This document shows, one piece after another, positions 1 through 52,497 of a DNA stretch of 52,497 bases. Each line of letters begins with the position of its first letter. The first letter of the stretch is position 1. Both the position numbers and the translations under genes were made by a program. Source of the stretch: an uncultured Anaerolineales bacterium (GTDB lineage: Bacteria; Chloroflexota; Anaerolineae; Anaerolineales; UBA6663). The stretch is taken from the NCBI GenBank assembly GCA_964443795.1, contig CAYUFY010000001.1, positions 1-52,497 of the forward strand, read 5' to 3'. The notes beneath the pieces were generated by a model. That model had not been told where the DNA came from. It did no database searches and was given only the letters and a program-made list of their open reading frames with translations.

Positions 1-55
1 CCTCTCACCATGACGATAGGGCTGTCATCGGGAGAGGGGGAGTCATGTGACTTAG
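1..55. repeat. Left part of a ~135-bp repeat unit interrupted by the IS; identical to 1536-1590
   Basis: 55/55 nt identity between 1-55 and 1536-1590. The unit continues (TGAGGCAT...) at 1456 on the far side of the IS. Confidence 0.9.
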
Positions 56-151
56 GGTCGGTTAAAAAACAACTTGACGATTTCAGAATATGCCTGACAC
101 TGATGGGATGGCGCTACTGCGCTATTCCACTTCTACAAGGAGAGAACTTGT

Positions 152-496
152 ATGCTCAGAAACCAGACAAATCGGCTGTTACATAAGTGTGGCTGTCGGG
201 TATGTCAACAACACCCCTACAGTAGCGTTGCCCGCGAACATCGGGCCATCAATCGCATCATGCTCACGCTCAACGAAAAAAATCGGCGGCGGTTTGCGGG
301 GGTGTTGGCCCAGCAATGGGGACGCGGTGGGGTGCAGTGCGTCATTGAGATTACAGGTCTCAGTCGGAATACCATTGCACGTGGTGGTGATGAAACCCAA
401 CGCTTGGAGCCCAAGCCGGTTGCGTCGCGCATCCGGCAAATGGGGGGTGGACGGACGCTGGCTGAAAAAATTATCCCGGTTTGGAAGCGGCGCTGA
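152..496 (+). CDS. ISAzo13-family transposase, N-terminal HTH part (orfA, upstream of the frameshift)
   Basis: The peptide LNEKNRRRFAGVLAQQWGRGG...GLSRNTIARG...RIRQMGGGR is typical of ISAzo13 transposase N-termini. The frame ends shortly after an A6 run at 465-470. Confidence 0.75.
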   Translation: MLRNQTNRLLHKCGCRVCQQHPYSSVAREHRAINRIMLTLNEKNRRRFAGVLAQQWGRGGVQCVIEITGLSRNTIARGGDETQRLEPKPVASRIRQMGGGRTLAEKIIPVWKRR

Positions 497-1422
497 CTGA
501 GTTGCTGAAAGATGCCACGGCCGGCGATCCGATCACAGGCATCAACTGGACCAACAAAACGTTACGCCAATTGAGCCGCCAATTGGCGCGTCGCGGAATG
601 CCCGTGAGCTACGGGACGGTGCGGCGGTTGTTGCGGAAACGCGGCTATCGTTTGCGGGTCAACCGCAAGCGGCTGTCCAAGACCGCCCATCCACTCCGGG
701 ATCGTCAAATGCGCTATGTGGCGAAAGTGCGAAATGCCTTTTTGCGCGCTGGAAACCCGGTGATTAGCGTGGATACCAAGCAACGGGAATTGATAGGCAA
801 TTTCAAAAATGCTGGCCGCACTTGGCGGCAAACGGCGCAGGAGGTTTTGCAGGATGATTATCCGAGCCTCGCGGAAGGCGTGGCGATTCCGTACGGTATC
901 TACGATGTGGCGCATAATCATGGCTGGGTCATGGTCGGCACCTCCCATCAAACGCCAGCCTTCGCGATTGCGGCCATCCGCCGCTGGTGGTTGGGGCGCG
1001 GGCGTATTCTGTTTCCCCATGCCCAAGAACTGTTGATTGAAGCCGATGCGGGGGGCGCAAACGGCTATCGCTCGGTGCTGTGGCACTGGGGCTTGCAACA
1101 ATTGGCGGACGAATTTGGTTTGAGCATCACAGTCACGCATTTGCCCACCGGCGCCTCTAAATGGAATCTGATTGAGCATCGGCTATTTGCCTTCATTAGT
1201 AAAAACTGGGCCGGTCAGCCCTTGGTCAGTTACGAGACCATCCTGAAATTTATCCGCACCACCAAAACACAAATGGGTTTGCAGTGCCAAGCCTATTTAG
1301 ACAGAAAGGTCTACCCAACCGGTGCGAAACTCACCCTGCACCAGAAATCCCAAATCAATATGACACGACATCGCATTTTGCCAAAATGGAATTACACCAT
1401 CAAGCCGCAGACACATTGCTAG
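481..1422 (+). CDS. ISAzo13-family transposase, catalytic part (orfB); open in the -1 frame from 466
   Basis: LEAALTELL..GDP...WTNKTLRQLS...ISVDTKQRELIGNFKN.G..W is typical of ISAzo13/Rhodopirellula-type DDE transposases. The frame is -1 relative to orfA. Confidence 0.85.
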   Translation: MEAALTELLKDATAGDPITGINWTNKTLRQLSRQLARRGMPVSYGTVRRLLRKRGYRLRVNRKRLSKTAHPLRDRQMRYVAKVRNAFLRAGNPVISVDTKQRELIGNFKNAGRTWRQTAQEVLQDDYPSLAEGVAIPYGIYDVAHNHGWVMVGTSHQTPAFAIAAIRRWWLGRGRILFPHAQELLIEADAGGANGYRSVLWHWGLQQLADEFGLSITVTHLPTGASKWNLIEHRLFAFISKNWAGQPLVSYETILKFIRTTKTQMGLQCQAYLDRKVYPTGAKLTLHQKSQINMTRHRILPKWNYTIKPQTHC

Positions 1423-1455
1423 AAACCGTCAAGTTATTTTTTAACGAACCCTTAG

Positions 1456-1660
1456 TGAGGCATACGCCCCCCGCTCCTGGATGCCGTTTTTCGCGTTCAG
1501 GAGCGGAGGTTAGCATGAGTCTCACCCCCCGGCCGCCTCTCACCATGACGATAGGGCTGTCATCGGGAGAGGGGGAGTCATGTGACTTAGTGAGGCATAT
1601 TCCCCCCGCTCCTGAACGCTGTTTTTCGCGTTCAGGAGCGGGGGGCCGGGGGGGTGAGGC
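1456..1660. repeat. Tandem GC-rich hairpin repeat units (rest of unit 1, then unit 2)
   Basis: Unit 2 contains a perfect 18-bp stem, CCCCCCGCTCCTGAACGC (1602-1619) with GCGTTCAGGAGCGGGGGG (1628-1645) and loop TGTTTTTC. Unit 1 (about 1468-1510) is a degenerate copy. The GGCCGGGGGGTGAG motif occurs in both orientations. Confidence 0.85.
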
Positions 1661-4258
1661 GTGAACTCCATCTCCCGTCTCCGCCTCGACCACAACTTCA
1701 TGTCCAACGTCGCCGCGTGGGAAAAACTCCCCGCCCGCGACGCGCGCTATGCGCCGTTTCCTCACAACCTTCACTTTTCACTTATCACTGCCCTTAAGCA
1801 ACTTGGCATTGAGTCCCTCTACTCCCACCAAGCCCTCGCCCTCACCGCCGCCCTCAACGGCGAAAACGTGGTGGTCACCACCGGCACCGCCTCGGGCAAG
1901 ACGCTCTGCTACAACCTGCCCGTCCTCAACACGCTCCTCACCTCGCCGCAATCCCGCGCGCTCTACCTCTTCCCCACCAAAGCCCTCGCCCAAGACCAAG
2001 CCGACGAACTTTCCCAATTCTCCAATTCTCTAATCGCCAATTACCAATTACCAATTACCGTTCGCACTTACGACGGCGACACCCCTCAATCCCAGCGCAG
2101 TGCCATTCGCAAGACCGCCGCCATCCTCATCTCCAACCCCGATATGCTTCACATGGGCATCCTGCCGCACCACACCAAGTGGGCTGACTTCCTCACCAAC
2201 TTGCGCTACGTCGTCCTCGATGAACTCCATGTCTATCGCGGGGTGTTCGGCTCGCACATGGCCAACGTCCTGCGTCGCCTCAAACGCCTGTGCGCGTTCT
2301 ACGGTGCCTCGCCCCAATTCATCTGCGCCTCCGCGACAATTACTAATTACCAATTACATTCCGAGAAATTAATTGAAGCCCCCGTCACCGCCATCACCGC
2401 TGACGGCTCCCCGCGCGCCGAAAAACACTTCATCATCTACAACCCGCCCCTGCTCGACCCGGCTCTCGGTCTGCGCCGCTCGTATCTTTTGGAGACGCAA
2501 CGCCTCGCGGGTGAGTTGATGAAGGACGATGTGCAAACGGCGATATTTGCCCGCACCCGCAACGCCACCGAGATTCTCCTCGGCTACACCCGCGACGAAG
2601 CCCGACAACAGGGCCGCGACCCGGCGGGGGTGCGCGGTTACCGGGGCGGCTACCTGCCCCTCGAGCGGCGCGATATCGAGCGCGGTCTGCGTGAGGGCAC
2701 GGTGCGAACCGTCGTCGCCACCAACGCCCTCGAACTCGGCGTGGATATTGGGCAGATGGGCGCGGTTATCATGGCGGGCTACCCTGGCACCATCGCGTCC
2801 GCGTGGCAACAAGCGGGCCGCGCGGGTCGCCGCGCCACCGTCGAGGCCAGCCTCGCCCTGCTGGTCGCCTCCGCCGCGCCCCTCGACCAGTTCCTCGCCA
2901 CGCATCCCCGCTATCTCTTCGAGACCACGCCCGAGCACGCCCTCATCAACCCCGACAACCTCGCGCTCCTCCTCAGCCATTTGCGTTGCGCCGTGTTTGA
3001 ACTGCCCTTCAAGTCCGGCGAATCTTTTGGCGCCTTCACCGAGGTGGAAGAACTTCTGCAAGTCCTCGTCGAAGATGGCGACCTGCATCACTCGGGCAAC
3101 ACCTATCGCTGGGTCGCCGACACCTACCCCGCCGACTCGGTCTCGCTCCGCTCGGCGGGCGCCGACCAAATTGTGATTCAAGAAACGCGCGCGGGCCGCC
3201 CCAACATCATCGGCGAAGTAGACCGCGCCACCGCGCCGGTGCGGGTTCACGAAGGCGCGGTCTATTTGCACGAAGGCCGCCAATACCTCGTCACCCGCCT
3301 CGATTGGGATAACGCCATTGCCGAAGTCCAGCCCTCCGATGTGGATTACTTCACCGAAGCCTCCGAAGCTGTTGATATTGCTGTCGTGAATGTCCACGAT
3401 GCTTTCTCCCCTCTCCCAGCGGGAGAGGGGCCGGGGGTGAGGGCAAGTTACGCCCACGGCGAGTTATTAGTCACCTCCCTCCCCGCCTCCTTCCGCCGCG
3501 TCAAACGCTACACGCACGAAACCCTCGGCTACGGCCAAATAGATTTGCCCGCCCGCGAATTCCAGACCACCGGCTATTGGCTGTGGATTCCGAAACCGCT
3601 TGTCGAACAACTCGCCGCCGAAGGCATCCTCGTGGCCCCCAACAATTACGGCCCCAACTGGCAACAGCAACGCAACGCGGCGCGTGCGCGTGATGGTTAT
3701 CATTGTCAGCAATGCGGGAAAGAAGAACCCTCCCCCATTTCGCGCTCTTCCGAAATGGGGGAGGGCAGGGTGGGGGTTGGGGGTCACGACGTCCACCACC
3801 TCATCCCCTTCCGCACCTTCGGCTATGTCCCCGGCCTCAACGACAACTATGTGCAAGCCAACGACCTCAGCAACCTCATCACCCTCTGCCGCGCCTGTCA
3901 TCGCCGCGCCGAAATGAGTCGCGGCACCCAAACCGCGCTCGGCGGCCTCGCCCATGCCCTCGGCAACCTCGCGCCCCTCTTCCTCATGTGCGACCCGCGC
4001 GACCTGGGCGTGCTCAGTGAGAGTCATTCCCAAGAAACCGGCGCGCCCACCATCACCCTTTACGATTTGATTCCCGAAGGCCTCGGCTTCGCCGGACAAC
4101 TCTACGACCTCCACGCCGAACTCCTGCGCGGGGCCTACGATCTCATCCGCGCCTGCCCCTGCCGCGACGGTTGCCCGGCCTGCGTCGGCCCCGTCGGCCT
4201 CGAAATCACCGACACCAAAACCCTCGCCCGCCGCCTCGCCGAGAGATTGGTACAATGA
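1661..4258 (+). CDS. MrfA/YprA-like DExH-box helicase with C-terminal DUF1998 (4-Cys) and an embedded HNH-like module
   Basis: Walker A TGTASGKT, DExH box VLDELHVY, helicase C motifs (ATNALELGVDIG, QQAGRAGRR) and terminal CPCRDGCPACVGP. HNH-like segment: HCQQCG...VHHLIPF...NLITLCRACHRRAE. An ATG at 1700 is an alternative start. Confidence 0.85.
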   Translation: MNSISRLRLDHNFMSNVAAWEKLPARDARYAPFPHNLHFSLITALKQLGIESLYSHQALALTAALNGENVVVTTGTASGKTLCYNLPVLNTLLTSPQSRALYLFPTKALAQDQADELSQFSNSLIANYQLPITVRTYDGDTPQSQRSAIRKTAAILISNPDMLHMGILPHHTKWADFLTNLRYVVLDELHVYRGVFGSHMANVLRRLKRLCAFYGASPQFICASATITNYQLHSEKLIEAPVTAITADGSPRAEKHFIIYNPPLLDPALGLRRSYLLETQRLAGELMKDDVQTAIFARTRNATEILLGYTRDEARQQGRDPAGVRGYRGGYLPLERRDIERGLREGTVRTVVATNALELGVDIGQMGAVIMAGYPGTIASAWQQAGRAGRRATVEASLALLVASAAPLDQFLATHPRYLFETTPEHALINPDNLALLLSHLRCAVFELPFKSGESFGAFTEVEELLQVLVEDGDLHHSGNTYRWVADTYPADSVSLRSAGADQIVIQETRAGRPNIIGEVDRATAPVRVHEGAVYLHEGRQYLVTRLDWDNAIAEVQPSDVDYFTEASEAVDIAVVNVHDAFSPLPAGEGPGVRASYAHGELLVTSLPASFRRVKRYTHETLGYGQIDLPAREFQTTGYWLWIPKPLVEQLAAEGILVAPNNYGPNWQQQRNAARARDGYHCQQCGKEEPSPISRSSEMGEGRVGVGGHDVHHLIPFRTFGYVPGLNDNYVQANDLSNLITLCRACHRRAEMSRGTQTALGGLAHALGNLAPLFLMCDPRDLGVLSESHSQETGAPTITLYDLIPEGLGFAGQLYDLHAELLRGAYDLIRACPCRDGCPACVGPVGLEITDTKTLARRLAERLVQ
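2014..2059 (+). repeat. In-frame AT-rich heptamer tract, (AATTACC)3 plus a leader, inside the helicase ORF
   Basis: AATTCTCTAATCGCCAATTACCAATTACCAATTACC encodes SNSLIANYQLPIT. It is near-identical to the tract in polA at 27608-27644. Confidence 0.9.
2337..2360 (+). repeat. Second in-frame heptamer tract in the helicase ORF
   Basis: CAATTACTAATTACCAATTACATT encodes ITNYQLH. Confidence 0.8.
3408..3443. repeat. GC-rich hairpin element in frame inside the helicase ORF
   Basis: CCCCTCTCCC-AGC-GGGAGAGGGG, a perfect 10-bp stem, followed by CCGGGGGTGAGGG. Translated as PLPAGEGPGVRA. Confidence 0.85.
3728..3783. repeat. GC-rich hairpin element in frame inside the HNH-like segment of the helicase
   Basis: Perfect 15-bp stem: CCCTCCCCCATTTCG (3728-3742) with CGAAATGGGGGAGGG (3751-3765), followed by a G-rich tail. 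Translated as PSPISRSSEMGEGRVGVGG. Confidence 0.85.
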
Positions 4259-4262
4259 AGCC

Positions 4263-4332
4263 CACTGATAACTGCTCACTGATGACTGTTCACCAAATTA
4301 CTAATCACTAATTACCAATCCCCTAATCACTC
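4263..4332. repeat. Intergenic heptamer-periodic tract (about 10 units)
   Basis: CACTGAT AACTGCT CACTGAT GACTGTT CACCAAA TTACTAA TCACTAA TTACCAA TCCCCTA ATCACTC. The composition is AT-rich in a GC-rich genome. Confidence 0.8.
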
Positions 4333-4334
4333 CC

Positions 4335-4934
4335 ATGTCCCTCACACCCCTCGGCCCTATCGTCCGCCTCCAAATCCAACAGACCAAACTCAAAATCGGC
4401 GACAAGCCCAATCGGCGCTACGACCCTGCCGGTATCCTCTCTGTCCCCGAAATGATTCTCACCCCGCGCGGCGCCGAAACCCGCCTTGCCAACGGTGATC
4501 CCTTCCTCGATCAGCATCACATGGATCGCGCCGACACGCACAACATCAATGGCACCAACAACCTCTCGGTGAGCTTCACCTCCCACTACGCCGCCATCCG
4601 CGCCGAGTTCGGCGACCAACCGCACCTCTTCGATGGGTGCGCCGGAGAAAACATCCTCATCGAAACTTCTCAACACCTCACCGAAGCCATGCTCGCCGAC
4701 GGTGTCTATATCCAAACTGCCAGCGCGCCCGACCCCATCCGCCTTCATCAAGTCATCAATGCTCCGCCCTGTCGCCCCTTCAGCGGCTACGTCCTGGGCG
4801 GCACCGAGGCCTCGGTCAAAGAAACCCTGCAATTCCTTAATCAGGGCATCCGTGGGTTCTACTGCACCCTCGCGCATGTCAGCCCCATCACCCTTCGCGT
4901 CGGCGACCTCGCCCTCATCTCTACCGGAGCCTAA
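4335..4934 (+). CDS. MOSC-domain-like protein (putative)
   Basis: FDGCAGENILIE...L..G..I......IRLHQVINAPPCRPF resembles the MOSC beta-barrel with its conserved Cys. The call rests on motif recognition only. Confidence 0.5.
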   Translation: MSLTPLGPIVRLQIQQTKLKIGDKPNRRYDPAGILSVPEMILTPRGAETRLANGDPFLDQHHMDRADTHNINGTNNLSVSFTSHYAAIRAEFGDQPHLFDGCAGENILIETSQHLTEAMLADGVYIQTASAPDPIRLHQVINAPPCRPFSGYVLGGTEASVKETLQFLNQGIRGFYCTLAHVSPITLRVGDLALISTGA

Positions 4935-4935
4935 T

Positions 4936-6297
4936 ATGCAACGCCTCATTTTGTTTTTGATGATTTGCGCCCTCGCGCTGGCGGCGTGCGGCGCCCCCGC
5001 GACGACTGCGCCCCCCGAGCCGACTCGTTTACCCCAACCGACTCAAGCGCCCCCCACCGCGCCGCCCCCCTCCCCAACGGCTGGTCCGCCAACTTTAACC
5101 AGCGCCCCCGCGGCCTCGCCCATCCCCAGCGATACCCCGGCCCCCAACACCGTTCCTACCACCGCGCCAGCTACTGACCCCATCACCCACCTCAGCGCGG
5201 GCACGGCCATCACCGTCACCGACATTCACATGCTGGATGCGACCACCGGCTGGGCCATTGGCGGCCTCGTCCTTGGCGACCACATCTTCACCACCAAAAA
5301 TGGCGGCCAAACCTGGCGCGATGTCACCCCGCCCGAACCCGCCGCCGCCCCCGAAACCCCGAACGCCACCGTGGGTTACTTCATGGATACGAACACGGCG
5401 TGGGTCGTCTACGGTAACTTCAACGGCGGCCAAACCTCAGCCAGCGTTTGGCGCACCACCGATGGCGGCGCGACCTGGCTCCCCGGCGCTCATTTATATT
5501 GGGAAGAAATTGGTGACTACTTTGACCCCACCGACATTCAATTCCTCGACTCCCAAACCGGCTATGTCCTGGTCCATTTGGGGGTGGGCATGATGCACGA
5601 TTATGTCGCGCTCTACTTCACCCCCGATGGCGGCGCGAGTTGGGCGCGCGTGGTTGATCCCACCGTCGCCAACCTCACCATGAGTTGTGAAAAGACCGGC
5701 GTGGTCTTTGCGGACGCGCAACATGGCCTGATCACCGGCGATTGTCATGGGGTAGCCCCCGGCGTTTTACTACAAGTGACTAATGACGGTGGCGCGACCT
5801 GGTCGAACCCCGAACTCGCCCCGCCCGCCGCCAACCCCACGCTCTTCACCGACCAGAACATCGGTTGCGGCACCTATAACCCCGCGCTCTTCGGCCAAAC
5901 CGGCGCGCTCGTCGTGCGCTGTTCCTTCTTCACCGCCGACCCCATCCGCAGTGAGTCCTACCTCTACACCACCACCGATGGTGGCCAGACGTGGGCGCTT
6001 TCAGCCACCGCCTTGCCCATGGGTTCCGCCTCCGTGACATTCCTCAACGCCACCACCGCCTGGGCACAATCCACCGCCGACCCCAACAATCCCACTGCCC
6101 CCCTCGACATCTACCAAACCCTCGACAGCGGCGCGAAGTGGACCAAAGTCGGCACGGCCACCTGGAGCGGTATCTTCAACTTCATCAACGCCCAAACCGG
6201 CTGGGCCGTCGCCCAAGCAGGCGAATCTTTGGCGCTCGTCTCCACCGCCAATGCAGGCAAAAAATGGAGCCTGCTCAAGCCGCAAGTGGGGCCGTAG
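4936..6297 (+). CDS. Lipoprotein with BNR/Ycf48-like beta-propeller repeats
   Basis: Lipobox LALAAC|G after MQRLILFLMIC, then a Pro/Thr-rich linker. Repeated (D/N)GG(Q/A)(T/S)W motifs: GGQTW, DGGATW, DGGASW, DGGATW, DGGQTW, SGAKW, AGKKW. The annotated longer ORF from 4633 overlaps the previous gene. Confidence 0.75.
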   Translation: MQRLILFLMICALALAACGAPATTAPPEPTRLPQPTQAPPTAPPPSPTAGPPTLTSAPAASPIPSDTPAPNTVPTTAPATDPITHLSAGTAITVTDIHMLDATTGWAIGGLVLGDHIFTTKNGGQTWRDVTPPEPAAAPETPNATVGYFMDTNTAWVVYGNFNGGQTSASVWRTTDGGATWLPGAHLYWEEIGDYFDPTDIQFLDSQTGYVLVHLGVGMMHDYVALYFTPDGGASWARVVDPTVANLTMSCEKTGVVFADAQHGLITGDCHGVAPGVLLQVTNDGGATWSNPELAPPAANPTLFTDQNIGCGTYNPALFGQTGALVVRCSFFTADPIRSESYLYTTTDGGQTWALSATALPMGSASVTFLNATTAWAQSTADPNNPTAPLDIYQTLDSGAKWTKVGTATWSGIFNFINAQTGWAVAQAGESLALVSTANAGKKWSLLKPQVGP

Positions 6298-6330
6298 CAA
6301 ACTATCCGCTGGCAACACGGTGAACCAAAT

Positions 6331-6368
6331 AAAAAGCCGCGCAGGTGAGTCTGCGCGGCTTTTGTTTT
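6331..6368. terminator. Bidirectional rho-independent terminator between convergent genes
   Basis: An A-tract, then stem AGCCGCGCAG (6335-6344) with CTGCGCGGCT (6351-6360) and loop GTGAGT, then TTTGTTTT. Confidence 0.8.
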
Positions 6369-6514
6369 CTACTGCAGTTTGAGTTGTACTGTATGTTGTA
6401 GCCTAACGTTCCGCGTCGTTTGCGGAGCAAAATCCACTGCACGCGGGGGTTGGGCGCGCCATAATCCGGAAATAATCGCAATGTCCCTAACTACTCGACC
6501 GCCTGACCACCCAC

Positions 6515-6829
6515 CTAATACGCCGTCCAGCCCGCCTTTAACTCCACATCAAACTTCCCACTCTGCACTTCCAGTTCATCCACCACGCCCACCGTGGCGA
6601 GGTCAATGGGGACGAACTTGACCCCGGGCAGAGCCAGCGAGGCCTCGCGGGCGCGCACCATCACCACCAGATCACCCGGCCCGGCGTGGACGGTGTCGGC
6701 GGTCACTTGCACCCGCCCCACCGGTTCCAGTTTTTTATTGAGCGGCTGAACCGTGAGCAGTTTAACGCCGTCGAGGTCGGGGTATTTGAGCGTGCAAACG
6801 GCGGAACCAAGGATGCGACCGAGGAGCAT
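6515..6829 (-). CDS. BMC-P pentameric vertex protein (EutN/CcmL family)
   Basis: MLLGRILGSAVCT.K.P.L.G.KLL.VQPL......G....A.D.V.AG.GD.V is typical of EutN/CcmL. Confidence 0.85.
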   Translation of the reverse strand: MLLGRILGSAVCTLKYPDLDGVKLLTVQPLNKKLEPVGRVQVTADTVHAGPGDLVVMVRAREASLALPGVKFVPIDLATVGVVDELEVQSGKFDVELKAGWTAY

Positions 6830-6830
6830 T

Positions 6831-6895
6831 GGGTGATTTGGTTATTGAGTTATTGGGTCATTGAGCCAATGACCCAATAGCCCAATCGCGCTCTA
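6831..6895. repeat. AT-rich heptamer-based hairpin in a BMC intergenic spacer
   Basis: 12-bp stem: ATTGGGTCATTG (6852-6863) with CAATGACCCAAT (6867-6878), loop AGC. Confidence 0.85.
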
Positions 6896-7180
6896 TCACT
6901 TCAAGTTTTGCACCACGCGTGTTACCACCGCGTCCAGCAATTTCGCGTCCACTTCACTGCCGAGACGGGCGAGGACGGCGGCTTTGACGCGGTGGATGAG
7001 TTCGGCGGTGGCCGCGTCGGCGGGGTGGGCGGCGCTCGGGCGGGTGAGGCGCAGACCGTGCTTGAGCGCCAACTCGCGCCCCACGTCGGTCAGCACCACG
7101 TCGTCGTTAATCTCCAGCGCGGTCACGCCCCGGTCGAGCAGGTTTTGAATGTCACGTTCGGTGTAGAAGGTTTTAGCCAT
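6896..7180 (-). CDS. Small BMC-locus protein of unknown function with a C-terminal encapsulation-peptide-like helix
   Basis: 94 aa. The N-terminal motif FYTERDIQNLL..G...L.I..D.VLTDVGRELALKHGL recalls short N-terminal modules seen in BMC-associated enzymes. The C-terminus LLDAVVTRVVQNLK is amphipathic. Confidence 0.6.
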   Translation of the reverse strand: MAKTFYTERDIQNLLDRGVTALEINDDVVLTDVGRELALKHGLRLTRPSAAHPADAATAELIHRVKAAVLARLGSEVDAKLLDAVVTRVVQNLK

Positions 7181-7270
7181 AAAGTCGTCCTTCGATTGGC
7201 ACGGGGGCGGGGGAGCAAGGGAGCAGGGGAGATTTTTCTCTCGCGCTCCCCTGCCCCCCGGCTCCGCTGC

Positions 7271-7900
7271 TTATTTTCCAGCCTGCCCTTCCAACTCCTC
7301 AATCGCCTTCACCGCCGCATTGCGCGCGGTGACAATTTCGGCCTCGGAGCCAGAGAGCCACATCCGGCCAAAGCGCCCAACCGACGAGACGTGCAGGATT
7401 TTGATACTCGCGCCTTTCTCCGCTTCGTTGCAGGCGTAGTTGATATAGGCCGCTGGCGCGCATTCCAGAATCAACATGGTTTCGCCGGGGACGAGCATGG
7501 AGCCGCGCCGGAAGCGGTTGAGCAACTGCGCCTGATACGGGTCCACATTTGTAATAATCTGCACCGAGGCGATGATGGGCTTGATGCGGTCTTGGATGGA
7601 TAACCCCAGCCGCTCTAACACCACGCGCCCGGCCTCCAGCACTTCGGCCTGCGATTTGGAGTGGACTTCAAACATGCCGAATTCGCGCTCGACGAGTTGC
7701 GCGCCCGGGCGGGCCTCGGTGGCCTTGACGGCGATATCCACCAACCGGAAGGCTTCGTTGCCCGGCGCGACCTCGACATACAGCGAGGCCATACCCTCGG
7801 TGGGCAAGTCGCCCTGGGTAATCGTGCCCACGAATGCTGCATATTGTGGTTGCATCCGGTCGAGATAAGAATAAACACGAAGTTGGAATTGGTCGGCCAT
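7271..7900 (-). CDS. BMC-T tandem-domain shell protein (CsoS1D/CcmP-like, permuted)
   Basis: 209 aa, consistent with two BMC domains. QLRVYSYLDRMQPQYAAFVGT...VEREFGMFEVHS...IITNVDPYQAQLLNR.RRGSML..GE resembles the double-stacking BMC-T class. Confidence 0.75.
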   Translation of the reverse strand: MADQFQLRVYSYLDRMQPQYAAFVGTITQGDLPTEGMASLYVEVAPGNEAFRLVDIAVKATEARPGAQLVEREFGMFEVHSKSQAEVLEAGRVVLERLGLSIQDRIKPIIASVQIITNVDPYQAQLLNRFRRGSMLVPGETMLILECAPAAYINYACNEAEKGASIKILHVSSVGRFGRMWLSGSEAEIVTARNAAVKAIEELEGQAGK

Positions 7901-7920
7901 GAATAAACTCCCAAAGGCAA

Positions 7921-7981
7921 ACTCTAAATTTCAAACTTCAAACGCTGATTGATTTTGAAATTTGAGATTTGAAGTTTGAAA
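7921..7981. repeat. AT-rich heptamer-based palindrome in a BMC intergenic spacer
   Basis: TCAAACTTCAAA (7931-7942) pairs with TTTGAAGTTTGA (7968-7979). AAATTTCAAA (7926-7935) pairs with TTTGAAATTT (7954-7963). Confidence 0.8.
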
Positions 7982-8797
7982 TTAATTGTGCATCGCAATC
8001 CCTAACGGCGTAATAAACAACGGGTTGCCGGGGAGTTGCGTCTTTACCCCGGTAATTTCTTCGATAACGGCGGCCATGCCCGGAAAGGCGCAGGTGCCGC
8101 CGACGAGGTAAATGGTCTCCACCGGGTGGTCGGCGATGTGCCGCCGGACAATGGTGCCAACTTTTTCCATCACCGGGCGGATGACTGGGAACAACGCCGT
8201 TTGTTGCGCCGGGTCTTTCTTGAGCGTCTCGGCCCGCTCAAAGGTGATGTTTTTGGCCCCGGCGATGACGAGCGAGAAATGGGTGCCGCCGGTTGCTTCA
8301 TCGGCAGTATATATCACTTGCCCGTCGCGCAAAACTGCCACGCCGGTCGTTCCGCCGCCCACATCCACAATTGCGCCGTCGCGGATTTGCAGGACATTGT
8401 TGGCGGCGGTGGGTTCGTCCACCAGCCCAGTGCAGTCCAGCCCGGCGGCGTGTAACACGTTGGCCGTGGCCCGCACTTCGGCTTGCGGCACCCCTGGCGG
8501 GTAACCCGAGGCCCCCGTCACCAGTTCCAAGCCCAGGCGTTCTTCCACCCGGCGCTTCAATTGCCGCAATAATTCCACCGCGCCCACAAAATCCACCACC
8601 AAACCATCGCGCACGACTTGCGCGAATTGATACGCCCCGCCGATGGGTTGATAGTGTTCATCGAGCACCATCAGCACGGTGTAGGCCGTGCCGAGGTCCA
8701 CGCCGACATGCACCGGGCCGCGATACTGGCCGTTGCGGTGTTCCCCGGCCATGATGCTGTCGGTGAGGGTGAGGAGTTGAGCGAGCTGAGCATTCAT
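7982..8797 (-). CDS. eutJ: EutJ-like actin/Hsp70-fold ATPase (BMC-associated chaperone)
   Basis: VGVDLGTAYTV, DVGGGTTGVAV, EATGGTHF and YLVGGTCAFPG motifs; 271 aa. Confidence 0.8.
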   Translation of the reverse strand: MNAQLAQLLTLTDSIMAGEHRNGQYRGPVHVGVDLGTAYTVLMVLDEHYQPIGGAYQFAQVVRDGLVVDFVGAVELLRQLKRRVEERLGLELVTGASGYPPGVPQAEVRATANVLHAAGLDCTGLVDEPTAANNVLQIRDGAIVDVGGGTTGVAVLRDGQVIYTADEATGGTHFSLVIAGAKNITFERAETLKKDPAQQTALFPVIRPVMEKVGTIVRRHIADHPVETIYLVGGTCAFPGMAAVIEEITGVKTQLPGNPLFITPLGIAMHN

Positions 8798-8802
8798 CGG
8801 GA

Positions 8803-10047
8803 TCAGTTTTCCACTGGCACTTGGACAATCTGCTGTTTGCGAAGCAGGAAGTTTACGGCCAGCACCAACGGCACCAAGGTCGCCGCCAGACTGGTATAAG
8901 TCATGAGCGCATATCCAAAAGCCGCAAAGACGGCACCGCTGCCGAGGTTGCCCACCGCCGAACTCAAGGCCACCAGCAAATCCATCGCGCCTTGCATCCG
9001 GCCCCGCTCGGCTAATGTGAGCACATCAGTGAGCAGGGTGCCGCCCGCCACATAGCAAAAATTCCAGCCCATGCCCAACAGGAACAGCGCCACCCCCATC
9101 GGCACGACATCTGGTGAGAGCGGCGCGACGAGGCAGGCCACGATGAGGATGCCGGCCCCGGCCACGATGATTTGCGCGCGCCCAAACCGATCCACCAATT
9201 TGCCTGAGAAGAGCGACGGGCCGAACATGCCAATGGTGTGGAACATGATGACATAGCCGATATCGTCGAGGTTGTGACCGTGCCCTTTCATGTGCAGGGA
9301 GGTGATGGCCATGATCATCACCATGACCAACTGACCGAGAGCCATGGCGGCGATGGCCAGTTGGATGCCGGGCAGTCTGAGGAGCGCGGGGATGGAACGC
9401 ACCGGGCCGGTGGCCGCGTGCGGCTCCTCGGGGGCGAGTTCACGCCCGATATCGCGCGGGTCGGGGCGCAGGAAGGTGAAGATGAGTGCCCCGCCGAGGA
9501 TGAAGAGCCCCATGCTGGCGAACCACGGCCCGACGAGCGGATTGACTTCAAGGGATTCGGCCCAGCGCCCCATGGGGCCGACCAGGTTGGGGCCGAGAAT
9601 GGCGCCCACGGTGCCCCCGAGCACCACCAAACTGATGGCGCTCCCCCGCTCGGCGGGCAGGTGCATTTCGGCGGCGGCGTAGCGCCCCAAATCGCTAAAG
9701 CCTTGGGCCACGCCCATCAAGATAAACCCGAGGCAGAAGAGGCCGAAGGAATGGTTGAGGATGGCGACCCCGCAAATGAGCGCGCCCACACTCCCGAACC
9801 CAAAACCCAGCGTCAGCCCCGGCCGCCGCCCGACCCGTTCCATAAGCCGCGCGGCGGGGTAAGCCGCGAGGGCATTGCCCAGTAAGTAGATTGCGCCCGG
9901 CACTCCGGCCAGCGCCTTCTGGCCGCTGAGTTCAGCGCCCACCAGGGTGCCAATGGTGGCGCCCGCAATGTAACCGGCCGAAGCCAAACTGCGGCTGAAG
10001 AATAACACCCAGGTGAGACGACTTCGGTGGGCATGAGCAGTGGGCAT
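8803..10047 (-). CDS. MFS transporter
   Basis: About 12 predicted hydrophobic helices, an MFS loop motif (RLMERVGRRPG) and 414 aa. Confidence 0.8.
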   Translation of the reverse strand: MPTAHAHRSRLTWVLFFSRSLASAGYIAGATIGTLVGAELSGQKALAGVPGAIYLLGNALAAYPAARLMERVGRRPGLTLGFGFGSVGALICGVAILNHSFGLFCLGFILMGVAQGFSDLGRYAAAEMHLPAERGSAISLVVLGGTVGAILGPNLVGPMGRWAESLEVNPLVGPWFASMGLFILGGALIFTFLRPDPRDIGRELAPEEPHAATGPVRSIPALLRLPGIQLAIAAMALGQLVMVMIMAITSLHMKGHGHNLDDIGYVIMFHTIGMFGPSLFSGKLVDRFGRAQIIVAGAGILIVACLVAPLSPDVVPMGVALFLLGMGWNFCYVAGGTLLTDVLTLAERGRMQGAMDLLVALSSAVGNLGSGAVFAAFGYALMTYTSLAATLVPLVLAVNFLLRKQQIVQVPVEN

Positions 10048-10094
10048 GAATTCTCCTCAGAGGTTGTTTCTTAAAGGCTACCTATCTATACAAT

Positions 10095-10181
10095 GTCATG
10101 CTGAGCGAAGCGAAGCATCGCTACGGTGGCTCTGTTTTGCGCTTATCCAAGGTAGCGACCCTTCGCTTCGCTCAGGGTGAC
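10095..10181. repeat. Long REP-like inverted repeat (35-nt arms)
   Basis: GTCATGCTGAGCGAAGCGAAGCATCGCTACGGTGG (10095-10129) pairs, with a few mismatches, with CCAAGGTAGCGACCCTTCGCTTCGCTCAGGGTGAC (10147-10181). Confidence 0.85.
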
Positions 10182-10253
10182 AAGCCTTAAGAGCGACTTA
10201 AGAAACACTCTCTCAAGTGGGTGGGCTAAACCGCACCGCTGGTACAAACAAGA

Positions 10254-10277
10254 GCGCCGGGGTTAAGACCCCGGCGC
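10254..10277 (-). terminator. Hairpin downstream of the receiver gene (possible terminator)
   Basis: GCGCCGGGG-TTAAGA-CCCCGGCGC. On the minus strand it is followed by TCTTGTTTGT. Confidence 0.45.
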
Positions 10278-10303
10278 ACGGGCAAGCAGGGCTGGGCAAC
10301 CGC

Positions 10304-10948
10304 TCAACGTGGGGTGGGGAACAATCTTTCCAGGCGTTCGCAGATGAGCCGCAGGGTGCGCCATTCGCGGCGGGCGCAGAAAATCTCGGCGAGCCGCGCC
10401 AGCAGGTCGGGGTCAGCGTCCGGGCGGGCGGCGTAATCGGCGTAGGCCCGCGCGGCTTCGTCGTCCATGCGGCTGGTGCGCAAATAGGCGCGGGCGAGTT
10501 GCGACAGTCGCTCGGTCTTCTCGGTTTCAATGGCGGTGTTTTTGTTTTTGGCTTCCTCGGCGTACAGGCGGACGCGCTCCAGGGCTTGCAGGAATTCCTC
10601 GCCGCTGAAGGGCTTGACCAGATACTCCCGCACCCCGGCGGCCATGGCTTTGCGCAACATCTCGCGGTCGCCTTCCGATGACATGATCATGCACACGGTG
10701 GCCGGGCTGACTTCGGCAATGGTGCGGATGGCGGTTAGGCCATCCAGACGCGGCATGTTGATATCCATCAGGGCCACATCGGGTTGATGTTGCCGCGCCA
10801 TTTCCACCGCCTCGGCGCCGTCGCGCGCCACGGCCACCACCTGAATCCCCTCTTCGAAGATCAGGATGGCATGGATGCTTTTGCGGAATTCGGCTGAATC
10901 ATCCGCAATGAGAACGCGTATAGGAGCAGACATACTAAACAAGCCCAA
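10304..10948 (-). CDS. Response-regulator receiver protein with a helical C-terminal domain and no recognisable DNA-binding domain
   Basis: IRVLIADD...DVALMDINMPRLDG...SSEGD...A...GV.EYLVKPF. The C-terminal ~80 aa are helical and TPR-like. An alternative start lies at 10933. Confidence 0.8.
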   Translation of the reverse strand: MGLFSMSAPIRVLIADDSAEFRKSIHAILIFEEGIQVVAVARDGAEAVEMARQHQPDVALMDINMPRLDGLTAIRTIAEVSPATVCMIMSSEGDREMLRKAMAAGVREYLVKPFSGEEFLQALERVRLYAEEAKNKNTAIETEKTERLSQLARAYLRTSRMDDEAARAYADYAARPDADPDLLARLAEIFCARREWRTLRLICERLERLFPTPR

Positions 10949-11016
10949 AATCCCAATGACAAAATCCCAAAATCAGGCCATCGTTTGAGATTTGGAATTT
11001 GGGATTTGTGATTTTG
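10946..11016. repeat. AT-rich heptamer-based imperfect palindrome in a BMC intergenic spacer
   Basis: AAATCCC AATGACA AAATCCC AAAATCA ... GATTTGGAATTTGGGATTTGTGATTTTG. Confidence 0.8.
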
Positions 11017-11017
11017 A

Positions 11018-11335
11018 CTAACTGCTTTTGCCGCCGAACCCGCCCTTGCTGTTCTTGGGCAGGATCATTTCCACGTCTGAGTGCGGGCGCGGGATGACAT
11101 GGACGGACACGAGTTCACCCACGCGCTTGGCGGCGGCGGCCCCAGCGTCGGTGGCGGCTTTGACCGCGCCGACATCGCCGCGCACCATCACGGTGACAAA
11201 GCCACCGCCAACATACTCACTCCCGATGAGAGTGACATTGGCCGCTTTGACCATGGCATCGGCGGCTTCAATCGCGCCAATCAATCCTTTGGTCTCGACC
11301 ATTCCAAGCGCAATCATGGCGATATCTACGGGCAT
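11018..11335 (-). CDS. BMC-H hexameric shell protein (PduA/EutM-like)
   Basis: [27 protein letters not shown]......[21 protein letters not shown] is the canonical Pfam BMC domain. Confidence 0.9.
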
Positions 11336-11394
11336 GGCTTATTTCTCCTTAGGTTATTGTTGATATACAAGCAGGCATTAGTAAAGGGTAATTA

Positions 11395-12888
11395 CTAATT
11401 ACTTTTCAATTCGGCCAACACGCGGCGTACAATCTCGTCAATCTTCTCTGCTTCGGCGCCCACCGGGGGCCGGGCGGCGCGGCGCAGTTGGCTGGGGTCG
11501 TCGGTGGCGCCGGGCAGTAGCGCGGCCTCCGGCGGTGGGTTCAATTCGTAGGCCAGTCGCTTCACATTATACATATGATGCACGGTAATGTTGTCGCCCG
11601 TCATCGCGCCGCCGATCCCGCCGGGGCCGAGCGTCATGGAAGGCATCACGCCGGTGGTCATGCCGGTCGCGCCGAGTGTGCCCCAGGTGTTCACCAGAAT
11701 GCGGAACACCGGCTTCTCCAGCCCAAACCGCATAATGATTTGATCGTCCTGCGCGTGGATGACGAGCGAATGCCCGCGCCCACCGTAGTTGATGAGTTCG
11801 ATGCACTGCTCGCACCCGGCTTCCCAGCCATCGGCTTCGTACCAGCCGAGGACGGTGGTGAGTTTCTCGCCCGAGAGCGGTTCGGCCGGCCCGACGGCTT
11901 TGAGTTTGGCGACGAGAATCCGGGCCGAGGCGGGGACGCTGATCCCGCACGCTTGCGCCAGTTGTTGCGGACTCTGGCCGACCATGCGCGGGTTGATGAG
12001 CGGCCCATTGGGGAACAGCAACCCCGCGAGGGCGCGGGCCTGCGCGTCGTCCACAAAATACGCGCCCTCCGCCTTCATCAATTCTTCCAACTGTGCGGCG
12101 ATGGGGCGGTCGGCCACTACCGCCTGCTCGGTGGCGCAAATCACCGAATGGTCAAAGGCTTTGGAAGCGACGATGTATTTAGCGGCGCGCCGCAGGTCGG
12201 CGGACCGATCCACATACACCGGGACGTTGCCCGGGCCTACACCGTAAGCCGGTTTCCCGACCGAGTGCGCGGCCCGCACCATCTCGCTCCCGCCGGTGGC
12301 GAGGATGAGGGCTACATATTTATGCTTCATCAATTCTTGCGTACCGGGCAGGGTCACGAGGCTCATGCATCCCACCAGGCCCGGCGGCATGCCCGCCCGC
12401 ACACCCGCCTCGACCATGAGACGCGTGGTTTCCACACAGCACTTGGCCGCGGAGGGGTGGGGCGCGACGACAATGCCATTGCGCGCCTTAACCGCGATCA
12501 AAATCTTGAACATGGTGGTCGAGGTGGGGTTGGTGCTGGGGGTGAGCGCGGCCACTACGCCCATGGGCCAGGCGATGTCGTAAAGCTTTTTCTTGGGGTC
12601 GTGTTTCACCACGCCCACCGTGGGAATGTCTTTAATGGCGTCCCACAAAATTCTGGAGGAGAGGAGGTTCTTGAGGGTCTTGTGTTCCGGCACGCCATAG
12701 CCGGTTTCTTCGGCGGCCAGGCGCCCCAAGCGCTCAGCGGCGGCCGAGGCGGCCTCGGCCATGGCCTGACAAATGCGGTCTACCTCGGCTTGCGAGGCAT
12801 GGAGGAACTGCTTTTGGGCCTCGCGCGCGGCAACCGCGAGGGTGCGAGCTTCCTGGATGGATTGAAGGTCTTTGTCAAAATCGGCCAT
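11395..12888 (-). CDS. CoA-acylating aldehyde dehydrogenase (PduP/EutE family) with a C-terminal encapsulation-peptide-like extension
   Basis: Catalytic region KAFDHSVICATEQ; 497 aa. The C-terminal tail ...AEAEKIDEIVRRVLAELKSN is amphipathic. Confidence 0.85.
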   Translation of the reverse strand: MADFDKDLQSIQEARTLAVAAREAQKQFLHASQAEVDRICQAMAEAASAAAERLGRLAAEETGYGVPEHKTLKNLLSSRILWDAIKDIPTVGVVKHDPKKKLYDIAWPMGVVAALTPSTNPTSTTMFKILIAVKARNGIVVAPHPSAAKCCVETTRLMVEAGVRAGMPPGLVGCMSLVTLPGTQELMKHKYVALILATGGSEMVRAAHSVGKPAYGVGPGNVPVYVDRSADLRRAAKYIVASKAFDHSVICATEQAVVADRPIAAQLEELMKAEGAYFVDDAQARALAGLLFPNGPLINPRMVGQSPQQLAQACGISVPASARILVAKLKAVGPAEPLSGEKLTTVLGWYEADGWEAGCEQCIELINYGGRGHSLVIHAQDDQIIMRFGLEKPVFRILVNTWGTLGATGMTTGVMPSMTLGPGGIGGAMTGDNITVHHMYNVKRLAYELNPPPEAALLPGATDDPSQLRRAARPPVGAEAEKIDEIVRRVLAELKSN

Positions 12889-12967
12889 GCGTCACCGGTG
12901 ACTAAATAGGTTGGAAAAAGGTTGTAATAGTATACACAAGGCTATCAGTAGAGTCGAATGGTTGGGG

Positions 12968-13525
12968 TCAGGGCGTCTCGCGCAACTGGCAGGAGAATAA
13001 TTGGCCCGCCGGGCAAACGACTTCAACGGGTTGTTCGGTGCGGAGTTGGCCGGGGAGTTTTTGGTCGAGATTGATAAAGAGATGCCCTTGGCGGATGGAG
13101 ACTGCATATTGATCAATGTCATGTGGCGTCCAGGCAGAAGAGGGTTTTGGTGAGTATAACAACAACATCCCGGTGATGGTCCATTTGTAGCCCGAGCACG
13201 GGTCTTCAAACCGATTGTTTGTCGGAACCCAGACGTATTTGTAATGACACGGCCCGGCGTAACGATTAAACGCCACCACTTTGTCGGGCAAGCGGACGAT
13301 AACCAGTGAGATGGTGTTGCCGTTTGATCCGGTCACGCCTTGATACTGCGGTGCGTTGAGGGGAAAGTCATCAATCTCCCCCAGGTCAAAGATTTGCGGC
13401 GCGGGTAGCACGAACCAGAAAATGACTCCGGCCAGCGCAAGACACATAAGCGCCAATGTCGCGCCAAAAAAGTAATACGCGCCTTCGCGCCAGGTTACGG
13501 ATTGAGTCAAATGTGTGGCGGTCAT
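12968..13525 (-). CDS. Membrane-anchored protein with a degenerate Rieske-like motif; function unknown
   Basis: One N-terminal TM helix (YYFFGATLALMCLALAGVIFWFVL). The segment GPCHYKYVW-x10-DPCSGYKW aligns to the Rieske boxes CxHxGC...CxxH but lacks the second Cys and second His. Confidence 0.55.
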   Translation of the reverse strand: MTATHLTQSVTWREGAYYFFGATLALMCLALAGVIFWFVLPAPQIFDLGEIDDFPLNAPQYQGVTGSNGNTISLVIVRLPDKVVAFNRYAGPCHYKYVWVPTNNRFEDPCSGYKWTITGMLLLYSPKPSSAWTPHDIDQYAVSIRQGHLFINLDQKLPGQLRTEQPVEVVCPAGQLFSCQLRETP

Positions 13526-13550
13526 CTCAACACCGGCCCTTAGCTATCGG

Positions 13551-13841
13551 CTAAGATTTTCTAAATGTTACTTTCCCGCTGACCTCCAATGAATCAATCA
13601 CCGCCATGATCACCGCATCCACCGGGGTGTCTTTGGTGATGTTGGTTTGCCGGGCCGAGGAACCGGCGGCCACGAGGACGAGATCGCCCGTCCCGGCGTC
13701 CACCGAGTCCACGGCGACGTACGGTTTGCCGACGGGTTGGCCGCTTTCATCGGCTTCGCGGACGATGAGCAGTTTGCGGCCGACGAGTTTTTCATCTTTG
13801 ATAGTGGCGACGGTGGAGCCGATGACGCGTGCGATTTGCAT
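13551..13841 (-). CDS. BMC-P pentameric vertex protein (EutN/CcmL family)
   Basis: MQIARVIGSTVAT.K...L.G.KLLIV......G.......VA.D.V.AG.GD.VLV. The start is taken at MQIARV. Confidence 0.85.
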   Translation of the reverse strand: MQIARVIGSTVATIKDEKLVGRKLLIVREADESGQPVGKPYVAVDSVDAGTGDLVLVAAGSSARQTNITKDTPVDAVIMAVIDSLEVSGKVTFRKS

Positions 13842-13937
13842 GAGATGGCCTTTAGTGTTTTTCAACAGATGTAACTGATGTCGCAGATGATTTTGGATTT
13901 ATCACCCGGTAAATCCGTTCCATCCGTTGATGACGTT

Positions 13938-14237
13938 TCAAACTCGCCGCCGACCGTTGGTGGGGCGGGGCCGCGCGCTTGGTTTGCGTGCTTCCGCGCG
14001 GGCGCGGAGGGAAGCTTCGCGGCGCAAATCGGCTTCCGGGCCGAGCATCAATTCCAGTTGGTCGAGCGCCGCGTTATCATATTCCCGTTGGCCGCAAAAA
14101 TCGCACACCCACGCTGGGAAGTCGGGGATGGTGATGAATTGGCCTTCGAACCAGTGGGCAAAGACCACCGCGCGGGGTTGCAGGGTGCCGATCTGGCAAT
14201 GGGGGCAAACGAATTGCGGTAGTTCGCTGGGGAACAT
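13938..14237 (-). CDS. YgiT-type zinc-finger protein (MqsA N-domain-like) with a basic tail
   Basis: CPHCQIGTL...ITIPDFPAWVCDFCGQREYDNAALDQL. Its ATG at 14237 overlaps the TAA stop of deoC by 1 nt. The Arg-rich upstream part of the 185-aa ORF is an out-of-frame overlap with deoC. Confidence 0.7.
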   Translation of the reverse strand: MFPSELPQFVCPHCQIGTLQPRAVVFAHWFEGQFITIPDFPAWVCDFCGQREYDNAALDQLELMLGPEADLRREASLRARAEARKPSARPRPTNGRRRV

Positions 14238-15136
14238 TAGTATTTGCCTCCGGTGGCGGGCGCGGCCTCGCCCTGAATGATTTTGACGCCCGCGCTTGCG
14301 CCGAGGCGCGTGGCCCCGGCGGCCACGAAGGCTTCGGCGTCGGCTTTGGTGCGCACGCCCCCGGCGGCTTTCACGCCCATCCGCGGCCCGACGGTGCGGC
14401 GCATGAGGGCCACATCGGCCACGGTCGCGCCGCCCGAGGCAAAGCCGGTGGAGGTCTTGACGAAATCGGCGTGACATTCTTTGGAGATCAGACACGCGGC
14501 GATTTTTTCCTCGTCGGTGAGCAGGGCGGCTTCGATGATGACTTTGACGAGGACGGGCTTGGCGTGGCAGACGCGCACGACCGCGCGGATGTCGCGGGCG
14601 ACGTGTTCATAATCCTTGCTCTTGAGCGCGCCGATATTGATGACCATGTCAATTTCGGTGGCGCCCTGGTCAATGGCGAGTTGGGCTTCGTAGGCTTTCA
14701 CTTCGGGCGGGGTGGCGCCCAGCGGAAAACCCACGACTGTGCAGACAGCCACGTTGGAGCCTTTGAGTAGTTGCGCAGCCAGCGCCACATGGGTGGGGTT
14801 AACGCAGACGGCGGCGAAGTTGTGTTTACGCGCCTCGTAGCATAGTTGAGCAATCTGGTCGGGGGTGGCCTCGGGTTTGAGCAGGGTATGGTCTATGAGG
14901 GCGGCGAGGTTGGGGTTGGCCGGGGTGGCGCCCAGACCAGCGGCCAGCCGTTCGGCTCCGGCTTGCACGATCAGTTCCACTTTATCGCCGCAGTGACGGA
15001 TGCAGTGGCCTGCGCCACATTCCTCGGTGCAGGCGTCGGCGGCGGTCCCGCGCTGTTCTTCTTCGGCCAGCGCCAGCAGGACCTGGCGGGTGACGAGTTC
15101 AACAATTTTTTCGACAGTGTGTGAATCGGTGGGCAT
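14237..15136 (-). CDS. deoC: Deoxyribose-phosphate aldolase (DERA) with an N-terminal encapsulation-peptide-like helix and a Cys4 linker
   Basis: [11 protein letters not shown]...AAVCVNP...[10 protein letters not shown]...VKVIIE...[10 protein letters not shown]-terminus: [23 protein letters not shown], then [14 protein letters not shown]. The start at 15136 lies just after the upstream stop; the longer ORF reaching 15232 overlaps the previous gene. Confidence 0.85.
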
Positions 15137-15140
15137 GGGG

Positions 15141-15722
15141 TTAGTCGGCAAAGATATCGGTGACGGTGCAGGTAAAGCCGGGCAAGACCGCGGATTGAAT
15201 AGCGGCATCCTCTTCGTACAACTCTTCCGCATACTGACCCTCTCGCAACCGTAAAACTTCCACCGTTCGATCCCCGGGGCTGATAATCCAATATTCCGGG
15301 ACTTGAAAACGGGCGTAGAGGGCGCGTTTTATGACCCGATCAATCCGCATACTGCCGGGTGAGAGAATTTCAATCACCAAGTCAGGCGCACCGTGGAAGT
15401 TCTTTGGGGTGAAGCGCTCGCGATGTTCAGTGCTGGCGAAGATAATATCCGGTTGAACTATTTCGGTCTCAGATAAAACCACATCGAACGGCGCAAGTTG
15501 GACTTTCCCTTTTTGGGTTTGCCTTGCCCAAGCCCGCAAAAGCATATAGAGATTACCGAGAACAACCTGATGAAAATCAGTTGGACTGGGTGACATGATT
15601 TTTTCTCCCGCGATGATAGTGAAGTACTCGCCCGGGCGGGTCTCGCGTAAATAGCGCTCGTAATTCCAAGCGGCTTCGGTGGTGGGCCGGAGAGAGGGGA
15701 CACGCTCGATCATCAGTATCAC
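15141..15722 (-). CDS. Uma2-family (DUF820) putative endonuclease
   Basis: ...APFDVVL......VQPDIIF......[13 protein letters not shown]...D...K...Y....VPEYWII.P is the typical Uma2 signature. The gene lies between rpiB and deoC. Confidence 0.8.
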
Positions 15723-16288
15723 GCGGTCTTCAAAAAACGCTTCTCAATTTCAAGAACTTTATCCACGCGCTTTTGGTGGCGTCCGCCGCCAAAGGGGGTG
15801 GCGAGCCAGGTCTGCACGATTTGTTGGGCGAGGTTGACGCCAATCAATCCCGCGCCCAGGGTGAGCACGTTGGCATCGTTGTGCTCGCGGCTGTTGATGG
15901 CGGTGGCATGATCGTAGCACAGGGCGGCGCGCACGCCCGGCACTTTGTTGGCGGCCATGGCACTCCCAATGCCCGCGCCATCCACCACAATGCCGCGCCA
16001 GGCCTCGCCCGTACTCACCAGCCGCGCCACTGCGTAGGCCAGATCGGGATAATCCACAGCATCAGTGGAGTGCGTGCCACAGTCTACTACCGGATAACCC
16101 AGACTGGCAATAAATTCTTTGAGGATCTGTTTGAGGGCGAAGCCGCCGTGGTCCGCGCCCAAAGCGATGGGGCCGGAACCGGCGGGGGAGGCGCTCCGCG
16201 CGGCGGGCGCGGTCTGGCCCAGGGTGCGGTTAACAATGCGCTGTACGATCTCGCGCACTTCGGCTTCAGTCAGATCGCGGGCGGGCAT
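15719..16288 (-). CDS. rpiB: Ribose-5-phosphate isomerase B (RpiB/LacAB family) with an N-terminal encapsulation-peptide-like helix
   Basis: IALGADHGGFALK...G..V.D.G......DYPD.A..VA......G.G..I...G.G..MAANK..GVRAAL. N-terminus: MPARDLTEAEVREIVQRIVNRTL. The start is taken at 16288. Confidence 0.85.
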   Translation of the reverse strand: MPARDLTEAEVREIVQRIVNRTLGQTAPAARSASPAGSGPIALGADHGGFALKQILKEFIASLGYPVVDCGTHSTDAVDYPDLAYAVARLVSTGEAWRGIVVDGAGIGSAMAANKVPGVRAALCYDHATAINSREHNDANVLTLGAGLIGVNLAQQIVQTWLATPFGGGRHQKRVDKVLEIEKRFLKTA

Positions 16289-16292
16289 TGGG

Positions 16293-16976
16293 TTAGTGGG
16301 AGCTGGCGTAGGAGTAGTGCGGCACCAATCCCCAGTCTTTATCAAATGGGAAATAGACCAGCACGGCTTTGCCGATGATGTACTTGCGTTCCAGCGGTCC
16401 CCAACTGCGCGAGTCGGAGGAGCCATTGCGATTGTCGCCCATCACAAAATATTCGGTGGGGGTGAGCGTCCAGGCACCGCCCGAGAGGGGGGGGGCAGCG
16501 ATATAGGATTCCTGCAGGGGTTCGTTATTGACGGTTACCACGCCGCCGGAGATCGCCACCGTCTCACCCGGCAGGCCAATGACGCGCTTGATGAAATCCC
16601 GGTCAATAGCGAGCGGATAATTGAAGACGATGACATCGCCGCGTTGCGGTTCGCCCAGCATGTATGAAATTTTATCTACCAGCACATACTGGCCCGGATG
16701 CACGCTGGGTTCCATGCTGGTGCCCTCGACTTTGAAGCGGCCGGTGGCAAAATTCACGACGGCGTAGATGATGACGGTGAGGAGGACCGTTTCGAGAATT
16801 TCCCGCAGGAGGGCTTGCATGGAAGCCGAAACCGTTGGAGGACTCGCCTCCGACGCGGGCGCGAGTCCCAGGGGCGTGGTCGCAACCGAAGAAATTGGCT
16901 CCGCCGGGGGAGGGGGATTGGAAACAGCAGGGGCGGCTTCCGGCGAATCGGTCGGGGTGGTGGAAGTGAAAGACAA
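16293..16976 (-). CDS. lepB: Signal peptidase I
   Basis: GTSMEPS, GDVIVF, FIKRVIGLPGE and GDNRNGSSDSRSWGP motifs. Confidence 0.9.
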   Translation of the reverse strand: MSFTSTTPTDSPEAAPAVSNPPPPAEPISSVATTPLGLAPASEASPPTVSASMQALLREILETVLLTVIIYAVVNFATGRFKVEGTSMEPSVHPGQYVLVDKISYMLGEPQRGDVIVFNYPLAIDRDFIKRVIGLPGETVAISGGVVTVNNEPLQESYIAAPPLSGGAWTLTPTEYFVMGDNRNGSSDSRSWGPLERKYIIGKAVLVYFPFDKDWGLVPHYSYASSH

Positions 16977-17125
16977 AGCGAACTCCTAACCTACATTGAC
17001 TTACTTAAGATTATACGGCGGGTGCAAGGGGAATGGCAAACCCACTGGTTGGCTAGGTGAGATGAGCGGAGGGCGAATCAAAAATGCGGGCAACCCCAAG
17101 GGGCGCCCGACCGGAGCAGGGTGGG

Positions 17126-18499
17126 TCAATCGTTCTTTTTGCGGAAGCTGAGGCGCAACGGCGTGCCGAGGAAACTATATTCGGCGCGGATGCAGTTTTC
17201 GAGATACCGTTCGTAGGTGAAATGCACCAATTTGGTGTCGTTAACGTGGAAGAGAAACGTGGGCGGATCCACACGGACTTGAGAAGCGTAATTGATTTTA
17301 AGTTGTCGCCCGGCATGGCCCGGCGCGGGGTGGTGGGCCACGGCCTCGCGCACAATCCGATTCAAGTCGGAGGTGGGCACGCGCGAGAGGCGTTCTTCCT
17401 GGACTTGCAAGGCGAGGGGCAAAACTTGCTGGGCGCGCTGGCCGGTCTTGGCCGAGATGAATAGCACGGGCACGTAGTCCAGAAAATGCAGAGTCTCGCG
17501 GAGTTTGCGGGTGTATTCGGGGAGCGTGTGCTCATCTTTTTCCACGGCGTCCCACTTGTTGACGATCACGACCACGCTTTTCAATTCGTCGAGGATGTAG
17601 CCGGCCACATGCGCATCTTGCGCGGTGAATGGTTCGCTGGCATCCACGACCAGCAGGGCCACATCGGCGCGGCCAATGGCCCGGAGCGAGCGCAACACGC
17701 TCCACTGCTCCACGCCGGGGTCAATGTGCCCCCGGCGGCGGATGCCGGCGGTGTCAATCAGCACCACGGGGAGGCCATCATAGGTGAGTTGGGTGTCAAT
17801 CGCGTCGCGGGTGGTGCCGGGGATGGGGCTGACGATGGTCCGCTCTTCACCCAGTAACCGATTGAGCAGGGAGCTTTTGCCCACATTGGGCCGACCGACA
17901 ATGGCGATTTTCACCGCATCGGTCTCGGCCGTTTCCGTGAGGGGCGGCAGGGCCGCAATGACCGCATCCAGCAAGTCGCCAATGCCCGTGCCGTGCACGG
18001 CCGAGATGGCGATGGGTTCGCCCATGCCCAGTTCATAAAACTCCACGGCCTCTTCGCGGCGCTGAAAGTTTTCGGTTTTGTTGACGGCCAGCAACACCGG
18101 CGGGCTGAAAGAACCATCGGGCTGGCGGGTTTGGCGGCGGCGCAGAATATTGGCCACTTCCCGGTCGGCGGCGGTGACGCCGGCTTTGACCTCGGTCATG
18201 AAGATGACCACGTCGGCATCGGTGATGGCGATTTCAGCCTGGGCGCGGATATGTGGGATGAATTGGGCCGAATCTTCCGAGAGCGGGCTGTCGTCCTGAC
18301 CGCGCCGGGCGGGCGGCTCAATGCCGCCGGTATCCACAAGATCAAATTTAACCCCGTTCCATTCGGCTTCCGCTACGAGGCGGTCGCGCGTGGTGCCGGG
18401 GATGTCATCCACCACCGCCAACCGTTCGCCGGTGAGGCGGTTGAATAAGGAAGACTTGCCGACATTGGGCCGACCGACGATAGCGATAAGAGGTTTCAT
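17126..18499 (-). CDS. der: Ribosome-associated GTPase Der/EngA (two G domains plus KH-like)
   Basis: Two GRPNVGKSSL P-loops, DTGG/DTAG and NK.D motifs. The start is taken at MKPLIAIVG. Confidence 0.92.
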   Translation of the reverse strand: MKPLIAIVGRPNVGKSSLFNRLTGERLAVVDDIPGTTRDRLVAEAEWNGVKFDLVDTGGIEPPARRGQDDSPLSEDSAQFIPHIRAQAEIAITDADVVIFMTEVKAGVTAADREVANILRRRQTRQPDGSFSPPVLLAVNKTENFQRREEAVEFYELGMGEPIAISAVHGTGIGDLLDAVIAALPPLTETAETDAVKIAIVGRPNVGKSSLLNRLLGEERTIVSPIPGTTRDAIDTQLTYDGLPVVLIDTAGIRRRGHIDPGVEQWSVLRSLRAIGRADVALLVVDASEPFTAQDAHVAGYILDELKSVVVIVNKWDAVEKDEHTLPEYTRKLRETLHFLDYVPVLFISAKTGQRAQQVLPLALQVQEERLSRVPTSDLNRIVREAVAHHPAPGHAGRQLKINYASQVRVDPPTFLFHVNDTKLVHFTYERYLENCIRAEYSFLGTPLRLSFRKKND

Positions 18500-18581
18500 A
18501 AGTAGAGAGAAGAGACAGGGGACGACAGATAACAGACCACAGTGTACCATCTATACTGCGCGCGGTCACAAATTGCGCTTG

Positions 18582-18650
18582 TGTAGGGCGGGCTTGTCGC
18601 CCGCCGGCTTCGGCACAATAAGGGCGTCACGCTACAAGCGTGCCCGACGG
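18582..18650. repeat. REP-like GC hairpins with ACAAG-type loops
   Basis: GGCGGGC-TTGTC-GCCCGCC (18587-18605) and GTCACGCTACAAGCGTGCCCGAC. The same style occurs at 48805-48823. Confidence 0.7.
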
Positions 18651-18703
18651 AGCCCGCAAACGATGACCGCATTGAGTAGACTAGCCGCGCGGGGCGGTAG
18701 AGG

Positions 18704-19981
18704 TTATGGCTTCTTGGTCGGCGTGGGGGTGATGGGGGTGGGCGTGCCAGTGGTGGCGGGGGTGGGCGTGCTACTCACTTCAATCACCACTTCGATTTGT
18801 GTGATCGAAATAATTTCGGCGCGGAGTTTGTTGGGCAAAAGACTCACTTGCGGCGCGATCTGGTAAGTGCCCGGCGCGAGGTTGGTCAGATCGAGAAACA
18901 CCACCACATCCTCGGGTTTGAGCGCATCCAGCACGGGTAACGGACCCAGCAGGAGCACATCCACGCTGGCGGGGGCCAGTTTGGCGATCAAGCCTGGGCC
19001 GAGGCCCTGGGCCACCAGTTGGCGCGGCACGGTGAGACTGCCTTCGATGGCCGCAATGCTCACTTGCACCAATACGCTCTGTTCCCCGACCGGACTAATG
19101 CCCACGGGCAGGGAGATGGTTAACCGCTGGGCGATGTCATCACTGGCGTTGGTGATATCCAGCGGTTGGGTTTCCACAAACCCGGCGAGTTCACTGATCT
19201 TGAGCGGATCGTTGGAGGACACGGTGATGACCGGGGGGGCCACGGTGATATTGGTGATGCGATACCCGGCGGCGACCTGCCCCTGGGTTACCACTTTAAT
19301 CGCCACGTCCCGGTAACCCGCTTTTTGTTTGATGAGCATAATCACCTGCGCGGTTGGGGGCGTCAGGGTTAGGCCCTTGACCAGCATGCCCGTGGCATCC
19401 ACGGGCATCAGGGTGAGCCATTCATTGAAATCCTGCTTGCGACTGCCAAGGCTCACGAGCGCTACAATCTGGCTCACCTGGTCAACGGCTGATGCTGGTC
19501 CGGTCACGCTGACCGTGGAGGCCGAAAGATTGGCTGGGCTGGCCTCGTAACCTTGCGCTGGTTCGCCGGTGATCTCAACCTTCAGGGGCAACTCGCGCTG
19601 GGCGCGGCTTTCAAACGTCAACCGCAGGGTGGCCGGTTCGAGGTGAATGATGCGCGCGGTGGGGTCATCCAACTGCCAGGTCACCGGGATATCGTGCGTG
19701 CCGGGCGTCTGGCCGGCCAAATCGGCCGAGAGATGAATCTGTTCGGCGGTGAGCGCCTCCCAGAATGAGCGTGGGGCGCGAATGGTCACGGTGGCCTCAG
19801 TGATGATCTCGCCGACGCGGATGAGGTTGCCGGGCATATTTTGCAGGGTGATGACCACCGGCTCGGTGAATGGCCGCTCTTCGTTGGGGTTTTCCTCGTT
19901 GACTGCCACGACCCACACCACGCCGGCCAGCAATAAGGCCAGCAGGAGGGTGCCCACATTGTTCAACCACCAGCGCCCCAT
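18704..19981 (-). CDS. cdaR: CdaR/YbbR-domain regulator of diadenylate cyclase
   Basis: N-terminal TM helix followed by repeated YbbR-like beta modules. The gene lies immediately downstream of cdaA (stop 19983, ATG 19981). The C-terminal tail is Thr/Pro-rich. Confidence 0.75.
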   Translation of the reverse strand: MGRWWLNNVGTLLLALLLAGVVWVVAVNEENPNEERPFTEPVVITLQNMPGNLIRVGEIITEATVTIRAPRSFWEALTAEQIHLSADLAGQTPGTHDIPVTWQLDDPTARIIHLEPATLRLTFESRAQRELPLKVEITGEPAQGYEASPANLSASTVSVTGPASAVDQVSQIVALVSLGSRKQDFNEWLTLMPVDATGMLVKGLTLTPPTAQVIMLIKQKAGYRDVAIKVVTQGQVAAGYRITNITVAPPVITVSSNDPLKISELAGFVETQPLDITNASDDIAQRLTISLPVGISPVGEQSVLVQVSIAAIEGSLTVPRQLVAQGLGPGLIAKLAPASVDVLLLGPLPVLDALKPEDVVVFLDLTNLAPGTYQIAPQVSLLPNKLRAEIISITQIEVVIEVSSTPTPATTGTPTPITPTPTKKP

Positions 19982-19982
19982 C

Positions 19983-20882
19983 TCAGTCGCCCGCGCTTTC
20001 TTTTTTCTTGTCGGGTGGTGGTGCGGGCCGGGCAAACGTTTGCCGCAGGCGGGTGCCGAGCGACAAACTGCCGCGCGGCCGGTAGAAAGCGGTCAGAATG
20101 TTTTTGAGTCGGGCCACGTCGAGGCGGCGGATCATGCGCCCATTGTGCGCCACCGAAATGGCGCTGGTCTCTTCCGAGATGACCAGCGCCACGGCATCGC
20201 TCACCTCGCTGATGCCGAGGGCCGCGCGGTGCCGCAGACCCATTTGCCGGTCGGTGATGGTCTCGCCCGCAGTGAGCGGCATGATGCACGCCGCCGCCAC
20301 CACCCGGTCGCCGCGCAGGATGACCGCCCCATCATGGAGCGGCGTGTTGGGGTAGAAAATTTGCAGGAGCAATTCCGGGGTGAGCGTGGCATCGAGACTC
20401 ACCCCGGTTTCGGCGTAATCCTTGAGGCCGACCTGACGCTCAATGATGATGAGCGCGCCATGGCGCCGCTCGGAGAGCCGCTGGCTGGCGGTGGCAAGCC
20501 CCCCCACGATCTGCTCGATGTCGGCGGCCGTTTCATGCCCGCCCAGGCTGAAGGTCGTGCCCGCGCGGCCTAGGCGTTCGAGCGCGCGCCGGATTTCGGG
20601 CGCGAAGATGACGGGAATGGAGATGAGTAACGCGGGCAGGGTGCTGCGCAGGAGCCACGAAAAGGCGCGCAGGCGTAGGAAGGTGGTCAGTAAGGCGATG
20701 ATGACGATGAGGAAGATGATGCCCCGTAAGAGCACGACGGCCTGGGTGCCGCGCACCAGCGCCAACAGCCCATAGATCGTTAATGTGACGAGGAGGATGT
20801 CAACAACGCTAAGCCAGTCGAGGCGTGAAAAAAGCAGGGAGATTTCAACCAGAATTTCGTTCACGCGACACGCAAGGGCCAA
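19983..20882 (-). CDS. cdaA: Diadenylate cyclase CdaA (DAC domain, membrane anchored)
   Basis: Three N-terminal TM helices. DAC motifs: HGALIII, TPLHDGAVIL, GLRHRAALGISE.SDA..LVISEE. Confidence 0.9.
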   Translation of the reverse strand: MALACRVNEILVEISLLFSRLDWLSVVDILLVTLTIYGLLALVRGTQAVVLLRGIIFLIVIIALLTTFLRLRAFSWLLRSTLPALLISIPVIFAPEIRRALERLGRAGTTFSLGGHETAADIEQIVGGLATASQRLSERRHGALIIIERQVGLKDYAETGVSLDATLTPELLLQIFYPNTPLHDGAVILRGDRVVAAACIMPLTAGETITDRQMGLRHRAALGISEVSDAVALVISEETSAISVAHNGRMIRRLDVARLKNILTAFYRPRGSLSLGTRLRQTFARPAPPPDKKKESAGD

Positions 20883-21020
20883 CCATCAGCGCCGGGCGGC
20901 TTAACACCGGACCGGTCACCGAGGGGGACAAGCCATCCAATCAAATTCGGGCAGGGAAACCGCCGGTCGTGGAGCGGGCCTGGGCCGCTGACCCCACAGG
21001 CCCGACCGGGGCGCGCGCGC

Positions 21021-23366
21021 TCACGCGGAAATTTGCGCCAGCAGTTCTTTGAATTGTTCCGGGTCGTCGGGGCCGAGCGCGATGATGGTCTTGATGGTTT
21101 CGGCGGCCTGGGCGTTCTGCCCGGCGTTGAGCTGGAGCTCGCCGAGTTTTTCATATTGGGTGATGGCGTCGTATTTGCGGCCCATGTCCTGATACATGCG
21201 CGCCAGCCGCGCCAGAATGGCCGTCTCCTCGGGATAGGCGGCGCAGAGTTCTTCCAATAGGCTGACGGCTTTGATGGCATTGCGCGCGGAGAGCAGTTGT
21301 TTCAAACTGCCATCCAGTTCGGCAATGGCGCCTTTGGGGTTGCCCAGGCGGAAATTGAGATCAATGAGCATCGTGCGCGCTTTTTCGTTGTTGGGATCAA
21401 GCACTCGAATTTGCTCATATTCCTTAATGGCCTCGCGCCAATTGAGCAATTGCATATCGAGGTCGCCCAAGTTAAGCAGAATGCGCACGCTCAACGCCGC
21501 AGGTAGGTGATTTTCGCGGGCCACATTGAGCGCGTCCATATACGTCGCGTGCGCGGTCGTCAAATCCGTCAGGGCCACATGGGTCTCGGCTAATTCAATC
21601 GCCTGCTCGACCGCGTCTTCCAGTTTGCCCTGATCCAAATACATGTCAATCACCCGCATGCGGATATCCAAGTCCAGCGGGTTGAGCCGCATGACTTGTT
21701 GCATAATGCGCGTCGCGCGGCCAATTTCGCCGCGTTGCCGATAAGCTTCGGCAATGACCGTGTATTTGGCACTGGCCGCATCGGCTTTATTCTCCGCAGT
21801 GAGAATTTCGGCCATGCGTGTATGCAGGGGGAGATAGGTTGGGGAAAAGTGGAGCGCATAGAAGGCTTCTTCCATGGCCGTCGCCCACATCTGTTGCTTC
21901 ATATAGCGTTCAATATGGCGCATTGACTCAACCGCCTGACCGCCGCCTTCGCTCACCAGTGTATCGGCGAGCGCGGGCACCTGCCCCTCCTCGGCGTTGG
22001 CATCCAGTTGCTGGCGCATCTGCCGGGCGCGCTCTTCCCACCCCTCGCCGCTGAGGAACTTGGCCAGATCGGGGACCATTTTGGCCATGTCGGCTTCGCT
22101 GATGCGGCTCAACGATTCGCTGATCGTTTCATAGGATTCGGCCAGGGCGTCTTGTTTGGCCGGGGCCACGATGAGCATATCCAGGCGCTTGAGGGCATCC
22201 AACAAGTGCGGGAAAGCCTCGCGTAAATTGCCCTCGCGCCGATGGGCCTCGCCCACCCCGTACGCCGCCCCGAACCCCACGTCGGCGCGCCCGATGAGAC
22301 CGGGCAAATACTTCAGCGTCTCCTGCGGTTTGTTGAGGTGCAGTGACAATGCGCCCAGCATAAACTCAATCAGCGGGCTGGTCAGGCCGTTGTCATACGC
22401 GCCTTGATAATTGCTGATGGCGGCTTCGAATTGATTGTTAGAGGTGTTCCCTAGCGCCTCGCCCAGCAGGAGAATGGCCTGCGCGCGGTTGGGCGCTTTG
22501 CCTTTGCCCAGCAACCCGGTGGAGCTTTTGGTGATGGCGCTCACCGACCCGGCGGTCTTGCTGGTGTCGGCATCCTCGTCGAACAGCATCTCGGCCAATT
22601 GTTCCAGCGCGACCTCCTGGGCTTTGTCGAGCTGGGAGGGGATTTTGTCGCCGGGGAGCGGGGTAGATGATTTTTTGCTGGCTTCTTTTTCGAGCGCGGC
22701 CAACGCGCCGGCGTCCAACATCCCGGTCTTTTTGGGCGCGTTGGCGGCGGTGACTTTGGAGAGGACGGGCAGGGCCACGCCCTTGCGCAATTTATCCAGC
22801 GCGTCGCGGACTTCGGGGGAGTTCGGCGCGAGTTGCGCGGCGCGGTTGGCGGCTTGCGTGCCTTTTTCACTATCGCCCATGCGTTGGAAGATGCGGGCCA
22901 CTTCGAGATATTCCAGCACCGCCATTTGGGTTTTGCCGGTGCGCTCGTAGGCCAGCGCCAGCCGCGAGTGGGCGTTGAGGTTGTCGGGGGTCAGCCGCAC
23001 CACGCGGTTCCAGTTTTCAATGGCTTTGGGGATGTCGCGGCGGTTGAGGTGAATCTCGGCCACGGCCAGGTAGGTTTGGGCGGCGTCGGGCAGACGCCCC
23101 AACTGCTCGAAAATCTCGCCGCACTTTTCGGGGGCCACCGGGTCGCCGGGGGTGAGCGAGGCCGCGCGTTGGTAGACTTTAAGCGCGTCGTCGGGCTTAT
23201 CGGCCTGGAGCAGGGCGAACCCCAAACTGGTAAGCGCGTTCGGCTCGTTGGGAAATTCGGTGAGGGCGGCGCGATAGAGGGCCATCGCTTTTTCCGGCTG
23301 CGATTCCCACATCGCATCGGTTGCCCGTTTCATTGCTTGGTCAAATGCTGCGCGATTTCCGGCCAT
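21021..23366 (-). CDS. Large TPR-repeat protein
   Basis: 781 aa with many 34-residue A/Y/L-patterned repeats. Confidence 0.8.
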   Translation of the reverse strand: MAGNRAAFDQAMKRATDAMWESQPEKAMALYRAALTEFPNEPNALTSLGFALLQADKPDDALKVYQRAASLTPGDPVAPEKCGEIFEQLGRLPDAAQTYLAVAEIHLNRRDIPKAIENWNRVVRLTPDNLNAHSRLALAYERTGKTQMAVLEYLEVARIFQRMGDSEKGTQAANRAAQLAPNSPEVRDALDKLRKGVALPVLSKVTAANAPKKTGMLDAGALAALEKEASKKSSTPLPGDKIPSQLDKAQEVALEQLAEMLFDEDADTSKTAGSVSAITKSSTGLLGKGKAPNRAQAILLLGEALGNTSNNQFEAAISNYQGAYDNGLTSPLIEFMLGALSLHLNKPQETLKYLPGLIGRADVGFGAAYGVGEAHRREGNLREAFPHLLDALKRLDMLIVAPAKQDALAESYETISESLSRISEADMAKMVPDLAKFLSGEGWEERARQMRQQLDANAEEGQVPALADTLVSEGGGQAVESMRHIERYMKQQMWATAMEEAFYALHFSPTYLPLHTRMAEILTAENKADAASAKYTVIAEAYRQRGEIGRATRIMQQVMRLNPLDLDIRMRVIDMYLDQGKLEDAVEQAIELAETHVALTDLTTAHATYMDALNVARENHLPAALSVRILLNLGDLDMQLLNWREAIKEYEQIRVLDPNNEKARTMLIDLNFRLGNPKGAIAELDGSLKQLLSARNAIKAVSLLEELCAAYPEETAILARLARMYQDMGRKYDAITQYEKLGELQLNAGQNAQAAETIKTIIALGPDDPEQFKELLAQISA

Positions 23367-23455
23367 AGTGGGGAGAGTATAGCATGGAGGGGAAATGAAT
23401 TACAAATGAAAGTGCGTTGTAATTGGTGGGGTTGGCTGGTTGAAAAGCGCCCCGC

Positions 23456-24433
23456 CTACATCATTTTGCGTTTCGTATGTTGGGCATGATTGGCATGGAG
23501 TTGTTCATATAAAAAGTCGCCGTACACCAGTGGCGCAAAGCGGGCTGGGTTCTCGGCGCTGACACAGGTGGCCAGGGGTTCAATGACGGTGCGGAGGTCG
23601 GGGTCAAAAAAGAACGGACAGGAATAGCGCGCCCGCCCGGAGCGGTTGATGACGCGATGAGGCGTGGAGAGCAAGCGACCATTGCTCCACTGATGGAGCA
23701 TGTCGCCCACGTTCATCACCAGCGTGCCGGGGATGGGCGGCGCGTCAATCCACTCGCCGGCGGGGGTGCGCACTTGCAGACCGCCCACTTCGTCTTGCAT
23801 GAGCAGGGTGAGGAAGCCATAGTCGGTGTGGGGCGAGGAGCCGTATAAATCGTCCGGGCTTTGGGGCGGTTGCGGCGGGTAGTAGAGCAGGCGCAGAAAC
23901 GTGGTGGGGCGGGTGAAGTGCGGGGTGAGCGTGTCGGGCGGCAGGTGCAGGGCCACCGCGACGGCCCGGACCAATTGGCGGGAGAGGTCGCAGAGCGCGG
24001 TGTGGTAGGCCCGCACTGTCGTTCGGAATTCAGGCAACCCGGCGGGCCACTGGTTGGGCCCCGCCAGAAACGCGCCCGCCCGCACGTCCGGGTCATCGTC
24101 GGTCAGTTCGTGCATCATCATGAAGGATTCGCTTTGTTGGGGCTTGGTCACTTTGGCAAGTTTGGTGGTGGTATCGGTGGACGTATTAATGGGGATGAAG
24201 CCCCGATGAAATTCATTAATCTCAATGGCCAGTTTGACCTCGCGCGGCAGGGCGTGAAATTTAGCCGAGGCCTGAAAGAGGTCGTTGATTAATGAAGCGG
24301 GGAGGCCATGATTGGCGAGGTAACCAAACCCGAGGACCGAATACACTTCGTCAATGCGCTGGGCCACTTGCCGCAGGCCCGCCTCATCGCCGGTCTGCAA
24401 GGGGGCGAGGTCAATGATGGGGAGATTGCTCAT
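23456..24433 (-). CDS. 2-oxoglutarate/Fe(II)-dependent oxygenase (isopenicillin-N-synthase-like)
   Basis: LPIIDL start, HxD in SSPHTDYGFLTLL, distal His in STPHRV and RYS. Confidence 0.85.
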   Translation of the reverse strand: MSNLPIIDLAPLQTGDEAGLRQVAQRIDEVYSVLGFGYLANHGLPASLINDLFQASAKFHALPREVKLAIEINEFHRGFIPINTSTDTTTKLAKVTKPQQSESFMMMHELTDDDPDVRAGAFLAGPNQWPAGLPEFRTTVRAYHTALCDLSRQLVRAVAVALHLPPDTLTPHFTRPTTFLRLLYYPPQPPQSPDDLYGSSPHTDYGFLTLLMQDEVGGLQVRTPAGEWIDAPPIPGTLVMNVGDMLHQWSNGRLLSTPHRVINRSGRARYSCPFFFDPDLRTVIEPLATCVSAENPARFAPLVYGDFLYEQLHANHAQHTKRKMM

Positions 24434-24576
24434 GATATTTAATCCTAAGGGGTGAAAGGAATAACGGTTGGATAAAAGCCACCGCACCACGGTGGCCGAT
24501 GACGACAATTATTTTACCCTAATGTGCTCGCGGCCAGCATCCCGAAAATGTGGGGCAGGTGCCGTTGGGGGCGACC

Positions 24577-25158
24577 TTAGCCCCCGGATGCGTTGGCCTG
24601 TGCCTGCCACTCGCGCTGCAACAGACCATACAGCCCGGTGTCCGAAACCTCACCGTTCACAATCCAGCGCTCCCGCAGATCGCCTTCTTTCTGAAAACCG
24701 AGCCGTTCGAGCGTCTTGGCTGAAGCCCGGTTGCGGGGATCAATATCGGCCTCAAGGCGATTAAGATCCAAAGTTTGAAAGGCGTACTGCAGAAGTCCGC
24801 GTAAGGCCTCATGCATATAGCCAACTCCCCAATAGGGCCGCCCCAGAGCATAGCCCATTTCGGCCCGCCGACTGGCGGTGTGGAATTGAAAAAGGGTGCA
24901 CGTCCCCACAAGGGCCTGGTCGGTGCGCCGCTCGATCCCGAATTGCAGGGCGGTGCGGGTGCGATAACCTGCCTGGACATTGATCAGCCACTGTTGAGCC
25001 TCGGATGGATCGGCCCAGGGCGGGTAACTCCAGTAGCGCATCACTTCCGGATGGGAGAAGATGGCGTAAACGGCGGGCAGATCGGCTTCGCTCAAGTAAC
25101 GCAGGGTGAGATTTTTGGTCGGTAGAACGACTGGGTCTAACGAGGGTAGGGCTGGCAC
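24577..25158 (-). CDS. GNAT N-acetyltransferase (RimJ/RimL-like)
   Basis: L.LR.L...D......I...PEV.RYW......GY.LG..YWG.GY..EA...L..YAF..L.L.R.EA..DPRN..S...LE.LGF..EG. Confidence 0.85.
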   Translation of the reverse strand: MPALPSLDPVVLPTKNLTLRYLSEADLPAVYAIFSHPEVMRYWSYPPWADPSEAQQWLINVQAGYRTRTALQFGIERRTDQALVGTCTLFQFHTASRRAEMGYALGRPYWGVGYMHEALRGLLQYAFQTLDLNRLEADIDPRNRASAKTLERLGFQKEGDLRERWIVNGEVSDTGLYGLLQREWQAQANASGG

Positions 25159-25160
25159 GG

Positions 25161-25397
25161 CTATTTTTCTCTGTTTTTGCCGTCAATCTTTCCCAGCACA
25201 TCGGTCAAAATGGCTTGGGCGACCTCCCGAAGCAGGCGCACCCTTTCGGGCCGCGAAAGCCTATGGTTGGCTTGGTCCAATTCCTTTTCAAAAAACCGTT
25301 TCAATATTTCAACGATCTGGTCGTCAATCTTATCTTGTTGTGCCTGGCGGGTCATCAGTTTTAAAAGATCATCATAAGAGCTGGGGGGATTGAACAT
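25161..25397 (-). CDS. Hypothetical small helical protein
   Basis: 78-aa ORF on the gene strand that ends 2 nt before the GNAT start. No recognisable motif. Confidence 0.45.
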   Translation of the reverse strand: MFNPPSSYDDLLKLMTRQAQQDKIDDQIVEILKRFFEKELDQANHRLSRPERVRLLREVAQAILTDVLGKIDGKNREK

Positions 25398-25601
25398 GAA
25401 TATTACCTTTTCTGGGCCTCGCCCACCTTTGCCGTACGGATGCGCGGCCCTCTATTGGTCTCAGGCGTGCGGGGGATGCCGTTCCCGCGCGGAAACGGAA
25501 AACGGCGCGGAACATCAGAGTGAATAAGCGCCACAGGCATAGCGGTTATTGGGTGACTTATAATTTAAAAACCGAGGCGGCTTAGTTAAAACCCTGGCGG
25601 C

Positions 25602-25970
25602 CTAGGGTTTGGTCACCAGCCAATTCTTGGCTTGCTCTATATCTTCAAAGACGATGATGGGGTTCTTGCCAGCCACCTTATTGACGATTTCCACAAACAC
25701 TCTTTGGGTTGCCGTCAAGCCGACCACTACGCGCTTTCGCATGTAGGGTGAGTTTTTGGCCAAAGCATTTTTGATGGCAACCAGGGTTTGGGGCGTGGCC
25801 TTGGTGCCATGGATATCTGACAGGGCGAGGACAGATGCCAGCGGTTCTTGCGCCAAAGTTTGGGTTACCGCTTCCAGCTCGACTTGCAATGCTTCCACGT
25901 CCAACCCAAAACCGGAATAGTCAGCATAAAAAATCTTTTCCCCCCGATGGGTCATCCACCGTGATTTCAT
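25602..25970 (-). CDS. Hypothetical protein (possibly STAS-like fold)
   Basis: The ORF lies directly downstream of polA. The start is taken at MKSRWM, overlapping the polA stop. The family call is weak. Confidence 0.5.
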   Translation of the reverse strand: MKSRWMTHRGEKIFYADYSGFGLDVEALQVELEAVTQTLAQEPLASVLALSDIHGTKATPQTLVAIKNALAKNSPYMRKRVVVGLTATQRVFVEIVNKVAGKNPIIVFEDIEQAKNWLVTKP

Positions 25971-28849
25971 CACGCCACCGCCTTCATCTCTTCCCAATTC
26001 TTCCCACTCCGCACCTCCACCCCCAGCGGGATATCCAGCTTAAACGCGCTTTCCATCACCTGGCGCACCACCCGCGCGGTCTCAGTCACCTCGGCGGTCG
26101 GGCATTCAAATACCAATTCGTCGTGCACTTGCAAGAGCATCCGCGCCGAGAGTTTGGCCTTGGCCAGCGCGGCGGGCAGGCGGAGCATGGCCCGCTTAAT
26201 GATGTCGGCGGCGGTGCCTTGTACGGGCGCGTTGATGGCCTCGCGTTCCTGCCGTGCCCGGAGGATGGCCGACTGGGCATCCCGCGGCCCGGCGGGTTGC
26301 GCCAGTCCCGGAAAATAGCGCCGCCGCCCGAGCAGAGTCTCCACATAGCCGCGCTCAGCGGCCAGTCGTTTGGTCTCGTCCAAATATTTTTTCACCCCCG
26401 GAAACCGCGCGAAATAGTCCTTGATGAAATTCTCGGCCTCGCCCAGCGTCAGGCCGGTTTGTTGCGCCAGCGCAAACGCGCCCATGCCATACAGCAACCC
26501 AAAGTTGATGGCCTTGGCCTGCCGCCGCTGATCTTTGGTCACCTGCTCGGGCGGCAGATTGAGAATCGCGGCGATGGTGGCGGTGTGGATGTCGGCGCCC
26601 TCGCGGAACGCTTGCAACATCCGCTGATCCTGGGCCATGTGCGCGACCAACCGCAACTCGATCTGCGAATAATCGGCGGCCACCAGCCGTTGCCCGCGCC
26701 CGGCCACAAACGCCTCACGCACCCGCCGCCCCATTTCCGTGCGGATAGGGATGTTTTGCAGATTCGGCTCGGATGAGGCAATCCGCCCGGTCACCGCGCC
26801 CGCCTGGTTGTAGGAAGTGTGGACGCGCCCGGTGGTTGGATTCACCGCTTCAGGCAACGCATCCACATAGGTGGATTTGAGTTTGGCGACCTCGCGGTGT
26901 TCCAAAATCTGCTCCAACACCGGGTGCGCGTTGGCCGCGCGCATCTCCTCCAGCACATCGGCGGCGGTGGAATATTTGCCAGCGGCGGTCTTGCGGCTTT
27001 TGTCGGGCGGCTTGAGTTTCAAATCGTCGAACAGCGCCTTGGCCAGTTGCTGGGTGGAGTTGATGTTGAATTCATAGCCCACCGATTTGTAAATGGCTTT
27101 TTCCAGCCGGGCCAATTGTTTGGCCAATTCTTTGGACATCTCGCCCAGCAATTCGGGGTCGAGGCCTACGCCCGCCATTTCCATGTCGGCCAGCACCGGC
27201 ACCAGCGGCATTTCCAATTCTTCAAAAAGTTTGAGTTGCTGTTTATCAATCAACTCCTGCCGCAGGATGGGCACGAGGCGCGTGGTCATGTCCACATCGG
27301 CGGCGGCGTAGGGCGCAGCTTGCGCCACCGGCACCGCATCCATGGTGATTTGTTTTTTGCCGGTGCCGAGCAGTTCTTTGATCTCGGTCATCTCGATGCC
27401 GAGGCGCACGAAAGTTAGTTTTTTTAACCCGAGGCTATGCGAGCCGGGGTCGCCGAGCCATTCGGCCAACATGGTGTCAAAGGTCAGCGGCGTGACCGCC
27501 AGCCCCGCCCGCGCCAGCATGATGTAATCGTATTTGAGATTGTGGCCGTATTTGGGAAGCTTGGGGTTGGTGAGGGGCGGGTGTAAAGCGGCCAGGACGG
27601 TTTTTAGAGGTAATTGGTAATTGGTAATTAGAGGATTAGAGAATTCGCCAATTTCTTTATGCCCCACGGGAATGTAATATCCCTCGCCTTCTTTGACAGC
27701 CAAAGCAATGCCCACCAGTTCGGCGCGCATGGGGTCGGTGCCGGTGGTCTCCACATCGAAGGTGATGAAGTCGGCGGCGTTGAGGGTTTTCACGAGCGCG
27801 GTTAAGCCGGGTTCGTCGGTTACGATAATTGTGCGGGTCGGCGATTCCCGGCGGGGCGGGGCGGCCTCACCGCCGAAGAACGAGAGCTGACTGCCCGGGG
27901 TCAGGACGGGCGCGGGGGCCGCCGTGGGTTCGTCGGGCGCGGTCAATCCCATTTTGCCCACGAGTTTGTCAAAGCGCCCGAGGAGCGAATTAAATTCCAG
28001 GGTCTGAAAGAGTTTGGCGATGCGTTCGCGGTCGAAGTGGCCGATGCGGCAGGCTTCGAGGTCGAAGTCCAGCGCCACGTCGGTGACGATGGTGGAGAGT
28101 TTGAGCGAGAGTTGCGCCGCGTCCCGGCCCGCTTCGAGTTTGGTTTTGAAGCGCGGGGCGATCTGGTCCAGGTTCTGGTAAATTTTTTCGAGCGAGCCGT
28201 ATTGTTGCAATAACTCAGTGGCGGTCTTCTCGCCCACTCCGGCCACGCCGGGGATGTTGTCGCTTTTGTCGCCGACCAGCGCTTTGTAATCAATGTATTG
28301 CTTGGGGGTGAGGTTGTATTTGGCTTTGACTTCGTCGGGGCCGTAGTCCACGGCCTCGGAGAGTTTTTGCCCGGCCAGGTTGATGGTGATGTGCTTGTCG
28401 GCCAACTGGAGGAGATCGCGGTCCCCGGTGACGATTTTGACCTCCGCGCCTTCGGCGGCGGCCCGGCGGGCCACGGTGCCCAGCACGTCGTCGGCCTCGA
28501 AGCCGTCGGCGGTGAGGATGGGGATGTTGAAGGCGGCTACGACTTCAAAGAGCCGCTCGATTTGTGTGCGTAAATCGTCGGGCATTTTTTCGCGCGTGCC
28601 TTTGTAGTCGGGGAAGAGGTCATCGCGGAAGGTGCGCCCCACGTCGAAACTCACGGCCAGATAATCGGGGTGATCCTGCTCCATGATTTTGAGCAGGACG
28701 GAGGTAAAGCCGTAAGTGCCGGCGGTGGGTTCGCCGCTTTTGGTGATCCAGCGCGAGGTATCGCCGCCCATGCCGGTGAGGGCGAAGTAGGTGCGGTAGG
28801 CGAGGGCGTGGCCATCAATGAGATAGAGCGTGGGGCGTTTGGAAGGCAT
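25970..28849 (-). CDS. polA: DNA polymerase I
   Basis: 5'-nuclease N-terminus (LYLIDGHALAYR), 3'-5' exo region (FDVETT, NLKYD) and pol motifs (DYSQIELR, RRQAKAINFGLLYG, QVHDELV). Confidence 0.95.
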   Translation of the reverse strand: MPSKRPTLYLIDGHALAYRTYFALTGMGGDTSRWITKSGEPTAGTYGFTSVLLKIMEQDHPDYLAVSFDVGRTFRDDLFPDYKGTREKMPDDLRTQIERLFEVVAAFNIPILTADGFEADDVLGTVARRAAAEGAEVKIVTGDRDLLQLADKHITINLAGQKLSEAVDYGPDEVKAKYNLTPKQYIDYKALVGDKSDNIPGVAGVGEKTATELLQQYGSLEKIYQNLDQIAPRFKTKLEAGRDAAQLSLKLSTIVTDVALDFDLEACRIGHFDRERIAKLFQTLEFNSLLGRFDKLVGKMGLTAPDEPTAAPAPVLTPGSQLSFFGGEAAPPRRESPTRTIIVTDEPGLTALVKTLNAADFITFDVETTGTDPMRAELVGIALAVKEGEGYYIPVGHKEIGEFSNPLITNYQLPLKTVLAALHPPLTNPKLPKYGHNLKYDYIMLARAGLAVTPLTFDTMLAEWLGDPGSHSLGLKKLTFVRLGIEMTEIKELLGTGKKQITMDAVPVAQAAPYAAADVDMTTRLVPILRQELIDKQQLKLFEELEMPLVPVLADMEMAGVGLDPELLGEMSKELAKQLARLEKAIYKSVGYEFNINSTQQLAKALFDDLKLKPPDKSRKTAAGKYSTAADVLEEMRAANAHPVLEQILEHREVAKLKSTYVDALPEAVNPTTGRVHTSYNQAGAVTGRIASSEPNLQNIPIRTEMGRRVREAFVAGRGQRLVAADYSQIELRLVAHMAQDQRMLQAFREGADIHTATIAAILNLPPEQVTKDQRRQAKAINFGLLYGMGAFALAQQTGLTLGEAENFIKDYFARFPGVKKYLDETKRLAAERGYVETLLGRRRYFPGLAQPAGPRDAQSAILRARQEREAINAPVQGTAADIIKRAMLRLPAALAKAKLSARMLLQVHDELVFECPTAEVTETARVVRQVMESAFKLDIPLGVEVRSGKNWEEMKAVA
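27608..27644 (-). repeat. In-frame AT-rich heptamer tract, (AATTACC)3 plus a leader, inside polA
   Basis: The coding-strand sequence AATTCTCTAATCCTCTAATTACCAATTACCAATTACC encodes FSNPLITNYQLP. It is near-identical to the helicase tract at 2024-2059. Confidence 0.9.
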
Positions 28850-28887
28850 GGGGGTTTTGGAGGGGGAAAACGGCCGGGCCGGAGATT

Positions 28888-29730
28888 TTATTTGGTGACA
28901 ATCGCTTCCAATTCCTCCGCCGTTTCGCGCACCAGTTTACGCACGGTGGGGAGGGGCAGGCGGACGCGCATGGCCACCGACAGGACGAGGTCGCCGGCCA
29001 CCCCGAGGGAGTAGAGCATGTAGCGGGTGGAGTCCGAGTCGCCTTCAAAGCGGATGAGTTCGCCGCCGGGGTGCGAGCGCCAGGCTTTATTCACCACCTC
29101 GGCCAGGGCGGCGGCGGCGCTTTGGCTCAGGCGCGGGGCGATGGTGATGACCTTTTTGCCCTGCGAGAGCAGGACGGGTTCATCGCGCAGAGAGTGGCTG
29201 AGGGCCTGCACATGGCCGTCAATCAGCGGGCGATGCGCGGCGGTCAGGGTAATGGGTTGGGTCAGTTCGGGCAGGGCCTTCGTCCCCCGGCGGGTATTCG
29301 AGGGTTGTGCGACGGTCAGCATTTTTTGCGCTTGGGCATTGTCGTTGGACAAATACAGCACCTCTGATTTTTGATATTCGGGTTGACCCAGAATGCTGTT
29401 GACCAATTGAGGCAGATCGGGCAGGAAGAAGGGTTTGGTGAGGACGCCTTGAATATCCAATCCGGCGGGGAGGTCATTTTTGCTGTAGGGGATGAGCACC
29501 ACCGCCAGGCCGGGGTTGGTTTCGCGCAGTTGCCCGATGAGGGTGGGGACATCGCATTCGGGCAAGTCCACATCCACCACCACCAGGTCGGGTTTCAGGC
29601 TGGCGCACTTCTCGCGCGTCTCGGGGCCGCTGGCCGCCAACTCGGCCTGATACCCGCCCATGCGGCGCAAGGCCTCGCTCACCACGGTGGCAAACGGTGT
29701 GTTGGGGTCGGCGATAATGACTTTGCGCAT
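28888..29730 (-). CDS. Receiver domain fused to a Roadblock/LC7-like C-terminal domain (putative)
   Basis: RKVIIADPN...DLVVVDVDLP...LTKPF for REC. The C-terminal ~110 aa (LLSQGKKVITIA...YMLYSLGVAGDLVLSVAM...) resemble Roadblock/MglB-like domains. Confidence 0.6.
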   Translation of the reverse strand: MRKVIIADPNTPFATVVSEALRRMGGYQAELAASGPETREKCASLKPDLVVVDVDLPECDVPTLIGQLRETNPGLAVVLIPYSKNDLPAGLDIQGVLTKPFFLPDLPQLVNSILGQPEYQKSEVLYLSNDNAQAQKMLTVAQPSNTRRGTKALPELTQPITLTAAHRPLIDGHVQALSHSLRDEPVLLSQGKKVITIAPRLSQSAAAALAEVVNKAWRSHPGGELIRFEGDSDSTRYMLYSLGVAGDLVLSVAMRVRLPLPTVRKLVRETAEELEAIVTK

Positions 29731-29800
29731 GGGCAAATTGTACTGACAAACGGGGAAAAACCCCAATGCTTAAACCCGGCGCTACCAGATTTAACCGAAA

Positions 29801-29887
29801 ACCTCCCGCAGGTTTTCAACCCAACCCAGCTGGTTGGGCTAAAAGCCTGCGGGAGGTAAATGCCCACCCGGACTAAAACCGGGTGGG
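29801..29887. repeat. Nested GC-rich hairpin elements (REP-like)
   Basis: ACCTCCCGCAGG (29801-29812) pairs with CCTGCGGGAGGT (29846-29857) and encloses an inner CCCAACC/GGTTGGG stem. A second hairpin follows: CCCACCCGG (29863-29871) with CCGGGTGGG (29879-29887). Confidence 0.8.
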
Positions 29888-29916
29888 GCGTTGAGCCATC
29901 GGTTTGTGGGCCAAGC

Positions 29917-30279
29917 TCAATTGGCCGAGTCGCGCCACTGCATCATGGCGGTGGTGAGCTTGGCCGATATTTTGGCAAACTCACTCCCGAGGGCCAACCC
30001 CTGTTCGGCGCTTTGTTTGTGCCCGTTCAGCGCCAGCGCCAAAATCCGCGCGGCCTCGGTATGAAATTGAGCGTGCAAGTCATGCACGGTTTGCCAGCGC
30101 GCCGAGGCTTTGTCGGCCGCTGGCAAGGTGTAGAGCCACTGGCCAAACTCACATTGATTGTCGGCGCGCACCTGTTCCACCTTAAAGGCGCTTTGGCGCG
30201 CATCAATGGCTTCGCGCAGGTGTTGTTTCCACATTCCGTGGACCCCAATGGCTTTGGTGATTTCGGTGGCGATGCTCAT
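29917..30279 (-). CDS. CZB (chemoreceptor zinc-binding) domain protein
   Basis: H.MWKQHL......D...CEFGQWLY............HDLHAQFH matches the CZB His/Cys pattern. Confidence 0.75.
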   Translation of the reverse strand: MSIATEITKAIGVHGMWKQHLREAIDARQSAFKVEQVRADNQCEFGQWLYTLPAADKASARWQTVHDLHAQFHTEAARILALALNGHKQSAEQGLALGSEFAKISAKLTTAMMQWRDSAN

Positions 30280-30292
30280 CGAGTTCTCCGCA

Positions 30293-31654
30293 TTAGTGAG
30301 CTGATGTTTCTGGGGGTTCCCCTTGCAAACTCCACGGGCTGGTGTGGGTAATTGTCACTGTCGCAGTCTGGCCTTTCAGGTTCACGCCGTTCATCGGGAG
30401 GAAGACCAATTTGTTGGTGCGGGTGCGCCCCTTCCATTTACCCTTGTGTTCATCTTCCACCAGCACTTCCACGGTTTGGCCCAGATAGCGCGTGTTGATT
30501 TCGGTGGCGACCTGTTCCTGCAAATCTTCGATCAGGTGGAAGCGGCGGCGCTTCTCCTCATCCGGCACATCGTCCGGCAGGCGGCGCTCGGCCACCGTGC
30601 CGGGGCGGGTGGAGTAGCGCGCCAGATGCACCACATCCAACTTTAATTCGGCCAGTAAATCGTAAGTCTGTTGGAACTGGGCTTCGGTCTCGCCGGGGAA
30701 GCCCACGATGATATCGGTGGCGATGGAGGTGCCGGGGATGACCCGGCGAATGCGCTCGACCAACTGCCGATAGTCAGCGCTGGTGTAGCCGCGCTTCATG
30801 TTGCCCAGCACGTCATCATCCCCAGCTTGCACCGGGACTTCGATGTGTTCGCACACTTTGGGCAGTTCGGCGACGGTTTCGAGCAACTCTTCGGTCATCC
30901 AGTTGGGATGGGAGGTGAGAAACCGGATGCGCTCCAACCCTTCGACCTCGTGGATGACCCGCAATAGTTGCGCCAGATTCGGCCCGTCGGGGATGTCCTT
31001 CCCATAGCGGTCCACGATCTGCCCGAGGAGCGTCACTTCTTTCACGCCCTGGGCCACCAGTGAGCGCACCTCGGCCACAATCTCGCCGACCGGGCGCGAG
31101 CGCTCGACTCCGCGCCGGAAGGGGATGATGCAGAAGGTGCAGGCATGACTGCATCCGTAAACGATAGGGACATGCGCGGAAATCAGGTTGCCCCGCTGGG
31201 CCTGGGGCAGGACGAAAACGCCATCGGAAGCGTTCAAGACCGTGGTCGCTTCATCTTGAAATGCGAACCGTTGCAGGGTTTCGGCTTCGGCCACATCGCG
31301 CCCCTCGCGCTCGGCCAAGAATTTCACCAGCGGCCCTGGCTCGGAGGGCGGGGAGAACACATCCACCAGCGGCAGTTTTTGGCGCAATTTTTCCGCGCCG
31401 CGCACGCCCACCAGACACCCCATGAGGTTGATGACTAGGTCCGGGCGCTGTTGTTTGAGCGGGCGGAGCGAGGACAAATAGCCATAGGCTTTGTCTTCGG
31501 CGCTTTGCCGCACGACGCAGGTGTTGAGCACGATCACGTCGGCCTGTTCGGCGTGCTCGACCGCCTCGTAACCCAACTGCTCCAGCGCGCTCGAAACGCG
31601 CTGGGCGTCGGCCACGTTCATTTGGCAACCTTCGACCCAGATGTGATATTTCAT
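30293..31654 (-). CDS. miaB: tRNA-i6A37 methylthiotransferase MiaB (radical SAM)
   Basis: UPF0004 N-domain (GCQMN), radical-SAM CSHACTFC and a TRAM C-terminus. The start at MKYHIW makes a 4-nt overlap with the upstream gene. Confidence 0.9.
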   Translation of the reverse strand: MKYHIWVEGCQMNVADAQRVSSALEQLGYEAVEHAEQADVIVLNTCVVRQSAEDKAYGYLSSLRPLKQQRPDLVINLMGCLVGVRGAEKLRQKLPLVDVFSPPSEPGPLVKFLAEREGRDVAEAETLQRFAFQDEATTVLNASDGVFVLPQAQRGNLISAHVPIVYGCSHACTFCIIPFRRGVERSRPVGEIVAEVRSLVAQGVKEVTLLGQIVDRYGKDIPDGPNLAQLLRVIHEVEGLERIRFLTSHPNWMTEELLETVAELPKVCEHIEVPVQAGDDDVLGNMKRGYTSADYRQLVERIRRVIPGTSIATDIIVGFPGETEAQFQQTYDLLAELKLDVVHLARYSTRPGTVAERRLPDDVPDEEKRRRFHLIEDLQEQVATEINTRYLGQTVEVLVEDEHKGKWKGRTRTNKLVFLPMNGVNLKGQTATVTITHTSPWSLQGEPPETSAH

Positions 31655-32745
31655 GTCGAGGATTTTACCATGCCGAACCGCAAGCGCGGCCATACAAACA
31701 GCCCCACACTGACCACCAAGCAAACACTCGCCTGAATTAACAGCGGTTGAAAGATGACCGCCCCCAGCCGCACACTGGCCCGCGTGATTTCGGGAAGAAC
31801 GAGCGGCGAGATTGCGCCCAGCACCCCGGCATTAAACAAGTTGGTGATGACGATGGGATAGATAAGTGCTGGGATGAGCGCCACCACCCCTCCGGCCAAC
31901 AGGGGGAGGCCGACCCAGCGGCGGAGTTGCCGCCCCGAGCGCACCGCCAATAACACAATCAGCCCGACGCTCACCAACGGTGACAACCACAGCCAGCGGC
32001 CAATCTCGCGCGCCAACCGCACTTGTGCCTTCAGCCAGTGCGGGTTAAAGCCCAGCGCTGGGTCCGGCATCGCCGCGAGGTCGCGGGTTAACTCCACCTG
32101 GGCGGGCAGGGCGTCCACGCCCAAACGCAGAATGCTGGCGTAAGCGGCAAACTGGTCGGCGCGCCACGGGGCGGGGAACTGGCACAAATCGTATAGCATC
32201 GCGCCGGCCTCGGCGGTGCGGCGCTCGGCGAAATCGGCGAGTTGGGTTTCGGTGCAAGTCGGCAATTGCTCGTAAGCGATGAGGGTAATGTTATCGCCCG
32301 GCGTGGTCTTCAGATGCGCTTTGTAATTGCTCAACTCCCACACAATGGCTGGCACGCGGTCAGCCGAGTCCAACCACGCATACGCGCCGTCCACCGTGGT
32401 GGCAATCCAAGTCTCGGCGGTCTCCGGCGGCAAGGCCTCGGCGCGGATTTGCTTCCAATCGTCGTTGTCAAGGAACGACATGAGCAGACCAATATCGGCG
32501 GTGTTCCGCCCGGTGAGCGCATGGGGCAGGCGTTGTTGCGCGCGAAACTCGGAGAGCGCTCCCAAAATTGCTGGGAGCAAATCCCGGTTCACCACCTCAT
32601 CGGTGAGGAGCCGTTTGACGCGGGGCGCGTTAAACGCAGCTTCCCAAATATCGTAGGCCAGCAAACTCAGCGGCAGGGTCAAGACCAGCAGGAACGCCAA
32701 CGCTCCTGCCAGCGCGCGGGCCAGCCATTTAACAGGCGTGTTCAT
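31651..32745 (-). CDS. Hypothetical integral membrane protein
   Basis: N-terminal TM helix, a large extracytoplasmic segment and several C-terminal TM helices. No motif recognised. Confidence 0.55.
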   Translation of the reverse strand: MNTPVKWLARALAGALAFLLVLTLPLSLLAYDIWEAAFNAPRVKRLLTDEVVNRDLLPAILGALSEFRAQQRLPHALTGRNTADIGLLMSFLDNDDWKQIRAEALPPETAETWIATTVDGAYAWLDSADRVPAIVWELSNYKAHLKTTPGDNITLIAYEQLPTCTETQLADFAERRTAEAGAMLYDLCQFPAPWRADQFAAYASILRLGVDALPAQVELTRDLAAMPDPALGFNPHWLKAQVRLAREIGRWLWLSPLVSVGLIVLLAVRSGRQLRRWVGLPLLAGGVVALIPALIYPIVITNLFNAGVLGAISPLVLPEITRASVRLGAVIFQPLLIQASVCLVVSVGLFVWPRLRFGMVKSST

Positions 32746-32802
32746 AAATCACCTCCCAGCCTAGTATCGCCCCGCTTGCCCGCCGTTACAAATCGCGCCC
32801 GG

Positions 32803-33279
32803 TCATCCTCTGGCGGATGGGTTCTTTTTGCGGATGTACAACAACTTCTCGACGCGCGCGACGACCTGTCCGGCGTCATCGGTGACCTCGACGGTGAACG
32901 TCGGCTCGACCTTTTCGCCGGCGTCCGCGCGCGCGCGGATATCGGCCACGCTCGCCGGGGGGATGTGGAACCGGGCGGTCACCGCGCCCCGCCCGGGCCG
33001 GAGGAATTCAATGCGCGCCGCCTTGTCCCACACCATGTAACCCGCGCCCAACTGCCACAACAGAATGAACACAAAAAACGGGTCGCACATGGTGTAGAGC
33101 GCGCCGCCAAACTGGGTGCCAAACAGATTGCGGTTGAGCAGGGTGAGCGCCAGCCGCACCGTGATCGTATCGGGCGTGGCCGAGAGCACCCGAATGCCCG
33201 CGCCCCAAAAGGGCGGGTAAAAATTGATGAGGCGCATCATCAACCGTTGACGAAAAGGCAGGGGCAGCGTGGCAGGCAT
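32803..33279 (-). CDS. Hot-dog-fold thioesterase-like protein (DUF4442/YiiD C-terminal-like)
   Basis: FYPPFWGAGIRV.......I.V...L...N.N..GT.FGG.LY.M.DP. Confidence 0.6.
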   Translation of the reverse strand: MPATLPLPFRQRLMMRLINFYPPFWGAGIRVLSATPDTITVRLALTLLNRNLFGTQFGGALYTMCDPFFVFILLWQLGAGYMVWDKAARIEFLRPGRGAVTARFHIPPASVADIRARADAGEKVEPTFTVEVTDDAGQVVARVEKLLYIRKKNPSARG

Positions 33280-33292
33280 GGCGCGCAGTGTA

Positions 33293-34081
33293 TCACCCCG
33301 CGCGGCGCGCAATCAACAGCGCCTCGGTTAGGTAAAACTTCACCGCGCCCGTCTGTGGGGGGCCGCTAAACTCGGGGGCCAGCGCTTCCCGCGCGGGCGC
33401 CGGGGCGTGGTGCAACATCACCCGTAATTGCAGTTTGGTTGGCTCAGCCACGCTCATCATGCCCGTCCACTGGTCAAAATCGCGCACTTTGCGGAAGACC
33501 TCGCGGTGGGTGATCTCCAGCCCGGCGGCGGCGAAGAACGCCTCCCACTCCCCCAGCGCGTAGGCCCAATGATGGCTGGGGTCGCGCAGTTTCTCAAAGG
33601 CGTTGATGTGCTTGGCGGCGGCCGGGTCGCCGGGCACGATGTTGTCTATTAGCGCCGCCACCCCGCCGGGCTTCAGCACCCGCGCCATCTCGCGGGCGAA
33701 TAGGCCGCAGTCCGGGAAGTGGTGTGGGGCGATGCGGCAGGTGACAAGATCAAATTCGCCGTCGGTGAAGGGTAGGGCGGTGGCGTCGGCCTCGCGGAAG
33801 GTGACATTGCTCACGCCCCGCCCCCGGATGAACTGCTCGGCGGCGCTGAGCATCTGCGGCGTGAGGTCAGTGGCGACGACTTCCGCCACGTGGGGCGCAA
33901 ACGCCAGGGCGGTGTGCCCCCCGCCGGTCGCCACGTCGAGGGCGCGCCAGTGGGGGGGCGGGTTCACCAGGCCCACCACCCGGTCGAGGCTGTGGCTCCG
34001 GGCATGGTCGGTGCTGGTCACATAGTTTTGCGCGTGCGCGCCGAATTGTTCTTTCACCAGGTTGCGGATGTCGGTCATCAA
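33293..34081 (-). CDS. Class I SAM-dependent methyltransferase
   Basis: ALDVATGGGHTA (motif I), FDLVTCR.A.HHF, LKPGG. Confidence 0.85.
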   Translation of the reverse strand: MMTDIRNLVKEQFGAHAQNYVTSTDHARSHSLDRVVGLVNPPPHWRALDVATGGGHTALAFAPHVAEVVATDLTPQMLSAAEQFIRGRGVSNVTFREADATALPFTDGEFDLVTCRIAPHHFPDCGLFAREMARVLKPGGVAALIDNIVPGDPAAAKHINAFEKLRDPSHHWAYALGEWEAFFAAAGLEITHREVFRKVRDFDQWTGMMSVAEPTKLQLRVMLHHAPAPAREALAPEFSGPPQTGAVKFYLTEALLIARRAG

Positions 34082-34206
34082 TTTATCTCCTGCGGTCTGG
34101 CGGGTAGTCTAACATGCTCCCCCGGTTTCAACTGCCCCCAAAGCGCGAAAGGTGTTATCGGAATTGGCTGTGGTAGAATTTATCATCATCACTTTAGGAG
34201 TTGTCC

Positions 34207-34395
34207 ATGAAAGCCATTGACCCTGTCTGCGGTATGGAAGTCGAGACCGAAACTGCTGAATGGAAGACCGAGTATAAAGGCGCCACCTACTACTTCTGTG
34301 CGCCCGGCTGTAAACGCTCGTTTGAGAAGGAACCGGAAAAATTTCTTAAGGACGGCCCCTCGGTGAGCATGGGGTCCGACGACCACCACCACTAA
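34207..34395 (+). CDS. YHS/TRASH-domain metal-binding protein
   Basis: DPVCGMEV......EYKG.TYYFC...C...F...PEKF. AGGAG at 34196-34200 lies 6 nt upstream of the ATG. The tail is His-rich (DDHHH). Confidence 0.85.
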   Translation: MKAIDPVCGMEVETETAEWKTEYKGATYYFCAPGCKRSFEKEPEKFLKDGPSVSMGSDDHHH

Positions 34396-34405
34396 AAAAA
34401 CACGC

Positions 34406-34437
34406 GCGAGGCTCAGGGTTGAGCCTCGCATTGTTTT
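34406..34437 (+). terminator. Rho-independent terminator after the YHS gene
   Basis: GCGAGGCTCA-GGGT-TGAGCCTCGC followed by ATTGTTTT. Confidence 0.8.
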
Positions 34438-34451
34438 GGGGATGTAACCGA

Positions 34452-35146
<695 letters not shown>

Positions 35147-35150
<4 letters not shown>

Positions 35151-35983
35151 GGAAGATTGACCACACGAGTTTTGCGGAGGAAGTACAAGCCGCCGGCCCC
35201 GACCTTTCCCCCGCCCGTGCGGGATTGCTATTCGCCCGCGAGATTGCCTACCCCGACCTGCGCCCTTCGGACTACCTGACCCGCCTCGAGGCGCTGGCAA
35301 CCCACGCGGCGGAAGTCCTGGCCCCCCACGCCACTTCAGCCGCGCGCGGTTTGGCGCTGGCCGATTGGCTCTTCCGCTCGGGCGCGTTCCGGGGCGATGA
35401 GCACAACTACACCGACCCGCGCAATGCCTACCTCAATGACGTGCTCGATCGGCATCTCGGTCTGCCCATTAGCCTCTCGGTCATTTATCTCGAAATCGGT
35501 CAGCGGCTCAACCTGCCGGTGGCGGGCGTGGGCTTGCCGGGGCACTTCATTGTGTCGGTGCTGGGCGACGCCGGCCCGGTTTACCTCGACCCGTTCCATC
35601 AGAGCCAGACCCTCACCCAAGCCGATTGTCAGCATTTAGTGGAGACTGCCTCGGGGCACACTGGCCGATTTGATCTCCACTGGCTCCAACCCACCCCGGC
35701 ACCCCAAATCGTGGCGCGGATGCTCTCGAACCTGCGTAATTTTTATATGCGGGTGGAAGATTGGCCGTTGGCGGTATCTACGGTGGAGAAATTGCGCGCT
35801 TTGCAACCGGACGTGGTGACCCACCTGCGCGACCTCGGCATTTTGCTCTATCGCTCGGGCTACCCCAGCCGCGCCACGCATTACCTTGACCAATACCTGG
35901 CCCTGCATCCCCACGCCGAGGATGGCGAGGCCGTGCGCCAAAGCCGGGATCGGCTGGTGGAACATCTGGCGCGGTTGAATTGA
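35147..35983 (+). CDS. SirB1-like transglutaminase-fold plus TPR protein
   Basis: NYTDPRNAYLNDVLDR..G.PISLSVIYLEIG.RL.LPV.GVGLPGHF. The C-terminus is TPR-like. The start makes an ATGA overlap with the upstream gene. Confidence 0.7.
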
Positions 35984-35990
35984 AAAACAA

Positions 35991-36035
35991 CAAACTCCCA
36001 ACTTCAAACCACAAAGTTGGGAGTTTGCTTTTTCG
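35991..36035. terminator. Bidirectional rho-independent terminator between convergent genes
   Basis: CAAACTCCCAACTT (35991-36004) pairs with AAGTTGGGAGTTTG (36014-36027), followed by CTTTTTCG. An A-rich run precedes the stem. Confidence 0.8.
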
Positions 36036-36048
36036 AATTTGAAATTTT

Positions 36049-37218
36049 TCATTTACCCCTACCTCCCGGCATCTCGGCCAACGACGCCGCCACTTGCGCC
36101 AGAATCACTTTGGCTTCCTCCGGTGGCGCGAGCCGCGGCTGAAAGTCATCGTAAATATGAATGGGGATTAATTCCACGCCTTGCAACTGCGCGCCCCGGA
36201 AAGTCGCCTCCAACAACAAGCCCTGAATCGTATACTGCGTCCCATCCGACCAGGTCTGGTCGAAGACAAAATTGCCGAGCGCATACGCCGCCACCGCGCC
36301 GTTGGGGAACGTCTCCATGCCTTGCACGTGGTGCGGGTGATTGCCAATCACGAGCGTCGCGCCCGCGTCCACCATGGCTTGTGCCCCATTAATTTGTTCC
36401 CAATTGATGCGCGACGAATACTCCGTGCCCCAATGTGGCAGGACGATGACGACATCCGCTTGCGCTCGGGCGCGTTCGATGGCGGCCCGATAAACCTCCG
36501 GCAGGAGGGGCGCGGTGCCCGGCGCAGTGTCGGTGGCCCAGAGCGTGCGGTCAATGGCCGAGAACCCCAAAAAGGCGAACCGCACATTGTGGACGGTGAT
36601 AATGACGGGCGTGATTGCTTCGGTGATATTACTCCCAGCGCCCACCGGGTGGATGCCCGCCCCGCGCAAATTGGCGAGCGTATCGAACATGGACTCATTG
36701 ACACAGCCGCGCACCAGGCCGCAATCTTTAATGTGATTGGTGGCGGCGGTCAGCACATCGAACCCGGCAAATTGCAAACCCTGCACGGCCTCGGCGGGCG
36801 CGAGCAGATTGCGCGTCTCCTGACAGGGCACGGGCGGGTTGAAATCCGAGAGGGCCGCGTCGAGACTGCCCACCAGAATATCCGCACCTTGCAGTTGGTC
36901 GGCGAGCGGGCGGTAGGGCAGGGCGAGGTCGTCGGCTTGTTTGGAATGGTAATACACGCATCGCCCGGGGTTGATGTCACCCGTGAACAGCAGATGAATC
37001 TCGGGGATGGAGGTCGGGCTGGGGACGAGGATGGCGGTGGGGGAGGCCTGCGTGGGCGCGGGTAGCGGCGTGGCGGTCGGGGCGCGGGTGGCGGTGGGCG
37101 GCGGGGTGTGGGGGCTGGGCCGGGTGGGAGTCGCGGCTGGCTCTGGGGTGGCGGAGATAGAGCCGCATGCGGCACACCAGGTCAGGAGGCAGAGGATGAA
37201 TGAAAAACGAAGCCGCAT
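36049..37218 (-). CDS. CapA-family (PGA_cap metallophosphatase-like) lipoprotein
   Basis: Lipobox LTWCAAC|G and a Pro/Thr linker. Motifs: FTGDI, ATNH, VLPHWG.EY, GNHPH..QG. Confidence 0.8.
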   Translation of the reverse strand: MRLRFSFILCLLTWCAACGSISATPEPAATPTRPSPHTPPPTATRAPTATPLPAPTQASPTAILVPSPTSIPEIHLLFTGDINPGRCVYYHSKQADDLALPYRPLADQLQGADILVGSLDAALSDFNPPVPCQETRNLLAPAEAVQGLQFAGFDVLTAATNHIKDCGLVRGCVNESMFDTLANLRGAGIHPVGAGSNITEAITPVIITVHNVRFAFLGFSAIDRTLWATDTAPGTAPLLPEVYRAAIERARAQADVVIVLPHWGTEYSSRINWEQINGAQAMVDAGATLVIGNHPHHVQGMETFPNGAVAAYALGNFVFDQTWSDGTQYTIQGLLLEATFRGAQLQGVELIPIHIYDDFQPRLAPPEEAKVILAQVAASLAEMPGGRGK

Positions 37219-37268
37219 GGCCGGGGAGGGGAGATTTGTGGTTGTCCAGCGCGGGAGTGACGGGCGGG

Positions 37269-37802
37269 TTACTTCCCGATCATTTTCATGGCCCGGTCGA
37301 GCATGGCCTTGAGGGTTTTTTCTTTGGCCGTGAGTTCGGGGGATAGGTTGAGGCCGGAGTGCATGGAGGCGAGGGCTTGCAGTTGCAGGCCTTTTTTGAT
37401 TTGCAAGGCGCTGAGTTTTTTGTAGCAGGCAGCGCGGTTATCCTGTTCGTTGAGCGCGCCAAAAATTTCGATGACTTTTTCGTAGAGGGGGATGGCGTCC
37501 TCCACTTGCCCCGCGCCATCGTGGGCAGCGGCCAGGTTGGCCAGCGCCTGGGCTTCGCGGAGCGCGTCGCCGTGGGCGCGGAAAATGTCGGGGGTGCCCG
37601 CCACCACCGCGCGGGCGGCGTCCCAATCCTGTTGGGCCAGGCGCACCACGCACAGGTTGTTGAGCATTTCGGCGGCGGTTACTTCGTCGCCGGTCTCAGC
37701 ATAGGCCTGCGCGGCCTGGGTGAATTTTTCGGCGGCTTGGGGGAACTGATCGGCGCGGTAGAACCGTAGCCCCTGGTCTTTGAGTTCAAGCGGGGAGGGC
37801 AT
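37269..37802 (-). CDS. TPR-repeat protein
   Basis: 177 aa with a TPR-like A/Y/L periodicity. Confidence 0.65.
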   Translation of the reverse strand: MPSPLELKDQGLRFYRADQFPQAAEKFTQAAQAYAETGDEVTAAEMLNNLCVVRLAQQDWDAARAVVAGTPDIFRAHGDALREAQALANLAAAHDGAGQVEDAIPLYEKVIEIFGALNEQDNRAACYKKLSALQIKKGLQLQALASMHSGLNLSPELTAKEKTLKAMLDRAMKMIGK

Positions 37803-37805
37803 AAC

Positions 37806-38492
37806 TCAGTAGGTGATTTCGAGCAGGTTTTCGGCGATCACGCGCAGTTTGTCGGCGGAGGCCTGGCTCAGATGTTGCGCGATGCGGAGATACGGCTCGT
37901 TGGCGGGCGCGGTGATGAACTCGCGCAGGTCGTCGGGCATGTGCCGCAGGCGTTCCATGTCGCGGCGCAGGCTATCCCATTGGCCAATGGGGCCTTGCCG
38001 TTCGAGAAAGTCATCGAGGTTGAGGCCGAGCCGGGCGATGATGGCGTCGAGGTCGGAGATGGGGATGGGGCGGCGGCCGGTTTCGTAAGCGGTGAGTTGG
38101 GCCACGGTAAGGCCCGCCTCGGTGGCGAAGGCTTTGGGTTTGAGTTTGGCGGCGAGCCGCGCGAGCCGGATTTTGGCGCCGATCATGCGGTGGCGCAGGG
38201 CGGTCATTTCGGGGGCGGGCAGTTGCATGGCCTCCCGGTGTTCGGGGGTGGAGAGGGTCTCGCCGCCCCAGAATTGGGGCAGGGGGACGTTATAGTAGTA
38301 AGCCAGTAGTTCCAGTTCCGGGAGCGAGGGTTGTTTGCGGCCCTGTTCGTAAGCGTTGTAGAGGGAGATGGGGCTACCCAGGACATTGGCGCATTCGCCG
38401 GGGGTTTTGCCCGCGGTCAGCCGGGCATCTTTGAGCAGAACCCCTAAAATTTTGCCGCGCATCCCACGGGCGAGTTCCTCACGTTGGCTCAT
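37806..38492 (-). CDS. XRE-family protein with two HTH domains
   Basis: Two HTH_3-like segments: LLKDARLTAGKT.GECANVLG....YNAYEQGR..PSL.ELE and KIRLARL.......FA...GLT.AQL.AYE.GRRPIP..DL. Confidence 0.75.
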   Translation of the reverse strand: MSQREELARGMRGKILGVLLKDARLTAGKTPGECANVLGSPISLYNAYEQGRKQPSLPELELLAYYYNVPLPQFWGGETLSTPEHREAMQLPAPEMTALRHRMIGAKIRLARLAAKLKPKAFATEAGLTVAQLTAYETGRRPIPISDLDAIIARLGLNLDDFLERQGPIGQWDSLRRDMERLRHMPDDLREFITAPANEPYLRIAQHLSQASADKLRVIAENLLEITY

Positions 38493-38539
38493 AAGCGGGT
38501 CTCCATGAGCACGGATTATAGCATTGTTAAATGATGAGG

Positions 38540-38893
38540 CTAATGGGCGAGCGCGACGCGCAAGGCTTGGGCGAGCTCCTCCAGCCGAAAGGGTTTGCGG
38601 AGCATGCCTTGCACCAGTCCCAGGGGGGCGATGTCGGGGCGCGCGGTGCAGATGATGATGGGCAGGTTTTGCCAGCCGGTGTCCTCACGGATGCGGCGCA
38701 CCAGTTCCCAACCACCCATGCCGGGCAACATTAAATCCACGATGAGCGCCGCCGGATGCGCCACCCGCAATTGGGCGAGCGCTTCGAAGCCGGTGTCGGA
38801 GAGTTGGGCTTCATACCCTAACTGCGCCAGCCATTCGGATAGAAAATGGGCGGTGGCTTCTTCGTCTTCGACAATGAGAACACGCGCAGGCAT
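38540..38893 (-). CDS. Single-domain (CheY-like) response regulator
   Basis: RVLIVEDEE...ALIVDLMLPGMGG...IIICTA...LRKPF. The start is taken at MPARVL. Confidence 0.85.
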   Translation of the reverse strand: MPARVLIVEDEEATAHFLSEWLAQLGYEAQLSDTGFEALAQLRVAHPAALIVDLMLPGMGGWELVRRIREDTGWQNLPIIICTARPDIAPLGLVQGMLRKPFRLEELAQALRVALAH

Positions 38894-38912
38894 GGCGGGA
38901 CACTCTTGGGCC

Positions 38913-38953
38913 AAAAATAAAAAAAGGGGTGTGACCCATTCGGTCACACCCCT
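38913..38953 (-). terminator. Rho-independent terminator downstream of the CpaF-like gene
   Basis: The minus strand reads AGGGGTGTGACC-GAATG-GGTCACACCCCT followed by TTTTTTTATTTTT. Confidence 0.85.
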
Positions 38954-38979
38954 GCGGGAGGGCAATGCGCCGCTAAATT

Positions 38980-40458
38980 TTAGCGACGCCCTTTCATTTG
39001 TTGCGCGCCCGGGCTGGGCATAAAGACTTCGGCGCCGAGCCGGAACCCCTTCGATTCCAATTTGGGCGTGAAGATGGGGCGCAAGCCGGTGGGCTTGATA
39101 CTCCCAATGACTTTGCCATCCTTGTCTATGCCTTCCTCGACGAATTTAAAGATGTCTTGTAAGACGACCGTGTCGCCTTCCATGCCGGCCACTTCGGTGA
39201 CATAGGTGACTTTGCGGGAGCCATCGCGCAGGCGGCTTTGCTGAACGATCAGTTCCACGGCCGAGGCGATTTGTTCGCGGATGACCGACAGCGGGAAATC
39301 CAGGCCCGACATGAGGGACATGGATTCCATGCGGGAGAGGGCGTCGCGCGGGGTGTTGGCGTGGAGCGTGGTCAGCGAGCCGTCGTGGCCGGTGTTCATG
39401 GCCTGGAGCATGTCGAGGGTTTCGCCGCCGCGGCACTCGCCGACGACGATCCGTTCGGGCCGCATGCGGAGGGCGTTTTTCACACAATCGCGGATGGTCA
39501 CTTCGCCTTTGCCATCGAGGTTGGGCTTTTTGGTTTCCAGCCGGATGACATGATCCTGGGCGAGTTGCAGTTCCGCCGCGTCTTCGATGGTCACGATGCG
39601 CTCATCCTCCGGGATGAGACTGGAGAGCACGTTGAGCAAGGTGGTTTTGCCGGAGCCGGTGCCGCCCGAGACGACAATGTTGAGGCGCGAGATAACGCAC
39701 GCTTTGAGAAACTCGGCGATGCCGGGGGTCATCGAGCCGAAGGCGATGAGGTCGGGGATGCCCAGTTTCTTGGCCGAGAATTTGCGGATGGTGATGTTGG
39801 AACCGTCAATGGCGATTGGCGGGATGACGGCGTTGACACGGGAACCGTCGGGGAGACGCGCGTCCACCAATGGGGAGTCGGCATCCACGCGCCGGCCCAG
39901 GGGGAGGATGATGCGATCAATGATGCGGCGCACATGCTCTTCGTCGTCAAACTTCACCGGCGAGAGCACCAGCTTGCCTTTGCGTTCAATATAAACCCGG
40001 TCACAGCGGTTGACCATGACTTCGCTGACGGTGGGGTCATCCAGCAACACTTGAATGGGGCCAAAGCCAAAGAACTCATTCATCACATCTTTGATGAGTT
40101 CCTGTTTGGCGGCCTCGGGCAGGGTGACGCGCGCGGAGGCGTAGGCTTCGATGAGTTTGGCTTCGAGGTCTTTGCGGGTGCCTTCGGTATTTTTGAGCGC
40201 GCCGGGGTTCTCGAGCGTGGCCGAGACCCGGCCAATGAGCCAGGTTTTGAGCTTGCGGATTTCATCATTGGACATGGCCGAGGAGGGGCCGGCCCCGGCG
40301 GAGGCGAGCGTTTGCGAAGCCGCAGAGGCGGGCGGAGCGGCGGGGCCACCCGGACGGGCTGGGGCCGCGGGGCCGCCCGGCGCCGCGCCGGGCTGGGCCG
40401 CGGGTTGGGCGGCGCCGCCCGGGCGCAGGCGATTGCTCATACGATCACTGAGAGTCAT
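38980..40458 (-). CDS. CpaF/TadA-family secretion ATPase (type II/IV secretion NTPase)
   Basis: Walker A VSGGTGSGKTT, Asp box, Walker B RIVVGE.RG.E and His box GHDGSLTT.HAN. The N-terminal ~60 aa are low-complexity Ala/Pro/Gly. Confidence 0.88.
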   Translation of the reverse strand: MTLSDRMSNRLRPGGAAQPAAQPGAAPGGPAAPARPGGPAAPPASAASQTLASAGAGPSSAMSNDEIRKLKTWLIGRVSATLENPGALKNTEGTRKDLEAKLIEAYASARVTLPEAAKQELIKDVMNEFFGFGPIQVLLDDPTVSEVMVNRCDRVYIERKGKLVLSPVKFDDEEHVRRIIDRIILPLGRRVDADSPLVDARLPDGSRVNAVIPPIAIDGSNITIRKFSAKKLGIPDLIAFGSMTPGIAEFLKACVISRLNIVVSGGTGSGKTTLLNVLSSLIPEDERIVTIEDAAELQLAQDHVIRLETKKPNLDGKGEVTIRDCVKNALRMRPERIVVGECRGGETLDMLQAMNTGHDGSLTTLHANTPRDALSRMESMSLMSGLDFPLSVIREQIASAVELIVQQSRLRDGSRKVTYVTEVAGMEGDTVVLQDIFKFVEEGIDKDGKVIGSIKPTGLRPIFTPKLESKGFRLGAEVFMPSPGAQQMKGRR

Positions 40459-40491
40459 AACAATACTCCTGGCAAATGATACGGCTTACCG

Positions 40492-40800
40492 CTATTGGGA
40501 CACTTGCTCCAGCGAGGCGTCATTTTCCTCATCGGGGCGGATCCACACGATATGGGTTTTGTTGATGGTGAGAAATTCGGATTTGCGCAAGACTTTGCCG
40601 CTGGCGGTGTAAATCGTCGCTTTGGTCACGGCGATGAAGGACTCTTTGCCGTCATTAAATTCATCCTTGATGCGCTGTTCGGGGCGGAGATAAATGTGCC
40701 CGTGAATGAGATTGGTGAGAGTCTGAATGAGGGCCGGGACTTCATCTTTGCGGACAATATCGGTGAAGACCTTGCCTTTGGCGTCAACACGAATGCTCAT
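40492..40800 (-). CDS. Hypothetical 102-aa protein between the CpaE-like and CpaF-like genes
   Basis: The ORF is on the gene strand with tight spacing (33-nt gaps either side). No motif recognised. Confidence 0.55.
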   Translation of the reverse strand: MSIRVDAKGKVFTDIVRKDEVPALIQTLTNLIHGHIYLRPEQRIKDEFNDGKESFIAVTKATIYTASGKVLRKSEFLTINKTHIVWIRPDEENDASLEQVSQ

Positions 40801-40833
40801 GAAAAAACCTCCAAAAAGGATAACTGAAACAAA

Positions 40834-42036
40834 TTAGCCAACCACGGCGAGGGTGGGGGTTTCGTCCACTTGACTGAGCAAGCCAGCCGTCAAAGATTTA
40901 GTGGCCGAGATGGCCACATCATTCGGGTATTTCACCGCGATGGCTTTATGTTCGTTGTTGGCTTGGGTAAAAGCGCCGCTCATATGGGGGATGATGTTGG
41001 GGATGGTGATGGCCAACTCTTTTTCCATGGCAACTTTGTTCATACCTTCCAACCCGACGGCGCGGTTGAGCACCGGGTAAATCTGGGACCGCCGCACACC
41101 CTGAAGCTCCAAGTATTTTAGCGTAGTTTTGGTCAGGGCAACAGTGCTGATGTCCGGGCTGACGATCATGACAATGCGCGCCGAACTGCGAATGAGGGGC
41201 AGGCTAATGCGGGAGAGGGCGCGTCCAAAATCCACCAGGGTATAGTCAAAGGCGTGCGTGAGGGTGGTGAAAATTGCTTCGAGCCGGTTGACCTGCAACA
41301 TTTGCGCGGCTTCTGGGTCACGCGCCCCGGCCAGCAGGTGGAACTGCCAGCCGGGCACGGGGCGCGCCATTTCCTGCATTTGCGAGGTGGCGATATCTTT
41401 TGCCTCCAGTTGGGATAGTTCGACAATTGTGGTGGGCGAATCCACGCCCACAATTTGGCTGATGGAGCCAATGGGCAAAACCAGATCCACCACGGCCACC
41501 GTGCGGGGGGCGACGAGGGTGGCCAGAATTTGAGCCATGTTGGCGCAGAGGGAGGAGGTGCCCGTGCCACCTTTGGCGCTGAGGAAGGAGATGACCTTGC
41601 CCACCGGGGGCGGGGGGGCTTCCGCTTCGGTGGTCGGCGGAGGCCCGCCGAGTGGCAGATATTTTTGGATGAGTTCCAAGAGTTCGTTTTCGGCCCCGGG
41701 GCGGCGGATGATATAGTCATGGGCCCCGGTCTTCAGCCCGGCTTGCATATCCTCCGGCTTGGAACGGGCGGAGATAATGATGAATTTGGTCGAAAGGGTG
41801 CGGGTATCCGCGCGCAATTTGCGGATGATGTCCAGACCATCCAGGTCGGGCAGGGCCGGGTTGACAATGATGGCCTCCGGGCGATTGCGCCAGGCTTCGA
41901 TCAAGCCTTCCTTGCCACTGGTGGTCGTGATGACGGCATAACCAGCTTTCGCGAACATGTCGCGCAGGAAGAGCAGGGCGCGCTGGTCGTTTTCAATAAT
42001 GAGGAGTTTGGGAATATCGGCCATTGGTAGAGTCAA
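40834..42036 (-). CDS. TadZ/CpaE-like ParA/MinD-family ATPase with an N-terminal atypical (pseudo-)receiver domain
   Basis: Deviant Walker A SAKGGTGTSS. The REC-like N-domain has Asn at the expected phospho-acceptor position (EAIIVNPALPDLDG). Confidence 0.8.
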   Translation of the reverse strand: MTLPMADIPKLLIIENDQRALLFLRDMFAKAGYAVITTTSGKEGLIEAWRNRPEAIIVNPALPDLDGLDIIRKLRADTRTLSTKFIIISARSKPEDMQAGLKTGAHDYIIRRPGAENELLELIQKYLPLGGPPPTTEAEAPPPPVGKVISFLSAKGGTGTSSLCANMAQILATLVAPRTVAVVDLVLPIGSISQIVGVDSPTTIVELSQLEAKDIATSQMQEMARPVPGWQFHLLAGARDPEAAQMLQVNRLEAIFTTLTHAFDYTLVDFGRALSRISLPLIRSSARIVMIVSPDISTVALTKTTLKYLELQGVRRSQIYPVLNRAVGLEGMNKVAMEKELAITIPNIIPHMSGAFTQANNEHKAIAVKYPNDVAISATKSLTAGLLSQVDETPTLAVVG

Positions 42037-43224
42037 TCACAAGGCGGAGGAGATTGAGCGGGTGAGGACAAAAGCAAAGGTGCTACCCTGGCTCTCCGCG
42101 CTTTCAACCAGTAATTGGGCGCTATGCGCTTCGATGATGCGCCGGACGAGGGTCAACCCCAAGCCGGTGCCGCCATAGCGCCGAGCGGCCGTGCCATCCA
42201 ATTGATGAAACGGCTCAAAAATTTCCTGCAAGCGGTGGGCCGGAATGCCAATGCCGGTGTCGCGCACGCTGAAGAGCACCTGGGTGTGGTGGGGTTCGGC
42301 GCTGACCGTTACCTGGCCTCCGGCGGGGGTGAACTTCAGGGCGTTATCCACCAATTGTAAAAGCACCCACAGCAGTTTTTCTTCATCCGCTGTTACCGGG
42401 GGCAGGTTGGGCGCGACCTCAATCTGGAAAGTCAGGCGTTGTTTTTCGGCTTTGGCGGCGTGGCGGTCACGCACTTTGTCCAGCACTTCGGCTGGAAACA
42501 CCGGTTGCAACCGCAAGGTCAGTTCGCCTTTGGCGGTGGTGGAGTAGGAAATTAAATCGGTGATGAGCCGCTCGAGGCGATCGGTGGCGCGCATGATCAC
42601 ATCCACCGCTTCTTTTTGGGTGTCTTCCATTTCACCCAATGAGCCATCGGACAACAAGGCGTTGTAGCCTTTGATTTGCGCCAGGGGCGTCCGCAGTTCG
42701 TGCGAGATGTTGGCGACAAAATTGGCTTTGAGTTGATTCAGCTCGGTTAATTTCAGCAGGGTCGCTTCCAATTCGGCGGTGCGGTCGGCCACCCGTTTTT
42801 CGAGCGTGCGATTGGCTTCGACCAGGGCGGCTTGCAATTGCAGAATTTGCTCGGCGATCACCCGGTCGAGGGTTTCGCGGCTGATGGCCCCCAACATGAT
42901 GAGCGTGTGACCGAGGCGCGGGGCCGGCTTGCCTGATGGCGTGGCGGCTTGGCGCTCCAGGGCGACCTGTAATTGCTCCTGGGTGACGTGACCTTTGCGG
43001 AGGAGATATTCACCCAAACGGGGAACAAGTTGCTCCACGCTAATCGTCGGGGGCAGGCTCTTGCCGCTAATGGCCCAATCAATCAGTTCATGCTCGACGA
43101 CCAAAGTGGCTAACGCAATATCGGTGCCGCAGTTGGTGCACACGGCATCCTGCGGGCCGACAATGGCGCCACATTGCGGACAAGTCAGTGAATTAGAACC
43201 GGAAGACGAGGTTGCCGGAACCAT
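42037..43224 (-). CDS. Histidine kinase with an N-terminal zinc ribbon and an MshEN/T2SSE_N-like domain
   Basis: CPQCG...CTNCG. Tandem RLGxxLLxxGxVxxxxLxxALxxQ-like motifs (RLGEYLLRKGHVTQEQLQVALERQ and RLGHTLIMLGAISRETLDRVIAEQ). H box SHELRTPL; HATPase N and G boxes (DNALKFT, DTGIGI, GTGLGL). Confidence 0.85.
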   Translation of the reverse strand: MVPATSSSGSNSLTCPQCGAIVGPQDAVCTNCGTDIALATLVVEHELIDWAISGKSLPPTISVEQLVPRLGEYLLRKGHVTQEQLQVALERQAATPSGKPAPRLGHTLIMLGAISRETLDRVIAEQILQLQAALVEANRTLEKRVADRTAELEATLLKLTELNQLKANFVANISHELRTPLAQIKGYNALLSDGSLGEMEDTQKEAVDVIMRATDRLERLITDLISYSTTAKGELTLRLQPVFPAEVLDKVRDRHAAKAEKQRLTFQIEVAPNLPPVTADEEKLLWVLLQLVDNALKFTPAGGQVTVSAEPHHTQVLFSVRDTGIGIPAHRLQEIFEPFHQLDGTAARRYGGTGLGLTLVRRIIEAHSAQLLVESAESQGSTFAFVLTRSISSAL

Positions 43225-43260
43225 AATCCTTGTATGATAGCCCGGTTGGGGAAAATTGAC

Positions 43261-43292
43261 AAAAAAAGCGGATGGGGGAAACCCATCCGCTT
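43261..43292 (-). terminator. Rho-independent terminator downstream of acs
   Basis: The minus strand reads AAGCGGATGGG-TTTCC-CCCATCCGCTT followed by TTTTTTG. Confidence 0.85.
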
Positions 43293-43321
43293 GGACTCAG
43301 ATTGTCAATGGTAGGCGCGAT

Positions 43322-45283
43322 TTATTCTTCCAACGTACTGATATCGCCTTCGGGTAAACCTTGCGCGCGCGCTTTGAGCACCCGCCGCATGATTTTGCCC
43401 GAGCGCGTCTTGGGCAATTTATCCACGAAGCGCACTTCCTCGGGGCGGGCGATGGGGCCGAGATGTTTGGCGACGTGTTGACGCAGTTCCTCGGCGAGTT
43501 CGGGGGAGGCGGCGTGGCCCGTGCGGAGCAGGCAGAAACAATGGATGGCGGTGCCCTTGACCTCGTGCGGCAACCCGATGGCCGCCGCTTCCGCGACCGC
43601 CGGGTGACTCACGAGCGCCGATTCGATTTCGGCAGTGCCCAGCCGGTGGCCCGAAACTTTAATCACATCATCCACGCGGCCAATGATCCAATAGTAGCCA
43701 TCCGCATCGCGTTTGGCCGAGTCGCCGGTCATGTATTTGCCGGGATATTTGCTCCAATATTGGCTGACATAGCGGTCGGGGTCGCCATAAATGGTGCGGA
43801 GCATGGCGGGCCAGGGATGCTTGAGAACGAGGTAGCCCTCTTCCCCGTCGGGCACGGGCTTCCCGGCCTCGTCGAGAATCTCGGCTTCTTGGCCGAAGAA
43901 GGGGCGCGTGCCACTGCCGGGTTTGAGGGGCACCACTGGGGTGGGGGTAATCATAAACATGCCGGTCTCGGTTTGCCACCAGGTATCCATGATGGGACAG
44001 CGCTCTTTGCCGATGACGCGGTAATACCACTTCCAGGCTTCGGGGTTAATTGGCTCGCCAACGGTGCCAAGCAAGCGCAGTGAGGACAAGTCATGCTTGT
44101 TGGGCCAGGCTTCGCCGAAGCGCATGAGGCCGCGAATGGCGGTGGGGGCGGTGTAGAACACGGTGATGCCGTAGCGTTCCACGCATTGCCACCAGCGATT
44201 GGGATACGGATAAGCCGGGCCGCCTTCGAACATGAAGGAGGTCGCGCCGTTGATGAGCGGGCCGTAGACGATGTAGGAGTGGCCCGTCACCCAGCCGGGG
44301 TCGGCGGCGCACCACCAGCGGTCGTCGTCTTTCAAATCGAAAACGTATTTGAGGGTGGTGTAGGTGCCTACCATGTAGCCGCCATGCGTGTGGAGGATGG
44401 CTTTGGGCTTGCCGGTGGAGCCGGAAGTGTAGAGGATGTAGAGCGGGTCTTCGGCGTCGAGGACTTCGGTGGCGCATTTGCCATTGGCGATGGGCATGTT
44501 GCACAGTTCGTGATACCAATGGTCGCGGGTCGGGTCCATGGGGATGTCGTGGCCCGTGCGTTTGACGACGATGACGCTCTCGACGGACGGGCATTTTTTG
44601 AGCGAGTCGTCCACGGTGCGTTTAAGCTCGAAGATTTTGCCGTTGATCCACGACCCATCGGCGCAGATGACCAGTTTGCTCTGGCTGTCTTCGATGCGGC
44701 CCTGCAAGGCATCCACCGAGAACCCGGCAAAGACCACCGAATGCACCGCGCCGATTTTGGCGCAGGCCAGCATGGCGAACATGATTTCGGGGATGCGCGG
44801 CAGGTAGATGGTGACCCGGTCGCCTTTTTTCACGCCCATGGCTTTGAGGATGTTGGCAAAGCGGGAGACTTCGCGATTGAGCGCGTAGTAGGAGAAGGTG
44901 CGCTCGGATTTGCCATCCTCACTTTGCCAAATGAGGGCGAGTTTGTTCTTGCGCCAGGTCTTGAGATGGCGGTCAATGGCATTATGCACAATATTGGTCT
45001 TGCCGCCGACAAACCACTTGTAGAAGGGTTTTTTAGAATCGTCCAGCACCTTATCCCAGGGTTTGTACCATTCCAGCTCGTTGGCGCGGTCGGCCCAGAA
45101 GCTTTGCAAGTCTTTGCGGGCATGCGTGTTCAGGGCCTCCCAGTCGGGGACGTTGGCCTGGGCGATGACTTCGGGGGAGGGGTAATAGACATCACCTTCG
45201 AGTTTCGCTTTTTTGGCGGGGGACTTGCTGACAGGCGGGGCTTTGGGTTTGGCTTTTTTGGCGGCGGGCATGGAGACCTCCAA
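43322..45283 (-). CDS. acs: Acetyl-CoA synthetase (AMP-forming) with a Lys/Ala/Pro-rich N-terminal tail
   Basis: [11 protein letters not shown], the W..TD.GW..GH region, [21 protein letters not shown] and the C-terminal [12 protein letters not shown]-terminus: [23 protein letters not shown]. Confidence 0.93.
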
Positions 45284-45426
45284 GGTTTGAGTAGGGAGTT
45301 AGGATACTTGGGTATTATACGAATGGCGCGGGGTGGGGCAAGTGCGGGGGGGACGGGAGTCTGGGGATAGGAGGGAAGCGGTGGGGCAAGAAAATGTTCG
45401 GGGGCGCGAGCCGCAGTGGGCGCCGG

Positions 45427-46011
45427 TCACGGGCCGGGGTTTTCCAATATCCCCACCACCTGAAACCAGGGTGGGTCAGGGTATGGATTTTTTTCGATGG
45501 TCATGCCGACTTTACGCATCACGCCTTGCGAGGCGAGGTTGTCATAGGTGGTGGTGGCGATGATGCGGCGCAGGTTGAGTTCGGTGAACCCGTAGGCAAG
45601 CATGGCTTGCACGGCTTCGGTGGCGTAGCCGCGCCGCTGGTGGCGGGGCGAGAGGGCGTAGTAAAGGCCGAACTCCGGGGTGAAGCGGATGGAAGGTCCG
45701 GATATTTTTTGGAAGTAGGGCAGTTGGCCGAAAGGGCCGAAAGATTGAACGAAGCCCACCGCGCCAATGAGTTCGCCCGTCTCACGCAAGATGATGGCCC
45801 GGTCGCCATAGGGCGGCTGATAGAGTTTGGCGAGTTCGGTGTAATTGCGCACTGTCCAGTCAAGCCAGGCGCGGCGACTTTCCAAAGTTTGCGCGCCCTC
45901 ACTGCCCATATTCACGTCAGCGAGTTCAATGTCGAGGATGCCGTGAATGGCATCGAGGTCGGTGAGTTCAAATGGGCGGATGGTGAGGCGCGGGGTAGGG
46001 AGGGTGAACAT
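45427..46011 (-). CDS. GNAT N-acetyltransferase (RimJ/RimL-like)
   Basis: L.IRPF...D......I.......G..G......F.PEFG.Y.L.PRHQRRGYATEA..A...YGF..L.L.RI.A.T...N..S..VM.K.GM. Confidence 0.8.
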   Translation of the reverse strand: MFTLPTPRLTIRPFELTDLDAIHGILDIELADVNMGSEGAQTLESRRAWLDWTVRNYTELAKLYQPPYGDRAIILRETGELIGAVGFVQSFGPFGQLPYFQKISGPSIRFTPEFGLYYALSPRHQRRGYATEAVQAMLAYGFTELNLRRIIATTTYDNLASQGVMRKVGMTIEKNPYPDPPWFQVVGILENPGP

Positions 46012-46014
46012 GGT

Positions 46015-47274
46015 TTAGTGAGTGAGTGGGAAAGCCCACCAACCTTTGAGCGTGTAGAGGTCATCGCGATAAATGAGCATATTGGCTTGCGCTTCGGTGA
46101 GACTGGCGGGCCTTTGAAGGACTTTGAGATACCAGCCCCAAGTCTCATGGCCGCAATCGGCTTGCAGGCCGGGGTAACGCGCGTCGAGCGTAGCTTGAAG
46201 TTTTTGGAGGTATGGCCCACAGCCGATGGCTTCATCGAAGGGGGGCGCGCCAATGGAAAAAATGTTGAGGGTCGCGTGGGTGAAGTCAAAATCGGGTGGC
46301 AGGTTGGAGAAGGTCAGCGTGTCGCACCGCCGCCCGTTTGAGTCGGGCTGAGGATGCGTCAGGCGCTCGTAGCCATCGAAATCTATCTCGGTATTCCCGG
46401 CTTCGAGGGTGGCCGACCAAATGCCCCAATTGGAATCACTGAGGAGTTGATAGCATACATCTACGCTGGGTGGGAAAAGCGCGTGTTGAAAATTATCAAT
46501 CATAAAGGCCAGTTCCGCGCTGGGTTGGGTCTGCGCGGCGAGGAGCGTGAGTGGCGCTTGATAGATGAAATCGGCGGCGGTGAGGTTGAAAACCCACGGG
46601 CCCGGGTGCGTGTAATCGGCCTCAATCACTTGGGCGCTGGCGGTCTCGATGATTTGCTGGGCCTCGGCGCGGGTGAGCGTGTTGGGATAAATCCATGGCC
46701 CAACGAGCGGCCCGAGTTCGCCTTGCTCACAATGCACGGTGACACCCGTAGTTTGCGAGTCAAGGTAGCGTTGGACAGTGGGATAAAAACTGTCGCAGAC
46801 TTGCGCCGCGTCTGGGGCACCGACGAGTGCGCGGATGACGAGTTGGATATGAGACAGGTCGGCGGTGACGGGGAGGTGAAAGCTGAGGGCCAGACACCGG
46901 TCGGTGGGGGATGAGGCGGGGAGGATTTCTATGCCCGTTGCAATAATCTGGCCTTGGGTGTAATGGAGGGTAATGTCGTGTGGCATCCACTCGGTGGCAG
47001 TGGGCAAGGTGTAGCAGAGGTCGGCGAGGTATTGTTTTTTGTTGGGGCGATAGTCGGTGTAGCGAAAATTGTCGGCGCGGAGGGTGAGGCCGTTGCTGGT
47101 TTGCGGGGCGATGCTAGGGATGGGCATCACCGTTGGGGGCGCCGAGGCCTGCTGGGCGGGGGGCGTGACGCTCGGGAGCGGGACAACGGTGGGGGTGGGC
47201 GTGGCCGTGCGGGTGCCGCAGGCCGCGAGGGTCAGGCTGATTAAAAAAATTGAGAGACGGGTGTGGTTGGACAT
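46015..47274 (-). CDS. Hypothetical lipoprotein
   Basis: Lipobox LTLAAC|G followed by a Pro/Thr linker. No recognisable catalytic motif. Confidence 0.6.
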   Translation of the reverse strand: MSNHTRLSIFLISLTLAACGTRTATPTPTVVPLPSVTPPAQQASAPPTVMPIPSIAPQTSNGLTLRADNFRYTDYRPNKKQYLADLCYTLPTATEWMPHDITLHYTQGQIIATGIEILPASSPTDRCLALSFHLPVTADLSHIQLVIRALVGAPDAAQVCDSFYPTVQRYLDSQTTGVTVHCEQGELGPLVGPWIYPNTLTRAEAQQIIETASAQVIEADYTHPGPWVFNLTAADFIYQAPLTLLAAQTQPSAELAFMIDNFQHALFPPSVDVCYQLLSDSNWGIWSATLEAGNTEIDFDGYERLTHPQPDSNGRRCDTLTFSNLPPDFDFTHATLNIFSIGAPPFDEAIGCGPYLQKLQATLDARYPGLQADCGHETWGWYLKVLQRPASLTEAQANMLIYRDDLYTLKGWWAFPLTH

Positions 47275-47340
47275 GGCAATAATGAAACCACACTTGGCGA
47301 TGGCGCGGGCGACGCTTGGCCTACGTCTGGGGTATGCAAC

Positions 47341-48528
47341 TCAGATGATTTTGCGACGGCTTTCGAAAACGGGCGCGTTATCTAAAATGCGTTGCGGGGA
47401 AAAGATGGCGAGGTCAATGGTGGGGGCCAGCCCCAGCATAAGCTCGGCGATGTAACGCCCGACGGCGTGGGCTTGTTGGAAACCGTGGCCCGAGAAGCCG
47501 TTGGCGCAGTAGAGACCGGGCAGGGTCGGCCATTCGCCGAGGATGGCGTTGCCGTCGAGGGCGTTGACTTCGTAGAGGCCTGCCCACCCGCCGGTGACGC
47601 GGAGGCGGTCAAAGGAGGGCATGACATCAACGATCGCCGGCCAGACCACTTCTTCGAAACGGGTTTTGTGCCAGTTGAAATCGGTGGTGGTCACAGGGTC
47701 GTCGGCCAATGATTTGCCGGTCATGAAACGCCCGTCACCTTCGTGGATGCAGTAGAGGCCGCCGGGGAAGAAAATGGCCGGGAGGATGTGCTCGGGGCGG
47801 GCGCTGGTTTCGATGATGGAGACTTCGCGTTTGGTGGGGACCACGGGCAGATCGGCGCCAACCCGGCGCGCCAGGGCGGCGGCCCACGCGCCCGATGCGT
47901 TGAGGACCGCCCGCGCGGTCAGCGTCTCGCCGGTGGTGAGGCGGACGCCGCTGAGACGGGCATCGGTCTTGATTAGTTCAGCGACTTCGGCGTGGATGAA
48001 GTGCGCGCCCAGGGACACGATTTTGTTTTTGTAGCCGAGCAAGACGGCGAGCGGGGACATGGTGCCATCCTGCTGGCCAAAGGTCGCGCCCACACAGCCT
48101 GCTAGGTTGTAGAGTGGGAAGAGGGCCTGAACTTGGGGCGGGGTGAGCCAGTCCACCTGACAACCGAGACTCTGTTGCAAGGCCAGCCCCGCCAGGCTTT
48201 CCGCGTGGCTGGCTTCATCCACGATGAAGAGGTTGCCTTGCTGACGAAAGGCCGGGTCGGGTTTGTCATCGCCCACGGCCATCTCCTCGCCGAAACGCGC
48301 CAGGACTTCCAGCCCGTATTGGGACATGCGGATGTTTTCTTTGATGTTGAACTGGATGCGGGTGTTGCCGTCGGAGAGCGGGGTGGAGGCGCGGGCGTAA
48401 GTCGGGTCCATTTCCACCACGGCCACGCGCAGGCGGGGGTCATGTTTGAGCAGGTAGTAGGCGGTGGCACAGCCCATAATGCCGCCGCCGACCATAATGA
48501 AATCGTAAGAGTGAGAATGAGAGGTCAT
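47341..48528 (-). CDS. FAD-dependent oxidoreductase (DAO family, sarcosine-oxidase-beta-like)
   Basis: Dinucleotide-binding motif YDFIMVGGGIMGCATAYYL; 395 aa. Confidence 0.85.
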   Translation of the reverse strand: MTSHSHSYDFIMVGGGIMGCATAYYLLKHDPRLRVAVVEMDPTYARASTPLSDGNTRIQFNIKENIRMSQYGLEVLARFGEEMAVGDDKPDPAFRQQGNLFIVDEASHAESLAGLALQQSLGCQVDWLTPPQVQALFPLYNLAGCVGATFGQQDGTMSPLAVLLGYKNKIVSLGAHFIHAEVAELIKTDARLSGVRLTTGETLTARAVLNASGAWAAALARRVGADLPVVPTKREVSIIETSARPEHILPAIFFPGGLYCIHEGDGRFMTGKSLADDPVTTTDFNWHKTRFEEVVWPAIVDVMPSFDRLRVTGGWAGLYEVNALDGNAILGEWPTLPGLYCANGFSGHGFQQAHAVGRYIAELMLGLAPTIDLAIFSPQRILDNAPVFESRRKII

Positions 48529-48663
48529 GGATGCACCTAAGTTTGACTGGATTGGCGTAGGTCACGCTTATTGCAGTGTTACAAAATAATCACTTAATCA
48601 AGCAGGCCGCGCTCCCATGCGCGGCGGTGTGGGAGCCGCCTCTGCCTTAGGCGATTAACTTTT

Positions 48664-48779
48664 GGTAGTGGTAACAAAGTAAGTGATGGTGCGCTAGACC
48701 TGTCAGGTGGGCGCATTCGGCACTCGAAAAAAACAGCATTTTGCGGCGCCCACCTGACAGGTCTTTCAAATTCACTACC
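48664..48779. mobile_element. MITE-like element (116 bp) with an 8-bp target-site duplication
   Basis: Terminal GGTAGTG (48664-48670) and CACTACC (48773-48779), flanked by direct TAACTTTT (48656-48663 and 48780-48787). Internal perfect 19-bp inverted repeat: AGACCTGTCAGGTGGGCGC (48696-48714) with 48746-48764. Confidence 0.55.
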
Positions 48780-48857
48780 TAACTTTTCAATCTGCAAGCG
48801 AGTTGTCGGGCTACAAGCCCGACCGACATCGGTTGCTCGTTAAATCAGGGAAACGCT

Positions 48858-49265
48858 CTAAGGACAACTCCCGCTGGCCTCATAAAAACCGCCCGCCGCG
48901 CGGGTATAGCAGTCGCACAAATCCAAATGTTCACCCTGGCCGCGCCAGAGGAGAAAATAAATTTGCGTTCGGACACAGACCGGGCCAGCGGTGGCCGTTT
49001 CATCAGAGACGATCCGCGAACTGGAATAGCCGAGGCCACGCTCGTCGCCGCTGGCGGTTTGGTCGGTGATGAGCCACAGCCGATCTTCCACAAATTCTGC
49101 TCGCCGCCAAGTCAGTTCCCCACGCATCGCGAGTAAGAAGAGAAACGCGGGCACGATGGCAAGGCAGAGCAGGGCCAAACACCCGCCGAGACAGCCCCAG
49201 CGCGAGACGGGCTGGTTCATGGGCGAGACCGGGCGCGCTGGGGGTGGGGAAACCGAGGCGGTCAT
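48858..49265 (-). CDS. Hypothetical membrane-anchored protein
   Basis: One TM helix (CLGGCLALLCLAIVPAFLFLLA). No motif recognised. Confidence 0.45.
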   Translation of the reverse strand: MTASVSPPPARPVSPMNQPVSRWGCLGGCLALLCLAIVPAFLFLLAMRGELTWRRAEFVEDRLWLITDQTASGDERGLGYSSSRIVSDETATAGPVCVRTQIYFLLWRGQGEHLDLCDCYTRAAGGFYEASGSCP

Positions 49266-49295
49266 TAGACCTTAGTGTGGGCGTTCAATTGAATG

Positions 49296-49333
49296 CATTC
49301 GTAGGGGCGACGCATGCGTCGCCCCTACGAATG
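49296..49333. repeat. Perfect 38-nt palindrome (REP-like) immediately downstream of the cyclase stop codon
   Basis: CATTCGTAGGGGCGACGCA|TGCGTCGCCCCTACGAATG. Every position pairs and there is no loop. Confidence 0.95.
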
Positions 49334-49334
49334 T

Positions 49335-51692
49335 CTATTGATACAACGGCCTGACCCGATGCTCGGGCGGCGCGCCTTTTTCTCCCTGAACTTTGTACAT
49401 GCCCACCGGGACGGTTTTGCCTTTGACCAGGCGACTGTCGCCAAACTCTGCATCGAACTCGTTTTTCACGATTTCGTAAGTGAATTCGGTGATGAGGAGC
49501 GGCCACTGCAAATCTTTGGTCAAGTCCTGCACCCGCGAGGCCAGGTTCACGCCGTCGCCCATGACCGTGTAGTTCACCCGCCGGCCCGAGCCAACCAACC
49601 CCACAAAGACTTCGGCGCTGTTCAGGCCGATGCCCATTTCCAACTTGGAGGGTTTGCCCTCGCTCTCCCACTTCTGGCGGAGTTTGTCCAATTCCAGGCG
49701 CATCTCAATCGAAGCCCGCACCGCGCGCTGGGCGTGATCTTCGTAGGCGATGGGCGCGCCGAAGAAGGCCATAATCAAGTCACCTTCATATTTGTCCACC
49801 GTGCCGCCATGCTTGTGGATCACTTCGGTCATGATACCGAGATATTCATTGAGGGTCTCAACCAATTGCTCTGGGGTCATCTTTTCGGACATGGTGGTAA
49901 AGCCGCGAATGTCGGAGAACAGAATCGTCAACGGGGCGCGTTTGCCGCGCATGGCATCCACGCCCTGGTCAATGAGCTGGCCGACCATCTCGGGCGAGAT
50001 GAACATTTCGAAGATGCCGCGCACCCGGCGTTTTTCCAATTCCTCGCTCACGGCGTGTTCGAGCGTGGGCACCACGTAGGCCACAAACATGGTCCCCAGG
50101 GGCGCTATCACCGGGATTTCGGTGTTGAAGCCAATGAAGGCGATCAACCACACGATCACGCCGGCGATCATCAGGCCAACCAAACCGGCAATGGCCAGGT
50201 TGGTCCGGCGGATGAGTGTCAGGCCAAAGGCCAGCAAACCGGAGATGAGAATGCTGAGGAACATGATGCCGCGCGCCACCACGGGGCAACCGGAGCACAC
50301 GCCTGAGTTCAAGTAAATGTGCTCGCCGCTGAGGATGGTGTCAAGCGCGTTCGCCATGATCTCCACCCCCGGCACGCCCGGTGGATTGCGCGGCACAAAC
50401 GGCGTGGCAAAAATGTCGTGCAAGGATTGGGTGGTCGCGCCAATGAAGACGATCTTGTCTTGGAAGGTTTCCAGCGGCAGGTCGCCGTTCACGACTTGCA
50501 TGGCCGAATAGGTGGGGAAGCTTTTTTCGGCGCCCCGGAAGTTGACGCGCAAGGCCCCATAGGTGAGCGGGATTCTTTGCGGGCCGAGCGTAAACCCGCT
50601 GCCGGTGGGCTGGTTGTCCAGTGTTTGGCCGCTATACAGCGCGGCGGCCACGATGGGCCAGGAATAGAGCACCCGGTCATTGGTTTTATCCCAGGCTTGG
50701 ATGCTGTGCACCACGCTATCGGCGTCCGCGCCAATGTTGGTGATGCCGAACCCGGCGGCGGCCTCGCGCAAAATGGCGATGGGTTGCCGCAGGGTCTCGA
50801 CTTGCGCGCCCGATTGTTCCGAGCGGGCCACTTCGCCATTGAGGATGACGTTACCCGCGCTGTGCATGGCCGCGGCCAACGCGGCATCGCCGAATTGCAC
50901 GGTCACGCTATCCCCGGCGGTTAGCGGGTCGGCGGCGGGGTTGCCGTCAATATCCAGCAAGGCCAGCGGGTTCACTTGATAGAGCGCGGCAATACTGGCG
51001 ACGGTCTCCCCGGCCTGGACGGTGTAAGCCACCGTCTCACCCGCAGGGATTTGCAACAACTGCGAGGGGCGCAAATCGCACGAGTCGTCGAGATTGTTGC
51101 GTTGCATCAGCAGGTCTTCGGAGACTTGATAGCGCGCGGCGAGGTCGGCGAGGGTGTCGCGCACGACAATATAAGTTTGCTCGGGGTCAGTGGGGATGAC
51201 GAGTTCCTGCCCCCCGCACACGCGCCCGTTGCCGTCGAGGCCGTTGCGTGCGATGAGGTCGGGGGTGGTCACGCCGAATTGTTTGGCAATCTCGGTGAGC
51301 GCATCGCCTTGCACGGTGTAGGTGGCGGGCGAGCCGAGCGCGCCCGGCTCAAAGAAGAAAACGTCGAAGGCGATGGCTTTGGCGCCCCCGGCGGCCAGCC
51401 GGTCCACGATTTGGGCGAGATAGGTGCGCGGCCACGGCCATTGCAGGCCGGTGATGGACAGGGAATCGTCGTCAATGGCGACGATGATGGCCGGGCCGTA
51501 AGGCGGTTGCCCGCCGCGCCGCTGAAAGGCCCAGTTCACGGCGTTGAGTTCCAGTCCATCCAGCAAGCCAAAGGCGCTGGCGCCGAGCAATAAAACCAGG
51601 ACGGCGGCGATGAGCAGGATGCTTTGACGGCGGATTTGGAATTTGCGCGCGCCCGGGGTGGGGGTGGCGGCGCGGACGGGGGAGGGTTTCAT
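49335..51692 (-). CDS. CHASE2-sensor class III adenylate/guanylate cyclase with three LysM modules inserted in the sensor domain
   Basis: CHASE2 start (IIVAIDDDSL...WPWPR...AFDVFF), three LysM motifs (aa ~124-266), TM helices and the cyclase domain (LFSDIRGFT...KYEGD..MA.FGAP...GD.VNLASR). Confidence 0.85.
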   Translation of the reverse strand: MKPSPVRAATPTPGARKFQIRRQSILLIAAVLVLLLGASAFGLLDGLELNAVNWAFQRRGGQPPYGPAIIVAIDDDSLSITGLQWPWPRTYLAQIVDRLAAGGAKAIAFDVFFFEPGALGSPATYTVQGDALTEIAKQFGVTTPDLIARNGLDGNGRVCGGQELVIPTDPEQTYIVVRDTLADLAARYQVSEDLLMQRNNLDDSCDLRPSQLLQIPAGETVAYTVQAGETVASIAALYQVNPLALLDIDGNPAADPLTAGDSVTVQFGDAALAAAMHSAGNVILNGEVARSEQSGAQVETLRQPIAILREAAAGFGITNIGADADSVVHSIQAWDKTNDRVLYSWPIVAAALYSGQTLDNQPTGSGFTLGPQRIPLTYGALRVNFRGAEKSFPTYSAMQVVNGDLPLETFQDKIVFIGATTQSLHDIFATPFVPRNPPGVPGVEIMANALDTILSGEHIYLNSGVCSGCPVVARGIMFLSILISGLLAFGLTLIRRTNLAIAGLVGLMIAGVIVWLIAFIGFNTEIPVIAPLGTMFVAYVVPTLEHAVSEELEKRRVRGIFEMFISPEMVGQLIDQGVDAMRGKRAPLTILFSDIRGFTTMSEKMTPEQLVETLNEYLGIMTEVIHKHGGTVDKYEGDLIMAFFGAPIAYEDHAQRAVRASIEMRLELDKLRQKWESEGKPSKLEMGIGLNSAEVFVGLVGSGRRVNYTVMGDGVNLASRVQDLTKDLQWPLLITEFTYEIVKNEFDAEFGDSRLVKGKTVPVGMYKVQGEKGAPPEHRVRPLYQ

Positions 51693-51773
51693 GGGCGCTT
51701 CTCCGGCGAGGGGGCCTATCCCAATCGGTCGAGTCTGGCAGACCCGGCGGATTGGTAGATAGACGCTAAGACG

Positions 51774-52475
51774 CTAAGGCACGGCGGTGGGCGGACAACT
51801 CACATCTTCATAGACCCAGCTCGCGCTGGCGGTTTGTCCATCGGCGGCGGTGACGGTGACCACGCCACTGGCCGGGAAACAATGTTGCGAGGTGATGTCA
51901 AACGCTTGGCCGGGCGCAAAAGTGTAAGGCTCCAATCCGCCAGTGGCCTGCGCCTCGATGTGCATGATGTAGGTGCCTTCTTGCGAGCCACAATTGTTGA
52001 TGCACAACAGGGTGAGGGTGAGGCTGGGCGGCGGCCCCAACGGAATGGGCGAGGCCAACGGTGTTTCGGTGGCGAACGGCAAGCCCGGGTACGGAGAGGC
52101 AAATTGGGGCGCGCATACCGGGCCGGGCAGGATATCGGTCCATTGCACGGCGGGGATGTTCAACACCTGCCCAGTGAAGACAATAAACGGTACGGCGAGG
52201 CTGTTGGCTTGCGCGATGGCGGCGGGCAGAACCCCATAGCCGCGGGCGATGCAGAAGATGGTTTCCCCATTGCCTACCAGATGTTTTCCAATAACAGGCG
52301 CTGGAGGAATGGGAGTAAAGGGCACTGGCGTAATGGTGGGGCGCAACCGCACCGAGGTGGGGGAGGGCACGGGGGTGAGAGTGGGCGGGAGCGGGGTGAA
52401 GGTGAAGCGAGCGTTCTGACCCACTCTGAGCGTCAAGGTCGCCGGCGACCCACCGATGCTCACCGGCTGAACCAA
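51774..52475 (-). CDS. LysM-domain protein (the N-terminus may extend past the window end)
   Basis: LysM motif HLVGNGETIFCIARGYGVLPAAIAQANSL with a Pro/Thr-rich region. The ORF is open almost to the window edge. Confidence 0.6.
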   Translation of the reverse strand: MVQPVSIGGSPATLTLRVGQNARFTFTPLPPTLTPVPSPTSVRLRPTITPVPFTPIPPAPVIGKHLVGNGETIFCIARGYGVLPAAIAQANSLAVPFIVFTGQVLNIPAVQWTDILPGPVCAPQFASPYPGLPFATETPLASPIPLGPPPSLTLTLLCINNCGSQEGTYIMHIEAQATGGLEPYTFAPGQAFDITSQHCFPASGVVTVTAADGQTASASWVYEDVSCPPTAVP

Positions 52476-52497
52476 ATCGTCGGAGAAGGTCAGCGTT

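Follow-up and report, generated by a model that had tools for sequence, protein, structure and literature searches.

[quoted passage not shown] All shell and enzyme genes lie on the minus strand, and comparisons with Pfam, NCBIfam and PDB confirmed every shell gene, enzyme and other feature, with the coordinates, listed in a preliminary description of this DNA. The shell inventory consists of a single BMC-H gene, two BMC-P genes and a BMC-T gene of the double-stacking type known from CcmP and CsoS1D. The 3' end of the locus is marked by a hairpin between the last BMC-P gene and a convergent BNR-repeat gene.

Table 1 Features of the locus, in the order of transcription
Feature	Position	Strand	Basis
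RpiB-like protein (SPU 'RPI')	15719-16288	-	PF02502 E 1.9e-53; TIGR01120
Uma2-family putative endonuclease, between RpiB and DERA	15141-15722	-	PF05685 E 1.9e-34
Deoxyribose-5-phosphate aldolase (DERA), SPU signature enzyme	14237-15136	-	TIGR00126, PF01791
YgiT-type zinc-finger protein (ZnR), Arg-rich tail	13938-14237	-	TIGR03831
BMC-P copy a, pentamer vertex protein	13551-13841	-	PF03319 E 1.9e-29
185-aa membrane-anchored Rieske-fold protein without 2Fe-2S ligands	12968-13525	-	Profile and structure matches
CoA-acylating acetaldehyde dehydrogenase (AldDH)	11395-12888	-	PF00171; TIGR02518
BMC-H, single hexamer shell protein	11018-11335	-	PF00936 E 2e-29
Receiver-domain response regulator (RR)	10304-10948	-	PF00072 E 1.4e-28
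GC-rich terminator-like hairpin, just 3' of the RR gene	10254-10277	-	10-bp stem, 9 GC pairs, T-rich tail
MFS transporter	8803-10047	-	PF07690 E 1.6e-44
EutJ-type actin/Hsp70-fold protein	7982-8797	-	NF011660
BMC-Tdp, double-stacking pseudohexamer, CcmP/CsoS1D type, gated pore	7271-7900	-	PDB matches
94-aa SPU6 core protein (p94)	6896-7180	-	EutQ N-terminus-like by hhalign
BMC-P copy b, final gene of the locus	6515-6829	-	PF03319 E 1.3e-20
Strong bidirectional terminator-like hairpin	6332-6363	.	13-14 bp stem, T tails on both strands

BMC-H (PF00936), both BMC-P proteins (PF03319), AldDH, DERA and the RpiB-like protein matched the HMMs of their families. The BMC-T protein scored below the Pfam cut-off for the BMC domain (17 bits, cut-off 24.5), but it could be aligned from end to end with BMC-Tdp proteins of known structure, namely CcmP (4ht5, E 1.3e-64 over residues 6-206), HO-5816 (1e-55) and CsoS1D (7e-50). 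Its Glu-Arg pair aligned with the same pair in CcmP, which we take to be the gating pair of CcmP and CsoS1D. Related loci (numbered with the prefix L) were the best 80 of 210 relatives from an AldDH scan, and their hosts were nearly all Chloroflexota/Anaerolineae represented by MAGs; BMC-H was 81-97 % identical in 75 of these 80 loci. Orthologues of BMC-P copy a were 84-97 % identical in relatives of the sugar-phosphate-utilisation (SPU) subtype SPU6 (Sutter et al. 2021, Nat Commun 12:3809; Dwyer, Sutter & Kerfeld 2024, Commun Biol 7:1562). A third BMC-P type, present in L065, L070, L078 and L079, was absent throughout the 52-kb window.

DERA scored 290 bits against TIGR00126 (deoC, cut-off 117), with the domain covering residues 77-288 and preceded by an N-terminal extension of approximately 75 residues that includes an amphipathic helix. 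The catalytic residues D163, K227 and K256 are intact and correspond to D102, K167 and K201 of the E. coli enzyme. The RpiB-like protein scored 158 bits against TIGR01120 (cut-off 139); its domain begins at residue 41, and the extension of about 40 residues in front of it contains an amphipathic helix resembling an encapsulation peptide (EP; LTEAEVREIVQRIVNRTL). In the alignment with the E. coli enzyme, Asp103 takes the place of Cys66 and His136 that of His99. The Cys66 to Asp substitution has been reported for all SPU RPIs (Dwyer et al. 2024), and with the orthologue set of SPU6 it was shown that DERA is active, that RPI is inactive and that the two form a complex (Dwyer et al. 2024), so that the earlier remark that the SPU class had not been characterised biochemically no longer holds. 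The RpiB-like protein of the present locus is probably also inactive on ribose-5-phosphate and a packaging partner of DERA.

AldDH scored 554 bits with TIGR02518 (acetylating acetaldehyde dehydrogenase), which is under the 620-bit cut-off; its catalytic-Cys motif reads VICATEQ. At the C-terminus a Pro-rich linker leads into an EP-like helix (AEKIDEIVRRVLAELK), and a C-terminal EP on AldDH is the hallmark of SPU6 (Sutter et al. 2021). Judging by sequence, the extensions of DERA, the RpiB-like protein and AldDH are putative encapsulation peptides.

Two further genes are conserved accessories. EutJ (NF011660, 361 bits, cut-off 182) was present in 59 and p94 in 46 of the best 80 of 210 relatives. 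Pfam and NCBIfam scans of p94 gave no match, and hhalign aligned 51 residues with the N-terminus of EutQ (probability 95.3 %, E 2.4e-8). The protein, which has EP-like amphipathic helices at its C-terminus, fits the 'short ~130 aa EutQ-like protein' listed for SPU6 (Sutter et al. 2021).

At least 17 loci share the arrangement RpiB-DERA-BMC-P-AldDH-BMC-H...EutJ-Tdp-p94-BMC-P. Identity to the closest relative, L082, was 90 % for AldDH, 88 % for DERA and for RpiB, 97 % for BMC-P and for BMC-H, and 79 % for RR. The published SPU6 set comprises AldDH with a C-terminal EP, pf01791, pf02502, one BMC-H, BMC-Tdp, a short EutQ-like protein without Pfam match and sometimes EutJ, and PTAC (phosphotransacylase) is not listed (Sutter et al. 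2021, Suppl. Data 2). Judged by sequence, the core genes of the locus match this canonical set feature by feature, which contradicts the "non-canonical gene complement" of the preliminary description and upholds its assignment to the SPU class; the number of BMC-P genes deviates. The region is therefore, with high confidence, an SPU6-subtype locus of an Anaerolineae bacterium, a subtype already catalogued and partly characterised.

The YgiT finger scored 36.9 bits with TIGR03831 (cut-off 20.2). RR, whose true start is probably an ATG near position 10933, lacks a DNA-binding domain and continues after the receiver with a C-terminal domain that is helical and TPR-like. The MFS transporter reached the cut-off of no NCBIfam subfamily. 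Extended SPU6 loci have RR orthologues of 48-79 % identity, and L088 has one of 60 %, which is followed by an MFS orthologue (59 %). The gene order of L088 is PolA-TPR-CdaA-YbbR-Der-LepB-ZnR-RR-MFS, without any BMC gene, and that of L087, also without shell genes, is LepB-DERA-ZnR-RR, with a short DERA. In L065 the compact operon lies between Der and LepB-ZnR, so that the finger gene adjoins LepB outside the operon; finger homologues have a LepB neighbourhood in L087 and L088 too. Because the order beside LepB is kept in the BMC-free L088, the three genes are regarded as resident neighbours of lepB, and the finger is not organelle-specific.

L025 and L027 have an intact orthologue of the Uma2 gene at the corresponding site, where the sister loci L082 and L086 have in-frame, internally deleted remnants of 53-61 aa; these align with residues 4-46 and 176-193 of Uma2 (E 2e-16 and 2e-13). 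Since only remnants survive there, Uma2 is regarded as an old passenger outside the organelle's parts list; the passengers in the same operon differ among relatives (Uma2, DUF2442, HicA). The hairpin 3' of RR lies in a 257-bp gap, where L018, L027, L032, L082 and L086 carry a 263-aa gene without Pfam match (x263) that is absent here.

The 185-aa protein had only five other homologue clusters among 5.8e9 proteins, and the three homologues that were looked up all occupy the slot that separates BMC-P from AldDH in SPU6 loci. The gene is a lineage-restricted accessory. Its PDB profile matches were all Rieske proteins, and each of the top 50 Foldseek matches to the AF2 model (pLDDT 75.9) was a Rieske domain, with 9rk4_A ranking first (E 3.8e-5, TM 0.70). 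Box 2 reads DPCS, not CPCH, and the Cys of box 1 is not invariant. The N-terminal transmembrane helix is accompanied by a Tat-like motif in homologues, and because of this Tat-like anchor the protein is predicted to be extracytoplasmic; with the ligands lost as well, it would therefore carry no electrons and touch no shell. The membrane anchor and the degenerate Rieske fold noticed earlier were confirmed. The Rieske subunits of cytochrome b6f/bc-type complexes (PDB 9rk4, 8hn2, 4h0l chain D) have a similar N-terminal anchor and beta-fold (Foldseek TM 0.6-0.7), but they carry the CPCH cluster ligands; no partner cytochrome genes were found near the gene, and the homologues whose context was looked up are all inside SPU6 loci. 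This protein, and the presence of two BMC-P genes where three were expected, are the mildly new points of the locus.

Among the remaining plausible ORFs of the 52.5-kb window, Pfam scans found neither PduL (PF06130) nor an iron-type alcohol dehydrogenase (ADH) nor acetate kinase, in agreement with the preliminary description, and the sole acetyl-CoA enzyme in the window is an AMP-forming Acs (43322-45298). The description regarded cofactor recycling as unexplained; however, SPU subtypes without PTAC typically encode BMC-Tdp, and Dwyer et al. (2024) proposed, although they did not demonstrate, that acetyl-CoA exits through its large gated pore.

An alternative is that the locus encodes a separate and uncharacterised variant of the organelle, with MFS, the receiver-only regulator, the Rieske-like protein, the YgiT finger and Uma2 as functional parts, for example in substrate import, in regulation, or in redox or membrane coupling instead of PTAC/ADH recycling. 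ZnR, RR and MFS are indeed on the same strand in about 10 related loci, closely spaced and interleaved with organelle genes, which leaves room for functional co-option, RR possibly being a co-opted regulator, and the Rieske-like protein has its looked-up homologues inside SPU6 loci. However, ZnR-RR-MFS persists in L088, which has no organelle genes, and in L087 ZnR-RR is accompanied by no more than a short DERA; RR and MFS are missing from the compact SPU6 loci L065, L070, L077 and L079; Uma2 is decaying in sister loci; the Rieske-like protein has neither cluster ligands nor a predicted cytoplasmic location; and the absence of PTAC and ADH is normal for SPU6. This alternative is accordingly improbable, and most of the "odd" extra genes are chromosomal neighbours or passenger insertions.

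Still less probable, to the point of being very unlikely, is a decaying or non-functional SPU6 operon, broken by insertions and losses and heading towards the BMC-free state of L087 and L088. The missing third BMC-P, the insertion of Uma2 and the Rieske-like gene within the operon, the replacement of x263 by a terminator-like hairpin, and the loss of some or all organelle genes in certain relatives would agree with it, but the core ORFs are all complete and have kept their catalytic residues and EP-like extensions, and the 79-97 % identity of the core proteins to L082 indicates purifying selection. In other systems (HO shell), minimal shells assemble from H, T and a single type of P.

For the preferred reading, an SPU6 organelle, the genes and residues observed suggest the following scheme. 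The facets would be built of BMC-H and the vertices capped by BMC-P pentamers, with the CcmP-like BMC-Tdp as the source of a large gated pore, and cargo would be recruited through amphipathic-helix extensions, N-terminal in DERA and the RpiB-like protein and C-terminal in AldDH. The organelle would break down deoxyribose phosphate, and AldDH would trap the acetaldehyde as acetyl-CoA, producing NADH; the RpiB-like protein, with Asp for the catalytic Cys, would most likely bind DERA as its packaging partner and not act as an isomerase. As no PTAC, ADH or PduS is encoded in the window, CoA and NAD would have to be exchanged with the cytosol, acetyl-CoA for CoA and NADH for NAD+, probably through the Tdp pore. 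In this reading the YgiT finger, RR and MFS are lepB neighbours among which the organelle genes came to lie in three blocks, Uma2 is an old passenger insertion and the Rieske-fold protein is a lineage-restricted addition. To our knowledge, no study has established in vivo which physiological substrate any SPU subtype uses.

With SPU6, of which the model locus is that of Chloroflexi bacterium GWB2_54_36, the locus shares the Chloroflexi host, the RPI-DERA-AldDH core, the C-terminal EP on AldDH, the long N-terminal extension of DERA, the EP and Cys to Asp exchange of RPI, the short Pfam-less EutQ-like protein, one BMC-H, BMC-Tdp and the lack of PTAC, as well as EutJ, which occurs in some SPU6 loci. 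It differs in having two BMC-P genes in the 52-kb window, whereas SPU loci including SPU6 are described with a BMC-P triplet, in lacking the GntR/UTRA regulator of the model locus, in the splitting of its organelle genes into three blocks by the resident YgiT finger, RR and MFS, and in the inserted intact Uma2 and cluster-less Rieske-fold membrane protein. Many of the closest AldDH relatives belong to the EUT3/'SPU6-like' ethanolamine type (L001 verified by Pfam, the others showing the same BMC-P ... AldDH spacing) of Chloroflexi, Actinobacteria and Spirochaetes; these loci have, in matching order, a very similar AldDH (73-85 % identical to that described here), BMC-H, EutJ, BMC-Tdp and p94, but EutA/B/C, EutL, full-length EutQ and cobalamin adenosyltransferase, none of which is in the window, replace RpiB and DERA. 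SPU1, SPU4, SPU7, PDU and EUT likewise combine an aldehyde-generating signature enzyme with an acylating AldDH in a BMC-H/BMC-P shell, but they encapsulate a PduL-type PTAC, often with ADH or PduS, for internal recycling of CoA and NAD+, and their AldDH carries the EP at the N-terminus and not at the C-terminus; SPU1, SPU4 and SPU7 are also without the BMC-Tdp that the present locus has.

The shell protein and enzyme genes of the locus are clustered in 9.8 kb on a single strand (Table), BMC-H and BMC-P genes occurring together with enzymes as expected of a bacterial microcompartment (BMC) locus. All genes named in the preliminary description were recovered in place, on the minus strand. The shell ORFs match the profiles PF00936 (BMC-H) and PF03319 (both BMC-P), while the tandem BMC-T was below the Pfam threshold and was identified only by CcmP-type alignment, with full-length matches to CcmP (1.3e-64), HO-5816 (1e-55) and CsoS1D (7e-50). 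It is hereafter called BMC-Tdp, the double-stacking CcmP/CsoS1D-type shell protein. Its Glu-Arg pair aligns with the Glu-Arg pair of CcmP, which we take to be the gating pair of BMC-Tdp proteins of the CcmP type. In Pfam scans of the plausible ORFs of the window no PduL (PF06130), Pta (PF01515), iron-type alcohol dehydrogenase (ADH) or acetate kinase was found, which bears out the absence of a PduL-type phosphotransacylase (PTAC), ADH and acetate kinase noted before. The sole acetyl-CoA/acetate enzyme of the window is an AMP-forming acetyl-CoA synthetase (43322-45298), 27 kb from the locus; it adjoins a GNAT acetyltransferase (together 43322-46014, minus strand) and shows no sign of linkage to the locus.

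Table. Genes of the microcompartment locus and the flanking lepB, in order of transcription, with family assignments
Gene	Position	Strand	Assignment
lepB signal peptidase	16976-16293	minus	flanking gene
RpiB-like	16288-15719	minus	PF02502 E 1.9e-53; rpiB TIGR01120 158 bits
Uma2	15722-15141	minus	Pfam Uma2 E 1.9e-34
DERA	15136-14237	minus	deoC TIGR00126 290 bits
YgiT-type zinc finger	14237-13938	minus	YgiT_finger 36.9 bits
BMC-P	13841-13551	minus	PF03319 EutN_CcmL E 1.9e-29
185-aa membrane protein	13525-12968	minus	Rieske-like fold (predicted)
AldDH	12888-11395	minus	TIGR02518 acetylating acetaldehyde dehydrogenase 554 bits (cut-off of 620 bits not reached)
BMC-H	11335-11018	minus	PF00936 E 2e-29
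Receiver-only response regulator	10948-10304	minus	Response_reg E 1.4e-28
MFS transporter	10047-8803	minus	MFS_1 E 1.6e-44
EutJ	8797-7982	minus	NF011660 361 bits
BMC-T (BMC-Tdp)	7900-7271	minus	full-length alignment to solved double-stacking trimers
94-aa protein (p94)	7180-6896	minus	no Pfam/NCBIfam match
BMC-P	6829-6515	minus	PF03319 EutN_CcmL E 1.3e-20

The sugar-phosphate utilisation subtype SPU6 is restricted to Chloroflexi, and its core consists of AldDH, pfam01791, pfam02502 and a Pfam-less protein of ~130 amino acids with some EutQ homology, with EutJ in part of the loci; the shell comprises one BMC-H, a BMC-Tdp and a BMC-P triplet, and a PTAC is not listed (Sutter et al. 2021, Supplementary Data 2). 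Comparison with the published subtype profiles, recommended in the preliminary description, showed that the locus fits SPU6 on every point except the BMC-P triplet, and it is clearly a member of this already catalogued and partly characterised subtype. The DERA is of the deoC type (pfam01791) and is encoded with an acylating AldDH in a shell locus, its Asp/Lys/Lys residues being intact (D163, K227 and K256, equivalent to D102, K167 and K201 of Escherichia coli). Ahead of the deoC domain, the first residue of which is 77, is an N-terminal extension of the ~70 residues typical of SPU DERAs, in which an amphipathic helix was read from the sequence at residues 7-24. The RpiB-like gene (its product hereafter RPI) is adjacent to that of DERA save for the Uma2 insertion, as expected of an SPU locus; the sequence LTEAEVREIVQRIVNRTL, which resembles an encapsulation peptide (EP), stands ahead of the RPI domain (from residue 41), and Asp103 occupies the position of Cys66, His136 being kept. 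The AldDH begins directly with the catalytic domain (MADFDKDLQSIQEAR), with no N-terminal EP, and ends with a Pro-rich linker followed by AEKIDEIVRRVLAELKSN, a putative C-terminal EP of the SPU6 kind; this tail is common to the related loci L018 and L078.

The short Pfam-less, EutQ-related protein of SPU6 is represented by p94, the N-terminal 51 residues of which match the N-terminal domain of EutQ from related loci with ethanolamine utilisation (Eut) genes (type B, below; hhalign probability 95.3 %, E 2.4e-8), and which has EP-like helices at its C-terminus. The relationship is visible only by profile-profile comparison, BLASTP of p94 against full-length EutQ being not significant (E 2.3). 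A profile search of the PDB gave no structural homologue of p94; the sole match of the alignment, the designed protein Tako8, was rejected as an artefactual repeat match. The shell, with one single-domain PF00936 gene and one BMC-Tdp and without a PTAC, and the host, a member of the Chloroflexi/Anaerolineae, also agree with SPU6. The 52 kb window contains two BMC-P genes and not the three of the triplet. Searched by tblastn with the third-type BMC-P proteins of the related loci L065, L070 and L079, it gave matches to these two alone; the third type, which the compact loci L065, L070, L078 and L079 possess, is missing from it. The missing third BMC-P and an SPU6-restricted, cluster-less Rieske-fold protein are the deviations worth recording; the term non-canonical, as had been proposed for the gene complement, does not hold for the core, which matches published SPU6.

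The SPU6 locus of Chloroflexi bacterium GWB2_54_36 was studied by Dwyer, Sutter and Kerfeld (2024), who showed that DERA without its N-terminal extension cleaved deoxyribose-5-phosphate and that the ribose-5-P isomerase activity of the SPU6 RPI was negligible, because the catalytic Cys66 is replaced by Asp in all SPU RPIs. They also noted BMC-Tdp to be typical of SPU subtypes without PTAC, and proposed that acetyl-CoA exits via the large gated BMC-Tdp pore. Since SPU6 DERA and RPI have been assayed in that work and absence of PTAC is the SPU6 norm, the earlier statements that the class had not been characterised biochemically and that the lack of PTAC and ADH was unusual can no longer be maintained. 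By analogy, the BMC-H, BMC-Tdp and BMC-P proteins, the genes of which were identified, would assemble into a shell, and the EP-like helices on DERA, RPI and AldDH would, judging from their sequences and the literature, recruit these proteins as cargo. DERA, with its catalytic residues seen here and orthologue activity in the literature, would cleave deoxyribose-5-phosphate to G3P and acetaldehyde, and AldDH, to judge from its family and Cys motif, would convert acetaldehyde to acetyl-CoA with formation of NADH. RPI, in which the Asp substitution is seen, may be a non-catalytic partner of DERA, a complex having been shown in the literature. Exchange of CoA/acetyl-CoA and NAD+/NADH through the BMC-Tdp pore, as hypothesised in the literature, would be consistent with the locus, in which PduS, like PTAC and ADH, is not encoded. 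The recycling of CoA and NAD+ in the absence of PTAC and ADH is a question that concerns the whole SPU6 subtype, BMC-Tdp-mediated exchange being the current hypothesis.

Relatives were collected by scanning one genome per GTDB species for the AldDH, which gave 210 loci, of which the best 80 (68-85 % identity) were kept. These 80 were nearly all from Chloroflexota/Anaerolineales metagenome-assembled genomes, one being labelled Syntrophothermus, and the AldDH loci among them share the housekeeping gene order TPR-CdaA-YbbR-Der-LepB. The closest AldDH in the GTDB scan had 85 % identity; the metagenome contig L082, with an AldDH of 90 % and a BMC-P of 97 % identity, is the closest relative of the window. 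Two main architectures were found in the best 80 of the 210 loci, around near-identical AldDH, BMC-H, EutJ, BMC-Tdp and p94 genes: type A, with RpiB-DERA upstream (SPU-type), and type B, with EutA-EutB-EutC-EutL upstream and EutQ and a cobalamin adenosyltransferase downstream (Pfam on locus L001). A third arrangement, BMC-H-EutJ-Tdp-p94-(BMC-P)-AldDH-BMC-H, was observed around the AldDH match in L003, L013, L015, L017 and L019; it contains a second BMC-H, DERA and Eut genes are not within reach, and it possibly corresponds to the 'duplicate set lacking some enzymes' that has been described for SPU6. In L016 (628-2394) the p94 orthologue reads in frame without a stop codon into AldDH, which is either a natural fusion or an assembly error.

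The MFS transporter, the receiver-only response regulator (RR) and the YgiT-type zinc finger (ZnR) had been counted among the non-canonical genes of the locus, the organelle genes of which lie in three blocks interleaved among these three. About ten "extended" SPU6 loci (L002, L004, L010, L012, L014, L018, L020, L021, L027, L032, L081, L082 and L086) have orthologues of ZnR, RR and MFS interleaved at the same places. The "compact" SPU6 loci L065, L070, L077 and L079 are without RR and MFS, and in L065 Der and LepB flank the entire operon, which does not include the YgiT gene, located on the far side of LepB. A search for homologues of the YgiT protein, followed by look-ups of genomic context, gave two further close Anaerolineae relatives, L087 and L088, which share the PolA-TPR-CdaA-YbbR-Der-LepB context and the flanking housekeeping genes of which match those of the window as well as BMC-bearing loci do (Der 77 %). 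L088 (JGI 3300037422, 190-9164) has the order PolA-TPR-CdaA-YbbR-Der-LepB-YgiT(61 %)-RR(60 %)-MFS(59 %) and zero microcompartment genes, and L087 (JGI 3300069122, 5610-8191) has LepB-DERA-YgiT-RR, with a short DERA of 236 amino acids and without shell genes, AldDH or RpiB. Since ZnR-RR(-MFS) stand beside lepB in L088 and L087 without the organelle, these genes are, on the evidence of gene order, resident lepB neighbours that persist without it, and the view of them as parts of a variant organelle is not upheld. L087 and L088 may show either a stage in the loss of the organelle or the condition that preceded its acquisition.

No NCBIfam subfamily was assigned to the MFS transporter at cut-off, the best matches being generic efflux or PunC-like and far below threshold. 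An ANTAR (EutV-like) or DNA-binding role of the RR was considered and rejected, as the protein gave no matches beyond the receiver domain and a weak one to TPR_7. In L081 (12495-14167) the regulator is duplicated, and one copy has two repeats of a Pfam-less C-terminal helical module, YLxxLxxAYLRxGRMDDEA...RLAExFxARRxWxxLRxxCxRL, which is present once in the regulator of the window.

Uma2, also presented as a component of the locus, has intact orthologues between RpiB and DERA in L025 and L027 as well. In L082 (524-709) and L086 (5933-6094) ORFs of 61 and 53 amino acids, respectively, lie between RpiB and DERA and correspond to residues 4-46 (E 2e-16 and 2e-13) and 176-193 of Uma2, so that N- and C-terminal segments are kept and ~130 residues are gone by in-frame internal deletion. 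Because such remnants occur in the closest relatives, Uma2 is regarded as an old, dispensable passenger. Other insertions were seen among the relatives: Uma2 in a different place, between BMC-P and AldDH (L078), DUF2442 and HicA as passengers in the operon (L018), and 3.6 kb of unrelated genes inside the operon (L021).

The description of the 185-aa protein as membrane-anchored, degenerate and Rieske-like was confirmed, the family having an N-terminal transmembrane helix after a Tat-like TRRE[F/A]AYYFF motif (TWRE in the window), a Rieske fold and lost cluster ligands. A profile search of the PDB with the family gave Rieske proteins only (E 0.018-1), and with the AlphaFold model (pLDDT 75.9) the top 50 Foldseek matches were all Rieske domains (best E 3.8e-5, TM 0.70). 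The CxH...CxxH boxes of Rieske [2Fe-2S] proteins are absent from the protein, box 2 being DPCSG; in the invariant family motif WVPxNxRFEDPCSGxKW the CPCH of Rieske box 2 has become DPCS, and the Cys of box 1 varies among six homologues. The protein is accordingly predicted to have a Rieske-like fold and not to be a cluster-binding member. The lower GC3 of the gene and the lack of a match in the best 80 of the 210 GTDB AldDH loci would fit a spurious ORF, which was rejected on the finding of conserved homologues, in five clusters with 44-60 % identity, among 5.8 billion proteins.

The three homologues for which the context was examined all belong to extended SPU6 loci (including L082), where the gene lies between BMC-P and AldDH, a position identical to that in the window; no remnants of it were found in the 427-bp BMC-P/AldDH gap of L086. 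All carriers belong to one sub-lineage, and the shared slot may therefore reflect common descent only. A function as electron outlet for luminal NADH was rejected, the cluster ligands being missing and the domain predicted to be extracytoplasmic, and a function as shell tether was likewise rejected, the domain probably being extracytoplasmic. It is also conceivable, and in our judgement rather improbable, that in one narrow Anaerolineae lineage a cluster-less Rieske-fold protein with a Tat anchor was acquired by the SPU6 operon and ZnR, RR and MFS were co-opted, and that all of these together would link the organelle with the cell membrane, for instance to sense or import a deoxyribose-containing substrate.

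Promoter and terminator scans gave counts close to those obtained with shuffled sequence, with no excess of promoter-like sites, and just two strong hairpins were noteworthy. One, a strong bidirectional terminator-like hairpin (6332-6363), is beyond the last BMC-P, and the other, GC-rich and terminator-like (10254-10277), is in the 257-bp gap between RR and MFS (10048-10303), where the relatives L018, L027, L032, L082 and L086 have a conserved Pfam-less gene of 263 amino acids. The hairpin in the gap points to two transcription units or more, and the best match to a promoter (17039-17010) is upstream of lepB. An Rfam search of 5500-17500 (E<=0.1) gave sub-threshold chance matches only, no match at gathering score was obtained in the whole window, and no tRNAs were found in it.

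Elsewhere in the window, an ISAzo13-family DDE transposase (481-1422, plus strand, PF07592 E 2e-113) is followed by a DEAD-box helicase with an MrfA Zn-binding domain and a weak HNH match (1661-4258, plus strand), two genes that point to a patch of mobile or repair-related DNA 2-6 kb past the 3' end of the locus. A region of lower GC (24500-26000, 0.55 vs about 0.61) has small minus-strand ORFs between a 2OG-Fe(II) oxygenase and polA, namely a RimJ-like GNAT (by eye, 24577-25158), a 78-aa ORF and a 131-aa ORF. A Tad/Flp-pilus-like set (38980-43296, minus strand), with a T2SSE secretion ATPase, a receiver-AAA_31 protein (TadZ/CpaE-like) and a histidine kinase with a zinc ribbon, is unconnected with the microcompartment. 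A CHASE2-adenylate/guanylate cyclase with three inserted LysM domains, an unusual combination, is encoded at 49335-51773 (minus strand) and adjoins a second LysM protein (51774-52496, minus strand).

The "non-canonical" genes are thus resident neighbours, a passenger of a decaying type and one lineage-restricted orphan, the SPU6-restricted cluster-less Rieske-fold protein, which is the sole candidate novelty. The Anaerolineae BMC operon occupies a fixed Der-LepB site, at which it is interleaved with residents, invaded by passengers, or absent and perhaps lost in close relatives, and genes between shell genes should therefore not be assumed in annotation to be parts of the organelle. The questions that the locus raises, the recycling of CoA and NAD+ and the roles of the inactive RPI, EutJ and the EutQ-like protein, are those posed earlier for SPU6. 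The locus is one more well-preserved example of SPU6 and not a new kind of organelle. Its nearest AldDH relatives are divided between SPU6-type and EUT3-type loci, as published, the relationship of the two having been described by Sutter et al. (2021); the type B loci are the EUT3 or "SPU6-like" loci, which differ from type A in their Eut genes and share with it AldDH, BMC-H, EutJ, BMC-Tdp and p94.
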